Shown: in pieces, positions 1 through 38,836 of the stretch
Numbering within the stretch: position 1 is the first letter of the stretch
How the letters are laid out: each line of letters opens with the position of its first letter
Sequence record: SRR31156797_8874
Length of the DNA stretch: 38,836 nucleotides
Direction: 5' to 3' (one strand)
Program-made: the position numbers and the translations under genes
Notes under the pieces: model-generated
Told to the model about the DNA's origin: nothing
Database searches by the model: none
Seen by the model: the letters and a program-made list of their open reading frames with translations, nothing else

Positions 1-83
1 TATGGACCATTTTATTTTGGCATCGAGCCTAATCCGGCAAACTAATACATGACAAAAAAGTAGTAATTTGATATTTTCTTTGG

Positions 84-1145
84 ATGGAGAAATTTGACGC
101 CCGAAAACTGAGCACAGATGCTCAACAGGAAATTCGTTACCAGGTTATTCGACTGAAGAAAAAAGGTCATAAACGATCTAAAATCAGCGAGATCACTGGG
201 GTTCACCAAGGGACAATTTCAGCCTGGTTCACATTGTATAAAAAAGGCGGCAAAAAGGCCTTAAAAATTAAAAAACAGGGTCGCCCCACTGGAAGCAATC
301 GGACCCTGACACCGGATCAGGAAAAAGTGATTCAGAAGGCCATGTACGATAATTGCCCTGATCAAATGAAATTGCCTTTTGCATTGTGGACACGGATTGC
401 TGTCCAACAACGGATTGCTGTCCAACAATTGATCAGGCAGCTTTGGTCAATCAAAATGCCCATACGTAGTGTCGGAGAATATTTAAAAAGATGGGGTTTT
501 ACCCCACAACGCCCTCTGCGTAAAGCATATAAATAAAACCCCAAGGCCGTTAAAACCTGTCTTGAAACAGAATATCCAAAGATTGCCAGGAAGGCAATTA
601 AAGAAGACGCCCAAATTCAATGGGGGGATGAAACCGGTCTTTGCAACGATGGTTATCATGGTCGAAGTTACGCACCACGTGGTGAGACACCAGCTATTCA
701 AATTCATCCAAGATGCAAAAGAGTTAATTTGATTTCTATAGTCACAAACCAAGGTAAAGTCCGATTTATGGTCTATGATGATAAAATAAATTCCCAAACA
801 TTAATTAAATTTATGAGCCGATTAATCAAAGATTTTGATAAAAAGATATTTTTGATCTTAGATAACCTTAAAGTCCACTATAGCTACATTGTAAAGGATT
901 GGTTAAGAGTCCATAAAACAAAAATTGAAGTATTTTATCTGCCCGCCTATTCACCGGAATTGAATCCTGATGAATATTTGAATTGCGATTTAAAGGTTGG
1001 TGTTCATTCGGGCGTTCCCGCACGGACGAAGGACCAGTGAAAGCGAAAAGCTATATCTCATTTGAGAAAGCTGCAAAAATTACCAAATCGGATTAAGAAA
1101 CATTTTAAACATCCTAAAATTGCTTATGTGAAGGCAGCTATTTAA
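84..1145 (+). pseudogene. IS630-family transposase pseudogene (two in-frame stop codons)
   Basis: One reading frame: N-terminal HTH, WGFTPQRP, then WGDETG, LILDNL and LPAYSPELNPDE (DDE motifs). Interrupted by TAA at 534-536 and TGA at 1038-1040; the frame continues KRKAISHLRKLQKLP... to TAA at 1143-1145. Confidence 0.92.
393..428 (+). repeat. Perfect 18-bp tandem duplication inside the transposase
   Basis: CGGATTGCTGTCCAACAA occurs twice in tandem, encoding RIAVQQ-RIAVQQ. Confidence 0.95.
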
Positions 1146-1176
1146 TTGCCGGGTTAATATATTATGAGGGTCATAA

Positions 1177-1773
1177 ATGAGTCTTCCAAAAAATTTTATC
1201 CAAGAAACAATAGATGAACATTTACAAATTATAAAAATGCTGAAGCATGATAGTAAATTTATAATTAATCTTTTTGAGATATCTGAATTGATAACAAATT
1301 CTTTTATACAAGGTGGAAAGTTGCTTATTTGCGGTAATGGTGGAAGCGCTGCTGACTCACAGCACATTGCGACAGAATTAGTCAGCAGGTTTTTCATGGA
1401 AAGGCGTGCGTTGGATGCTGAAGCATTGAGCGTCAATACGTCTACTCTTACGGCAGTTGCCAATGACTATTGCTTTGATAAGGTCTTTTCAAGGCAGATA
1501 GAAGCAAAGGGAAAAAAAGAAGACGTACTTTTAGCAATTTCGACGAGTGGCAATTCCAAAAATGTTATTGAAGCGATCAAGTCTGCCAAAAATATTGGGA
1601 TGATAACCATTGGATTGTTTGGTAACAATACAGACAGTTTGATTTGTAAAATGTCGGATTATTATGTGTCAATTCCATCTAATTCTACACCTAGAATTCA
1701 GGAATCGCATATCCTCATAGGGCATATTATTTGTGAAATAATAGAATTAAACTTATTTAAAAAAGGAGATTAA
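1177..1773 (+). CDS. gmhA: Phosphoheptose (sedoheptulose-7-phosphate) isomerase, SIS domain
   Basis: Motifs CGNGGSAADSQH, ANDY, ISTSGNS and PRIQESH; 198 aa. Confidence 0.92.
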   Translation: MSLPKNFIQETIDEHLQIIKMLKHDSKFIINLFEISELITNSFIQGGKLLICGNGGSAADSQHIATELVSRFFMERRALDAEALSVNTSTLTAVANDYCFDKVFSRQIEAKGKKEDVLLAISTSGNSKNVIEAIKSAKNIGMITIGLFGNNTDSLICKMSDYYVSIPSNSTPRIQESHILIGHIICEIIELNLFKKGD

Positions 1774-1775
1774 TA

Positions 1776-2621
1776 GTGTCAATTTTTGTTATTGCTGAAA
1801 TAGGAATTAATCACAATGGTGATGTTGGGATCGCAAAAAAATTGATTGATGTTGCATGCTTAGCAGGGGCCGATGCGGTAAAATTTCAAAAAAGAACTAT
1901 TGATATTGTTTACACAAAGGAAATGCTTGATTCTCCAAGGGAAAGTCCTTGGGGTACTACACAGCGAGAGCAAAAGGAAGGCCTTGAGTTCGGGCTTGAA
2001 GAATATCAAGAATTAGATGCATATTGCAAACAAAAGGGAATAGACTGGTTTGCTTCTGCATGGGATATGGAAAGTCAAAAATTTTTAAGACAATTTGATT
2101 GCAAATACAATAAAGTTGCATCAGCTATGATGGTTTATGAGGAATTGTTAAAAGTAATTGCATCAGAAAAAAAACATACATTTATTTCTACCGGCATGTG
2201 CGACTTTGATCAAATTGACAGGGCCGTAGAGATCTTTAAGGAAGCAGGATGCCCATTTGAACTCATGCATTGCATTTCGACCTATCCCATGAATGACACA
2301 GATGCTAATTTAAACTGCATTAAGACACTTCAGGATCGTTATAAGTGCGATGTGGGTTACAGCGGACATGAAGTCGGATTGGCCGTATCATACGCAGCAG
2401 CAGCCCTTGGAATCACTTCTTTGGAAAGACATATTACCATTAACAGGGCAATGTATGGGTCAGACCAGGCAGCCTCTGTTGAGACTGCTGGTTATATACA
2501 ATTGGTTGGAGCTGTCAGAAAGATTGAAAAAGCGATGGGTGATGGTAAAGTGAGCTTTACTGCCAATGAAATTCCAGTTGCAAAAAGTCTCAGGGCGCAT
2601 ATTCCGTTTGAATCTAATTGA
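1776..2621 (+). CDS. NeuB-family ulosonate synthase, short form without the C-terminal SAF/antifreeze-like domain
   Basis: IAEIGINHNG, DAVKFQKR, GYSGHE and LERHIT motifs; 281 aa; no KRPG segment; GTG start with AAGGAG RBS inside the end of gmhA. Confidence 0.9.
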   Translation: MSIFVIAEIGINHNGDVGIAKKLIDVACLAGADAVKFQKRTIDIVYTKEMLDSPRESPWGTTQREQKEGLEFGLEEYQELDAYCKQKGIDWFASAWDMESQKFLRQFDCKYNKVASAMMVYEELLKVIASEKKHTFISTGMCDFDQIDRAVEIFKEAGCPFELMHCISTYPMNDTDANLNCIKTLQDRYKCDVGYSGHEVGLAVSYAAAALGITSLERHITINRAMYGSDQAASVETAGYIQLVGAVRKIEKAMGDGKVSFTANEIPVAKSLRAHIPFESN

Positions 2622-2635
2622 TACAGGGAAAACAC

Positions 2636-3328
2636 ATGGCTAAAGCTGTTGCAATCATTCTTGCAAGGGGGGGGTCCAAAGGCATTCCAGGGAAAAATAT
2701 TGTTGACTTCTGCGGAAAACCATTAATTGTTTGGACAATCGAACAGTTCCAACGCGCAAATGGAATTGATTCTATTTGGGTCAGTTCAGACAGCGAGGAA
2801 ATTCTTGCTGTGGGGAGAAACTGTGGTGTTGAAACGATACTTAGGCCAGATGACATTTCCAGCGATGTTGCCACTTCTGAATCCGGGTGGCTTCACGCCT
2901 TGGAGATTATAGAAAATAAAGTGGGGACAGTTGATATCGTAATTGCACCCCAAGTTACTTCGCCCTTACGGGAAACAACTGATATAGAATCTGGTCTCTG
3001 TGATTTTCAGAAACAAAAATGTGATTCAATGTTCACTTGTAGTGTTGTGGAAGACTTTTTTCTCTGGAGAAAAATGACGGACGGGACATTGGAAAGTGTA
3101 AACTATGATTATAGAAATCGGAAGCGGCGCCAGGAGATAGCTGAAAAATATATTGAAAATGGATCTTTTTACATCTTTAAACCGAAGGTATTGCGGCGAG
3201 ATAACAACCGCCTCGGTGGAAAAGTTGGCTTAAAACAGATGGAATTCTGGAAAATGTTCCAGATTGATGAACCTTCAGATATTAAATTATGTCAGGTCGT
3301 CATGCGTGGCTATGGGTTAGATAAATGA
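2636..3328 (+). CDS. Acylneuraminate (CMP-ulosonate) cytidylyltransferase, NeuA/KdsB family
   Basis: ILARGGSKGIPGKN, QVTSPLR, ENGSFY and QIDE motifs; ATG 2636 preferred over TTG 2618. Confidence 0.9.
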   Translation: MAKAVAIILARGGSKGIPGKNIVDFCGKPLIVWTIEQFQRANGIDSIWVSSDSEEILAVGRNCGVETILRPDDISSDVATSESGWLHALEIIENKVGTVDIVIAPQVTSPLRETTDIESGLCDFQKQKCDSMFTCSVVEDFFLWRKMTDGTLESVNYDYRNRKRRQEIAEKYIENGSFYIFKPKVLRRDNNRLGGKVGLKQMEFWKMFQIDEPSDIKLCQVVMRGYGLDK

Positions 3329-4098
3329 CATTTTGTTTTGAACAACTTTTTTCACTAAAAGGAAAAGTTGCTGTTGTTACAGGTGCGTCAAGAGGGATTG
3401 GTGCAGCTATTGCCAAAGGCTTTGTTTTAGCCGGTGCCCATGTGATTGGATTTGGGCGTTCTCCTGTTCCCGAGTGGAGCGAAAGTCAAATCAGCGCAGG
3501 TCTTGAATATTGGATTTGTGATATTACTGATGAAGAACAGCTGGAGAACCAGATAAGCCGAATTTATAAGCAAGAAAAGCGTATAGATATTCTAGTTAAT
3601 GCGGCCGGGATTACGCTTTCTGCAAATGAAACTGACAGCCAAGAAAAAATGTTCACCAAATTTGATAAAACGATTAATGTCAATTTACGAGCTGCTTATC
3701 GTGCTACAATGCTGACAGCTAAATTTATGCATGATAACGGTTCCATTATTAATATAACGAGTATTAACAGCATGGTTGGTTTTCCAGGCAATCCTGGCTA
3801 TGTAGCCTCCAAAGGAGGACTACGAATGCTAACCAAAGCACTGTCAATTGACTTGGCAAGCCAAGGTATTCGGGTTAATGCTATTGCACTTGGCTATTTT
3901 CGTACAGCTATGACAGCATATAGTTATGCAGATAAGAAATTACGTGCTAAACGGTTGGAACGGATGATCCTTAAGCGTTATGGTGAACCAAATGAGGTAG
4001 TAGGCGCAGCAATTTTTCTTGCTTCGGAAGCCTCTTCTTATATGACTGGACAAGATATATGTATAGATGGAGGCTGGACTGCCAAGGGGATAGATTAG
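3325..4098 (+). CDS. Classical short-chain dehydrogenase/reductase (gluconate-5-dehydrogenase-like)
   Basis: TGASRGIG, VNAAG, YVASK and DGG motifs; ATGA overlap with the upstream gene. Confidence 0.88.
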   Translation: MTFCFEQLFSLKGKVAVVTGASRGIGAAIAKGFVLAGAHVIGFGRSPVPEWSESQISAGLEYWICDITDEEQLENQISRIYKQEKRIDILVNAAGITLSANETDSQEKMFTKFDKTINVNLRAAYRATMLTAKFMHDNGSIINITSINSMVGFPGNPGYVASKGGLRMLTKALSIDLASQGIRVNAIALGYFRTAMTAYSYADKKLRAKRLERMILKRYGEPNEVVGAAIFLASEASSYMTGQDICIDGGWTAKGID

Positions 4099-4133
4099 AA
4101 GTGTTTGGGAGTGATTTTTAAAGTGAGGACAAA

Positions 4134-4934
4134 ATGAAGGCATATTTTAATGGATTGTATTGTGTTCACCTGGAGTTAACCAGCAGATGCAACAAGAATT
4201 GCTGGATGTGCGGCAGGAGAAAAATAGACAAAGAACACCCCGAAATAGCCATAAATTATGGTGATATGGATTTTGAGCTGATTAAAAGAATAGCAGAACA
4301 GTTGCCAGAAGGGATTGTAATTCAATTCCATAACAACGGCGAACCATTGCTCTATCCAAAATTTGGAGAAGCCGTCAAATTATTCAAAAATCAAATTAGA
4401 TGCTTAGATACTAATGCTAAACTTATTGTTGATAAGGCTGATGAGATTATCGATAACCTGGATACCATAACTATTTCTATTTTCGAAAAAGATCCGGAAG
4501 GAGACGAGCAGTATGAGCTTGTCAAGAAATTTCTTGAGATTAAAGGGGATAGAAAGCCAAATTTAATATTCAGATGCTTGGGAGATGTGGATACAAAAAG
4601 GTGGGAGGAGTTAGACGGGATTATTGCTACCAGGATATTGCATAATCCACTTGGAAGCTTCAAATATAGCAAAAAACCGACTGTGCCGGAAATCGGAATA
4701 TGCCTGGAAATTTTGAATCACATGGCCATAAACAGATTCGGCGAAGTTTCCATTTGTGTGAGATTTGATCCCAAGCGTCTTGGAGTCATCGGAGATGCAA
4801 CTGTGGATTCATTATTAGATATCTGGAACGGAACAAAAAGAAAAGACTGGGTTCAGGATCATATTCAGGGGAAAAGAGATAAAATCCCCTTGTGCAGTTA
4901 TTGTGATTTTTGGGGAGTGCCGACAGGGATTTGA
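4134..4934 (+). CDS. Radical SAM protein with SPASM/twitch-like C-terminal domain
   Basis: CNKNCWMC (CxxxCxxC), NGEPLL, and C-terminal cysteines (ICLE...VSIC...CSYC). Confidence 0.88.
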   Translation: MKAYFNGLYCVHLELTSRCNKNCWMCGRRKIDKEHPEIAINYGDMDFELIKRIAEQLPEGIVIQFHNNGEPLLYPKFGEAVKLFKNQIRCLDTNAKLIVDKADEIIDNLDTITISIFEKDPEGDEQYELVKKFLEIKGDRKPNLIFRCLGDVDTKRWEELDGIIATRILHNPLGSFKYSKKPTVPEIGICLEILNHMAINRFGEVSICVRFDPKRLGVIGDATVDSLLDIWNGTKRKDWVQDHIQGKRDKIPLCSYCDFWGVPTGI

Positions 4935-4943
4935 TGATGAAAA

Positions 4944-5087
4944 GTTATGATATCATAACCATGTTTCATTTATTGAGGCATATTTCTGATCTCCAAAAAG
5001 TATCAGAAAACATCAAACAATAACATGTCTTAAAGTGGTTCAAAGTCAGTATTTCCGACTTTTTTCACTTTTACAGGTTCAAGTGAA
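4944..5087. promoter_or_regulatory. Cluster of four intergenic inverted repeats, function unknown
   Basis: Perfect palindrome GTTATGATATCATAAC (4944-4959); TTTCTGAT/ATCAGAAA (4983-5009); AAAGTC/GACTTT (5042-5062); TTCACTT/AAGTGAA (5064-5087). Confidence 0.4.
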
Positions 5088-5120
5088 CATGAAAATTGCC
5101 AAGAAAACATAAACTCATTA

Positions 5121-6932
5121 ATGACAATACTTGATAAATTATCCGTAGTTTTTAATCCGGCCGAGCAAAAAATAATAGCCTTTCTTTTTGTAGGTGTTTT
5201 TGTGCTGAGTCTGCTCGAAGTTGCAGGTGTCGCTTCTATCGCCCCTTTCATGGCTGTAGTTTCTAACCCTGACATAATTCATAGGAATGAGTTTTTAAGT
5301 TCAGTGTATAACCACTCCAGTGCCACAAGTGTCGGCCAATTTCAGATCGGTCTGGGTGCATTTGTGTTGGGTGTGCTGATTATATCCAATGGTTACGCGG
5401 CCTTTATGACCTGGCAGATTATTTGTTTTAGTAAAAAACAAGGCCATAATTTGGCGGTGCGTCTGTTCAGCAATTACCTATCGCAACCCTATCTCTTTTT
5501 TTTAAACAGGAATTCTGCAGATTTATGTAAAAATGTGCTTTCTGAAGTAGAGCGAAGCGTTAACGGCGTTATTTTGCCTGGGATGCAAGTGCTTTCGAAA
5601 GTTGTGGTTACTATCGTTCTGTGTTCTTTTTTGATATATTTGGAACCCATAATATCAGTTAGTGTTATTTTTGTGTTTGGTGGTGCTTATGCATTAATTT
5701 TCAAATTTGCGCGGCATCGATTGCACTTGTTAGGGGTTGCTTCAACCAAAGTAATATTGAGTCGTTTTAAAATTGCCAACGAAGCCATGTCTGGAATCAA
5801 AGATTTGAAACTGCACGGTAGTGAACAGGAGTTTTTCAATCGATTTTCAGAACCTTCAGAGGCACATGCACATATTTCTTCTCGGAGTGCCATGATTTCG
5901 CTGCTCCCCCGCTATGCTCTCGAGACTACCGCCTTTGGTGGAATTATAGTGTTTGTATGTTACTTAATTTACAGTGGTAAAAATAGCGGTGAAATCATTC
6001 CATTAATCTCCATTTACGCACTTGCAGGATATAAGCTGCTGCCGGCACTGCAACAGATCTATTCTAATGTAACTACTATAAGATATAACCTGCCATCACT
6101 GGAAATCTTAATCACAGATCTTTTTCATTCAAAGGGTAAAAGGAATACCTCACAACAGACGAATCAAACGATTCATTTTGGAAAACTTCTCCAATTGGTA
6201 TCATTGAACTTTTATTATCCGGGTATCCAGGAGCCGGTGATAGACGATTTGAACCTGAAGGTTTTTCCTAATACGACTGTGGGACTGGTGGGAACTACTG
6301 GTTCTGGCAAGACCACATTAGTTGATATTTTACTGGGATTGTTACCTGTTGGATCAGGTCAGTTTACCATAGATGATGTAAAAATTACGGAACAAAATCT
6401 TTCCGCCTGGCAGAAAAATATAGGCTATGTTCCGCAAGATATTTATCTGATCGATAATACTATCGCACGGAATATAGCTTTTGCTATACCTGATGATAAA
6501 ATTGATATGGACAAAGTGATCGAAGCAGCAAAACTGGCAGAATTAGACGCCTTTATTCAGGAGCTACCATTACAATATCAAACAGAGGTGGGTGAACGTG
6601 GTGTCCGTCTCAGTGGGGGGCAGCGCCAACGAATTGGTATTGCCCGTGCCTTATACTACAATCCTAAAATACTGATATTGGATGAAGCCACTAGTGCCCT
6701 GGACGGAATCACTGAAAATGTGATTATGGACGCTATTCACAATTTATCTAACCAGAAAACTATTATCATGATTGCTCACCGCTTGGCCAGTCTCAAAGAG
6801 TGTGATGTAATTCATGTGATGGATAAGGGCAAAATAACCGATAGTGGCTCTTATGATGAATTAATTGTGAAAAATGAGCAGTTTAGAAATATGGCAAATC
6901 AGAAGGAATCCCCAGACCAGATTGTTTCATGA
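5121..6932 (+). CDS. ABC transporter, fused permease-ATPase, PglK/WlaB/MsbA-like lipid-linked oligosaccharide flippase
   Basis: N-terminal hydrophobic helices; Walker A GTTGSGKT, signature LSGGQRQR, Walker B ILILDEATSALD, H-loop IAHRL; glycan-cluster context. Confidence 0.88.
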   Translation: MTILDKLSVVFNPAEQKIIAFLFVGVFVLSLLEVAGVASIAPFMAVVSNPDIIHRNEFLSSVYNHSSATSVGQFQIGLGAFVLGVLIISNGYAAFMTWQIICFSKKQGHNLAVRLFSNYLSQPYLFFLNRNSADLCKNVLSEVERSVNGVILPGMQVLSKVVVTIVLCSFLIYLEPIISVSVIFVFGGAYALIFKFARHRLHLLGVASTKVILSRFKIANEAMSGIKDLKLHGSEQEFFNRFSEPSEAHAHISSRSAMISLLPRYALETTAFGGIIVFVCYLIYSGKNSGEIIPLISIYALAGYKLLPALQQIYSNVTTIRYNLPSLEILITDLFHSKGKRNTSQQTNQTIHFGKLLQLVSLNFYYPGIQEPVIDDLNLKVFPNTTVGLVGTTGSGKTTLVDILLGLLPVGSGQFTIDDVKITEQNLSAWQKNIGYVPQDIYLIDNTIARNIAFAIPDDKIDMDKVIEAAKLAELDAFIQELPLQYQTEVGERGVRLSGGQRQRIGIARALYYNPKILILDEATSALDGITENVIMDAIHNLSNQKTIIMIAHRLASLKECDVIHVMDKGKITDSGSYDELIVKNEQFRNMANQKESPDQIVS

Positions 6933-7053
6933 TTAAGTCTGGTTCAAGGCTTCTTTTATTTTAAAAAATTTCCACCGCCGGCAGAGATAACAGATCTCTG
7001 AAATGGGATTGTTAAGGAAAGATTTTGGCAACAGACTTTGTAGAGAGCAAAAA

Positions 7054-8034
7054 ATGAAAAGAGTACTTATCACAGGGGCTGACGGATTTATCGGTTCACA
7101 TCTTACTGAAATGTTGGTTGCCAAAGGCTGTCAAGTAAAGGCACTTTCTCAGTATAATTCCTTCAATAATTGGGGATGGTTGGAGGAGGTTGATTGTAAA
7201 GATCAAATTGAAATCTTGGCTGGAGACGTGCGAGATCCTTATTACTGTAAGCATATCACAAAAAATATAGATGTCGTTTTTCATCTCGCAGCACTGATTG
7301 CTATACCATACTCCTATACAGCTCCAGAAAGTTATGTGGATACGAACATAAAGGGAACACTCAATATTTGTCAGGCGGCACGCGAAAATGATGTGAATCG
7401 TGTCATTCATACATCGACAAGTGAAGTGTATGGCACTGCTCAGTATGTTCCGATTGACGAAAAGCACCCATTGCAACCACAATCTCCCTATAGTGCCACT
7501 AAGATTGCTGCCGATGCAATAGCAATGAGTTTCCATAATGCCTTTGATCTGCCGGTTACCATTGCTCGGCCATTTAACACTTATGGCCCGCGCCAATCTG
7601 CACGGGCAGTAATTCCAACTATAATTACGCAAATTGCAAACGGTAAAAAAGAAATTCAATTGGGTGATGTGGCGCCGACGCGGGATTTCAACTATGTAGA
7701 AGATACCTGCAGAGGTCTCATTGCTCTGGCTGAATGTGATACCGTTATTGGTCGAACACTCAATATTGGCTCGAACTATGAAATCAGCGTGGGTGACACC
7801 CTTAATATCATTAAAGAACTGATGGGGAGTGATGTAAGATTTATTGTCGATGAACAGCGTCTACGGCCGGGTAAATCAGAGGTTTTCCGACTCTGGTGTG
7901 ATAATAGCAAAATAGTAGCGTTAACGGGATTTAAACCAGAGGTTGATATACGCGAGGGGCTGCAAAAGACGATTGATTGGATTACACAGCCAGAACACCT
8001 GAAAACCTACAAAGCAGAAATTTATAATGTTTGA
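7054..8034 (+). CDS. legB: NDP-GlcNAc 4,6-dehydratase, LegB-like
   Basis: GADGFIGSH, YNSFNNWGWL, HLAALIAIPYSY, TSTSEVYG and YSATK motifs; start taken at ATG 7054. Confidence 0.85.
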   Translation: MKRVLITGADGFIGSHLTEMLVAKGCQVKALSQYNSFNNWGWLEEVDCKDQIEILAGDVRDPYYCKHITKNIDVVFHLAALIAIPYSYTAPESYVDTNIKGTLNICQAARENDVNRVIHTSTSEVYGTAQYVPIDEKHPLQPQSPYSATKIAADAIAMSFHNAFDLPVTIARPFNTYGPRQSARAVIPTIITQIANGKKEIQLGDVAPTRDFNYVEDTCRGLIALAECDTVIGRTLNIGSNYEISVGDTLNIIKELMGSDVRFIVDEQRLRPGKSEVFRLWCDNSKIVALTGFKPEVDIREGLQKTIDWITQPEHLKTYKAEIYNV

Positions 8035-9190
8035 TGATTTTGTGAATTTTGTGCGAGAACTCTATGGCACCAATGATTACATCCCATTACATGAGCCTCG
8101 ATTTGTTGGCAATGAAAAAAAATATTTGCTCGAAACTATTGATACAACCTTTGTTTCAAGTGTTGGTAAATTCGTCGATGATTTTGAATCTGCCGTTGCA
8201 GAATATACAGGTGCAAAATTTGCTATTGCCACAGTGAACGGAACAGCGGCATTGCATACGGCACTGAAGTTGGCAGATGTCAATAGTTGCGATGAAGTTA
8301 TCACTCAGTCGTTAACATTTGTGGCGACTTGCAATGCCATTCGCTATTGTAATGCCGAGCCGGTTTTTGTGGATGTTTGCAGGAAAACTCTTGGACTCTC
8401 ACCAAAAAGTGTAAAAGCTTTTCTTGAAGAACATTGCGAAGTGCGAACTGATGGTTGCTGTTGGAACAAGAAAACGAATCGAATCGTTCGTGCCTGTGTC
8501 CCCATGCATACCTTTGGTTTTCCAGTTCAACTGGATGAACTGAAGTTAATTTGTGATCAGTACAACATTGTTTTGGTCGAGGAGGCGGCTGAATCGCTCG
8601 GTAGTTTTTATAAGGGGCGGCATACTGGTACCACGGGCAAGGTCGCTATCCTCAGTTTTAATGGCAACAAGATTGTTACCACCGGTGGTGGTGGTATAAT
8701 CCTTACTAATGACAAGGAACTTGCCACTCAGGCTAAGCACATCACCACAACGGCAAAGCTTTTACATAGTTGGGATTTTGAGCATGATGAGACCGGTTTC
8801 AACTACCGACTTCCTAATATCAATGCAGCGCTTGGTGTGGCGCAGATGGAGGCTTTGGCCGGATTCGTTGACAAGAAGCGTGAAGTCGCTATGCGATATC
8901 AAGAGTGGGGTAAAGAAAAAGGCGTACGTTTTGTACTGGAACCAGATGATACAAAAGCAAACTATTGGTTGAACGCCGTCATCACCAAAGACAAGCAACA
9001 GCGGGATTTAATGTTGGAGCACACAAATAAAAACCATGTGATGACTCGTCCAGCATGGACGCCCATGCATAGACTACCAATGAACTTATATTGTCAACAT
9101 GATGAATTAAAAAACACCGAGTGGCTATTTGAACGTTTGGTGAATATTCCAAGTAGCGTTCCTCAAGGGGCAACTCACATTAATGGCTAA
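8027..9190 (+). CDS. legC: LegC-family PLP-dependent sugar aminotransferase
   Basis: IPLHEP, FVSSVG, SFNGNKIVTTGGGG, FNYRLPNINAALG and NIPSS motifs; directly follows legB. Confidence 0.88.
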   Translation: MFDDFVNFVRELYGTNDYIPLHEPRFVGNEKKYLLETIDTTFVSSVGKFVDDFESAVAEYTGAKFAIATVNGTAALHTALKLADVNSCDEVITQSLTFVATCNAIRYCNAEPVFVDVCRKTLGLSPKSVKAFLEEHCEVRTDGCCWNKKTNRIVRACVPMHTFGFPVQLDELKLICDQYNIVLVEEAAESLGSFYKGRHTGTTGKVAILSFNGNKIVTTGGGGIILTNDKELATQAKHITTTAKLLHSWDFEHDETGFNYRLPNINAALGVAQMEALAGFVDKKREVAMRYQEWGKEKGVRFVLEPDDTKANYWLNAVITKDKQQRDLMLEHTNKNHVMTRPAWTPMHRLPMNLYCQHDELKNTEWLFERLVNIPSSVPQGATHING

Positions 9191-10073
9191 ACATTGTAAT
9201 AATGAAGTTGCCGTTGTAGGGGTTGTTTACCCAGGCATAGAAGACTATTTGGAAGATTATTTTTGTTCTCTTGAAAAACAGACCCTTAAACATTTCGATC
9301 TGATAATCGCTAATGACGGATTGAAAAAAGACATAGCATCGTTGCCCGGTCGAGGTATAAATTCTTACATCATTAATGTTGATGGGACTGTCTCTTCAAA
9401 CAGGAGAACATTAATTAATGAGGTGATAGAGAGAGGATACCAAAAGATTATTTTCACAGACTGTGATGATGTTTTTAAAGAGAATCGTTTTGAGGTTGCT
9501 TGTGATTTGCTCGATATTTTCTCCATTGTAACAAATGAGTTAGATCTTATCGACCCGGATGGCGAAGAAAACCAGACAGACTTCTTTTCCACTCGTTTTG
9601 GCAAATCAAGAACAATAACTGTAAATGACCTAATTTCTGGAAACATGATGGGTTTATCAAATACAGCTTTGAAAATAGAGGTTCTTCAAGATTGTCCAGC
9701 TCTGATATCAGGAGAATCCATCGCATTCGATTGGTACTTATGGTCGTCAATCCTGCTGAAAGGCTACAAAGCGATGTTCACAGCAGAAACATCCACCAAG
9801 TATCGAATCCATGATCAAAATATAGCTGGACTCCCGCAACCACTTACCGAAAAAAGTGTAGCAAAAGGCGTTGAAGTCAAGCTACAACATTATGGATTGA
9901 TGTCAAAGTATGATGACATGTACTCAGAATTGGCAATCGAGTTCCAGAGAGTTAGCGAGCAATTAGAGGATAAAATCTGGCAAAAGGAATACTTGGCAGC
10001 CCTTCAGGAGTGCGCGATTGACCAGCACATGTGGTGGGAAAACATTCGAATACCTTTAGATGTAGGATTATAA
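9183..10073 (+). CDS. GT2/GT-A-fold-like protein of uncertain function
   Basis: SLEKQT..FDLIIANDG, DxD motif FTDCDD, AFDW and YRIHDQN. Confidence 0.65.
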   Translation: MAKHCNNEVAVVGVVYPGIEDYLEDYFCSLEKQTLKHFDLIIANDGLKKDIASLPGRGINSYIINVDGTVSSNRRTLINEVIERGYQKIIFTDCDDVFKENRFEVACDLLDIFSIVTNELDLIDPDGEENQTDFFSTRFGKSRTITVNDLISGNMMGLSNTALKIEVLQDCPALISGESIAFDWYLWSSILLKGYKAMFTAETSTKYRIHDQNIAGLPQPLTEKSVAKGVEVKLQHYGLMSKYDDMYSELAIEFQRVSEQLEDKIWQKEYLAALQECAIDQHMWWENIRIPLDVGL

Positions 10074-10074
10074 A

Positions 10075-11130
10075 ATGAAAATAAAACTCACAAAAAATCG
10101 TTTTATTGGAAAAGCCGAAAAACCTTATATTATAGCAGAACTTGGATCAAACCATAATGGAGACATGGAGTTAGCAAAAAAACTCATTGTGGCGGCCAAG
10201 GAGGCTGGCGCGGACTGTGTTAAGTTCCAGTCATGGTCTAAAGAGACAATTTTTTCTAAAAAGACCTATGAGGCCAATTATTTCTTAGCTGATGACTACC
10301 GTAACCGCAATGATTTTACCCTTGAAGAAATTGTTGAAGAATATGCCATTTCAGAACAGGAATTGCTTGAAATGAAATGTTTCTCCGATGAGATTGGGAT
10401 TGATTGCACATCAACTCCTTTCTCAAATAGGGAGGTTGATTTTTTAGTAGAGAAGATGGACGTTGATTTTATAAAGATTGCATCCATGGATCTTAATAAC
10501 TATCCATTTATTGAGTATGTCGCTTCAAAAGGCAAGCCAATCGTTCTCGCTACCGGATTGAGCACTTTAGCAGAAATAGATACCGCTATCCAAGCCATTG
10601 AGAACACAGGTAATGATCAGATTGTAATCATGCACTGTGTTTCCATTTATCCACCTGAAGACCGACAAGTTAATCTGCGTAACATGGATACCTTATATCA
10701 GGCATACCAATATCCAGTAGGTTTTTCTGACCACACCATGGGGACTTGTGTGCCGCTTGCGGCAATTGCGCGAGGTGCATGCCTTATTGAGAAACACTTT
10801 ACACTGGATAAGACCATGGAAGGTTGGGATCATAAAGTTTCTTCAGACCTAAACGATATGAAAATATTGGTTAACGATGCGCACCGCATTCACACTGCCT
10901 TGGGGGCAGCAAGAGTAACTCGAGTTGAAAATAAAGAGCGTCTGGGAGCATTTCGCCGAAGTATTGTTGCCGCAAGAGACATTCGTAAAGGTGAAATGTT
11001 TTCTAAAGAGATGCTTGATTCAAAACGGCCAGGAACTGGATTAAAGCCGGAAGTTGTCAGGTATATTATTGGAAAGAAGGCAACGCGGGATATTTCCTAT
11101 GACGAAATCATTGCTTTTGAGGATTTTTAA
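10075..11130 (+). CDS. NeuB-family nonulosonic acid synthase with SAF domain (LegI-like)
   Basis: IAELGSNHNG, VKFQ, KIASMD, GFSDHT and IEKHFT motifs; C-terminal RRSIVAARDI...KRPGTG. Confidence 0.9.
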   Translation: MKIKLTKNRFIGKAEKPYIIAELGSNHNGDMELAKKLIVAAKEAGADCVKFQSWSKETIFSKKTYEANYFLADDYRNRNDFTLEEIVEEYAISEQELLEMKCFSDEIGIDCTSTPFSNREVDFLVEKMDVDFIKIASMDLNNYPFIEYVASKGKPIVLATGLSTLAEIDTAIQAIENTGNDQIVIMHCVSIYPPEDRQVNLRNMDTLYQAYQYPVGFSDHTMGTCVPLAAIARGACLIEKHFTLDKTMEGWDHKVSSDLNDMKILVNDAHRIHTALGAARVTRVENKERLGAFRRSIVAARDIRKGEMFSKEMLDSKRPGTGLKPEVVRYIIGKKATRDISYDEIIAFEDF

Positions 11131-11150
11131 TTGCAACCAGGTATGAAACT

Positions 11151-12107
11151 ATGAAGATAGGTTATTTTGCAGATGGACCTTGGTCTCATTTAGCTCTCGA
11201 GATGATTACTAATGACGATCGATTCGAGGTGGCCTTTATTGTCCCGCGCTATGACACCCAAGATCCGATTCTCAAACAGTGGAGTGTGAGGCTTGGCGTT
11301 GATTACCTTTGCATCAGAAACGTCAATCAGCCAGAAAGTATAGAAAGATTGAAAAGCTATGGAGCAGACATCTTTGTTTCAATGTCATTCAATCAGATAT
11401 TAAAGGCAGAAATAATAGAAGCCACACCGCTTGGTTTCATCAACTGTCATGCTGGCGCACTGCCATTATACCGGGGCCGCAATATTCTTAACTGGGTTTT
11501 GATAAATGATGCACCAGAGTTTGGCGTCACAGTTCATTATGTAGATACTGGGATTGATACTGGAGACATCATCATACAAAGAATGGCTGGCATTACAGAC
11601 GAAGATGATTACAAAACACTCCTTGATCGAGCAATCATTTTATGTGCAGAGCTTTTGCTTGAAGCTCTGATCAGCTTTGCGGACGGTACGGTCCAGCGAA
11701 AATCTCAGTTAGATTTTAACTCAATTGGGTTTTATTGCGGTCGTCGTCGCAAAGGAGATGAGTGGATTAATTGGCATTGGCCGAGTCGTAGAATTTTTAA
11801 TTTTATCCGTGCTATCACAGACCCGGGGCCATGCGCCCATACACTACTCGATGGGCAATTAATCAAGATTAAAAAGGCCGTTCCCATACAAGGAGCAATT
11901 GATTACATAGGAGAGCCTGGTGAGATTGTTGGAATAGAGAATGAAGGATTTGTTGTGAAGACCGGAGACTCAACTATTCTCATAATTAATATCGAACCGA
12001 CTTCCAATGTCAATAAATTAAGAATCGGACGGCGCTTTGGGGGGAAAAATCAAATGGTAATTGAAAAGTTGCAGGAACGAATTTCAACACTTGAAAAAAA
12101 ATTGTAG
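11151..12107 (+). CDS. N10-formyl-THF-dependent sugar N-formyltransferase (Fmt-like)
   Basis: INCHAGALPLYRG and VHYVDTGIDTGDI motifs plus an Fmt-like C-terminal domain; located inside the nonulosonate module. Confidence 0.85.
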   Translation: MKIGYFADGPWSHLALEMITNDDRFEVAFIVPRYDTQDPILKQWSVRLGVDYLCIRNVNQPESIERLKSYGADIFVSMSFNQILKAEIIEATPLGFINCHAGALPLYRGRNILNWVLINDAPEFGVTVHYVDTGIDTGDIIIQRMAGITDEDDYKTLLDRAIILCAELLLEALISFADGTVQRKSQLDFNSIGFYCGRRRKGDEWINWHWPSRRIFNFIRAITDPGPCAHTLLDGQLIKIKKAVPIQGAIDYIGEPGEIVGIENEGFVVKTGDSTILIINIEPTSNVNKLRIGRRFGGKNQMVIEKLQERISTLEKKL

Positions 12108-12208
12108 AACTCGATATGCACCCGAAAATAAAATCATTTTTTTGATGGCGCTCGGAACTTTTACCCAGCCATCTTATGACATTTTAACCAAAAAAAAGAA
12201 GAAGAAAC

Positions 12209-12898
12209 ATGTTAGCTATAATTCCAGCTCGTGGAGGAAGTAAGGGCTTACCAGGAAAAAACATTCGCTCTTTGGGAGGAATACCCCTTATTGCTCATTC
12301 TATTCGTGAGGCTTTAAATGCAGATTTTGTAACACGGGTTATTGTGTCAACAGATGATTTGGAAATCGCCTCTACTGCAAAGAAGTTTGGAGCAGAAGTG
12401 CCATTCTTGCGCCCGCCTGAACTTGCAACAGACAATGCCATGGTTATGGACACCTATCTCTATACGGTAGACCGAATTGCTGAAGAAGATAAAGAATCAA
12501 TTGAATCATTTATTGCTTTGCTACCCACCGTCCCTCTAAGGGCTGCAAAAGATATAGATGAAGCCGTCCAAATATTTAATCATAAAAAAGCAGATTCTGT
12601 AATTAGTGTTACAGATGCACCTGTTCCTGTGCAATGGTATAGAAGAATTCGTGATGATGGAGTTCTCTGTGATTATTTGCCAGGCTTTGATGCTGTTAGA
12701 AATCGCCAGGAGATCGAACATACATATGTACCCAATGGCGCTGTATATGTTTTCCGCACTGAAGTATTACGTTCAACGCGACAATATTATACAGAGGGAA
12801 CCTATCCGTATGTTATGCCGCGTGAGCGCTCAGCAGACATTGATGTGATGCTTGATTTTGAGTGGGCAGAGTTTTTATTAAAGAAAAAGATAGTCTAA
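12209..12898 (+). CDS. CMP-nonulosonate synthetase (NeuA/LegF-like)
   Basis: IIPARGGSKGLPGKN, VPFLRPPELATD, PTVPLR, PNGAVY and DID motifs. Confidence 0.9.
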   Translation: MLAIIPARGGSKGLPGKNIRSLGGIPLIAHSIREALNADFVTRVIVSTDDLEIASTAKKFGAEVPFLRPPELATDNAMVMDTYLYTVDRIAEEDKESIESFIALLPTVPLRAAKDIDEAVQIFNHKKADSVISVTDAPVPVQWYRRIRDDGVLCDYLPGFDAVRNRQEIEHTYVPNGAVYVFRTEVLRSTRQYYTEGTYPYVMPRERSADIDVMLDFEWAEFLLKKKIV

Positions 12899-13891
12899 AT
12901 GGAGACTCTTTATAAAGCTGCTGTTGTTGGATTGGGAAGAATCGGCTCTTCTTATCCGTCTGCAGATATTCCACGCACCCACACCTGTGCATACAAAGAA
13001 AATAAAAGAATAAAAGTTGTCGCCGGAGTTGACCCTGATGTCCATGCACGTATGGCTTTTGCTGAAAAATGGGGTAATGAGATATCTGTCTTTTCCTCTG
13101 TTACAGAAATGTTGTCAGAAGTTCAACCGGATATAATTAGTCTGTGTGTTCATCCTTTTATCTTACCACAGATTGTTGAAGAGTGTCGGTTATCCCCCCC
13201 AAAACTCTTTTTTTTGGAAAAACCGGTGGTGGTACATCCTGACCAAGTTCCTCTGCTTCAGACGGCAATTAACAATGTGCCTGCGGCCGTTAACTATCAT
13301 CGTTGCTGGGATCCTGTACATATACGATTTTTTGAAAAAGTGTTTGCCTTAGGTGAGGTTGTGGCCGTCAGGGTGATATACAACAATGGGATGTTTAATT
13401 ATGCCAGTCATGCTATTTCATTGCTGCTTCATCATTTTGGCTCAGTTTCAAGTGTAACAAAGCTAGGAAACAGAACTTATGATGATTCTATAGCTGATCC
13501 GTCTTTTGATTTTATCCTTGGATTTGAGTCAGGTTTTGATGCTGTTTTTCAAGGTTTTGATGGACTTCCATATGACCTGCTGGAGTTGGAAGTTATATCC
13601 ACAACTGGCATATATACACTTAAAGCGGCCGGCTGCAGGCGCCGCATGGAACTTCCCAAGAAAAATACTTTTTATCCCGGCTATACGCAACTCATTGACG
13701 CGCCCCCCCTTGAAATTGATTCTCCCGTTGAAGGATTACCTCAGGCAATAGGTAATATCGTTAATTTTTTGGATGGAGAAACATCCAGCCTATCATGTGA
13801 CTTGACTCTGGGGCTGGATGTTTTTGATATACTTTGGCGCGTAAAAGAACTTACCCCCCTAAACCAAGAGAGTGGAGAAAATGGTAACTAA
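12899..13891 (+). CDS. Gfo/Idh/MocA-family NAD(P)-dependent oxidoreductase
   Basis: VVGLGRIG, LEKP, VNYHR and NYASH motifs. Confidence 0.82.
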   Translation: METLYKAAVVGLGRIGSSYPSADIPRTHTCAYKENKRIKVVAGVDPDVHARMAFAEKWGNEISVFSSVTEMLSEVQPDIISLCVHPFILPQIVEECRLSPPKLFFLEKPVVVHPDQVPLLQTAINNVPAAVNYHRCWDPVHIRFFEKVFALGEVVAVRVIYNNGMFNYASHAISLLLHHFGSVSSVTKLGNRTYDDSIADPSFDFILGFESGFDAVFQGFDGLPYDLLELEVISTTGIYTLKAAGCRRRMELPKKNTFYPGYTQLIDAPPLEIDSPVEGLPQAIGNIVNFLDGETSSLSCDLTLGLDVFDILWRVKELTPLNQESGENGN

Positions 13892-15182
13892 ACCAGCAAT
13901 CCTAGGTGGAGAACCTGAAAACATTAAAGTCTTTCCACCGTACAATACTATTGGCGATGAAGAGAAAAAGGCTGTCATGGATGTACTCGAAAGTGGTGAA
14001 CTTTCTGGTTTTGTTGCAGCCCCAATTCCTGAATTTAACGGAGGCCCACAAGTAAAGGCCTTAGAACAAGCGTTTTGTGACTATTTTGACGTCAAACATG
14101 CTGTTGCTGTCAATTCAGCCACAAGTGGACTCTATTGCATGCTGATGGCTATGGGGATTGGACCGGGGGATGAGGTAATCACATCTCCCTATACAATGCA
14201 TGCAACAGCTTCAAGCGTATTACAATGCGGGGCTGTTCCTATTTTTGCAGATATTGAAGACGAAACATTTGGATTGGATCCTAAATCAGTCAGGGAAAAT
14301 ATAACTGAAAACACCAAGGGTATTCTTGCAGTCAATATATTTGGCCACGCTGCTCAGTTAAACGAATTGAAAGAGATTGCAATTCAGCATGACCTTTGGT
14401 TACTTGAGGATAATGCCCAGGCACCCGCAGGTATTCTTGAAGGTGAAAATTTTACAGGGACAATAGGACGTGCCGGAGTTTTTAGTTTCAATAGGCACAA
14501 AACAATGCAGAGCGGTGAAGGCGGAGTTGTTATCACCAATGATGATGCTATTGCCCAAAAGATGAGACTTGTCCGTAATCATGGTGAAACAGTTGTTTCA
14601 GCATGGGAAATTGAAGATATTGTTAATACAATCGGGCAAAACCTCAGAATGACAGAAATGGAGGCCGCTGTCGCCCTCTGTCAGTTTCGTAAATTAGATC
14701 AATTAAACGATGCAAGGATTCAATTAGCTGAATATTTAACTCAGGCCCTTAAGGATATTCCGGGGATAATTCCTCCCCATGTTAGAGAGGACTGCAGGCA
14801 TGTTTATTATTTCTATGTTATGAAATATGATGAAAGCATAATTGGCTTATCTCGAGAAAAATTTGTCGATGCTATGCAGGCTGAAGGATATTATCTTCGT
14901 GGGGGGTATTTGCGACCAATCTATTTAGAACCCTTATTTACTCAGAAAATATGCTTTGGGAAAAACGGTTATCCTTTTACTATTAATTCACGTAATGATG
15001 ACATTATTTATGGTCACGGTCTATGCCCAACCTGTGAACGACTCGATAATGAAGAAATAGTCTTGACAAACATTATCTATCCTCCATTGACAACTAAAGA
15101 TATGGATGGCTTTATTAATGCTGTAAAAAAGATTGTTGCTTATGCTGATGAAATAGAAGAGGCCGGAGCAAATAATCGGTGA
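13881..15182 (+). CDS. DegT/DnrJ/EryC1/StrS-family aminotransferase
   Basis: VNSATSGL, GDEVI, EDNAQA, SFNRHKTMQSGEGG and NLRMTE motifs; ATG 13881 with GGAG RBS. Confidence 0.9.
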   Translation: MVTKPAILGGEPENIKVFPPYNTIGDEEKKAVMDVLESGELSGFVAAPIPEFNGGPQVKALEQAFCDYFDVKHAVAVNSATSGLYCMLMAMGIGPGDEVITSPYTMHATASSVLQCGAVPIFADIEDETFGLDPKSVRENITENTKGILAVNIFGHAAQLNELKEIAIQHDLWLLEDNAQAPAGILEGENFTGTIGRAGVFSFNRHKTMQSGEGGVVITNDDAIAQKMRLVRNHGETVVSAWEIEDIVNTIGQNLRMTEMEAAVALCQFRKLDQLNDARIQLAEYLTQALKDIPGIIPPHVREDCRHVYYFYVMKYDESIIGLSREKFVDAMQAEGYYLRGGYLRPIYLEPLFTQKICFGKNGYPFTINSRNDDIIYGHGLCPTCERLDNEEIVLTNIIYPPLTTKDMDGFINAVKKIVAYADEIEEAGANNR

Positions 15183-16150
15183 TAATTTTTGTCACAGGTC
15201 AATTTGCGGCTGCACAGTATATTCATCCATTACTGAAGCGATGGGGGAGCCGTATGGCAGATTTTTGTCAAATAGTTGCAACCGGCCCCTCGTGTAAATA
15301 TTGGGATGATTGTGGCTTACCCTATACTTTTTTTGAGGATCAATCCCCTTCTGCTGTCGCCTCATACCTTGAGTTACTAAAACCCTCACTTATTGTTGTA
15401 TCTGCATCAGCCAATGAAAAACTGGAATTTAATTTTGTTGTGGAGGCCAAAGCCAAAGGAATTGACTCCGCTAGCTTCATAGATATGTGGACGAATTACC
15501 GTGCGCGTTTTCTGTATAAGGGGAAGACGGTTTTCCCTGACCACATATTAGCTATTGATGACCGATGTGCTGATGAAATGGTGGCCGAGGGAATCCCCGA
15601 TAAGAAGATCCGTATTATTGGCCAGCCATATTTGGAAATTGTTGCCTCCACACCTCCTCCACTCGGAGACAACGTATTGCTGGCAAGTCAACCCATCAGA
15701 AAGCTCAGGGGCACTAATCTTGGATACGATGAAACAGATTTTCGGAATATATGTTTGAAAGCGTTTGAAGAGTTATCAACCGATAATGTCTGCGCCACCT
15801 GTCACCCCGATGAAAAAGACACATCGGTACAAGTAGACACACCTGGACTCCTTTGGCAGTCGGGCCAAGGGATACTTGATGTTGCTCATTGCCATACCGT
15901 GCTTGGTATGTATTCTATGCAGATGGTCATTGGGTATTTGTGGGGGCGAAAAGTTGCCAGTGTTCAGCCTGGCTTATGTACCAATGATCCTTCGCCCCTG
16001 TCTCGATGGGGGTTGATTCCCCTCCTTGAGCGAGTTGATGATCTCGTCGATTTCATTCAGAATAGTGACGAGGGGGAAAGACAGGGAGATTTCTTATTTA
16101 ACCTCGACGGTAGTCTCAATCGGTTCGAAGCATTTTGTCGCAACGGCTAA
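15179..16150 (+). CDS. Hypothetical GT-B-like protein, possible ulosonate transferase
   Basis: IDMWTNY, IIGQPYLE, LLASQP, CHP and LGMYSM segments resemble GT-B transferases; GTGA overlap with the aminotransferase. Confidence 0.45.
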   Translation: MIIFVTGQFAAAQYIHPLLKRWGSRMADFCQIVATGPSCKYWDDCGLPYTFFEDQSPSAVASYLELLKPSLIVVSASANEKLEFNFVVEAKAKGIDSASFIDMWTNYRARFLYKGKTVFPDHILAIDDRCADEMVAEGIPDKKIRIIGQPYLEIVASTPPPLGDNVLLASQPIRKLRGTNLGYDETDFRNICLKAFEELSTDNVCATCHPDEKDTSVQVDTPGLLWQSGQGILDVAHCHTVLGMYSMQMVIGYLWGRKVASVQPGLCTNDPSPLSRWGLIPLLERVDDLVDFIQNSDEGERQGDFLFNLDGSLNRFEAFCRNG

Positions 16151-16335
16151 CCAGTTCAACCGAATAAAATATTATCAGAGATCTTGGCAAAATCCGAAGG
16201 AAATTAGATCAAAGGTCTCATAGAGGTTTTTATAAATTATGCCAGAATCGCAAGGGATTCATAAATGCATAAGGTTTGCAGATAATAATACGGAACCTGA
16301 CTGAAAAACTCTTGAAATGTGGGAACAACGAAACT

Positions 16336-17457
16336 ATGAGATTTTGTAAAAAATGCGTTAATGTGGATACTCGTCCCAATACTCAATTTGACGCCGAGGG
16401 GTTATGCCCTGTTTGTTTAAATAACAAATTGAAGGATTCAGGGAAAATAGATTGGGGCGAGAGGACCAAGGAACTCAAAAAAATTGCAGATTGGGGTAGG
16501 GCGCAGTCGAAATGCTCGTATGATTGTATCGTTGCTGTTAGCGGAGGAAAGGACAGTATGCGGCAATCCATGTATGTCAGAGATGAATTGAAAATGAAGC
16601 CTTTGTTAGTTAGCTGTACATATCCGCCTGAGCAACAGCATTCTCGATGCCAGGACAATTTCAGTAATCTTATTTCATATGGATTTGATGCCATCTCAGT
16701 TAGTCCCAATCCGCAAATCTGGAAAAAATTGATGCGTCATGCATTTTTTACCTATGGGAACTGGTGTAAAGCAACTGAATTGGCTCTTTATTCAATACCA
16801 ATTCATGTCTCAATTGCCTATCAGATTCCTCTTGTTTTTCTAGGCGAAAATCCAGCTATGATGATAGGTGAACAACACGGAACATTAGATGGTGATGCCA
16901 CTGGAATGAAACATTGTAATACGTTGGGAGGTGGCGATCCTTCAAAATTTATGTCTCAGGATGTAAGAGAAAAAGACTTGTTTTTTTACACCTATCCAAG
17001 TGACGAGGATATGGAACAGGGCAAGGTGAGAATCGTGTATTTAGGATACTACATCGAGGATTTCGTTGGCTATGTCAACGGTAACCTTGCAATTGAGCAA
17101 GGCATGAAGGTGAGAACTGAGTCTCCCGAACAGATTGGTGATCTCTGGGGTTTTACCGGTCTTGATGAGGATTGTCGCATTGTCAATCAAATGATCAAAT
17201 ACTATAAATTCGGTTATGGGACTGTAATAGACCAGGCCTGCGATGCCATAAAGTTAGGTATGATGACCCGGGAGGAGGCCGTAACACTTGTCCGCAAGTA
17301 TGATGGTAAATGTGACTATTCGTTCATCAAATGGGTGTGTGGTTTTCTTGAAATTTCAGAGGAAGAGTTCTGGGATACTGTTGAATCCCTAATAAACAAA
17401 GACTTGTTTGAAAAGAACAGAGACGGGAAATGGGTTCCAACTTTTGAGGTTTGTTAA
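16336..17457 (+). CDS. N-acetyl sugar amidotransferase (WbpG/WbuX/PseA family), copy 1
   Basis: N-terminal CKKC...TRP...CPVC, PP-loop VSGGKDS, KYYKFGYG and MTREEA. Confidence 0.88.
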   Translation: MRFCKKCVNVDTRPNTQFDAEGLCPVCLNNKLKDSGKIDWGERTKELKKIADWGRAQSKCSYDCIVAVSGGKDSMRQSMYVRDELKMKPLLVSCTYPPEQQHSRCQDNFSNLISYGFDAISVSPNPQIWKKLMRHAFFTYGNWCKATELALYSIPIHVSIAYQIPLVFLGENPAMMIGEQHGTLDGDATGMKHCNTLGGGDPSKFMSQDVREKDLFFYTYPSDEDMEQGKVRIVYLGYYIEDFVGYVNGNLAIEQGMKVRTESPEQIGDLWGFTGLDEDCRIVNQMIKYYKFGYGTVIDQACDAIKLGMMTREEAVTLVRKYDGKCDYSFIKWVCGFLEISEEEFWDTVESLINKDLFEKNRDGKWVPTFEVC

Positions 17458-17458
17458 G

Positions 17459-18118
17459 ATGTGTCATGAAAAAAATATAAAAAAAATAGCTGTTGTTAAT
17501 TATGGCATGGGAAATATAGGGTCGGTCTGCAATGCATTGGATTTTCTCAAGGGAAATTATTCTGTTGCCAAAACGCCCGCCGAATTGGAAGGCGCAGATG
17601 CTTATATCCTCCCCGGTGTGGGTGCTTTCAGCGCAGCGATGAAAGCTTTGACAAAATCGGGGATGGGTGAAACGTTAACCCGCCTGGTTGTTGAGCAACA
17701 AAGGCCATTTTTGGGGATATGCCTGGGGATGCAGTTGATCGCCAAAAATTCAATTGAATATGAATATACTGAGGGGCTGGGCTGGATTGATGCAAACGTT
17801 GTTCATCTTCCTCCCGGTGAAGGACTGAGGGTTCCTCACGTGGGATGGAATAATCTATCCATAAGCATCAAACAGCCACTGTTTGACAGAATAGATGAAC
17901 ATAATAATTTTTTCTATGACCATTGTTTTCATTTTCAGTGTCACGATAATAGCGTTGTGGCGGCGACATGCAATTACGGTATTACCTTTGTTGCTGCAGT
18001 CCAGAAGGATAATATTTTTGCAACGCAGTTTCACCCGGAAAAGAGCCAGAGGAGTGGTTTGAAAGTCCTGAGATCATTTCTAAATTATATTGAAAACACT
18101 AATCGTACGGTGATGTAA
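17459..18118 (+). CDS. HisH-like class I glutamine amidotransferase (WbuY-like)
   Basis: YGMGNIGSV, LPGVGAF, GICLGMQ (catalytic Cys), VPHVGWN and QFHPEKS (His-Glu). Confidence 0.9.
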   Translation: MCHEKNIKKIAVVNYGMGNIGSVCNALDFLKGNYSVAKTPAELEGADAYILPGVGAFSAAMKALTKSGMGETLTRLVVEQQRPFLGICLGMQLIAKNSIEYEYTEGLGWIDANVVHLPPGEGLRVPHVGWNNLSISIKQPLFDRIDEHNNFFYDHCFHFQCHDNSVVAATCNYGITFVAAVQKDNIFATQFHPEKSQRSGLKVLRSFLNYIENTNRTVM

Positions 18119-18987
18119 TGCTGAAGCAGAGGGTAATAGCTATCCTTGTCATCCGACAGGGATGGGTCGTCCAAAGTTTTGGATTTAAAAGATATCTGCC
18201 GGTTGGTTCCTTGGCAGTGGCTGTGGATTTTCTTAATCAGTGGGGGGTTGATGAAATCATTGTTTTGGATATAGACGCTACCCCTAACAACCGAAAATTC
18301 TATGCAGACCGGATGAAGGAATATACCAAGTATTGTCATGTTCCACTGACCGTTGGAGGGGGAATTTCTTCGGTCGATGATATAGAATTATTGATTCATG
18401 CAGGGGCCGATAAAATATCACTGAATGCTGCTGCGATCAATAATCCAACATTGATCCAGGAGGGTTCCAGAAAATTCGGGAACCAGTGTATTGTGGTTTC
18501 GCTTGATGCAAAAAGAATGGGGGATAACCGCTATGAGATATTCACTCATTCGGGCACTTGTCCTTCTGGATATTCTCCAGTTGAAGCCGCACAGAGGGCG
18601 CAAGACAATGGGGCTGGAGAGATCCTTCTTAATTCGATTGACCGTGATGGGGCTAAGCAGGGGTTTGATCTCGATTTGATCAATAGTGTTGCAGTAGCAG
18701 TTTCTATCCCTGTGGTTGCCTGTGGAGGGGTCGGATTGCCCTCTCATTTTGTCGATGGTTTGGCTCTTGGCATTTCAGGCGTGGCAGCGGCTAATTATTT
18801 TCATCACAGCGAACATAGTGTAATAGTTGCCAAAAGCTTCATTAATTCCATGAAATCAACAGTTCGGCTTGATACCGCCATGGATTATACAGAATTTTGT
18901 TTTACACCTAATGGTCGTATTCAAAAAGCGGATGATGATGTTCTGGCAAGACAACGCTTCATACATATCCCTGAGGAAAAAATATGA
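18118..18987 (+). CDS. HisF-like cyclase-fold ammonia-channel subunit (WbuZ-like)
   Basis: VDEIIVLDI, PLTVGGGI, GAGEILLNSIDRDG and PVVACGG motifs; C-terminal extension relative to housekeeping HisF. Confidence 0.88.
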   Translation: MLKQRVIAILVIRQGWVVQSFGFKRYLPVGSLAVAVDFLNQWGVDEIIVLDIDATPNNRKFYADRMKEYTKYCHVPLTVGGGISSVDDIELLIHAGADKISLNAAAINNPTLIQEGSRKFGNQCIVVSLDAKRMGDNRYEIFTHSGTCPSGYSPVEAAQRAQDNGAGEILLNSIDRDGAKQGFDLDLINSVAVAVSIPVVACGGVGLPSHFVDGLALGISGVAAANYFHHSEHSVIVAKSFINSMKSTVRLDTAMDYTEFCFTPNGRIQKADDDVLARQRFIHIPEEKI

Positions 18988-20234
18988 GATATTGCAAAAG
19001 ATGTTTATACCCTGAAAATCATCCGCTTGGGATTGTTTTTGACCAAGAGGGAGTATGTAGCGGTTGTCGGGTTCATGAAGAAAAAGATGAAATCAATTGG
19101 GATGAAAGGGTAAAAATACTCGAGACTATTCTGAATGATTATCGTACTAAAAAACGTGCAATTTATGATTGTATCATTCCGGTCAGTGGTGGTCGAGATT
19201 CGTATTATATAGTCCACATTGTCAAGAATATTTTTAAGATGCATCCCCTACTTGTAAATTATAACAACCAGTATAATACTCCAGTGGGAATCAGGAATTT
19301 GTCCTATCTGCGTACACTTTTTGGGTGTGACCTGATTAGCCAAAATGTGAGTCCGTATCTAGCCCGGGCGATAACCAAGGAAACTATTCACCTTATGGGA
19401 AGTATGTATTGGCATTGTCTTGCTGGAGGTACAGTATTCCCTGTGCATATTGCTGTGAAATTTAAGATTCCATTAATTATCTGGGGTGCCCACCAAGGGT
19501 GTGATCAGGTAGGAATGTTTTCGCATTATGACGAGGTGGAGATGACCCGGAAATATCGGAAGGAGCATGATTTACTTGGATTCGAGGCCGAAGATCTTGC
19601 CCGTTGGAGTTCGACACTTCGCCCGGAAGACCTTGAGCTTTTTAAGTATCCTTATGATGGCGAGATCGCGGCTGTTGGTGTTCGGGGTATATACTTGAAC
19701 AACTATATCCGCTGGGATTCAAAGGCGCAGCACGAGAAAATGATGGACTTGTATAGGTATAAATCAGCACCTCAGCAAAGAACATTTGATACGTATAATG
19801 ACGTTGACAGTGTTCACTATTCTGGAATTCATGACTATATAAAGTTTTTGAAGTTTGGGTTTGGTAAAGTCACCGACCATGCATGCCGGGAAATCCGTCT
19901 AAAAAGACTGACAAGGGAGGAGGGGATTGGTCTTGTCCAGCGCTTTCAGGCGGTTTACCCTAAAGATTTAAACTTATTTCTAAAATGGATAGGAATGGAT
20001 GAGCCTGATTTTTGGCAGGAGATTAACAAGTTCCGAGATAAAAGAGTATGGGTGAAAGATGATCGAGGTGAATGGCAATTATCTGATAGCGTTGTGAATC
20101 ATATTAATGATGAAGGTGTTGATGCTGTCCGGTTGGAGAAAAATGGAATTTGTGATTTTAGGGTCAGTAAAGATAAAGACAGAAATCATGAAAGCAAAGA
20201 ATACATCCTCTATGGTAGGGGATGGGAAGACTAA
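18984..20234 (+). CDS. N-acetyl sugar amidotransferase (WbpG/WbuX/PseA family), copy 2
   Basis: YCKRC...CSGC, VSGGRDS, KFLKFGFG and LTREEG. Confidence 0.88.
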   Translation: MRYCKRCLYPENHPLGIVFDQEGVCSGCRVHEEKDEINWDERVKILETILNDYRTKKRAIYDCIIPVSGGRDSYYIVHIVKNIFKMHPLLVNYNNQYNTPVGIRNLSYLRTLFGCDLISQNVSPYLARAITKETIHLMGSMYWHCLAGGTVFPVHIAVKFKIPLIIWGAHQGCDQVGMFSHYDEVEMTRKYRKEHDLLGFEAEDLARWSSTLRPEDLELFKYPYDGEIAAVGVRGIYLNNYIRWDSKAQHEKMMDLYRYKSAPQQRTFDTYNDVDSVHYSGIHDYIKFLKFGFGKVTDHACREIRLKRLTREEGIGLVQRFQAVYPKDLNLFLKWIGMDEPDFWQEINKFRDKRVWVKDDRGEWQLSDSVVNHINDEGVDAVRLEKNGICDFRVSKDKDRNHESKEYILYGRGWED

Positions 20235-20404
20235 TGTCTGCAACATTCAGAACGGGTGATAAGGTGGTTACCGCAGCTGTAATTTTATCACAGAGCGCAT
20301 GTGTTTTTATGAATTAGGTATTTACGGAATAATGCACTCTGGAATGACTATAAAAGGTCTTTATCATTTTGCTGATGTGCTAACTACAAAAGGAAAGGGT
20401 ACTA

Positions 20405-21361
20405 ATGGATGCCTATATGAGTGAAATGAAAACATGTATAATTTCTGGCCCTAAACGGTCTGGGACAACATTACTGAGTAGGATGTTTGATTCCCATCCT
20501 GACTTAATGGTATTTCTTCAAGAAGGTTATTTTTGGGAACATGTTTACAAATATGATATCAAAAAACAGATTAACCTACTCCTTGATATATTTACTTGTT
20601 CCGATAGCAATGAAATATTTGAGAGTATTTTAGATCGGAGGATTTTGCCTTGTGCAGACGGTGTTTATGATCAAAGATACCTGGCGGTCGAGTTTTCAAA
20701 AGAATTGCAATTTAATTCGAAAAAATTTAAACGAGGCCTGAAGCAACTTAAGGGGTGTAATCGTATCCAAGACATTTGGAATGTTTTTGTTGATACTTAC
20801 TCAAAGTCATTTGATTATGATTTAAAAGCCATGAAGGCCTCGTTAATCAAATGTGCCGATTATGGTCAGACAATTTTAGCAGCACAAAAGTATTTATCCA
20901 ATGTTAAAAGTATCTTTATTATTCGAAATCCGTTTTATGCCATAGAGTCTTTAAAGAAGTCACGAGATATGGGCGGGGGAAAGGGGTTACACCCTGTAAA
21001 TTTTGCTGAAGTAATTTCTGATTATTTGTTTTTCTGGAACAATAAAAGTGAAATTTTAAAACCGGGAACATTGCTAATTTGCTACGAAGAATTGGTCATC
21101 AACCCAAGAAATGTGACAAAAAGAATGGCGGATCATTTAGAGATTTCGTTTAAAGAGATCTTGCTAAGACCAACCTTGGTAGGGGAATCATGGGCCGGAT
21201 TGAGTTCATTCAAGGCGACATCTGGAATTGATTCAACCGTATTGGATAGAAAGCTTAAGCTACTCAATGAATTTGAGATTGAAACAATAAAAAAACACTT
21301 ATCTCCTTTATTACAGGAATATGGATATGATATTGGCACTCAATTGCCGGTTTATTTATAA
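20405..21361 (+). CDS. PAPS-dependent sulfotransferase
   Basis: 5'-PSB motif GPKRSGTTLL..FDSHP, 3'-PB motif IIRNP...S, and YEELVINP. Confidence 0.82.
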   Translation: MDAYMSEMKTCIISGPKRSGTTLLSRMFDSHPDLMVFLQEGYFWEHVYKYDIKKQINLLLDIFTCSDSNEIFESILDRRILPCADGVYDQRYLAVEFSKELQFNSKKFKRGLKQLKGCNRIQDIWNVFVDTYSKSFDYDLKAMKASLIKCADYGQTILAAQKYLSNVKSIFIIRNPFYAIESLKKSRDMGGGKGLHPVNFAEVISDYLFFWNNKSEILKPGTLLICYEELVINPRNVTKRMADHLEISFKEILLRPTLVGESWAGLSSFKATSGIDSTVLDRKLKLLNEFEIETIKKHLSPLLQEYGYDIGTQLPVYL

Positions 21362-21428
21362 TGAATATTATAATAGAAAGTAATTCATACCCAAAATACA
21401 TTTCTATATTTTTCGTTGAGGTAAAACA

Positions 21429-22493
21429 ATGATAAAACTTGAAAAATACACTATCTTTGCGTCTGATATAGTAACGGATGCAATTAAATCAATGAATGTC
21501 AATGGTGTTAATTTGTTGGTGGTTATAGATTCGGACCACAAAGCTCTGGGGGTTTTTACAATTGCAGACTTTCGAAAAGCGGTTTTACAAGGTTTGGATA
21601 TAAATGAAGAAGTATCGAAAGTAATTAATAGAAATTATTTTAGCTTAAATAAAGGGTTTACTAGGGAAGAAGCCATTTACTTATTTGAAAAAGTGAATGA
21701 TTTACCGGTTTTTGAAGATGGTAAGTTGGTTGATGTCCTGAATAAAAATGATTTTTTATCAATTGCTGAAGCTAAAAACCTAAATAATAAAATAAAGAAT
21801 CTGCCTGTAATCATTATGGCAGGGGGCAAAGGCAAACGGTTAGATCCGTTTACACGTATTCTTCCGAAGCCACTAATTCCATTAGGTAATGATCCTGTGA
21901 TCAAGGTCATCATGGACGAATTTGGGAAGTTCAATATAAGCAATTTTTATATATCCATAAGAGACAAAGGGCAGATGATTAAAGCTTATTTTCACGATTC
22001 TGATTTAGTCGGTGATTATAGCATTCAGTATGTCGAGGAAAACAAGCCTCTTGGCACAGCAGGATCCTTGAAGTATTTAGAGGGTAAAATCGAAACAGAA
22101 TTCTTTGTTTCTAACTGTGATATTATTGTAAATACGGATTATGAATCAGTTTACGATTTCCATAAAAAAGGTTCATATAATCTAACCATTATCGCAGCTA
22201 TGCGTTCTTTCACAATCCCCTATGGCGTTTGTGATGTTATAAATGGAGGGGATTTGGAAAAAATTAACGAAAAACCAGAATATAGTTTTGTTGTTAATAC
22301 AGGATTATATTTGATAGAGCCTGAAGTGTTGAGCTTTATTCCTGAGAATAGATATTTTGATATGACTGACCTGATCGATAAAATAGATCAAGGGGGCTTA
22401 AAGGTTGGCGTTTATCCGGTGCCTGAAAAATCATGGATTGATGTCGGGCAGTGGGCTGAATATAAGAAAACGATTGAAGAATGGAAACTTTAA
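21429..22493 (+). CDS. CBS-domain sugar-1-phosphate nucleotidyltransferase (PtmE/LegX-like)
   Basis: N-terminal CBS pair; IMAGGKGKRL..LPKPL, PLGTAGSL, VSNCD, IPYGV, EKP and WIDVG motifs. Confidence 0.88.
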   Translation: MIKLEKYTIFASDIVTDAIKSMNVNGVNLLVVIDSDHKALGVFTIADFRKAVLQGLDINEEVSKVINRNYFSLNKGFTREEAIYLFEKVNDLPVFEDGKLVDVLNKNDFLSIAEAKNLNNKIKNLPVIIMAGGKGKRLDPFTRILPKPLIPLGNDPVIKVIMDEFGKFNISNFYISIRDKGQMIKAYFHDSDLVGDYSIQYVEENKPLGTAGSLKYLEGKIETEFFVSNCDIIVNTDYESVYDFHKKGSYNLTIIAAMRSFTIPYGVCDVINGGDLEKINEKPEYSFVVNTGLYLIEPEVLSFIPENRYFDMTDLIDKIDQGGLKVGVYPVPEKSWIDVGQWAEYKKTIEEWKL

Positions 22494-24022
22494 AAATGGG
22501 GGAGCAAGAAGGTGCGGTAAAAAATGTATTGTTGAATCGGTTTTCAATGGAATCTGTGGGTGAATTTAGTCGCCAGTTTGAGAAAGAAGCCAGGATAAAG
22601 TTAGTAATACTTCAAAGTGAAAAAATCAGATCAAATGATGAAACGGAGTACCATAATAGTCAATCGCTTTCAAAAGGGATAGGAATAGATTTATATCCAT
22701 GGATTATAGCTGGTTCTGATTTGAAATTCTTTAGTGAATATGAAGGGATTTTTTTAAGTCTTCTTTCACGTTGCGATGTCTATAAAAATGCATTTACCAC
22801 AGAAGAAATGGCAGACCATTATTACCGGCTGATTAATTTTTGGGTAAACAATATTGAAAATAAAAAAATAGACATCATATACTCACTTGATATACCACAT
22901 GTTCCCGTGTCATTTGCATTATATCTTGTCGCAAAATACTTGAAAATCCCGCATATATATCTTGATTGTGCACTTGTTTATAATTCTTTTCATTTTTTGG
23001 GGTGTTCTTTTAGTAATAGAATGCTTTTAGTTGAAAATGAAGGGGTTACTTCAAGCAAGTTTGCATATGCTCATGAGCGCTACTTGTCTGAATTCTCATC
23101 AAGTTCCTCTCCCATAACGCCTAAGTATAAAATTCATTTTCGCGGTATAGATAGATCATGGTGGAAAATCCTGGCCACAGATATTAGCAGTAGTTTGCCA
23201 TTTTCTGTTAAATCTTTACTTCGAGGGAAGCTTGAATTTAGAGGTTTTTACACTACAGAGCAGGCATGGAAGGTTTCACGTAGGCAGTGGGCTGACCCAA
23301 GGTCCGGATTTACTCGCATATTATATTTTTTCGCAAAACTTCGTGAACGTATGAAGGTTGTGTTGTCTAGAAAAAGATATAGGAAGATGTGCAGTTCTCA
23401 AGAAAATTTGGGGCAATATGTTTTTTTCGCTCCTCCATCGGAACCAGAGGCTTCAACATTACCGGTCGCCTTGGAGTCTCGGCGCATTTATATTGCATTA
23501 AGGTTGCTTGTGGATGCGTTACCAGAAGGTGTAACTGTTGTGTATAAAGAACATCAAGCGTCATTTGACCAACTACTTCTTTTTATTTATGACTGGAAAA
23601 GCAAGTTTTATTATGAAGACTTGGCAAAGCTTGGAAATGTGATTTTTGTGCGTGAGGACATTTCTTCGCATGAGTTGATTGAGAATGCCATTGGAGTCGC
23701 AACCATTAACGGAACTATTGGCCTGGAAGCAATAGCAATGGGTAAGCGCTGTATTACATTTGCGCCCCAATGGTACGACAGGTTAGATGGTATTCACAGG
23801 ATTCAGTCGGTAAAGGATGTTGCTAATGCGCTGGACTTGATGATGAAAAAAAATCCTCCTAATCCTCAAGCTACCCAAGTTGCTTTTTCAAAACATTTTG
23901 TCGAACTGGAAGGTCTTGACAATAGTACTTTTACCAAGACAGATTACAGACATATCTGCCGTGCAATGTGGGCTGCATACAAAGATTTCTCAAGTCTCGA
24001 CGACAGAAAATGGGAAGTATAG
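22481..24022 (+). CDS. Capsule_synth/KpsS-like protein, candidate ulosonate transferase
   Basis: YVFFAPPSEPEAST, VVYKEHQ and VATINGTIGLEA...GK segments; alternative start at 22496. Confidence 0.6.
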   Translation: METLKMGEQEGAVKNVLLNRFSMESVGEFSRQFEKEARIKLVILQSEKIRSNDETEYHNSQSLSKGIGIDLYPWIIAGSDLKFFSEYEGIFLSLLSRCDVYKNAFTTEEMADHYYRLINFWVNNIENKKIDIIYSLDIPHVPVSFALYLVAKYLKIPHIYLDCALVYNSFHFLGCSFSNRMLLVENEGVTSSKFAYAHERYLSEFSSSSSPITPKYKIHFRGIDRSWWKILATDISSSLPFSVKSLLRGKLEFRGFYTTEQAWKVSRRQWADPRSGFTRILYFFAKLRERMKVVLSRKRYRKMCSSQENLGQYVFFAPPSEPEASTLPVALESRRIYIALRLLVDALPEGVTVVYKEHQASFDQLLLFIYDWKSKFYYEDLAKLGNVIFVREDISSHELIENAIGVATINGTIGLEAIAMGKRCITFAPQWYDRLDGIHRIQSVKDVANALDLMMKKNPPNPQATQVAFSKHFVELEGLDNSTFTKTDYRHICRAMWAAYKDFSSLDDRKWEV

Positions 24023-24064
24023 ACATGCGGTTTTTATTTTATTACTCCTCGGAAGTATCTTGAT

Positions 24065-25423
24065 ATGTCCAAAGAGTGTTTAGCCCAGGAAGCAAATTTT
24101 GCTAAGTTTGTTGAGAATTGTGCGGATATAATTTATCCCGTTGACTCCACTGATAACAGGTACCTAAAAAGTCTTTTCATAAGAATATGCGCTGGCCAAC
24201 AAGATCTTAAAAAGTTGTTTTTTCAAGGGCATGAGAAGCAATTATTTAAAGCGGCCAGCATTGGTGAGACCATTTTTTTTTCAGAAGTTATTGCACTCAC
24301 CAAAAAAATACCCAGAGCATTAGGTTTTTTGCTTCTAAAATTTTATTTTTTTTTAGTTTTATTTAAGTCTGTTATTTATGGTTCTAATAAAAATGCTGCT
24401 GAAAAAATTGAAAAGATAAATAATAAAATATTATTGGTGTCTAATTTAAAACGACTTACATTGCGCTTTGCAGAAGTGATAGATTGCTATGACTATATTT
24501 TGGAAGTATCTGTAAATGGTAAAGTTCAGATTATTAATAAAAATCACAGCAAGTCTTTTAGTTTCTTTTTACCAAGACTTAGCATAAGACAGTTTTTTTT
24601 GATTTTATCTTCACCAGTATGGCAAACCAGTTATTTAATACGTGCTTTGAGGTTAAAGAACTTAATAGATAGGTTTAATTTCAAAGAAATTTATATAATG
24701 GATGGTGATGCACCAAGTCATGTCAGTGCTGCATATGCGGCAAAATTGTCATCAATACCTAGCATCGGAATCCAGTGGGGTGGAATGCTGATGGGGGTAA
24801 AGCCGGGATACAAATTATTCCCATTCGATCATTTCTTTTGTACTGGACCATTTTATATCGACCAATTAAGTCCATTTTCAAAAAATACTAACTTTTCTGT
24901 GTGCAGCCCAAAGTATAAAAATAACGATATTTATGAAAAGCCAACAAATCAGGACCGAAATCAGTCTCTTCTTTTTCTTCTAAACAGTGGAACGGTAATA
25001 TCTAAACAAGAAAGTGATGGTTTGATAGAGCTGTGTTTAAATACAAAACGTAGGTTCCCAGACCTAAATGTTACTGCTCGACCGCATCCGCGGATGGATT
25101 TAGATTCTAATGTGATTTCAAATCTAACATCAGCAGGGATCACTGTTGACAATTCCCAAAGTCCTGCATCAGCATTGATGTCACACAAAATTTTGATCGG
25201 TCATGTTTCAAGTATGATGATTGAATGCTTGGAGTATGATTGTTTTCCTGTTTTTTATGATATCGGTTTAGATGAGCTATTCCCCGACATAGTCAAGCTG
25301 TCAGCTGCAAGAATTATTAAAAATGAAGAAGAATGGTTCAATTTGTTAGATGATATGTTGTCAAATTACGATGAGTATGTGGTTTCTTCAAATTTGAAAT
25401 TATCTTTATTTGGTCATGCCTAA
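24065..25423 (+). CDS. Hypothetical GT-B-like protein, possible ulosonate transferase
   Basis: GIQWG, VTARPHPR (HP motif) and SSMMIE segments; AT-rich. Confidence 0.45.
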   Translation: MSKECLAQEANFAKFVENCADIIYPVDSTDNRYLKSLFIRICAGQQDLKKLFFQGHEKQLFKAASIGETIFFSEVIALTKKIPRALGFLLLKFYFFLVLFKSVIYGSNKNAAEKIEKINNKILLVSNLKRLTLRFAEVIDCYDYILEVSVNGKVQIINKNHSKSFSFFLPRLSIRQFFLILSSPVWQTSYLIRALRLKNLIDRFNFKEIYIMDGDAPSHVSAAYAAKLSSIPSIGIQWGGMLMGVKPGYKLFPFDHFFCTGPFYIDQLSPFSKNTNFSVCSPKYKNNDIYEKPTNQDRNQSLLFLLNSGTVISKQESDGLIELCLNTKRRFPDLNVTARPHPRMDLDSNVISNLTSAGITVDNSQSPASALMSHKILIGHVSSMMIECLEYDCFPVFYDIGLDELFPDIVKLSAARIIKNEEEWFNLLDDMLSNYDEYVVSSNLKLSLFGHA

Positions 25424-25515
25424 CATGTTCCAGGTGATTAGTTCTAAGAATTATTGCCTCAAGTAATTCACTTGCTATTGGCATCTTAATTAAATTCATT
25501 AAACGGATATTTATT

Positions 25516-26397
25516 ATGAAAAATCTCTATACCCTTTTGAGTAATGTTTTAGGACACCCTTTGAATCAGGGAGGAATGTTGGCTGCTTTGGGGCGCGTGC
25601 TTCGTTGGCAGCTTGGCTCTCGACTTTTGCCACTATCCTGTGCGTTACCTTTTATCAATGATACGAGGTTGTTGGCATCTCGTGGGATGACAGTTGCGGC
25701 TGGGAACTGGTACTGTGGGCTTCTTGAAGAGGTGGAGATGGGGTTCTTGCTGCATGCGCTGCGATCGAACGACTTGTTCGTAGATGTCGGTGCTAATGTG
25801 GGTAGCTATACAGTGCTGGCAGCTGGCGCAGTTGCCGCTGATGTAATTGCTGTGGAGCCATTGCCCAGCACTTTCGAATCGTTGCAGCAGAACGTTGTAT
25901 TAAATCAGCTAGGCTCACGGGTTAGTTGCTTAAATACAGGCTTGGGGGAGCAGGACGGCAAACTGCGTTTTACTTCTGGCCAGGGAGCAACAAATCATGT
26001 GCTTGCCTCAGGTGAGTTAGGCGAGTCGGTTGAAGTAGATGTGACCACTCTAGATGACCTTTGCGCAGATAGAGTGCCGACGATACTTAAAATTGATGTT
26101 GAGGGGTATGAGAATGCTGTCATAACTGGTGGCATGCGAACGCTGGCAAATCCCGATCTGCAGGTGGTGATTATGGAAACAAATGACAGCGGTCTGCGTT
26201 ATGGTTGGGGAGATGCTGTACTGGTAGATCGGATGCGCAAGCTAGGCTTCGTCACCTGTACCTATGATCCGTTGGCTAGAAAACTTTTGGTTGCCTCGCC
26301 AAAAGGCAGCAATGCCATATTTGTAAGAGGGGTGGAAAACCTTCAGGATCGTGTAAGCAAAGCACCTAAATTCCAATTGGTTAATCGTGAGATTTAG
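25516..26397 (+). CDS. FkbM-family methyltransferase
   Basis: FVDVGANVGSY, AVEP, TTLDD and LKIDVEGYE motifs. Confidence 0.9.
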   Translation: MKNLYTLLSNVLGHPLNQGGMLAALGRVLRWQLGSRLLPLSCALPFINDTRLLASRGMTVAAGNWYCGLLEEVEMGFLLHALRSNDLFVDVGANVGSYTVLAAGAVAADVIAVEPLPSTFESLQQNVVLNQLGSRVSCLNTGLGEQDGKLRFTSGQGATNHVLASGELGESVEVDVTTLDDLCADRVPTILKIDVEGYENAVITGGMRTLANPDLQVVIMETNDSGLRYGWGDAVLVDRMRKLGFVTCTYDPLARKLLVASPKGSNAIFVRGVENLQDRVSKAPKFQLVNREI

Positions 26398-26479
26398 TTA
26401 TCCGTCGACTAAACAAGAACATTCTGCTCTGTGGATATAATTTGTCATCAGAATGCTACCTAATAAAGCTTTTTAGAAA

Positions 26480-27658
26480 ATGAGGTCTACGGAAAATTAT
26501 ACAATAAAATTATTTACTATTCTGCAATTTGCCATAACTGCATCTGCAGTACATACTGGTTTTATGGCCGCACACATGGGTCAGTCTCTCGGGAATCTAA
26601 TAATACTAGTGATTATTGTCTTAGGATTTTTAATATATGGAAAATTATCCTTAACAATCTTTCCATTATTAATTACAGCGCTATCAATAATTGGGTATTT
26701 ATTAATTCCTGGTAATTTTACATTTGGTGTTCCACTATTGCCTTTTGTTGGATTATTTTTAGTTCCTAAGCACTATAATCTAAATGAGCTAAGAGAAAAA
26801 TATGGAAAGATTGCCAAAAGAATATCTCTAATAAATATAATATTAATATATATAATCTGTTATGTAGCGACAGTCCATTTTGATCTACGTCTAACAAATA
26901 ACATATCAATACTATTTATATCTCTTATTTTGATTAATTTATTATTCTTTAGAGAACCTTTTTTTATGACTGTTCTCCTCGGGACAATTCTTTGTCTTTT
27001 ATTCACCCCTGGTTCGGCATCAAAAGAATCGATAGCGTTATTTGGTATTAGAACGGTTGGCCCGGGTAATCGTTCAGCTATATTTTTAATATTTTTTTTG
27101 ATCAATAAAGAATACATCACGAAATTTTATTCGGTATTGGTGAAGAAAAAATATTTTGTTAAAATGTGTATATTGATGTGCTTATCTATGTTTGGATTTT
27201 ATATGTTTGTAGATTCGTTTTTGCATCGCCCCAAAATGCAAAATCTATATAATGACCCTCGTTTTTTATGGTTTTATCCACTGCTGCAACTTTTAATAAA
27301 TGATGGAATAATTACTTTTTTTAATGAGGGCTCTGAGTTACTTTCTTTTCTTGGTGATGGAAGAACAAACCCCCATAACTCGTTTTTTTACCTTCTTCTA
27401 TCTGAATATTGGGTTGGTTTGTCAAAAATTGTAATTTACCTATTGTCAATTTTAGTTATTCCGATATCTGCTTGGATGGCAATCTGTGGTAGAGCATCTT
27501 TTGATATTTTTTTTCTCCTAGGTCCCCTCGGCATTATTTTTATGTCATTTTTCAGGGTTAGCTACCAGGAGAGATTTCGAAGATTTCGATGGCATAGCTC
27601 TAAGCATTACAAAGAAATGAATTCTCCAGCAGAAAACTACAGGGGATCAAAACCATAA
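26480..27658 (+). CDS. Multi-pass membrane protein, putative Wzy polymerase or O-antigen ligase-like
   Basis: About 10 hydrophobic segments, NRSA, a large loop with NPHNSF; very AT-rich. Confidence 0.55.
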   Translation: MRSTENYTIKLFTILQFAITASAVHTGFMAAHMGQSLGNLIILVIIVLGFLIYGKLSLTIFPLLITALSIIGYLLIPGNFTFGVPLLPFVGLFLVPKHYNLNELREKYGKIAKRISLINIILIYIICYVATVHFDLRLTNNISILFISLILINLLFFREPFFMTVLLGTILCLLFTPGSASKESIALFGIRTVGPGNRSAIFLIFFLINKEYITKFYSVLVKKKYFVKMCILMCLSMFGFYMFVDSFLHRPKMQNLYNDPRFLWFYPLLQLLINDGIITFFNEGSELLSFLGDGRTNPHNSFFYLLLSEYWVGLSKIVIYLLSILVIPISAWMAICGRASFDIFFLLGPLGIIFMSFFRVSYQERFRRFRWHSSKHYKEMNSPAENYRGSKP

Positions 27659-27930
27659 CCTTATTCTCAGATTAATCCATTGCCCATCCAACCGAGTATT
27701 TTTGTGAGAGCTGGATATCTATATGATTTCGGCTGCTTAGGGGGAACAAAAATCTTGTCAAAAGGACGAGACTGGGTTTTTGGGCAAAGTTTGTGGTCGT
27801 TTGTACCTTTTTGAAATTAAAGTTAATAATTTCAAGGTGCATGATATTTCCCCATACCTTTGTCAATAAAAAATTGTATTGGGTCTACCATAAAAGTACA
27901 TAATCCGACATCAATGAGAATTTATAGAAA

Positions 27931-29142
27931 ATGAAAATAGTTTTTGTTTCTCAGTTTTATTCTGAAGGAATGGGGTACACGGAGAATATCCTACCGAAGT
28001 ATCTGTCAAAGCTTGGGCATGAGGTGGTCGTTCTTGCTTCAGATCTGCAAGTGTATGGCAACACACCTGAATATGCATCTAACTATGAAGGTTTTCTGGG
28101 ACCCGCAAAGTGCGAGATAGGAGAATACACACAAGAAGGGTTTATTTTACACCGACTGAGGCATTACTCTATTAATGAGTATATAGGGTTAAGGGGCCTT
28201 TCAGAAGCTTTGAAAGTGCTTTGCCCTGATGTGGTTCAGTTTAGTCAAGCAGCTGGCTTAGATACCTTCACCGCATTAATTCGTCCCCAAAAACTATTAT
28301 GGCCCATCTTCACTGAGTGCCATCAACATGCCTCAATAGCTAGAAACCCGCAATCAAGCTTAAGTGTATCTCAGATTATAAAAAATATTGGGTATCGAGC
28401 TACAAGAACTCTCCCCTCGTGGCTTGCACATAAACGCGTGGAAAAATGTTTTGCAATAGCTCCTGATTGTGAAGAAATAGCTCAAACACTCTATGGTGTA
28501 CCGGCAGAAAAATTGGTTCTGCTGCCACTGGGAACAGATACAGATCTTTTTCATCCATGTGAGTCGGATTATGATCAAATAGAAAGAAATAAAGTCCGAA
28601 AATCATTTGGGGTGCAAGAAGATGATATTTTGATCGTTTATACAGGACGCTTCAGTCATGGTAAAAATCCACTAATTTTGGCGAAGGCAGTTGATAAACT
28701 CCGTCAGCAGGGGATGACTTTTGCCGCACTTTTTGTAGGTTCTGGAGTGCAACAAGATGCAATTCAAAGACTTTCTGGAAGTAATGTAATTGGGTTTCAG
28801 AAACAGGCTAAGTTAGCAGCCTTATATCGTGCAGCCGATATAGGCGTATGGCCTCGGGAGGAGTCAATGTCTATGTTGGATGCTGCCGCTACTGGTCTGC
28901 CTTTAGTGGTAAGTGAAAATATGGGTGAACAAGAACGAGTCAATGGAAGTGGGTTGACATATAGTGAAAATGATATCAATTCTCTTATTTTGATGCTGTC
29001 TAAACTGACCGATAGAGCCTACAGATTGAAACTCGGGAGTGTGGGGCGGCAGAGGATGATTGCATCCTTCAGTTGGCGTAAGCACGCAGAATCACGCATT
29101 GCATATTACCAAAAAGCTTTATCAGCAAAACGCATGCTCTGA
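27931..29142 (+). CDS. Glycosyltransferase family 4
   Basis: LGHEVVV, LPLGTD, YTGRFSHGKN, and AADIGVWP...DAAATGLPLV. Confidence 0.85.
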   Translation: MKIVFVSQFYSEGMGYTENILPKYLSKLGHEVVVLASDLQVYGNTPEYASNYEGFLGPAKCEIGEYTQEGFILHRLRHYSINEYIGLRGLSEALKVLCPDVVQFSQAAGLDTFTALIRPQKLLWPIFTECHQHASIARNPQSSLSVSQIIKNIGYRATRTLPSWLAHKRVEKCFAIAPDCEEIAQTLYGVPAEKLVLLPLGTDTDLFHPCESDYDQIERNKVRKSFGVQEDDILIVYTGRFSHGKNPLILAKAVDKLRQQGMTFAALFVGSGVQQDAIQRLSGSNVIGFQKQAKLAALYRAADIGVWPREESMSMLDAAATGLPLVVSENMGEQERVNGSGLTYSENDINSLILMLSKLTDRAYRLKLGSVGRQRMIASFSWRKHAESRIAYYQKALSAKRML

Positions 29143-29230
29143 TTGCCTTAAACCTAAATGAAACTAAACCTGTATAAATGGATTGCTTAGATAGAGTGCC
29201 ACCGAATTTTTCAACGTTCACCCTCATCAG

Positions 29231-29343
29231 TTTGAAAATTTTCAAAATTTTAAAAACTAGTAAAAACGGAAAGTTGGAATCAGGAAATATTATACATGAT
29301 AGCTCTTGTTCTTATTATTGGGGAACTTTGAATTTAATTCAAA
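29231..29343. promoter_or_regulatory. Pair of related palindromes TTTGAA-N4/5-TTCAAA, possible operator sites
   Basis: TTTGAAAATTTTCAAA (29231-29246, perfect) and TTTGAATTTAATTCAAA (29327-29343) within a 240-bp intergenic gap. Confidence 0.35.
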
Positions 29344-29382
29344 AATTTTGTTTTATAGTCCAGTGAAAAAAGATTGTGATTT

Positions 29383-30546
29383 ATGTTGAATTTCAAGAAA
29401 AATTCTAAAGTCTTAGCTATCGGTGTGACATCAGGTCATATTGTTACAGGGTTGTCTGTAGCCTTTGACATGTTCGTTGAAGGCCTTTGTGAACGTTCTA
29501 TTCCGCACCACGTAATAAATGCTGGAATTGGCGTGTCAGTTAAAAGCGCAGGCGTTTTTTCTGTTCACCGCATGATAGGGGTCATGATTGTGCTTTTGAA
29601 ATTTCTTTGTAATTTGCGTGGTACTGATATTGTGTATGTCACGATGGGGAGTTCTAAGTTTGGTTTTCTTCGAGATTTCATTATCGTCCACATAACGGCT
29701 TTGTTTAATCGGCGTCTTGTTTTGCATTTGCACGGAGGAGGGTTTGGTGATTTCTACCACCAGAGCGGCCCATGGTTGCAGATGATCATTCGTTGGACTC
29801 TTAATCGTGTTGACACGATAATTGTGTTAGGAGATTTGCTCCGCGATCAATTCAATTATCTCTCTAACGAACATGGTCCAAAAATAGTAGTGGTTCCAAA
29901 TGGGTTGCCGGATAATAAAAACCCATGGCAGGGGGTCAAAAAGTTGCCGGAGGGAAAACCATTACGATTGTTATATCTGTCGAATATGATTCCTTCAAAG
30001 GGTTATCTTCATGTATTGGAGGCCTGCAGTATCCTTAGAGACAGAGCTCATATTTCCTTTGTTTGTGACTTCGCTGGTGAGTTTTTGAGTACAGGGTCAG
30101 CCTCAGATGGAGTCGAACCGGATCGGGCGCGCAATCACTTTTTTGAACGTGTTGAGGCCTTAGGACTCATGGATATGGTTCGCTACCATGGTGCTGTACA
30201 AGGAGAGGAAAAACAGGAACTGCTTTCAGGTGCGCACATTTTTTTGTTACCTACTCGATACTCAGGAGAAGGACAACCTATCAGCATTATTGAAGCACTC
30301 AGCCAGGGAGTACCGGTTGTAACTACTCGTTTTCGGGGTATCCCCGAACAGATTGAAGACGGTGTGAATGGCATATTGATTGATCTTCCGGCTGCTAAGA
30401 ATATTGCGAATGCCATAGATGTAATTATCCATAATAGTGAAAATTATCAGACTATGAGTTTTATGGCACATGAAATTTTCCAAGAGCGTTTCACCAGGGA
30501 GAAGCACCTTGATCGATTGATAGCTGTGGTTTTGGCTCAATTTTAA
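29383..30546 (+). CDS. Glycosyltransferase family 4
   Basis: LHLHGG, VVPNG, LSNMIPSKG, and EGQPISIIEALSQG (EX7E motif). Confidence 0.88.
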   Translation: MLNFKKNSKVLAIGVTSGHIVTGLSVAFDMFVEGLCERSIPHHVINAGIGVSVKSAGVFSVHRMIGVMIVLLKFLCNLRGTDIVYVTMGSSKFGFLRDFIIVHITALFNRRLVLHLHGGGFGDFYHQSGPWLQMIIRWTLNRVDTIIVLGDLLRDQFNYLSNEHGPKIVVVPNGLPDNKNPWQGVKKLPEGKPLRLLYLSNMIPSKGYLHVLEACSILRDRAHISFVCDFAGEFLSTGSASDGVEPDRARNHFFERVEALGLMDMVRYHGAVQGEEKQELLSGAHIFLLPTRYSGEGQPISIIEALSQGVPVVTTRFRGIPEQIEDGVNGILIDLPAAKNIANAIDVIIHNSENYQTMSFMAHEIFQERFTREKHLDRLIAVVLAQF

Positions 30547-30554
30547 GGTATTGA

Positions 30555-31274
30555 ATGGAGACGAGAATGGTGTACTTTTTTCGAAGATTGAAGAGGATAT
30601 TTAAAATTATTCTTTGCCAAGAATATTTTACTGTTATTGATTGTCGATTACTAAAAAGGAATTTTGGTTCAGAGTCTGCTGGATGGGATGTTGCAGTGGA
30701 CTATATTGATAGTGAGTCTGTAGTGCTTAGTTTTGGGGTTGGAACGGATATCTCTTTTGATCTTGAATTAATAAAATATTGTAATTTGACGGTTCACGCA
30801 TTTGATCCGACCCCAAAGACAATAGAATGGATTGATTCTCAAAAATTGCCACCAAACTTTGTTATGCATGAATTTGGTTTGGCTGATTTTAATGGAACCG
30901 CTAAATTCAATCCACCTGAAAACCCCGCTCATATTTCTCATACAATACTTAATAGATCATCGACGGAATCATCTTCATTTGATGTCTCAGTGAAAAATAT
31001 AAGTACAATTATTAAAGAGATAGGCCATGAAAAGATTGATGTGATGAAGATGGATATCGAAGGGGCGGAGTATGCAGTAATAAGTGATTTAGAAATTTCT
31101 GGGATAAGACCGAAACAATTACTTGTTGAATTTCATCATAGATTTCCGGGGGTTGGTGTGAAAAAAACCAGGGAGGCTGTTCGCAAACTAAGAGCAATGG
31201 GGTATTGTTTATTCTATGTTTCTTTAACAGGTGAAGAGTATTCGTTTATTTACCAGCCTGGAGATAAATTGTGA
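30555..31274 (+). CDS. FkbM-family methyltransferase
   Basis: SFGVGTDISFD, AFDPTP, MKMDIEGAE and QLLVEFHH motifs. Confidence 0.88.
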   Translation: METRMVYFFRRLKRIFKIILCQEYFTVIDCRLLKRNFGSESAGWDVAVDYIDSESVVLSFGVGTDISFDLELIKYCNLTVHAFDPTPKTIEWIDSQKLPPNFVMHEFGLADFNGTAKFNPPENPAHISHTILNRSSTESSSFDVSVKNISTIIKEIGHEKIDVMKMDIEGAEYAVISDLEISGIRPKQLLVEFHHRFPGVGVKKTREAVRKLRAMGYCLFYVSLTGEEYSFIYQPGDKL

Positions 31275-31338
31275 TCAGTATCTGTGCCAAAAATTGACGT
31301 ATTATGATATGTGATCGGAAAACAGGAGAAGGTGTTGG

Positions 31339-32064
31339 ATGAAAGAAGTAATGTTGGATGAAAAACTTAAACAAAATTACAATGATTACTATTGTGGTGA
31401 CTCAAAGACAGGGTGGCGGCAAATAGGAGCTATGGATAAAGCACATAACGTTATGAGTGCGTGCAAAGCTATCCCTCATGATACGATCTTGGAAATTGGT
31501 GCTGGTGAAGGTTCACTCCTTCAGGAACTGGCATCTAATAAATTTGGAAAGGAGCTCTATGCACTTGAAATATCAAGGTCAGGAGTGGATGTTATCCGGA
31601 AAAGGTGTGTTGGGAAGATAAAGGAAGTTGAACTGTTCGACGGTTACTCCATTCCATATGATGACAATCGATTCGATCTGGCTATACTGAGTCATGTCGT
31701 AGAACACTTGGAGTTCCCACGGTTACTTATTCGTGAAGCGGGGCGTGTGGCAAAACATGTATTTATTGAAGTACCCTTGGAAGATACAATAAGGGCCCCT
31801 AAAGATTTTGAATTTACTCGCACTGGTCACATTAATTTTTATTCATATAAGAATATCAGAAAGTTGGTGCAATCGAGTGGGTTCGATGTGATATGTCAAG
31901 AACTTAGTAACCAATCTTTTGCTGTGCATAAATATCGATCTGCAATCAAAGCGTTATTTAAATATCCTGTTCGTGAAGTATTCCTTCGTGTAGCGCCTAT
32001 AATTGCACCTATATTTTTTGTGTATCATTGTCACCTTTTACTTAAGCGAAAGTCATCTGTATAA
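31339..32064 (+). CDS. Class I SAM-dependent methyltransferase
   Basis: LEIGAGEG, FDLAILSHVVEH and GHINFY motifs; alternative start at 31351. Confidence 0.88.
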   Translation: MKEVMLDEKLKQNYNDYYCGDSKTGWRQIGAMDKAHNVMSACKAIPHDTILEIGAGEGSLLQELASNKFGKELYALEISRSGVDVIRKRCVGKIKEVELFDGYSIPYDDNRFDLAILSHVVEHLEFPRLLIREAGRVAKHVFIEVPLEDTIRAPKDFEFTRTGHINFYSYKNIRKLVQSSGFDVICQELSNQSFAVHKYRSAIKALFKYPVREVFLRVAPIIAPIFFVYHCHLLLKRKSSV

Positions 32065-32113
32065 AACACTCGGAATTTTTTTTACAATTTTAATGAAAAA
32101 GGGGTTAATTCAA

Positions 32114-32260
32114 AACTCTTTTTTGGCGGAAAATAAGAAGGATAAAATTCTTGCTGCTGCTAATAATGTGCTTTCGGGGAAGATTTCAAATGGCCGGATA
32201 CTAGAAAAATGGGATGGAAAGGCAGCGGAACTAATTGTGGCCATACTTTTGGACATTTGA
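32114..32260 (+). pseudogene. C-terminal remnant of a non-hydrolysing UDP-GlcNAc 2-epimerase (WecB-like)
   Basis: DKILAAANNVLSGKISNGRILEKWDGKAAELIVAIL matches the WecB-family C-terminal pattern (W/Y/F)DGKAAERIVxxL; no upstream body of the gene is present. Confidence 0.7.
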
Positions 32261-32351
32261 TGGGCACCGGGTTGCTGAATGTTCGGATGACGGTAGCTCC
32301 ATAAATTTTAAATGCACACCATAAAACTTTCTTTAAGGCAACGTTTTCGTT

Positions 32352-33572
32352 ATGAAAATAATAATTATTTCACAGGTTTTTTGGCCCGATGAATCAGCAG
32401 GGTCACAGATTCTTACCGATCTCAGCGAAGCATTAGGCGAAAATGGATTCGAAATTGATTTGATCACAAGTGGTAACTCATATGAAAATCCGAATATTCT
32501 TTATCCTAAAAAAGATTACTACAAGGGTATTCATATCAAAAGATTGAGAACCGGATGGTTTGGTAAAAGCTCCAAGTTAGGACGGCTTATTAATTTCCTT
32601 ATTTTTAATGTTAAGTTGTTTTTTTACCTACTATTTATTAGAAGAGGGCATTATGAATTAATGATTTCTCTGTCGGTACCTCCCTTGATCTCTTTCTTTG
32701 GTGTAATAATTGCAAAGTTAAAAAGAATTAAGTTTTTGTTTTGGGCAATGGATCTCCAACCAGAACTGGCTGTCCTTGCTGGATACTTAAATAGAAACAG
32801 TAGCCTCACAAAAATGTTACAACTAATGGGTGATTATACATATAAGAAATCCGATTTAATAATTACCTTAGACAAATATATGGCTAAACATATCAAGAAG
32901 AGAGGTGCAAAAGAGGAGCGGATTCAAATCATTCCTGTCTGGCCGGCTATGTATGATATCTATGGTGGGGCCCGTCTTGACAATCCTTTCCGGATAGAAT
33001 ATGGCTTTAAAAATAAAGTAGTAATAATGTATTCAGGCAATCATTCGGTAATGCATCCTCTTGACATGTTATTAAGTAGTGCTTTGGATTTGAGAAATGA
33101 TTCGAGATTTTTATTCGTATTCATTGGAGGTGGTGTAAGAAAAAGAGAAGTGACTGATTTTATGGAAAAGCATCTTCTGACCAATATCATTCAATTACCT
33201 CTTCAAGATCGAGTGAAGATCCATTTATCCTTGAGTTCCGCAGACATTCATGCCGTTGTCCTTGGAAACGGATGCGCCGGTTACACCCATCCTTGTAAGA
33301 TCTATAGTGCTATGGGTATCGGTAGCCCAATTTTGTACGTTGGGCCCGAGCAGAGTCATGTCGGAGACATATTAGAAATTTGTTCGGGGAATATAAGCGT
33401 TGAACATAATCAACCAGGGACTCTGACCAAAGAGCTAAGGGCATTCGCTAATATGGAGCAGGATCGAAGGGATAAAATTGGAAATAAAAATATGAGTTAT
33501 GTCAAAGAACATTTTTCAAAAGAAAATTTAATTAATAAATTTGTCTGTCAAGTTAAGTCTTTATTAAATTAG
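32352..33572 (+). CDS. Glycosyltransferase family 4, WbuB-like
   Basis: ISQVFWPD, WAMDLQPE, MYSGNHS and HPCKIY motifs. Confidence 0.85.
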   Translation: MKIIIISQVFWPDESAGSQILTDLSEALGENGFEIDLITSGNSYENPNILYPKKDYYKGIHIKRLRTGWFGKSSKLGRLINFLIFNVKLFFYLLFIRRGHYELMISLSVPPLISFFGVIIAKLKRIKFLFWAMDLQPELAVLAGYLNRNSSLTKMLQLMGDYTYKKSDLIITLDKYMAKHIKKRGAKEERIQIIPVWPAMYDIYGGARLDNPFRIEYGFKNKVVIMYSGNHSVMHPLDMLLSSALDLRNDSRFLFVFIGGGVRKREVTDFMEKHLLTNIIQLPLQDRVKIHLSLSSADIHAVVLGNGCAGYTHPCKIYSAMGIGSPILYVGPEQSHVGDILEICSGNISVEHNQPGTLTKELRAFANMEQDRRDKIGNKNMSYVKEHFSKENLINKFVCQVKSLLN

Positions 33573-33600
33573 CCATTCAGATGGCTAACCGCTATTTTTT
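33569..33600 (+). terminator. Possible intrinsic terminator hairpin
   Basis: TTAGCCAT-tcag-ATGGCTAA (8-bp stem) overlapping the stop codon, followed 6 nt later by T6. Confidence 0.4.
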
Positions 33601-33734
33601 GATAATTACAGTGTTAAACCGATTAGATGAGAATTGTTGCCGCATAAAGAGTGATATGTCATATTGACTCTGACTTAGATAATTTCAGGAAAAGTACGTT
33701 TTTAACCTCAAATATGATTATAGGAGATAAACTT

Positions 33735-34166
33735 GTGGAAAAGATTTTTAATGATGATCCAAGGGACTGGCCAAAAGATATTCGTGTTAATTTAGAGGCC
33801 GCTCATGAAGATGATCGTGGTTTTATTCAATGTCTAGTAAACTTGCCGACTCGAAATATTTCTCTGATTTTTTCAGAGAAAGGATCAGTTCGATCCAACC
33901 ACTACCATAAGACAGACTGGCATTATATGTATATCCTCTCCGGCAGTATGGATTATTACTATCGTCCCCACGGAGATAAAGGTGAAATCAAGAAGGTAAC
34001 TCTTAAAAAAGGAGACATGGTTTTCACTCGTCCAATGGAAGAGCACACTACTTTTTTTCCGGAAAGCACTAACTTTTTGGCTATTAGCCGTAATCCCAGG
34101 GATCAAGAAGCTTATGAAGCAGATGTCGTTAGAGTCCAACTGATTGACCCTGAGAGCCTGGTATGA
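33735..34166 (+). CDS. Cupin-domain protein (FdtA/QdtA 3,4-ketoisomerase- or RmlC-like fold)
   Basis: EDDRG, RSNHYHK...HYMY and EEH motifs; GTG 33735 chosen because of the AGGAG RBS upstream. Confidence 0.75.
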   Translation: MEKIFNDDPRDWPKDIRVNLEAAHEDDRGFIQCLVNLPTRNISLIFSEKGSVRSNHYHKTDWHYMYILSGSMDYYYRPHGDKGEIKKVTLKKGDMVFTRPMEEHTTFFPESTNFLAISRNPRDQEAYEADVVRVQLIDPESLV

Positions 34167-34169
34167 ATT

Positions 34170-35420
34170 ATGAGTAAAGAATTTTATCGAAGAAATAGTT
34201 GTCGACTTTGCAATCATAAGGAACTGGAAGACGTTATTGAACTGACTCCGACCCCGCCAGGGAATAATTTTCTTTCAAAAAGTCAGCTTGATCATCCTGA
34301 GTCCTTTTATCCCATTATTGTTCGTTTTTGTGAGCATTGCGGACATGTCCAACTTGCAGACGTCGTTAATCCGGAAATTCTCTATCAAGACGATTATAAA
34401 TATGTATCCGGTACATCTCCTGTCTTTGTTGAACATTTTCGCCAATATGTTGAGGACGTATTAACTGAATACAGTATTCCGAACGGGGCTCTTGTTGTAG
34501 ATATTGGATCAAATGACGGTTCTTGCCTAAGGTTTTTTAAACAGGCTGGTTTTAATGTGTTGGGGGTCGATCCAGCAACTGATATTGCAGCTAAAGCCAC
34601 AGATCAAGGCATCCCGACAGTTGCTGATTTTTTCTCAGAATCGCTTGGCCAAAAACTTGTTAAAGAAAACGGTCCGGCTCATTTGATTACATCTCACAAT
34701 GCTTGTGCCCATATAGACGACTTGGCCGGTATCATGTGCGGAGTGCGGCATTTGTTGGCTGATGATGGCCTGTTTGTTTTTGAAGTCGGCTATCTTTTAG
34801 ATGTTTATAGCAATACTTGGTTTGATACCATGTATCATGAGCATTTGGATTATCATAGTGTGAAGCCCTTTGTTCCTTTTTTTAAAAGTCTTAATATGGA
34901 ATTGCTTTCGGTAAAACGAATATCTCCACAAGGTGGGTCCATTCGTTTACATGTTCAAAAAAAAGGCGGCCCTCATCGCGCCGATTCAAGCGTTGGTAAA
35001 CTAATTCAGCTCGAAGAAAAGATTGGATTAGACAAAGCTGGAACTTTTAGACTTTTCAACGACAAGATTAATGCTGTTAAGCAAGAGTTGTCGGGAATAT
35101 TGCAATTGCTTAAGGCACAGGGAAAGTCTGTTGCAGGATATGGCGCACCAACCAAGTCAACGACCTTGCTGACCCATTTCGGTTTGGGAAATGAGATATT
35201 AGATTTTGTCGTCGATGACAATCCTTTAAAGCAGGGCAAGTTTTCTCCCGGCTTTCATATACCTATAATGGGTGCCGAGGAGTTGTACAAGCGGATGCCT
35301 GATTATCTTGTCGTACTGGCTTGGAATTTTGCAGAACCCATTATGGAAAAACATAAGGAATATAAAAATAGAGGTGGGAAATTTATTCTTCCAATGCCCA
35401 AAGCGCATATTGTAGAATAG
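34170..35420 (+). CDS. NDP-sugar C-methyltransferase (TcaB9/EryBIII/NovU type)
   Basis: Zn site CRLC...CEHC, DIGSNDG, FDTMYHEH, GGSIR, GYGAPTK, DDNPLKQG and LAWNF. Confidence 0.88.
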   Translation: MSKEFYRRNSCRLCNHKELEDVIELTPTPPGNNFLSKSQLDHPESFYPIIVRFCEHCGHVQLADVVNPEILYQDDYKYVSGTSPVFVEHFRQYVEDVLTEYSIPNGALVVDIGSNDGSCLRFFKQAGFNVLGVDPATDIAAKATDQGIPTVADFFSESLGQKLVKENGPAHLITSHNACAHIDDLAGIMCGVRHLLADDGLFVFEVGYLLDVYSNTWFDTMYHEHLDYHSVKPFVPFFKSLNMELLSVKRISPQGGSIRLHVQKKGGPHRADSSVGKLIQLEEKIGLDKAGTFRLFNDKINAVKQELSGILQLLKAQGKSVAGYGAPTKSTTLLTHFGLGNEILDFVVDDNPLKQGKFSPGFHIPIMGAEELYKRMPDYLVVLAWNFAEPIMEKHKEYKNRGGKFILPMPKAHIVE

Positions 35421-35432
35421 GAGCGCAATACA

Positions 35433-36104
35433 ATGAATTTTGAACGAGCCTTAGTCATAGCGCCTCACCCCGATGATGACATATTGGGGGTTGGCGGCTT
35501 CATTAATAAATTGAGCAACTCAGGTTGCGAGGTTATGGTATTAACGGTTTCCGGCCACCTACCACCTGTTTATTCAGAAGAAAATTTTGCAACAACGGTA
35601 AAAGAAGCGGAACGAGCGCATAAATTGGTCGGAGTTTTGCATAGCGAATATTTGAAAATTCCTGCCACAAAGATTGGTGATGTCCCTATTAGCGAGTTAA
35701 ACGGCAAGATTGTTGACGTAGTAAACGAGTTCAAACCAGCACTTGTTCTTTGTCCCTATCCCGACCGGCATATTGACCATCGCTTGGTGTTCGACGCAAC
35801 AATGGTTGCTGCAAGGCCGATAGGTGAAGGATCAAACATTAAGCTGCTTGCTGCCTATGAAACTTTGTCCGAGACTCACTGGAATGCCCCTCATATAGAA
35901 TGCAATTTTGTTCCCAATTGGGTAGTAGATATTACAAGTACTATAGAGGTTAAGAAACGGGCTTTGTCTTGTTTTGAAAGTCAATTATATCCATTCCCGG
36001 CTCCACGGTCCATTAAGGCAGTTGAAGCTCTTGCTATGTTTCGTGGAACCCAGTCCAGCTTTGCTTATGGTGAAGGTCTGGAAATTATTCGTATGATCTC
36101 TTAG
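35433..36104 (+). CDS. PIG-L/LmbE-family N-deacetylase
   Basis: IAPHPDDD and DRHIDH motifs, plus VDIT....KK.AL..FESQ. Confidence 0.88.
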   Translation: MNFERALVIAPHPDDDILGVGGFINKLSNSGCEVMVLTVSGHLPPVYSEENFATTVKEAERAHKLVGVLHSEYLKIPATKIGDVPISELNGKIVDVVNEFKPALVLCPYPDRHIDHRLVFDATMVAARPIGEGSNIKLLAAYETLSETHWNAPHIECNFVPNWVVDITSTIEVKKRALSCFESQLYPFPAPRSIKAVEALAMFRGTQSSFAYGEGLEIIRMIS

Positions 36105-36119
36105 TTTGAGAAATGAGTT

Positions 36120-36821
36120 ATGAATGAATTAGAAAAAAAAATAAAAGCAGAGAAACAAGAATCAATACAGCGTGCAAATGAACTAATAGCCCAGGGAGTA
36201 TATGTGAGAGACCCCATGAGATTTGACATAAGGGGTTCACTTGAATGTGGTAAAAATGTTGAAATTGACATTAATGTAATTATTGAAGGTGATGTAAAGC
36301 TGGGAGATAGGGTTAAGATAGGTCCCAATTGTATTCTTAAAGATTCTACCATAGAGGAAGGTGCAAAGATAAAGGCCAACTCCATGGTGGAGAGTGCTGC
36401 TATTGGCAAGTCTTGTTTAATTGGGCCATACGCAAGGGTTCGCGCCGGCACAAAGTTAGGTGATCGAGTTCAGATTGGAAATTATGTTGAAGTTAAAGAG
36501 GTCACCATGGATGCCGGATGCAAAGTCAATCATCTGAGTTATATTGGGGATGCTACCCTTGGAGAGAGAGTGATTATTGGTGCCGGCACAATCACCTGTA
36601 ACTTTGATGGCACAAAAAAGAATGATACTCATGTTGAAAACAGCGCTTTTATTGGTTCAGGCTGCGAATTGGTAGCCCCGGTAAGAGTGGGCGAACGCTC
36701 AATGGTTGGCGCAGGCTCAACTATAACAAAGGATGTGCCTGCGTTTGAGTTGACCCTGGCGCGCAGCCGTCAAGTGGTAATTAAAGGCAAAAGACCGCCA
36801 ATATCATATGAAAAGGACTAA
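36120..36821 (+). CDS. Stand-alone GlmU C-terminal (left-handed beta-helix) N-acetyltransferase domain
   Basis: [45 protein letters not shown] and LVAPV motifs; 233 aa with no N-terminal uridyltransferase domain. Confidence 0.85.
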
Positions 36822-36829
36822 AATTAATA

Positions 36830-37831
36830 ATGTGGTTAGCTATAACTGCTTTTGTGCTCAGCTTTATTGGGATTTTTTTTTTAAAAAAATATGCTTTAAA
36901 ATTGAAATTGGTTGCCATACCAAATGAACGCAGTCTTCACCAGAAGGTAACGCCACAAGGTGGGGGCGTGATAATCGCTGTCATTTTTTTAGCCTTTACC
37001 ATATTGTTCTATTTGTCCGGCCATATGAAGGATGTAGAATTCTTTGCTTTGTTTGGTGGCGGCCTAATCATGTCAGTTACGGGTTTTATCGATGATATTT
37101 TGGAAATAAAAGCTATTATTCGTTTTTTTATTCAATTTCTGGCAGCGGGCTGGGGGCTGTTTTGGATCGGTGGAATTCCCTATATCGCTTTTTTTGAACT
37201 GGTGCCCGGGCTGTATGCGTTTGCTAATGCTGTCGTTGTTGTGGCACTTGTTTGGTTTATTAATTCATTTAATTTTATGGATGGTATCGATGGCATGGCA
37301 ACCTCCGGTGCCATTTTTTTTTCTCTGAGTGTTGGTATTTATTTCCTTTTGCAAGGCATTGAACCCTATGGTCGCTTACTAATTATTTTGGCGGCCTGCT
37401 CGTTGGCATTTTTATGTTTCAATTGGCCCCCTGCTAAAATGTTCTTAGGGGATGCCGGCAGCAATTTCTTTGGCTACTTTTTTGGGGTACTGATATTGAT
37501 TACTGTTAAAAATGAGAATATCTCTGTCTGGACATGGTTAATAATCCTTGCTTATTTTATAACAGATACCACCACCACCACCTTTCTGCGAATGTGCCTG
37601 GTAAAGGACTGGTATCGGACCCATCGTAGCCATGCTTACCAAAATCTGGCCCGAGTCCTTGATAATCATAAATTTGTAACTCGCTTAATTTTGGGTATCA
37701 ATCTCTTTTACCTTCTGCCATTGGCCTATTTATCGATTCAATATCAACAATACGCCTGGCTTGTCTTTCTCGCCAGCGTGATTCCTTTGTTTTTTTTCGT
37801 TTTGAAATATGGACCATTGTATGCGAGATAA
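36830..37831 (+). CDS. MraY-like polyprenyl-phosphate HexNAc-1-phosphate transferase (WbpL/WbcO-like initiating transferase)
   Basis: PNERSLH..TPQGGG, GFIDD, NSFNFMDGIDG, FNWPPAKMFLGDAGS and HRSHAYQ motifs. Confidence 0.9.
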   Translation: MWLAITAFVLSFIGIFFLKKYALKLKLVAIPNERSLHQKVTPQGGGVIIAVIFLAFTILFYLSGHMKDVEFFALFGGGLIMSVTGFIDDILEIKAIIRFFIQFLAAGWGLFWIGGIPYIAFFELVPGLYAFANAVVVVALVWFINSFNFMDGIDGMATSGAIFFSLSVGIYFLLQGIEPYGRLLIILAACSLAFLCFNWPPAKMFLGDAGSNFFGYFFGVLILITVKNENISVWTWLIILAYFITDTTTTTFLRMCLVKDWYRTHRSHAYQNLARVLDNHKFVTRLILGINLFYLLPLAYLSIQYQQYAWLVFLASVIPLFFFVLKYGPLYAR

Positions 37832-37832
37832 A

Positions 37833-38804
37833 ATGAAAGTGGCTGTGTGGGGAATTGGAAGGCATGCCTGCAAACACATATTGCCGGCTGTTAAAGATGC
37901 GGAATCTATCGAGCTGGTCGGTCTTTGCACCCGCGACCAGACGGTCGGTAAAGAGAACGCTGCTCTCAGGGACTGTTTTTATTTTCCATCCAGCGAGGAA
38001 ATGTTATCCGATCCAAATGTTGAAGCTGTTTTTCTTTGTACCCCAACCGGCCTGCATTTTTCACAAGGGAAATCAGTACTTCAAGCTGGAAAACACTTGT
38101 GGTGCGAGAAAACGCTTACAACCTCTTCAGCACATTCACACCAACTAATCGAACTGGCCCGAGATAAGAATCTCTTTGTTGGTGAGGCCTATATGTACAA
38201 GCACCATCAACAATTCAAAAAATTGAAAAAGGCAATAAAAACTATGCAGCTTGGCAGGCTAAAGCGACTCATTTGTCGGTTTTCAATCCCTGTTTTGGAT
38301 CAACCTGGCTTTCGTGTTATCCCGGGGTTGGGAGCAAGTGCATTGTTGGACGTTGGCTGTTACACTTTTTCTTTAGCATCTGAGTTGCTTGACGGCTACC
38401 CTGACTTTGAATTAATGGACTACCTGAAGGATGCAAAGGGTATTGACCAGGCAGGCTTTTGTGTCCTGGGTTATGAAGGTGGGAGCAAAGCTATTTTAGA
38501 CTGGAGCTATAATAGCTGCTACATCAATCAAGCTGAACTTTGGTTTGAAAGAGGGACAATTTTTACAGATAAAATTTTTTCAAAACCTGATGGCTACAGG
38601 CCAATTCTTATTATGCGATCAGCCAATGGTGATATTGAGAGCGAAGAGTTGCCTGCTGAAAACTGCTATGTAAATATGCTGAACCATTTCGCTTACTGCA
38701 GCACCAGGCTTGCTATCAATGATTTTGATGCCATTTTATTGACGTCTCAACTGCTCTCAGTCTTTGCCGAAAAGGCCGGGATGCCGAAACTTGACTGGAA
38801 ATAA
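37833..38804 (+). CDS. Gfo/Idh/MocA oxidoreductase resembling NDP-hexose 3-ketoreductases
   Basis: VWGIGRH...ILPA, HLWCEKTL, EAYMYKHHQQ, FSIP and ALLDVGCY motifs; ATG 37833. Confidence 0.78.
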   Translation: MKVAVWGIGRHACKHILPAVKDAESIELVGLCTRDQTVGKENAALRDCFYFPSSEEMLSDPNVEAVFLCTPTGLHFSQGKSVLQAGKHLWCEKTLTTSSAHSHQLIELARDKNLFVGEAYMYKHHQQFKKLKKAIKTMQLGRLKRLICRFSIPVLDQPGFRVIPGLGASALLDVGCYTFSLASELLDGYPDFELMDYLKDAKGIDQAGFCVLGYEGGSKAILDWSYNSCYINQAELWFERGTIFTDKIFSKPDGYRPILIMRSANGDIESEELPAENCYVNMLNHFAYCSTRLAINDFDAILLTSQLLSVFAEKAGMPKLDWK

Positions 38805-38836
38805 GGGTTAATTTTTTCACCAAAAGCTACTGCAAA

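Follow-up and report, generated by a model that had tools for sequence, protein, structure and literature searches.

A gmhA-linked, SAF-less NeuB gene set as a candidate pathway to a ten-carbon CMP-ulosonic acid

The described synthases of the NeuB family all make nine-carbon acids, according to the available excerpt of one study (PMC8157484). The CMP-Kdn pathway, as far as the accessible part of its source goes, is represented by the BT1714 synthase of Bacteroides thetaiotaomicron with a Kdn-9-P phosphatase and by the Kdn-9-P synthase of Prymnesium parvum (PMC6200933); the Serratia Kdn synthase is of a longer, fused type (PMC9000132, in excerpt). The actinobacterial teichulosonic-acid genes SCO4880 and SCO4881 are NeuA/NeuB-like (excerpts of PMC3479208 and PMC13011467). 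C10 ulosonic acids have been detected in Magnetospirillum gryphiswaldense by mass spectrometry, with the pathway unassigned in the portions available (PMC8157484; bioRxiv 10.64898/2026.04.20.719630), and the accessible portion of a Leptospira paper makes no mention of heptose or an isomerase (PMC3438082). In the literature searched, with most subscription papers outside it, we found no description of C10 (deculosonic-type) ulosonic acid biosynthesis and, judging by titles and the start of abstracts, nothing on NeuB together with gmhA or on the substrate range of GmhA. The biosynthesis of ten-carbon relatives of sialic acid appears to be undescribed.

Here we analyze a gene set that, judged from sequence and genomic context, is rather likely to encode a heptose-fed, phosphate-route CMP-ulosonate pathway, in which a C10 acid would be made, dephosphorylated, CMP-activated and tailored by a radical SAM enzyme and an SDR. 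The window, meaning the whole stretch of DNA analyzed, is an entire contig of 38,836 bases. The features concerned are:

27-1158, + strand: decayed IS630-family element (Pfam HTH_33/DDE_3), its ends approximate and judged by eye
1177-1773, + strand: GmhA, 198 aa (Pfam SIS_2)
1776-2621, + strand: NeuB, 281 aa (Pfam NeuB, SAF absent)
2636-3328, + strand: cytidylyltransferase (NeuA-type CMP-ulosonate synthetase), ATG start (Pfam CTP_transf_3, PF02348)
3325-4098, + strand: SDR (Pfam adh_short_C2, PF13561)
4134-4934, + strand: radical SAM enzyme (Pfam Radical_SAM+SPASM)
4935-5120, no strand: intergenic gap 5' of an ABC flippase, weakly structured

As originally predicted, the five genes are tightly coupled: the ORF coordinates confirm gaps of 2, 14, -4 and 35 nt, all on the + strand. 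The reading frame of the cytidylyltransferase has a further in-frame TTG at 2618. The insertion sequence expected upstream is also there, and Pfam places it in the IS630 family. In translation it is interrupted by two stop codons in frame, a repeat search found a tandem duplication of 18 bp at 392-427, and the element is dead. The contig starts ~27 bases left of its putative left end, and the DNA 5' of the element is outside the contig. As the closest relative, L082, has the gene order kdsC-gmhA-neuB, the IS630 element occupies the usual place of kdsC. Downstream, the gap thought to be hairpin-rich has modest fold support (z = -2.0, 4/200 shuffles being as good), but a search of 4935-5120 found no terminator-like site on the + strand. 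HMM profiles made from related loci and searched against all six frames of the window gave no match for KdsC, GmhB, HddA or HldE. The sole HddC-like match, a CBS+NTP-transferase at 21429-22493, we read as a putative PtmE of the legionaminic pathway. Apart from this PtmE-like NTP transferase, the window has no NDP-heptose kinase (HddA/HldE), GmhB or nucleotidyltransferase to go with gmhA.

The GmhA of the window scores 195 bits against TIGR00441, just below the cut-off of 209. This cut-off is strict, as it is passed in only 4/45 matching genomes and the failures include many with gmhA beside hldE. The protein matches PDB GmhA structures (E 1e-48), and the intact motifs attributed to it held up, since at each of the 17 conserved active-site positions compared it has the residue of the heptose-operon consensus. 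It has NGGS, H63, E67, Q175, H183 and the phosphate loop S122-T123-S124-S127, whose Zn-binding, catalytic and phosphate-binding roles we take to be those in GmhA structures. Active-site residues are identical between 40 NeuB-linked and 35 heptose-operon GmhAs, and the NeuB-linked proteins are highly divergent from one another. Monophyly of the NeuB-linked GmhAs was marginally rejected with 75 rows (AU p 0.04) and not rejected in an earlier test with 53 rows (p 0.27). These AU tests, which used quick LG+G4 trees with rows at least 80% identical merged and with unknown-context rows and two long-branch rows excluded, do not establish repeated recruitment of GmhA.

The synthase has PF03102 and no PF08666 (Pfam), and is thus SAF-less as proposed; it falls below the TIGR03569 and TIGR03586 cut-offs. 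Residues E8, K36, Q38, K113, S116, Y170, S196, H198, E217, H219 and D230 align with metal/PEP residues of Neisseria meningitidis NeuB and do not vary across 49 rows. A TIM barrel with these Mn- and PEP-binding residues places the protein in the NeuB/NANS family, and the C-terminal SAF/antifreeze-like domain with the Arg314 equivalent of canonical NeuB/LegI/PseI is absent. In the alignment, Met118 stands at the E134 position of the N. meningitidis enzyme. The predicted model (pLDDT 95.7) has 6NCS and 1XUU as its best Foldseek matches (TM 0.85). The substrate loop is of a short type, with nine residues and no tyrosine (S57, Q63, Q66, L70), and differs from a long type of ten residues with two tyrosines, as in the actinobacterial synthases presumed to make Kdn. 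Loops among 205 sequences were short in 169, long in 31 and unclassed in 5, and the short-loop subfamily lacks the two tyrosines and one further residue conserved in 31/31 long-loop synthases. This subfamily probably reflects one evolutionary event, so genome counts are not independent. The subfamily is widespread: at least 120 homologues, all among the matches listed, are at least 80% identical to the window synthase, and this synthase is carried by 19/251 Pelagibacteraceae genomes. Other carriers include Phormidium sp. FACHB-1136 (L040), with the order gmhA-kdsC-neuB, Azospirillum thermophilum CFH 70021 (NZ_CP029359.1) and Alteromonas sp. a30.

If the synthase uses a heptose, gmhA should accompany it where hddA is absent, and this is what we find. 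Of 80 genome loci that hold a synthase of this family, 31 have GmhA, 47 KdsC, 0 HddA, 3 GmhB and 2 HldE. The supposed lack of a KdsC/HAD phosphatase stands for the window but not for the cassette, in which a phosphatase of KdsC type regularly occurs. Its best NCBIfam match is PRK09484 (KdsC-like), and KdsC-GmhA fusions occur (L024, L037, L058, L083, L084, G806). GmhA is found in 41 of the 251 Pelagibacteraceae genomes. All 19 carriers of a synthase at least 55% identical to that of the window have gmhA, on the same contig and within ~11 kb, with gene order and strand differing between genomes, versus 22/232 non-carriers; leaving out the centre genome gives 18/18 versus 22/232 (Fisher p 9e-17). 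By loop type, GmhA occurs in 20/20 short-loop and 2/15 long-loop-only Pelagibacteraceae genomes (p 7e-8), where the 20 include G053, whose loop is off its contig and was classed by identity, and G062, whose GmhA match is weak and on a separate contig. One of the two long-loop-only exceptions has its gmhA inside an hddA operon. In an actinobacterial order the figures are 4/5 for short-loop and 0/2 for long-loop-only genomes, the latter leaving out the GmhA state of five long-loop genomes, and 16/301 overall; in a cyanobacterial class of 296 genomes 2/2 carriers have GmhA, a count of carriers only. GmhA is found anywhere in the genome in 45/50 carrier genomes, and in 48/91 cases a cellular short-loop synthase lacks a GmhA within 3 kb. 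A trend in gmhA adjacency where HldE is missing was not significant (8/18 versus 23/32, p 0.07). On viral contigs, gmhA lies within 8 kb of the synthase in only 8/80 loci, and SIS_2 is found in 5/50 whole viral records and 1/6 near-complete ones, so phages, whose copies mostly lack gmhA, would need a heptose-making host. Collectively, the co-occurrence supports, as the leading hypothesis, the original prediction that heptose(-7-P) and PEP would give a C10 ulosonate that is then tailored.

The best PDB matches of the CMP-transferase are 9t4z 'PpNeuA' (E 6e-27) and 1qwj (E 5e-25), with KdsB at E 1e-7 or weaker; by these matches it is closer to CMP-sialic acid synthetases than to KdsB. The radical SAM enzyme has C19/C23/C26 (CX3CX2C) and auxiliary C190/C208/C254/C257, and these cysteines are invariant. 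BtrN is its best PDB match by profile (E 9e-14) and by fold (E 3e-8); the fold match rests on a predicted model of pLDDT only 66, and EpeE, DesII, SpeY and BlsE are also among the fold matches. With this motif, a four-Cys auxiliary cluster and a BtrN-like fold, it is a BtrN-like twitch/SPASM enzyme, and we propose that it carries out a ketone-forming step. It is paired with an aminotransferase in 18/20 loci, which requires a ketone, the pairing leaving dehydrogenation, dehydration and epimerization routes undistinguished. The SDR has gluconate 5-dehydrogenase-like PDB matches and relatives of at least 39% identity in 27/128 loci. It belongs to a classical, cassette-specific subfamily, and we propose that it acts as ketoreductase for the radical SAM product; AprD4/AprD3, a radical dehydratase and reductase pair, is comparable. 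A UlaE-like TIM barrel, present in 42/128 loci and absent from the window, never occurs with the radical SAM enzyme (0/20), and we therefore place it in tailoring.

In the pathway we propose, GmhA, its active site intact, would convert sedoheptulose 7-P to D-glycero-D-manno-heptose 7-P, the activity of its family. The short-loop NeuB would join PEP to this manno-configured heptose 7-P, giving 3-deoxy-dec-2-ulosonate 10-phosphate, equivalent to Kdn plus one CHOH. A KdsC-type HAD phosphatase would strip the phosphate; here it may have been cut off by the IS, or housekeeping KdsC may substitute. NeuA, by its family activity, would turn the free acid into a CMP-sugar, and the BtrN-like enzyme would form a ketone, either by dehydrogenation or by dehydration of a diol. 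Most relatives would then aminate the ketone with an aminotransferase, whereas here the SDR would re-reduce it to an epimer or deoxy sugar. The product would enter a surface polysaccharide, beside a legionaminic-acid derivative from downstream genes.

A Kdn-type C9 pathway, in which GmhA has shifted to converting Fru-6-P to Man-6-P, or can be done without, and NeuB forms Kdn-9-P for tailoring, is the best-surviving alternative, though an unlikely one. Characterized phosphate-route synthases use hexose 6-P, according to the accessible part of PMC6200933. Phage copies without their own gmhA fit a common substrate. Within the long-loop sister subfamily are actinobacterial NeuA+HAD/NeuB pairs resembling the Streptomyces teichulosonic-acid genes SCO4880/SCO4881, whose product Ostash reportedly identified as Kdn in 2014. 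However, of the 19 GmhA-linked Pelagibacteraceae, 17 already have a type II PMI domain and 15 have KdsD, so neither a Man-6-P nor an Ara-5-P role of GmhA is needed. Moreover, long-loop synthases in the same bacterial family largely do without GmhA, no active-site change marks the NeuB-linked GmhAs, and the loop of the window synthase is sharply unlike the long type. The genomic evidence points away from Man-6-P use by this enzyme.

It is distinctly improbable that the pathway is heptose-linked yet does not lead to the plain C10 acid, with a modified aldose phosphate (for example, via the UlaE-like epimerase that other copies have) or a longer ketose involved, or with GmhA acting later. The recurrence of the TIM barrel would suit this, as would the mutual divergence of the linked GmhAs (median 45% in Pelagibacteraceae) and the existence of LmbN, a GmhA-like octose isomerase of lincosamide biosynthesis, but the barrel is missing from the window and from every radical SAM locus. 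Still more doubtful is a C8 route, in which GmhA would be an arabinose-5-P isomerase and NeuB would make Kdo-8-P or a Kdo derivative, following KdsD/KdsA/KdsC/KdsB logic with other families. The cassette phosphatase is indeed KdsC-like, Kdo is known in an aminated form (Kdo8N) and second copies of housekeeping Kdo genes are frequent in capsule loci. Yet KdsD is mostly present already, a NeuB-family synthase and a NeuA-like transferase, far nearer sialic-acid synthetases than KdsB, stand where the Kdo pathway has KdsA- and KdsB-family enzymes, and Ara-5-P was rejected by the P. parvum Kdn-9-P synthase (PMC6200933, Table 1, in excerpt). It is very hard to credit that gmhA is a mere bystander, left as the final gene of an NDP-heptose operon severed by the IS. 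The contig does end at the IS, 67/111 classed GmhAs lie in hddA/gmhB/hddC/hldE operons, and L081 and L148, both near relatives, have neither NeuB nor heptose genes beside them. But in four of the six closest GmhA relatives (L082-L085) the same NeuB comes immediately after, and kdsC is fused to gmhA or upstream of it wherever the contig is long enough; the gmhA-neuB gap is only 2 nt and gmhA accompanies the synthase family-wide.

Returning to the heptose-fed C10 pathway, we think it on balance probable that the short-loop SAF-less NeuB is a dedicated 3-deoxy-dec-2-ulosonate 10-phosphate synthase, that many environmental bacteria, SAR11 lineages among them, and marine phages are coated with sugars of a C10 family, and that heptose 7-P has a further outlet in addition to ADP-heptose and GDP-heptose. 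If so, an enzyme, a substrate and a sequence marker would be named for surface sugars of a new size class, which would include aminated, epimerized, deoxygenated and methylated sialic-acid-like members and bears on phage receptors and ocean glycan diversity. The routine annotation 'N-acetylneuraminate synthase' would be corrected, and extended sialic-acid analogues would become accessible with just two enzymes.

Among known systems, the CMP-Kdn pathway, as excerpted, shares a NeuB-family synthase whose substrate is an aldose phosphate, a HAD phosphatase and NeuA-type CMP activation. It differs in that here GmhA is wired in, the synthase is SAF-less with a short, Tyr-free loop, radical SAM/SDR tailoring is present and the proposed substrate is heptose 7-P rather than Man-6-P. 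Actinobacterial loci of the SCO4880/SCO4881 type have a SAF-less NeuB ~50% identical to this one and a NeuA+HAD fusion, but their enzymes are long-loop, the loop type of SCO4881 itself being assumed, and gmhA is absent there. The GDP- and ADP-heptose pathways (GmhA, HddA/HldE, GmhB, HddC) likewise begin with GmhA, with the same active-site residues; here, however, the cassette has no heptose kinase, and heptose 7-P is proposed to go to PEP condensation. BtrN and its aminotransferase in butirosin biosynthesis resemble the tailoring module in pairing an aminotransferase with a small twitch radical SAM enzyme that has four auxiliary cysteines, although identity is ~20%, the proposed substrate is an ulosonic acid and the partner in this window is an SDR. 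Finally, the M. gryphiswaldense acids, in the excerpts available, indicate that ten-carbon CMP-activated alpha-keto acids exist in nature; unlike the product proposed here, they are N-acetylated and Pse/Leg+CH2-like, with no genes assigned.

The five open reading frames of the block are spaced by gaps of 2, 14, -4 and 35 nt, as originally predicted, and their products carry these Pfam domains:

1177-1773, + strand: GmhA (SIS_2)
1776-2621, + strand: NeuB-family synthase (NeuB, without SAF)
2636-3328, + strand: cytidylyltransferase (CTP_transf_3)
3325-4098, + strand: SDR (SDR)
4134-4934, + strand: radical SAM protein (Radical_SAM and SPASM)
downstream of the block: ABC flippase
then, a separate legionaminic-acid-type set: LegB, LegC, SAF-bearing NeuB, formyltransferase, second CMP-transferase and PtmE-like NTP transferase (7003-12898 and 21429-22493), with WbuX/HisH/WbuZ
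12899-15182, further downstream: DegT-type aminotransferase and Gfo oxidoreductase

Given the separate set downstream, the block stands as a self-contained module for an ulosonic acid, the second such module of this surface-polysaccharide locus. The insertion sequence predicted upstream of gmhA is a dead IS630 element with two in-frame stops; the contig, complete at 38,836 bases, starts just before it, and any genes upstream of it lie beyond the contig. A six-frame search of the window likewise bore out the predicted lack of KdsC, GmhB, HddA and HldE. The hairpin-rich gap predicted downstream is borne out only modestly, its fold being just slightly better than that of its shuffles (z -2.0).

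By alignment, the window NeuB retains the residues that bind metal and PEP in N. meningitidis NeuB, and its predicted fold resembles that enzyme (TM 0.85), from which it differs in having no SAF domain, a predicted absence that Pfam confirms. Its homologues number at least 120, all 80-91% identical among the matches listed, and its nearest genome loci are from Desulfobacteraceae-type MAGs. A quick tree of 91 rows places it within a 56-row clade (support 100), separate from actinobacterial SAF-less enzymes. The loop after the conserved WG/FG, which corresponds in the alignment to the region of Asn74 in N. meningitidis NeuB, cleanly splits 205 SAF-less sequences into 169 with a short loop (nine residues, Gln/Asn at 63, Gln/Leu at 66), 31 with a long loop (ten residues, Tyr at both matching places) and 5 unclassed; the window's synthase is short-loop. 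Loss of the two tyrosines may make room for a longer aldose. In the human enzyme, a loop of this region is said to favour phosphorylated substrates (PMC8208679), and we read it as the same loop. Passages of that paper also describe SAF-less NeuBs in environmental bacteria, heptose being unmentioned in those passages.

The original prediction, that GmhA supplies a heptose 7-P which this synthase condenses with PEP, called for gmhA beside the synthase without hddA. This is what we found: among the best 80 genome loci of the synthase, searched with profiles built from the loci of this analysis and including several short contigs, GmhA occurs in 31, HddA in 0, a KdsC-type phosphatase in 47, GmhB in 3 and HldE in 2. 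KdsC is fused to GmhA in six places (L024, L037, L058, L083, L084 and genome G806) and to NeuA in further loci. In the reverse search, of the six nearest metagenomic GmhA relatives, four lie directly 5' of this NeuB. One such locus, L082, has the order kdsC-gmhA(79%)-neuB(90%), so that IS630 occupies the usual place of kdsC in the window. The other two relatives adjoin neither NeuB nor heptose genes; these copies (79-80%; L081:2114-2764 and L148:1552-1944, the latter frameshifted) are stranded amid toxin-antitoxin-like genes. In eight loci (L033, L043, L044, L062, L065, L076, L223, L228) the synthase has a TPP-dependent enzyme as a neighbour, possibly for carbon transfer or branching. A LIC12162-family transferase (TIGR04331), a candidate dedicated transferase, lies 3' of the cassette in 7 loci, including L011:16664-18409. 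Three Anaerolineales loci (L067, L069, L078) each hold three NeuB-family genes: short-loop with gmhA, long-loop, and a 636-aa fused form.

Of 251 Pelagibacteraceae genomes, 41 contain GmhA and 35 the SAF-less NeuB. All 19 whose synthase shares 55% identity or more with that of the window have gmhA on the same contig within ~11 kb, before neuB, after it or on the opposite strand, and these GmhA copies share a median identity of 45%. With the centre genome G045 left out, gmhA is present in 18/18 carriers versus 22/232 others (p 9e-17), and by loop type in 20/20 short-loop versus 2/15 long-loop-only genomes (p 7e-8), although genome counts are not independent events and the subfamily is probably of single origin. 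One of those two long-loop-genome copies belongs to a standard hddA-hddC-gmhB operon. Within one actinobacterial order (301 genomes, GmhA match in 16), gmhA adjoins 4/5 short-loop synthases, one of the four having scored below the match cut and been seen in another search; the fifth synthase is at the end of a 2.4-kb contig, and 0/2 long-loop-only genomes have gmhA. Among 296 cyanobacterial genomes, gmhA adjoins the synthase in both carriers. The link survives gene reordering and strong GmhA divergence. Across 50 carriers from many phyla, GmhA is somewhere in 45; of the rest, one (L028) has gmhA cut by the contig end and four have an HldE-like gene. In 9 of the 20 genomes whose gmhA was located elsewhere it lies beside hldE or gmhB, so a housekeeping copy could serve the synthase. 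The enrichment of adjacent gmhA that the heptose reading leads one to expect where HldE is absent is a trend only (p 0.07).

GmhA might instead supply Ara-5-P or Man-6-P. This would be redundant, since KdsD is found in 15 of the 19 linked Pelagibacteraceae genomes (one under the cut-off) and a type II PMI domain, a domain match rather than an activity, in 17; long-loop synthases of the same family manage without GmhA. The GmhA motifs are intact, as predicted: the 17 conserved active-site positions checked do not differ between 40 NeuB-linked and 35 heptose-operon enzymes beyond scattered conservative changes. The simplest reading is that GmhA would perform its ordinary family reaction in the cassette. 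Its product has the manno configuration accepted by NeuB-family enzymes. The cassette contains no heptose kinase that could take this product, and 11 carrier MAGs with cassette-linked gmhA, incomplete as they are, give no strong HldE and no HddA match. NeuB-linked GmhAs are scattered over the GmhA tree (9 changes, of which starred branches force only 2); with 75 rows the AU test marginally rejects their monophyly (p 0.04), and with 53 it does not (p 0.27).

Viral copies count against a heptose substrate. Nearly all synthases on viral contigs are short-loop, and gmhA lies within 8 kb in 8/80 loci (one of the 8 without Pfam support) and KdsC in 2; whole records have gmhA in 5/50, near-complete ones in 1/6. 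Phages lacking gmhA would depend on a host able to make heptose 7-P. Many of these contigs (L221-L300) join the synthase to NeuA and varied tailoring genes, and in four (L241, L251, L262, L278) that synthase adjoins another, more distantly related one, which is of the long-loop type in L251 and L262.

The radical SAM protein, whose cysteines C19/C23/C26 and C190/C208/C254/C257 are invariant, matches BtrN best by profile and, in a model of modest quality, by fold. Dereplication at 92% reduced 143 loci to 128, and this radical SAM enzyme occurs in 20 of them, 18 of which also have a class III or IV aminotransferase. A UlaE-like TIM barrel (p 2e-4) and the SDRs that accompany it (p 2e-6) are each found in 0/20, suggesting that radical SAM takes the place of an SDR/TIM module in forming the ketone. 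Among the 20, only the window combines radical SAM with the other type of SDR in the cassette and lacks such an aminotransferase, which makes epimerisation or deoxygenation the likely net tailoring. The DegT-type aminotransferase and Gfo oxidoreductase could be further tailoring enzymes.

Elsewhere in the window, 38 scanned ORFs include no NeuC/LegG hydrolysing 2-epimerase; a GT2-like orphan (9183-10073) between LegC and the SAF-bearing synthase might stand in for it. Two WbuX amidotransferases on either side of HisH/WbuZ (16276-20234), together with the formyltransferase at 11151, suggest a potential for acetamidino and N-formyl tailoring. Three orphan proteins (15179-16150, 22481-24022, 24065-25423) point weakly towards transferases of CMP-sugars or surface polysaccharides (PF07388 as an Atlas lead in 13% of one cluster, and weak PF05159 and TIGR04396 matches) and are candidate transferases for the two ulosonic acids. 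A cupin and C-methyltransferase (Methyltransf_13/14) at 33651-35420 suggest that the polysaccharide also includes a branched-chain sugar.

Collectively, the cassette is real and widespread, and apparently uncharacterised. The co-occurrence of gmhA, the absence of hddA from the 80 loci and the unchanged GmhA active site keep the predicted heptose-fed pathway as the most likely reading, and we lean towards a ten-carbon ulosonic acid as its product. A mass-spectrometry paper derives all described nonulosonic acids from hexose and PEP, and records possible C10 acids as rare (PMC8157484); unassigned, N-acetylated, CMP-linked C10 acids are described in Magnetospirillum gryphiswaldense (bioRxiv 10.64898/2026.04.20.719630). 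Decuulosonic-acid names gave no matches in literature whose coverage mostly lacked subscription papers. The cassette works like the Kdn-9-phosphate pathway, whose strict use of Man-6-P is described in an account that, in its relevant part, does not list heptose 7-P among the substrates tried (PMC6200933), but the loop test places the window's cassette outside that pathway.

Follow-up and report, generated by a model that had tools for sequence, protein, structure and literature searches.

A GT2-like protein family in the NeuC/LegG position of legionaminic-type gene modules: a candidate NDP-sugar hydrolase beside a third clade of nonulosonate synthases

Genes of the module and its surroundings

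The window, meaning the whole stretch of 38,836 nt analysed here (SRR31156797_8874), carries between positions 7003 and 12898 the genes for LegB, LegC, a 296-aa protein, a NeuB-type synthase, a formyltransferase and a CMP-transferase, in this order by Pfam and NCBIfam (Table 1), which is the arrangement legB-legC-(GT-A-like)-neuB-(formyltransferase)-neuA claimed by the initial annotation. The start at 7054 given there falls on a Met inside the LegB gene, whose longest ORF begins at 7003. The first four genes had been described as overlapping or 1 nt apart, and the junctions read from the sequence agree: the LegB and LegC genes overlap by 8 nt, the LegC gene and the 296-aa ORF by 8 nt as well (ATGGCTAA), and a single nucleotide separates the stop of this ORF from the ATG of NeuB. 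Both LegB and LegC of the window score above the equivalog cut-offs of the Leg pathway.

Table 1. Nonulosonate module and accompanying genes in the window
Feature	Position (nt)	Strand	Basis
LegB	7003-8034	+	TIGR04180 518.1 bits, cut-off 475
LegC-family C4 aminotransferase	8027-9190	+	TIGR04181 533 bits, cut-off 420
GT2-like protein P0001 (296 aa) at the NeuC/LegG position; candidate NDP-sugar hydrolase	9183-10073	+	GT-A/GT2 fold, context
NeuB-family nonulosonate synthase, NeuB and SAF domains	10075-11130	+	third clade, below the LegI/NeuB and PseI equivalog cut-offs
Sugar N-formyltransferase	11151-12107	+	Formyl_trans_N and Formyl_trans_C (Pfam)
CMP-nonulosonate synthetase (cytidylyltransferase)	12209-12898	+	CTP_transf_3; PseF model 158.7 bits, below cut-off 205.7
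GFO/IDH/MocA oxidoreductase, second DegT aminotransferase, 323-aa unknown; accessory module	12899-16150	+	Pfam
WbuX, HisH-like, WbuZ/HisF-like, second WbuX	16276-20234	+	TIGR03573 287.8 and 331.6 bits; HisH 217; WbuZ 251.7 bits
CBS and nucleotidyltransferase, PtmE-like	21429-22493	+	CBS and NTP_transferase (Pfam)
Stand-alone GlmU C-terminal acetyltransferase domain	36120-36821	+	TIGR01173 279.8 bits, model positions 226-447 only

Bacterial surfaces and flagella are capped by nonulosonic acids, which influence recognition by phages and immune systems; when their pathways are predicted from genomes, the sugar-release step is at present identified by NeuC or PseG. A hydrolysing 2-epimerase had been reported as missing from the window, and this was borne out among the ORFs scanned, with no match to Epimerase_2 (PF02350) in 37 of them and none to the NeuC (TIGR03568) or PseG (TIGR03590) models in the 32 scanned with NCBIfam; a distant neuC may lie elsewhere in the genome of the organism, beyond the 38.8 kb. 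With the canonical legionaminic cassette (LegB-C-H-G-I-F plus PtmE in C. jejuni) the window shares LegB, LegC, a PtmE-like protein, a NeuB-family synthase and a CMP-transferase, but it is without NeuC/LegG within the 38.8 kb, its synthase falls below the NeuB/LegI equivalog cut-off, and a formyltransferase stands in the usual place of LegH/PglD. The nearest solved relative of this formyltransferase is the formyltransferase domain of ArnA (103 bits), with matches also to the GDP-perosamine formyltransferase and PseJ; its position is held by a PglD-like acetyltransferase in the related loci L001, L002, L003 and L012.

Fold and motifs of the GT2-like protein

Judged from its profile and fold matches, the 296-aa protein is a divergent subfamily of GT2. 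It has no match in Pfam at E<=1e-3, PF00535 included, and NCBIfam gives weak GT2 matches only (TuaG 5.6e-5, PRK10073 2.3e-4). The cut-off of Glycos_transf_2 PF00535 (23.3) is exceeded by two relatives, that of L002 with 32.3 bits and that of L005 with 34.5 bits. The AF2 model (pLDDT 92.1, pTM 0.90) was matched by Foldseek against the PDB to 5hea, 9jn3, 8bz7, 5tze and 1qg8 at the top, all of them GT2 enzymes, with E from 5e-12 to 2e-9, probability 1.00, TM 0.5-0.8 and 11-20% identity; with the profile of the family, GalT1 (5hea) is matched at E 2.7e-16, and the family motifs NDG, DaDD and avDW align to NDGS, DSDD and eDD of that structure. Fold model and profile match to solved GT2 enzymes thus agree on the earlier label 'GT-A-like'.

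Across 101 sequences D93, D95, D96, D183 and W284 are invariant, and N44 and D45 nearly so. The nucleotide-binding Asp of GT2 enzymes and the DxD motif are kept, and D183 is the candidate base Asp, which may activate either water or an acceptor. The fold, the nucleotide-binding Asp following strand 2, DxD and an Asp at the presumed base position are common to the inverting GT2s SpsA, TarS, RmlT, GalT1/CgT and AvpGT; unlike them, the window family has a conserved helical C-terminal region of its own that closes with WWE(N)I, the conservation spanning the full length of the protein, and it behaves genomically as a pathway enzyme rather than as a glycan-specific transferase. Relatives are named in the databases only 'hypothetical' or 'glycosyltransferase', and the ESM Atlas places them in generic GT2 clusters.

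All requirements of a true glycosyltransferase are retained, and nothing in the sequence points to water as the acceptor. The protein might be a true inverting glycosyltransferase, one that attaches a sugar to a glycan or a nonulosonate for example, and that merely rides in the operon while some distant or unrecognised enzyme releases the sugar. Besides the complete catalytic motifs, the PF00535 matches of two relatives and the database names, such a reading is favoured by the several unannotated ORFs of the loci and by the window being 38.8 kb of the organism's genome; however, full-length conservation including the WWE motif would be easier to explain with one constant small substrate than with acceptors that vary, and the genomic distribution described below counts further against it.

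Distribution of the family and its relation to NeuC

In the genome searches true members of the family scored at least 217 bits over their full length, while generic GT2s did not exceed 80 bits, with matches confined to the N-terminal two thirds, and by this gap the weak profile matches were rejected as family members; among the 1367 representative clusters with E<=1e-3, membership is probable only for those close to the 236 with E<=1e-30. The relatives come from marine Proteobacteria, from one Pelagibacteraceae cell and from human-gut Actinobacteria, and tblastn of the protein against plasmids and phages gave no match. In the related loci, which were found with a closer alignment (A1) and are biased to members of at least about 30% identity keeping two motifs, NeuB directly follows 49 of the 51 GT2-like genes, and the remaining two run up to a contig end. 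After dereplication at 90% identity this holds for all 28 evaluable clusters of 29, with gaps from -80 to +22 nt. The front ends of the 29 clusters are LegB/LegC (15), PglF/aminotransferase (7) or cut off (7), the second type beside LegB/LegC being PglF/PglE/PglD. Such a fixed place between acyltransferase/aminotransferase and NeuB, kept with two front ends and in at least two phyla, is hardly what a riding glycosyltransferase would be expected to show. Families of the Epimerase_2 or PseG-like kind were found in none of the 81 scanned representatives of unclassified 250-520-aa ORFs of the related loci, drawn from 135 ORF clusters of which the other 54 are shorter or longer.

Mutual exclusion between the GT2-like homologues and neuC had been proposed as a check, and no genome searched has the two together. 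Among the 24 LegB genomes (of 300 sampled), 18 have NeuC, two the GT2-like gene, none both and four neither, so that NeuC is present in 18 of the 22 without the GT2-like gene, the exclusion within this sample being weak as only two genomes carry it. All seven genomes with the GT2-like gene (G001-G005, G102, G650), mostly incomplete MAGs or single-cell assemblies, have a WecB-type Epimerase_2 or none, and never one of NeuC type. The true NeuC of other loci scores 338-490 bits on TIGR03568, and it shares the locus with NeuB in 12 of the 13 NeuC-type LegB loci examined. With the GT2-like gene found only where NeuC is absent, a true glycosyltransferase is regarded as distinctly unlikely.

The GT2-like protein and LegG/NeuC (Epimerase_2, TIGR03568) would then serve the same pathway step, and they take the same operon place, between aminotransferase/acyltransferase and a NeuB-type synthase. 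NeuC has, however, a two-domain epimerase fold with no relation in sequence or fold to the GT-A protein, it was never found together with the GT2-like gene, which is partnered with a different synthase clade, and the C2 inversion that it performs would not be expected of GT2 chemistry. From position and exclusion it is quite probable that the GT2-like protein fills the NeuC/LegG slot and frees the diamino-trideoxyhexose from its nucleotide.

A division of the NeuC activities, in which a separate non-hydrolysing WecB-like 2-epimerase inverts C2 on the nucleotide sugar and the GT2-like protein only hydrolyses, was considered in view of the WecB-type Epimerase_2 found in five of the seven module genomes, in some on the same contig, and located just upstream of LegB in L021 and L024. 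It appears very improbable, since Epimerase_2 is absent from the ORFs scanned in the window's 38.8 kb, searches of G004 and G005 gave none either, FnlA- and RmlD-like genes flank the WecB-like ones in G001-G003, L024 has the same trio, and no WecB-like gene is conserved beside the module in other loci. The trio would fit a pathway of the L-FucNAc type, and divergent WecB-like epimerases were on account of these trios also rejected as hidden general partners.

Partner synthase and the proposed route

The synthase of the window passes neither the TIGR03569 model (345.3 bits, cut-off 399.65) nor the PseI model (296.3 bits, cut-off 340.25). The same holds for all 19 partner synthases scored, with 296-357 bits on TIGR03569 and 245-300 bits on the PseI model, and the synthase of L146 likewise fails the TIGR03569 cut-off, whereas 13 of 13 synthases from the LegB clusters of genomes with NeuC pass it (410-507 bits). 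In a quick tree all 20 partner synthases, the window synthase among them, group as a single clade (SH-aLRT 100). This clade is distinct from the LegI found in NeuC clusters and also from PseI, which it joins at SH-aLRT 88 only; the best solved relative of the window synthase is the pseudaminic acid synthase 8h2c (206 bits). The partner NeuA proteins fall into one clade in 16 of 18 cases, the window included and L037 and L090 outside. In the LegB tree, on the contrary, the cluster types interleave with five label changes, and the window LegB is nearest to a row from a NeuC-type cluster. Pairwise identity of the GT2-like proteins follows that of NeuB (Spearman 0.73, 378 pairs) more closely than that of LegB (0.32), LegC (0.33) or NeuA (0.17), the rows of trees and identities being related and not independent; co-inheritance of abutting genes alone could yield both the separate clade and the correlation. 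Complex prediction for the synthase with the GT2-like protein, run without controls, gave a score of 0.00 (mark 0.34) and no support for binding.

The separate clades of the partner synthase and, for the most part, of the CMP-transferase, set against a LegB common to both cluster types, lend support to a non-canonical product. In the proposed route LegB and LegC, by their family membership, form NDP-4-amino-4,6-dideoxy-GlcNAc, and the formyltransferase would acylate N4. The GT2-like enzyme would hold the NDP-sugar through the Asp and the DxD/metal site with water as the acceptor, the adjacent dedicated synthase of the NeuB clade would condense the free sugar with PEP, and the CMP-transferase would activate the product. 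Hydrolysis is here read from gene context only. Since the chemistry of an inverting GT2 is confined to C1, release without C2 inversion, to a gluco-configured sugar, would be most likely; by stereochemical reasoning its configuration at C2/C3 would be that of the PseI substrate, and the product would be the C5 epimer of legionaminic acid, of D-glycero-D-gulo type, 7-N-formylated and further tailored. For the reading as a whole, with release in the LegG slot, no C2 inversion and a legionaminic C5 epimer as product, we estimate a probability of about 0.45.

The precedent drawn on by the initial annotation was PseG, which stands as a non-epimerising UDP-sugar hydrolase, of the pseudaminic pathway, and as a glycosyltransferase-superfamily protein in the sugar-release slot ahead of a NeuB-family synthase; the pseudaminic acid synthase nearest to the window synthase is in line with the comparison, hydrolysis by the GT2-like protein being inferred. 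The precedent does not extend to the fold, as PseG is a metal-independent GT-B protein and the window protein has the GT-A fold with DxD, nor are the front ends alike (LegB/LegC or PglF/E/D versus PseB/PseC). We know of no direct precedent for a hydrolase of GT-A fold, and a literature search, with most subscription journals outside its reach, returned no paper on a protein of GT2/GT-A type at the NeuC position and none on a D-glycero-D-gulo nonulosonate. The further generalisation, that this GT-A family is a dedicated non-epimerising NDP-sugar hydrolase which, with the synthases and CMP-transferases of the separate clades, makes 5-epi-legionaminic acid (D-glycero-D-gulo), undescribed in nature, from the NDP-bacillosamine-type intermediates that also feed legionaminic acid, is put forward tentatively.

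All the evidence for the slot would apply equally to an enzyme that releases the sugar and inverts C2 by glycal elimination and subsequent hydration, as NeuC does, being a non-homologous LegG replacement on the way to ordinary legionaminic derivatives. A base on the beta face abstracting H2, which NeuC chemistry needs, could in principle be present, and LegB and LegC, both passing the Leg equivalogs, with LegB common to NeuC-type clusters, would fit such a product. The B. subtilis route to legionaminic acid uses SpsG, not a NeuC-named enzyme, at the sugar-release step (PMC7439481), so that the slot tolerates other enzymes with the product still being Leg. However, an ordinary LegI would at times be expected beside the GT2-like gene, yet the partner synthases are all in the separate clade and, where scored, under the TIGR03569 cut-off passed by LegI, and most partner CMP-transferases have their own clade. 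Since, to our knowledge, no GT-A enzyme performs elimination/hydration chemistry either, C2 inversion by the GT2-like protein is held to be unlikely.

The module with the GT2-like protein may therefore be regarded, from sequence comparison, as a candidate third solution for sugar release, paired with the third synthase clade, in a family that is widespread but rare and occurs in abundant marine lineages and human-gut Actinobacteria. If release without C2 inversion is true, it would be the first GT-A-fold glycosyltransferase recruited as a pathway hydrolase, a new function for the fold, probably with a new natural sugar isomer, and glycoengineering would gain easy enzymatic access to bacillosamine-type sugars in free form and to new CMP-nonulosonates. 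The annotation 'GT2 family protein' beside neuB calls for caution against its reading as a glycan transferase.

Further tailoring may be assigned to the genes downstream. The set of WbuX, HisH-like and WbuZ proteins would convert an N-acetyl to an acetamidino group, the PtmE-like nucleotidyltransferase would supply an NDP-amino sugar, and the stand-alone GlmU domain possibly N-acetylates an NDP-GlcN precursor. For the 323-aa protein there are weak Atlas leads only, to sialyl- or glycerophosphotransferase-like clusters. The trio of oxidoreductase, DegT aminotransferase and this protein also follows neuA in L003/L013 and L090 and partly in L037, and PtmE-like homologues are present in most of the related loci.

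Gene content of the window

The window holds a long surface-polysaccharide locus, all on a single strand, and the Pfam and NCBIfam matches of its ORFs bear out the gene order read in the initial annotation, legB-legC-[GT-A-like]-neuB-formyltransferase-neuA. The tight spacing noted for the first four genes was likewise confirmed, with 8-nt overlaps between LegB and LegC and between LegC and P0001 (the GT2-like protein in the place of the hydrolysing 2-epimerase NeuC, or LegG), and 1 nt from the P0001 stop to the NeuB start. The 2-epimerase, described there as absent from the window, was not found: Epimerase_2 had no match in 37 scanned ORFs, and the NeuC and PseG models none in the 32 ORFs scanned with NCBIfam. 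The formyltransferase stands where the loci of relatives have a PglD-like acetyltransferase, and the PtmE-like and GlmU-C-type genes of the same window plausibly represent an encoded precursor supply.

Features of the window and the matches that identify them
Feature	Coordinates	Strand	Matches and remarks
Left-edge ORF of the locus	84-536		HTH_33, HTH_23, HTH_28, typical of transposase N-termini
Second ulosonic-acid-like cassette	1177-4934		GmhA-like SIS isomerase (TIGR00441 195 bits, below its cut-off), 281-aa NeuB-family protein without SAF, cytidylyltransferase, SDR, radical SAM/SPASM
ABC exporter	5121-6932		follows the cassette
LegB	7003-8034	+	TIGR04180 518 bits, cut-off 475
LegC	8027-9190	+	TIGR04181 533 bits, cut-off 420
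P0001, 296-aa ORF	9183-10073	+	GT2-like
NeuB+SAF synthase	10075-11130	+	TIGR03569/PseI 345/296 bits, cut-offs 399.65/340.25
Two-domain formyltransferase	11151-12107	+	nearest to the ArnA domain; also matches PseJ and GDP-perosamine formyltransferase
CMP-transferase	12209-12898	+
Trio after neuA	12899-16150		GFO/IDH/MocA oxidoreductase, second DegT aminotransferase, 323-aa protein of no family
WbuX/HisH/HisF genes	16276-20234		one HisH/HisF-like pair flanked by two WbuX-type N-acetyl sugar amidotransferases
CBS-nucleotidyltransferase, PtmE-like	21429-22493	+
Stand-alone GlmU C-terminal acetyltransferase domain	36120-36821	+

Fold of P0001 and the proposed chemistry

P0001 has no Pfam match, and NCBIfam gives weak GT2 matches only. 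Its structure, predicted with an alignment of 23 relatives (pLDDT 92.1), has the fold of such inverting GT2 enzymes as GalT1/CgT 5hea, AvpGT, RmlT, TarS and SpsA (E 5e-12 to 2e-9, identity 11-20%), and the profile built on 101 members of the family finds 5hea with an E of 2.7e-16. The family motifs NDG, DaDD and avDW align to NDGS, DSDD and eDD of 5hea; the residues Q33, D93, D95, D96, G157, D183, N213 and W284 are invariant in the 101 sequences, and the C-terminal helical part, specific to the family, terminates in WWE(N)I. The predicted fold, the motif alignment and the invariant residues together identify P0001, at the level of a model, as a divergent GT2-fold enzyme with complete donor-binding and base apparatus, which on structural and motif grounds belongs to the GT2 fold family but itself stays below the Pfam threshold.

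Since the sugar that synthases of the NeuB family condense with PEP is a free aldose, a nucleotide-releasing step is required, for which NeuC/LegG and PseG are, to our knowledge, the two known solutions. P0001 stands in the same place as LegG/NeuC and is unrelated to it; it resembles PseG as a hydrolase candidate of the glycosyltransferase superfamily, but is of GT-A fold, whereas PseG is of GT-B fold. The enzyme would bind the NDP-diamino-trideoxyhexose via the Asp and DxD/metal site and take water as the acceptor, i.e., hydrolyse the NDP-sugar; since GT2 chemistry acts at C1 only, a gluco-configured free sugar would be the simplest outcome. By our own stereochemical reasoning, 2,4-diacylamido-2,4,6-trideoxy-D-glucose would have the C2 and C3 configuration of the PseI substrate 6-deoxy-L-AltdiNAc and differ at C2 from the substrate of LegI, the synthase of the NeuC-type LegB clusters, and this fits the clade of the partner synthases (those encoded next to the GT2-like gene), which is not LegI and leans to PseI. 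The product would be a C5-epimeric legionaminic acid, of D-glycero-D-gulo configuration provided that the synthase retains a PseI-like facial selectivity; that of the window would be 7-N-formylated, because the formyltransferase replaces the acetyltransferase of its relatives, and the WbuX/HisH/HisF genes may tailor it further.

The probability that P0001 fills the NeuC/LegG slot as the sugar-releasing enzyme is put at roughly two in three, and the full statement, by which release also proceeds without C2 epimerisation, is offered tentatively, at a little under even odds.

According to PMC7439481, SpsG serves this step of Leg synthesis in B. subtilis, which shows that NeuC is not the only enzyme that can occupy the slot. 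The Halorubrum cluster (PMC6137143) retains legG/NeuC, and so does the Ca. Kuenenia cluster of the SugarBase preprint, together with a deacetylase and formyltransferase pair; the deacetylase/formyltransferase pair of the loci related to the window resembles that of Kuenenia, which, however, has legG. In the full-text literature searched, with most subscription journals outside it, neither a GT2-like protein in the NeuC slot nor a D-glycero-D-gulo nonulosonate was found described.

Synthase partnership, gene neighbourhood and exclusion of NeuC

The synthases of the LegB clusters in NeuC-holding genomes all pass the NeuB/LegI equivalog (13/13, 410-507 bits, cut-off 399.65), NeuC lying in the same locus in 12 and 35 kb off in one. 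The partner synthases fall below it in 19 of 19 cases (296-357 bits) and also below the PseI cut-off of 340.25 (245-300 bits); both equivalogs are failed as well by the window synthase and by that of genome G650 (NeuB/LegI 347 and PseI 308 bits). A 44-row tree resolves three clades, of the 20 partner synthases (SH-aLRT 100), the 13 LegI (94) and 3 true PseI (100); the partner clade joins PseI with a support of 88, which is not strong. Among solved structures, the window synthase is nearest to the pseudaminic acid synthase 8h2c (206 bits), with 170 bits for N. meningitidis NeuB. The two cluster types interleave in the LegB tree (5 label changes), where the nearest LegB to that of the window comes from a NeuC-type cluster; 16 of the 18 partner CMP-transferases lie in one clade. 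Pairwise identity of the GT2-like proteins correlates with that of NeuB (Spearman 0.73; 378 pairs, 28 loci) and less with those of LegB (0.32), LegC (0.33) and NeuA (0.17), indicating co-inheritance at least and not necessarily co-adaptation, because related rows are not independent. On these sequence comparisons, the back end (GT2-like gene, synthase and NeuA) holds together as a unit, and both cluster types share the front end (dehydratase and aminotransferase). An enzyme that releases the sugar and epimerises it, with Leg still as the product, would accord with the common front end, but is unlikely in view of the synthase clade and of GT2 chemistry, which acts at C1. Complex prediction for the GT2-like protein with the synthase gave no support for pairing.

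The assignment of a GT2-like protein to the NeuC/LegG slot is supported by its fixed place and its exclusion from NeuC. The next gene after the GT2-like one is NeuB in 49 of 51 instances, and a contig end cuts off the remaining 2; after dereplication at 90% identity, the same order holds in 28/28 evaluable clusters (of 29), the distance between the two genes ranging from -80 to +22 nt. The front ends of the 29 distinct clusters are LegB/LegC (15), PglF-like dehydratase, aminotransferase and PglD (7, from human-gut contigs and an Eggerthellaceae MAG) or cut off (7), and in 8 a PIG-L deacetylase, mostly with a formyltransferase, lies <=5 ORFs upstream of the GT2-like gene. In the loci L004, L018-L021, L025-L027, L029 and L032, a formyltransferase and a PIG-L-type deacetylase stand between LegC and the GT2-like gene, an insertion which suggests that 2-N-acetyl is exchanged for formyl before release.

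Of the 300 genomes sampled, 24 have LegB. NeuC accompanies it in 18 of them (in 17 above the cut-off, in one as a split gene) and the GT2-like gene in 2; no genome has both, and 4 have neither, LegB lying on a very short contig in at least two of these. Epimerase_2 is absent or of the WecB type only in 7/7 genomes with the GT2-like gene (G001-G005, G102, G650), which are mostly incomplete, leaving the absence of NeuC unproven for any single one. The pattern across these genomes is nevertheless consistent with mutual exclusivity of P0001 homologues and neuC. That P0001 is a true glycosyltransferase, as its fold would allow, with the hydrolase elsewhere, is, against this pattern and the fixed place, somewhat more doubtful than release with epimerisation. 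In a NeuC-type LegB cluster (G193:C6:4209-4951, L094), NeuC is read in two frames covering model positions 1-127 and 126-247 only, and this legG is probably frameshifted or truncated.

Neither Epimerase_2 nor PseG-like proteins were found among the 81 scanned representatives of unclassified 250-520 aa ORFs in related loci (0/81, out of 135 ORF clusters of all lengths). The Epimerase_2 genes of related loci are confined to L021 and L024 and are of the WecB type (wecB 239 bits, NeuC 86), accompanied in L024 by FnlA- and RmlD-like genes; those of G001-G003 also sit in FnlA/RmlD-like trios. A NeuC function split, with such a WecB-like epimerase acting on C2, is in this setting very improbable. A second full-length NeuB-family gene lies 11-13 kb from the GT2-linked one in both Gammaproteobacteria MAGs (G001:C29:26156-27130, L110; G002:C32:64341-65315, L109), with PseI at 309 bits, under the cut-off, and a position outside the three main tree clades.

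Distribution of the module and adjacent gene sets

The search of all representatives returned 1367 clusters at E<=1e-3, of which 236 reach E<=1e-30, and in the genome search a score gap separates full-length members (217-352 bits) from generic GT2s (<=80 bits, N-terminal part only). Of 300 genomes sampled from the class to which G001 belongs, 2 yielded real members, and of 401 from the phylum that includes G005, also 2. The comparison drew on 48 metagenome loci with the GT2-like gene and on five loci in named genomes, namely those of two Gammaproteobacteria MAGs, a Methylomarinum MAG, a single Pelagibacteraceae cell and an Eggerthellaceae MAG. The human-gut Actinobacteria (L005, L040-L056; Eggerthellaceae MAG) have the same back end behind a PglF/aminotransferase/PglD front end, and even across this phylum distance their synthase and NeuA reach 61-64% identity to those of the window or its relatives, suggesting that the back-end module spread laterally. 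The module is a real, conserved variant of the nonulosonate pathway, so far undescribed in the literature searched.

Beside these genes, the cassette upstream of LegB, in which a heptose-phosphate isomerase neighbours a NeuB-like synthase, could serve a higher-carbon ulosonic acid. The trio after neuA is also found there in L003/L013 (L003 10862-14096) and L090, and partially in L037; it could introduce an extra amino group or represent a unit of acceptor sugar and transferase, its 323-aa protein having weak Atlas leads only, to polysialyltransferase- or glycerophosphotransferase-like clusters. As called, the first WbuX and HisH overlap by 50 nt, so that the true start of one is probably further downstream.
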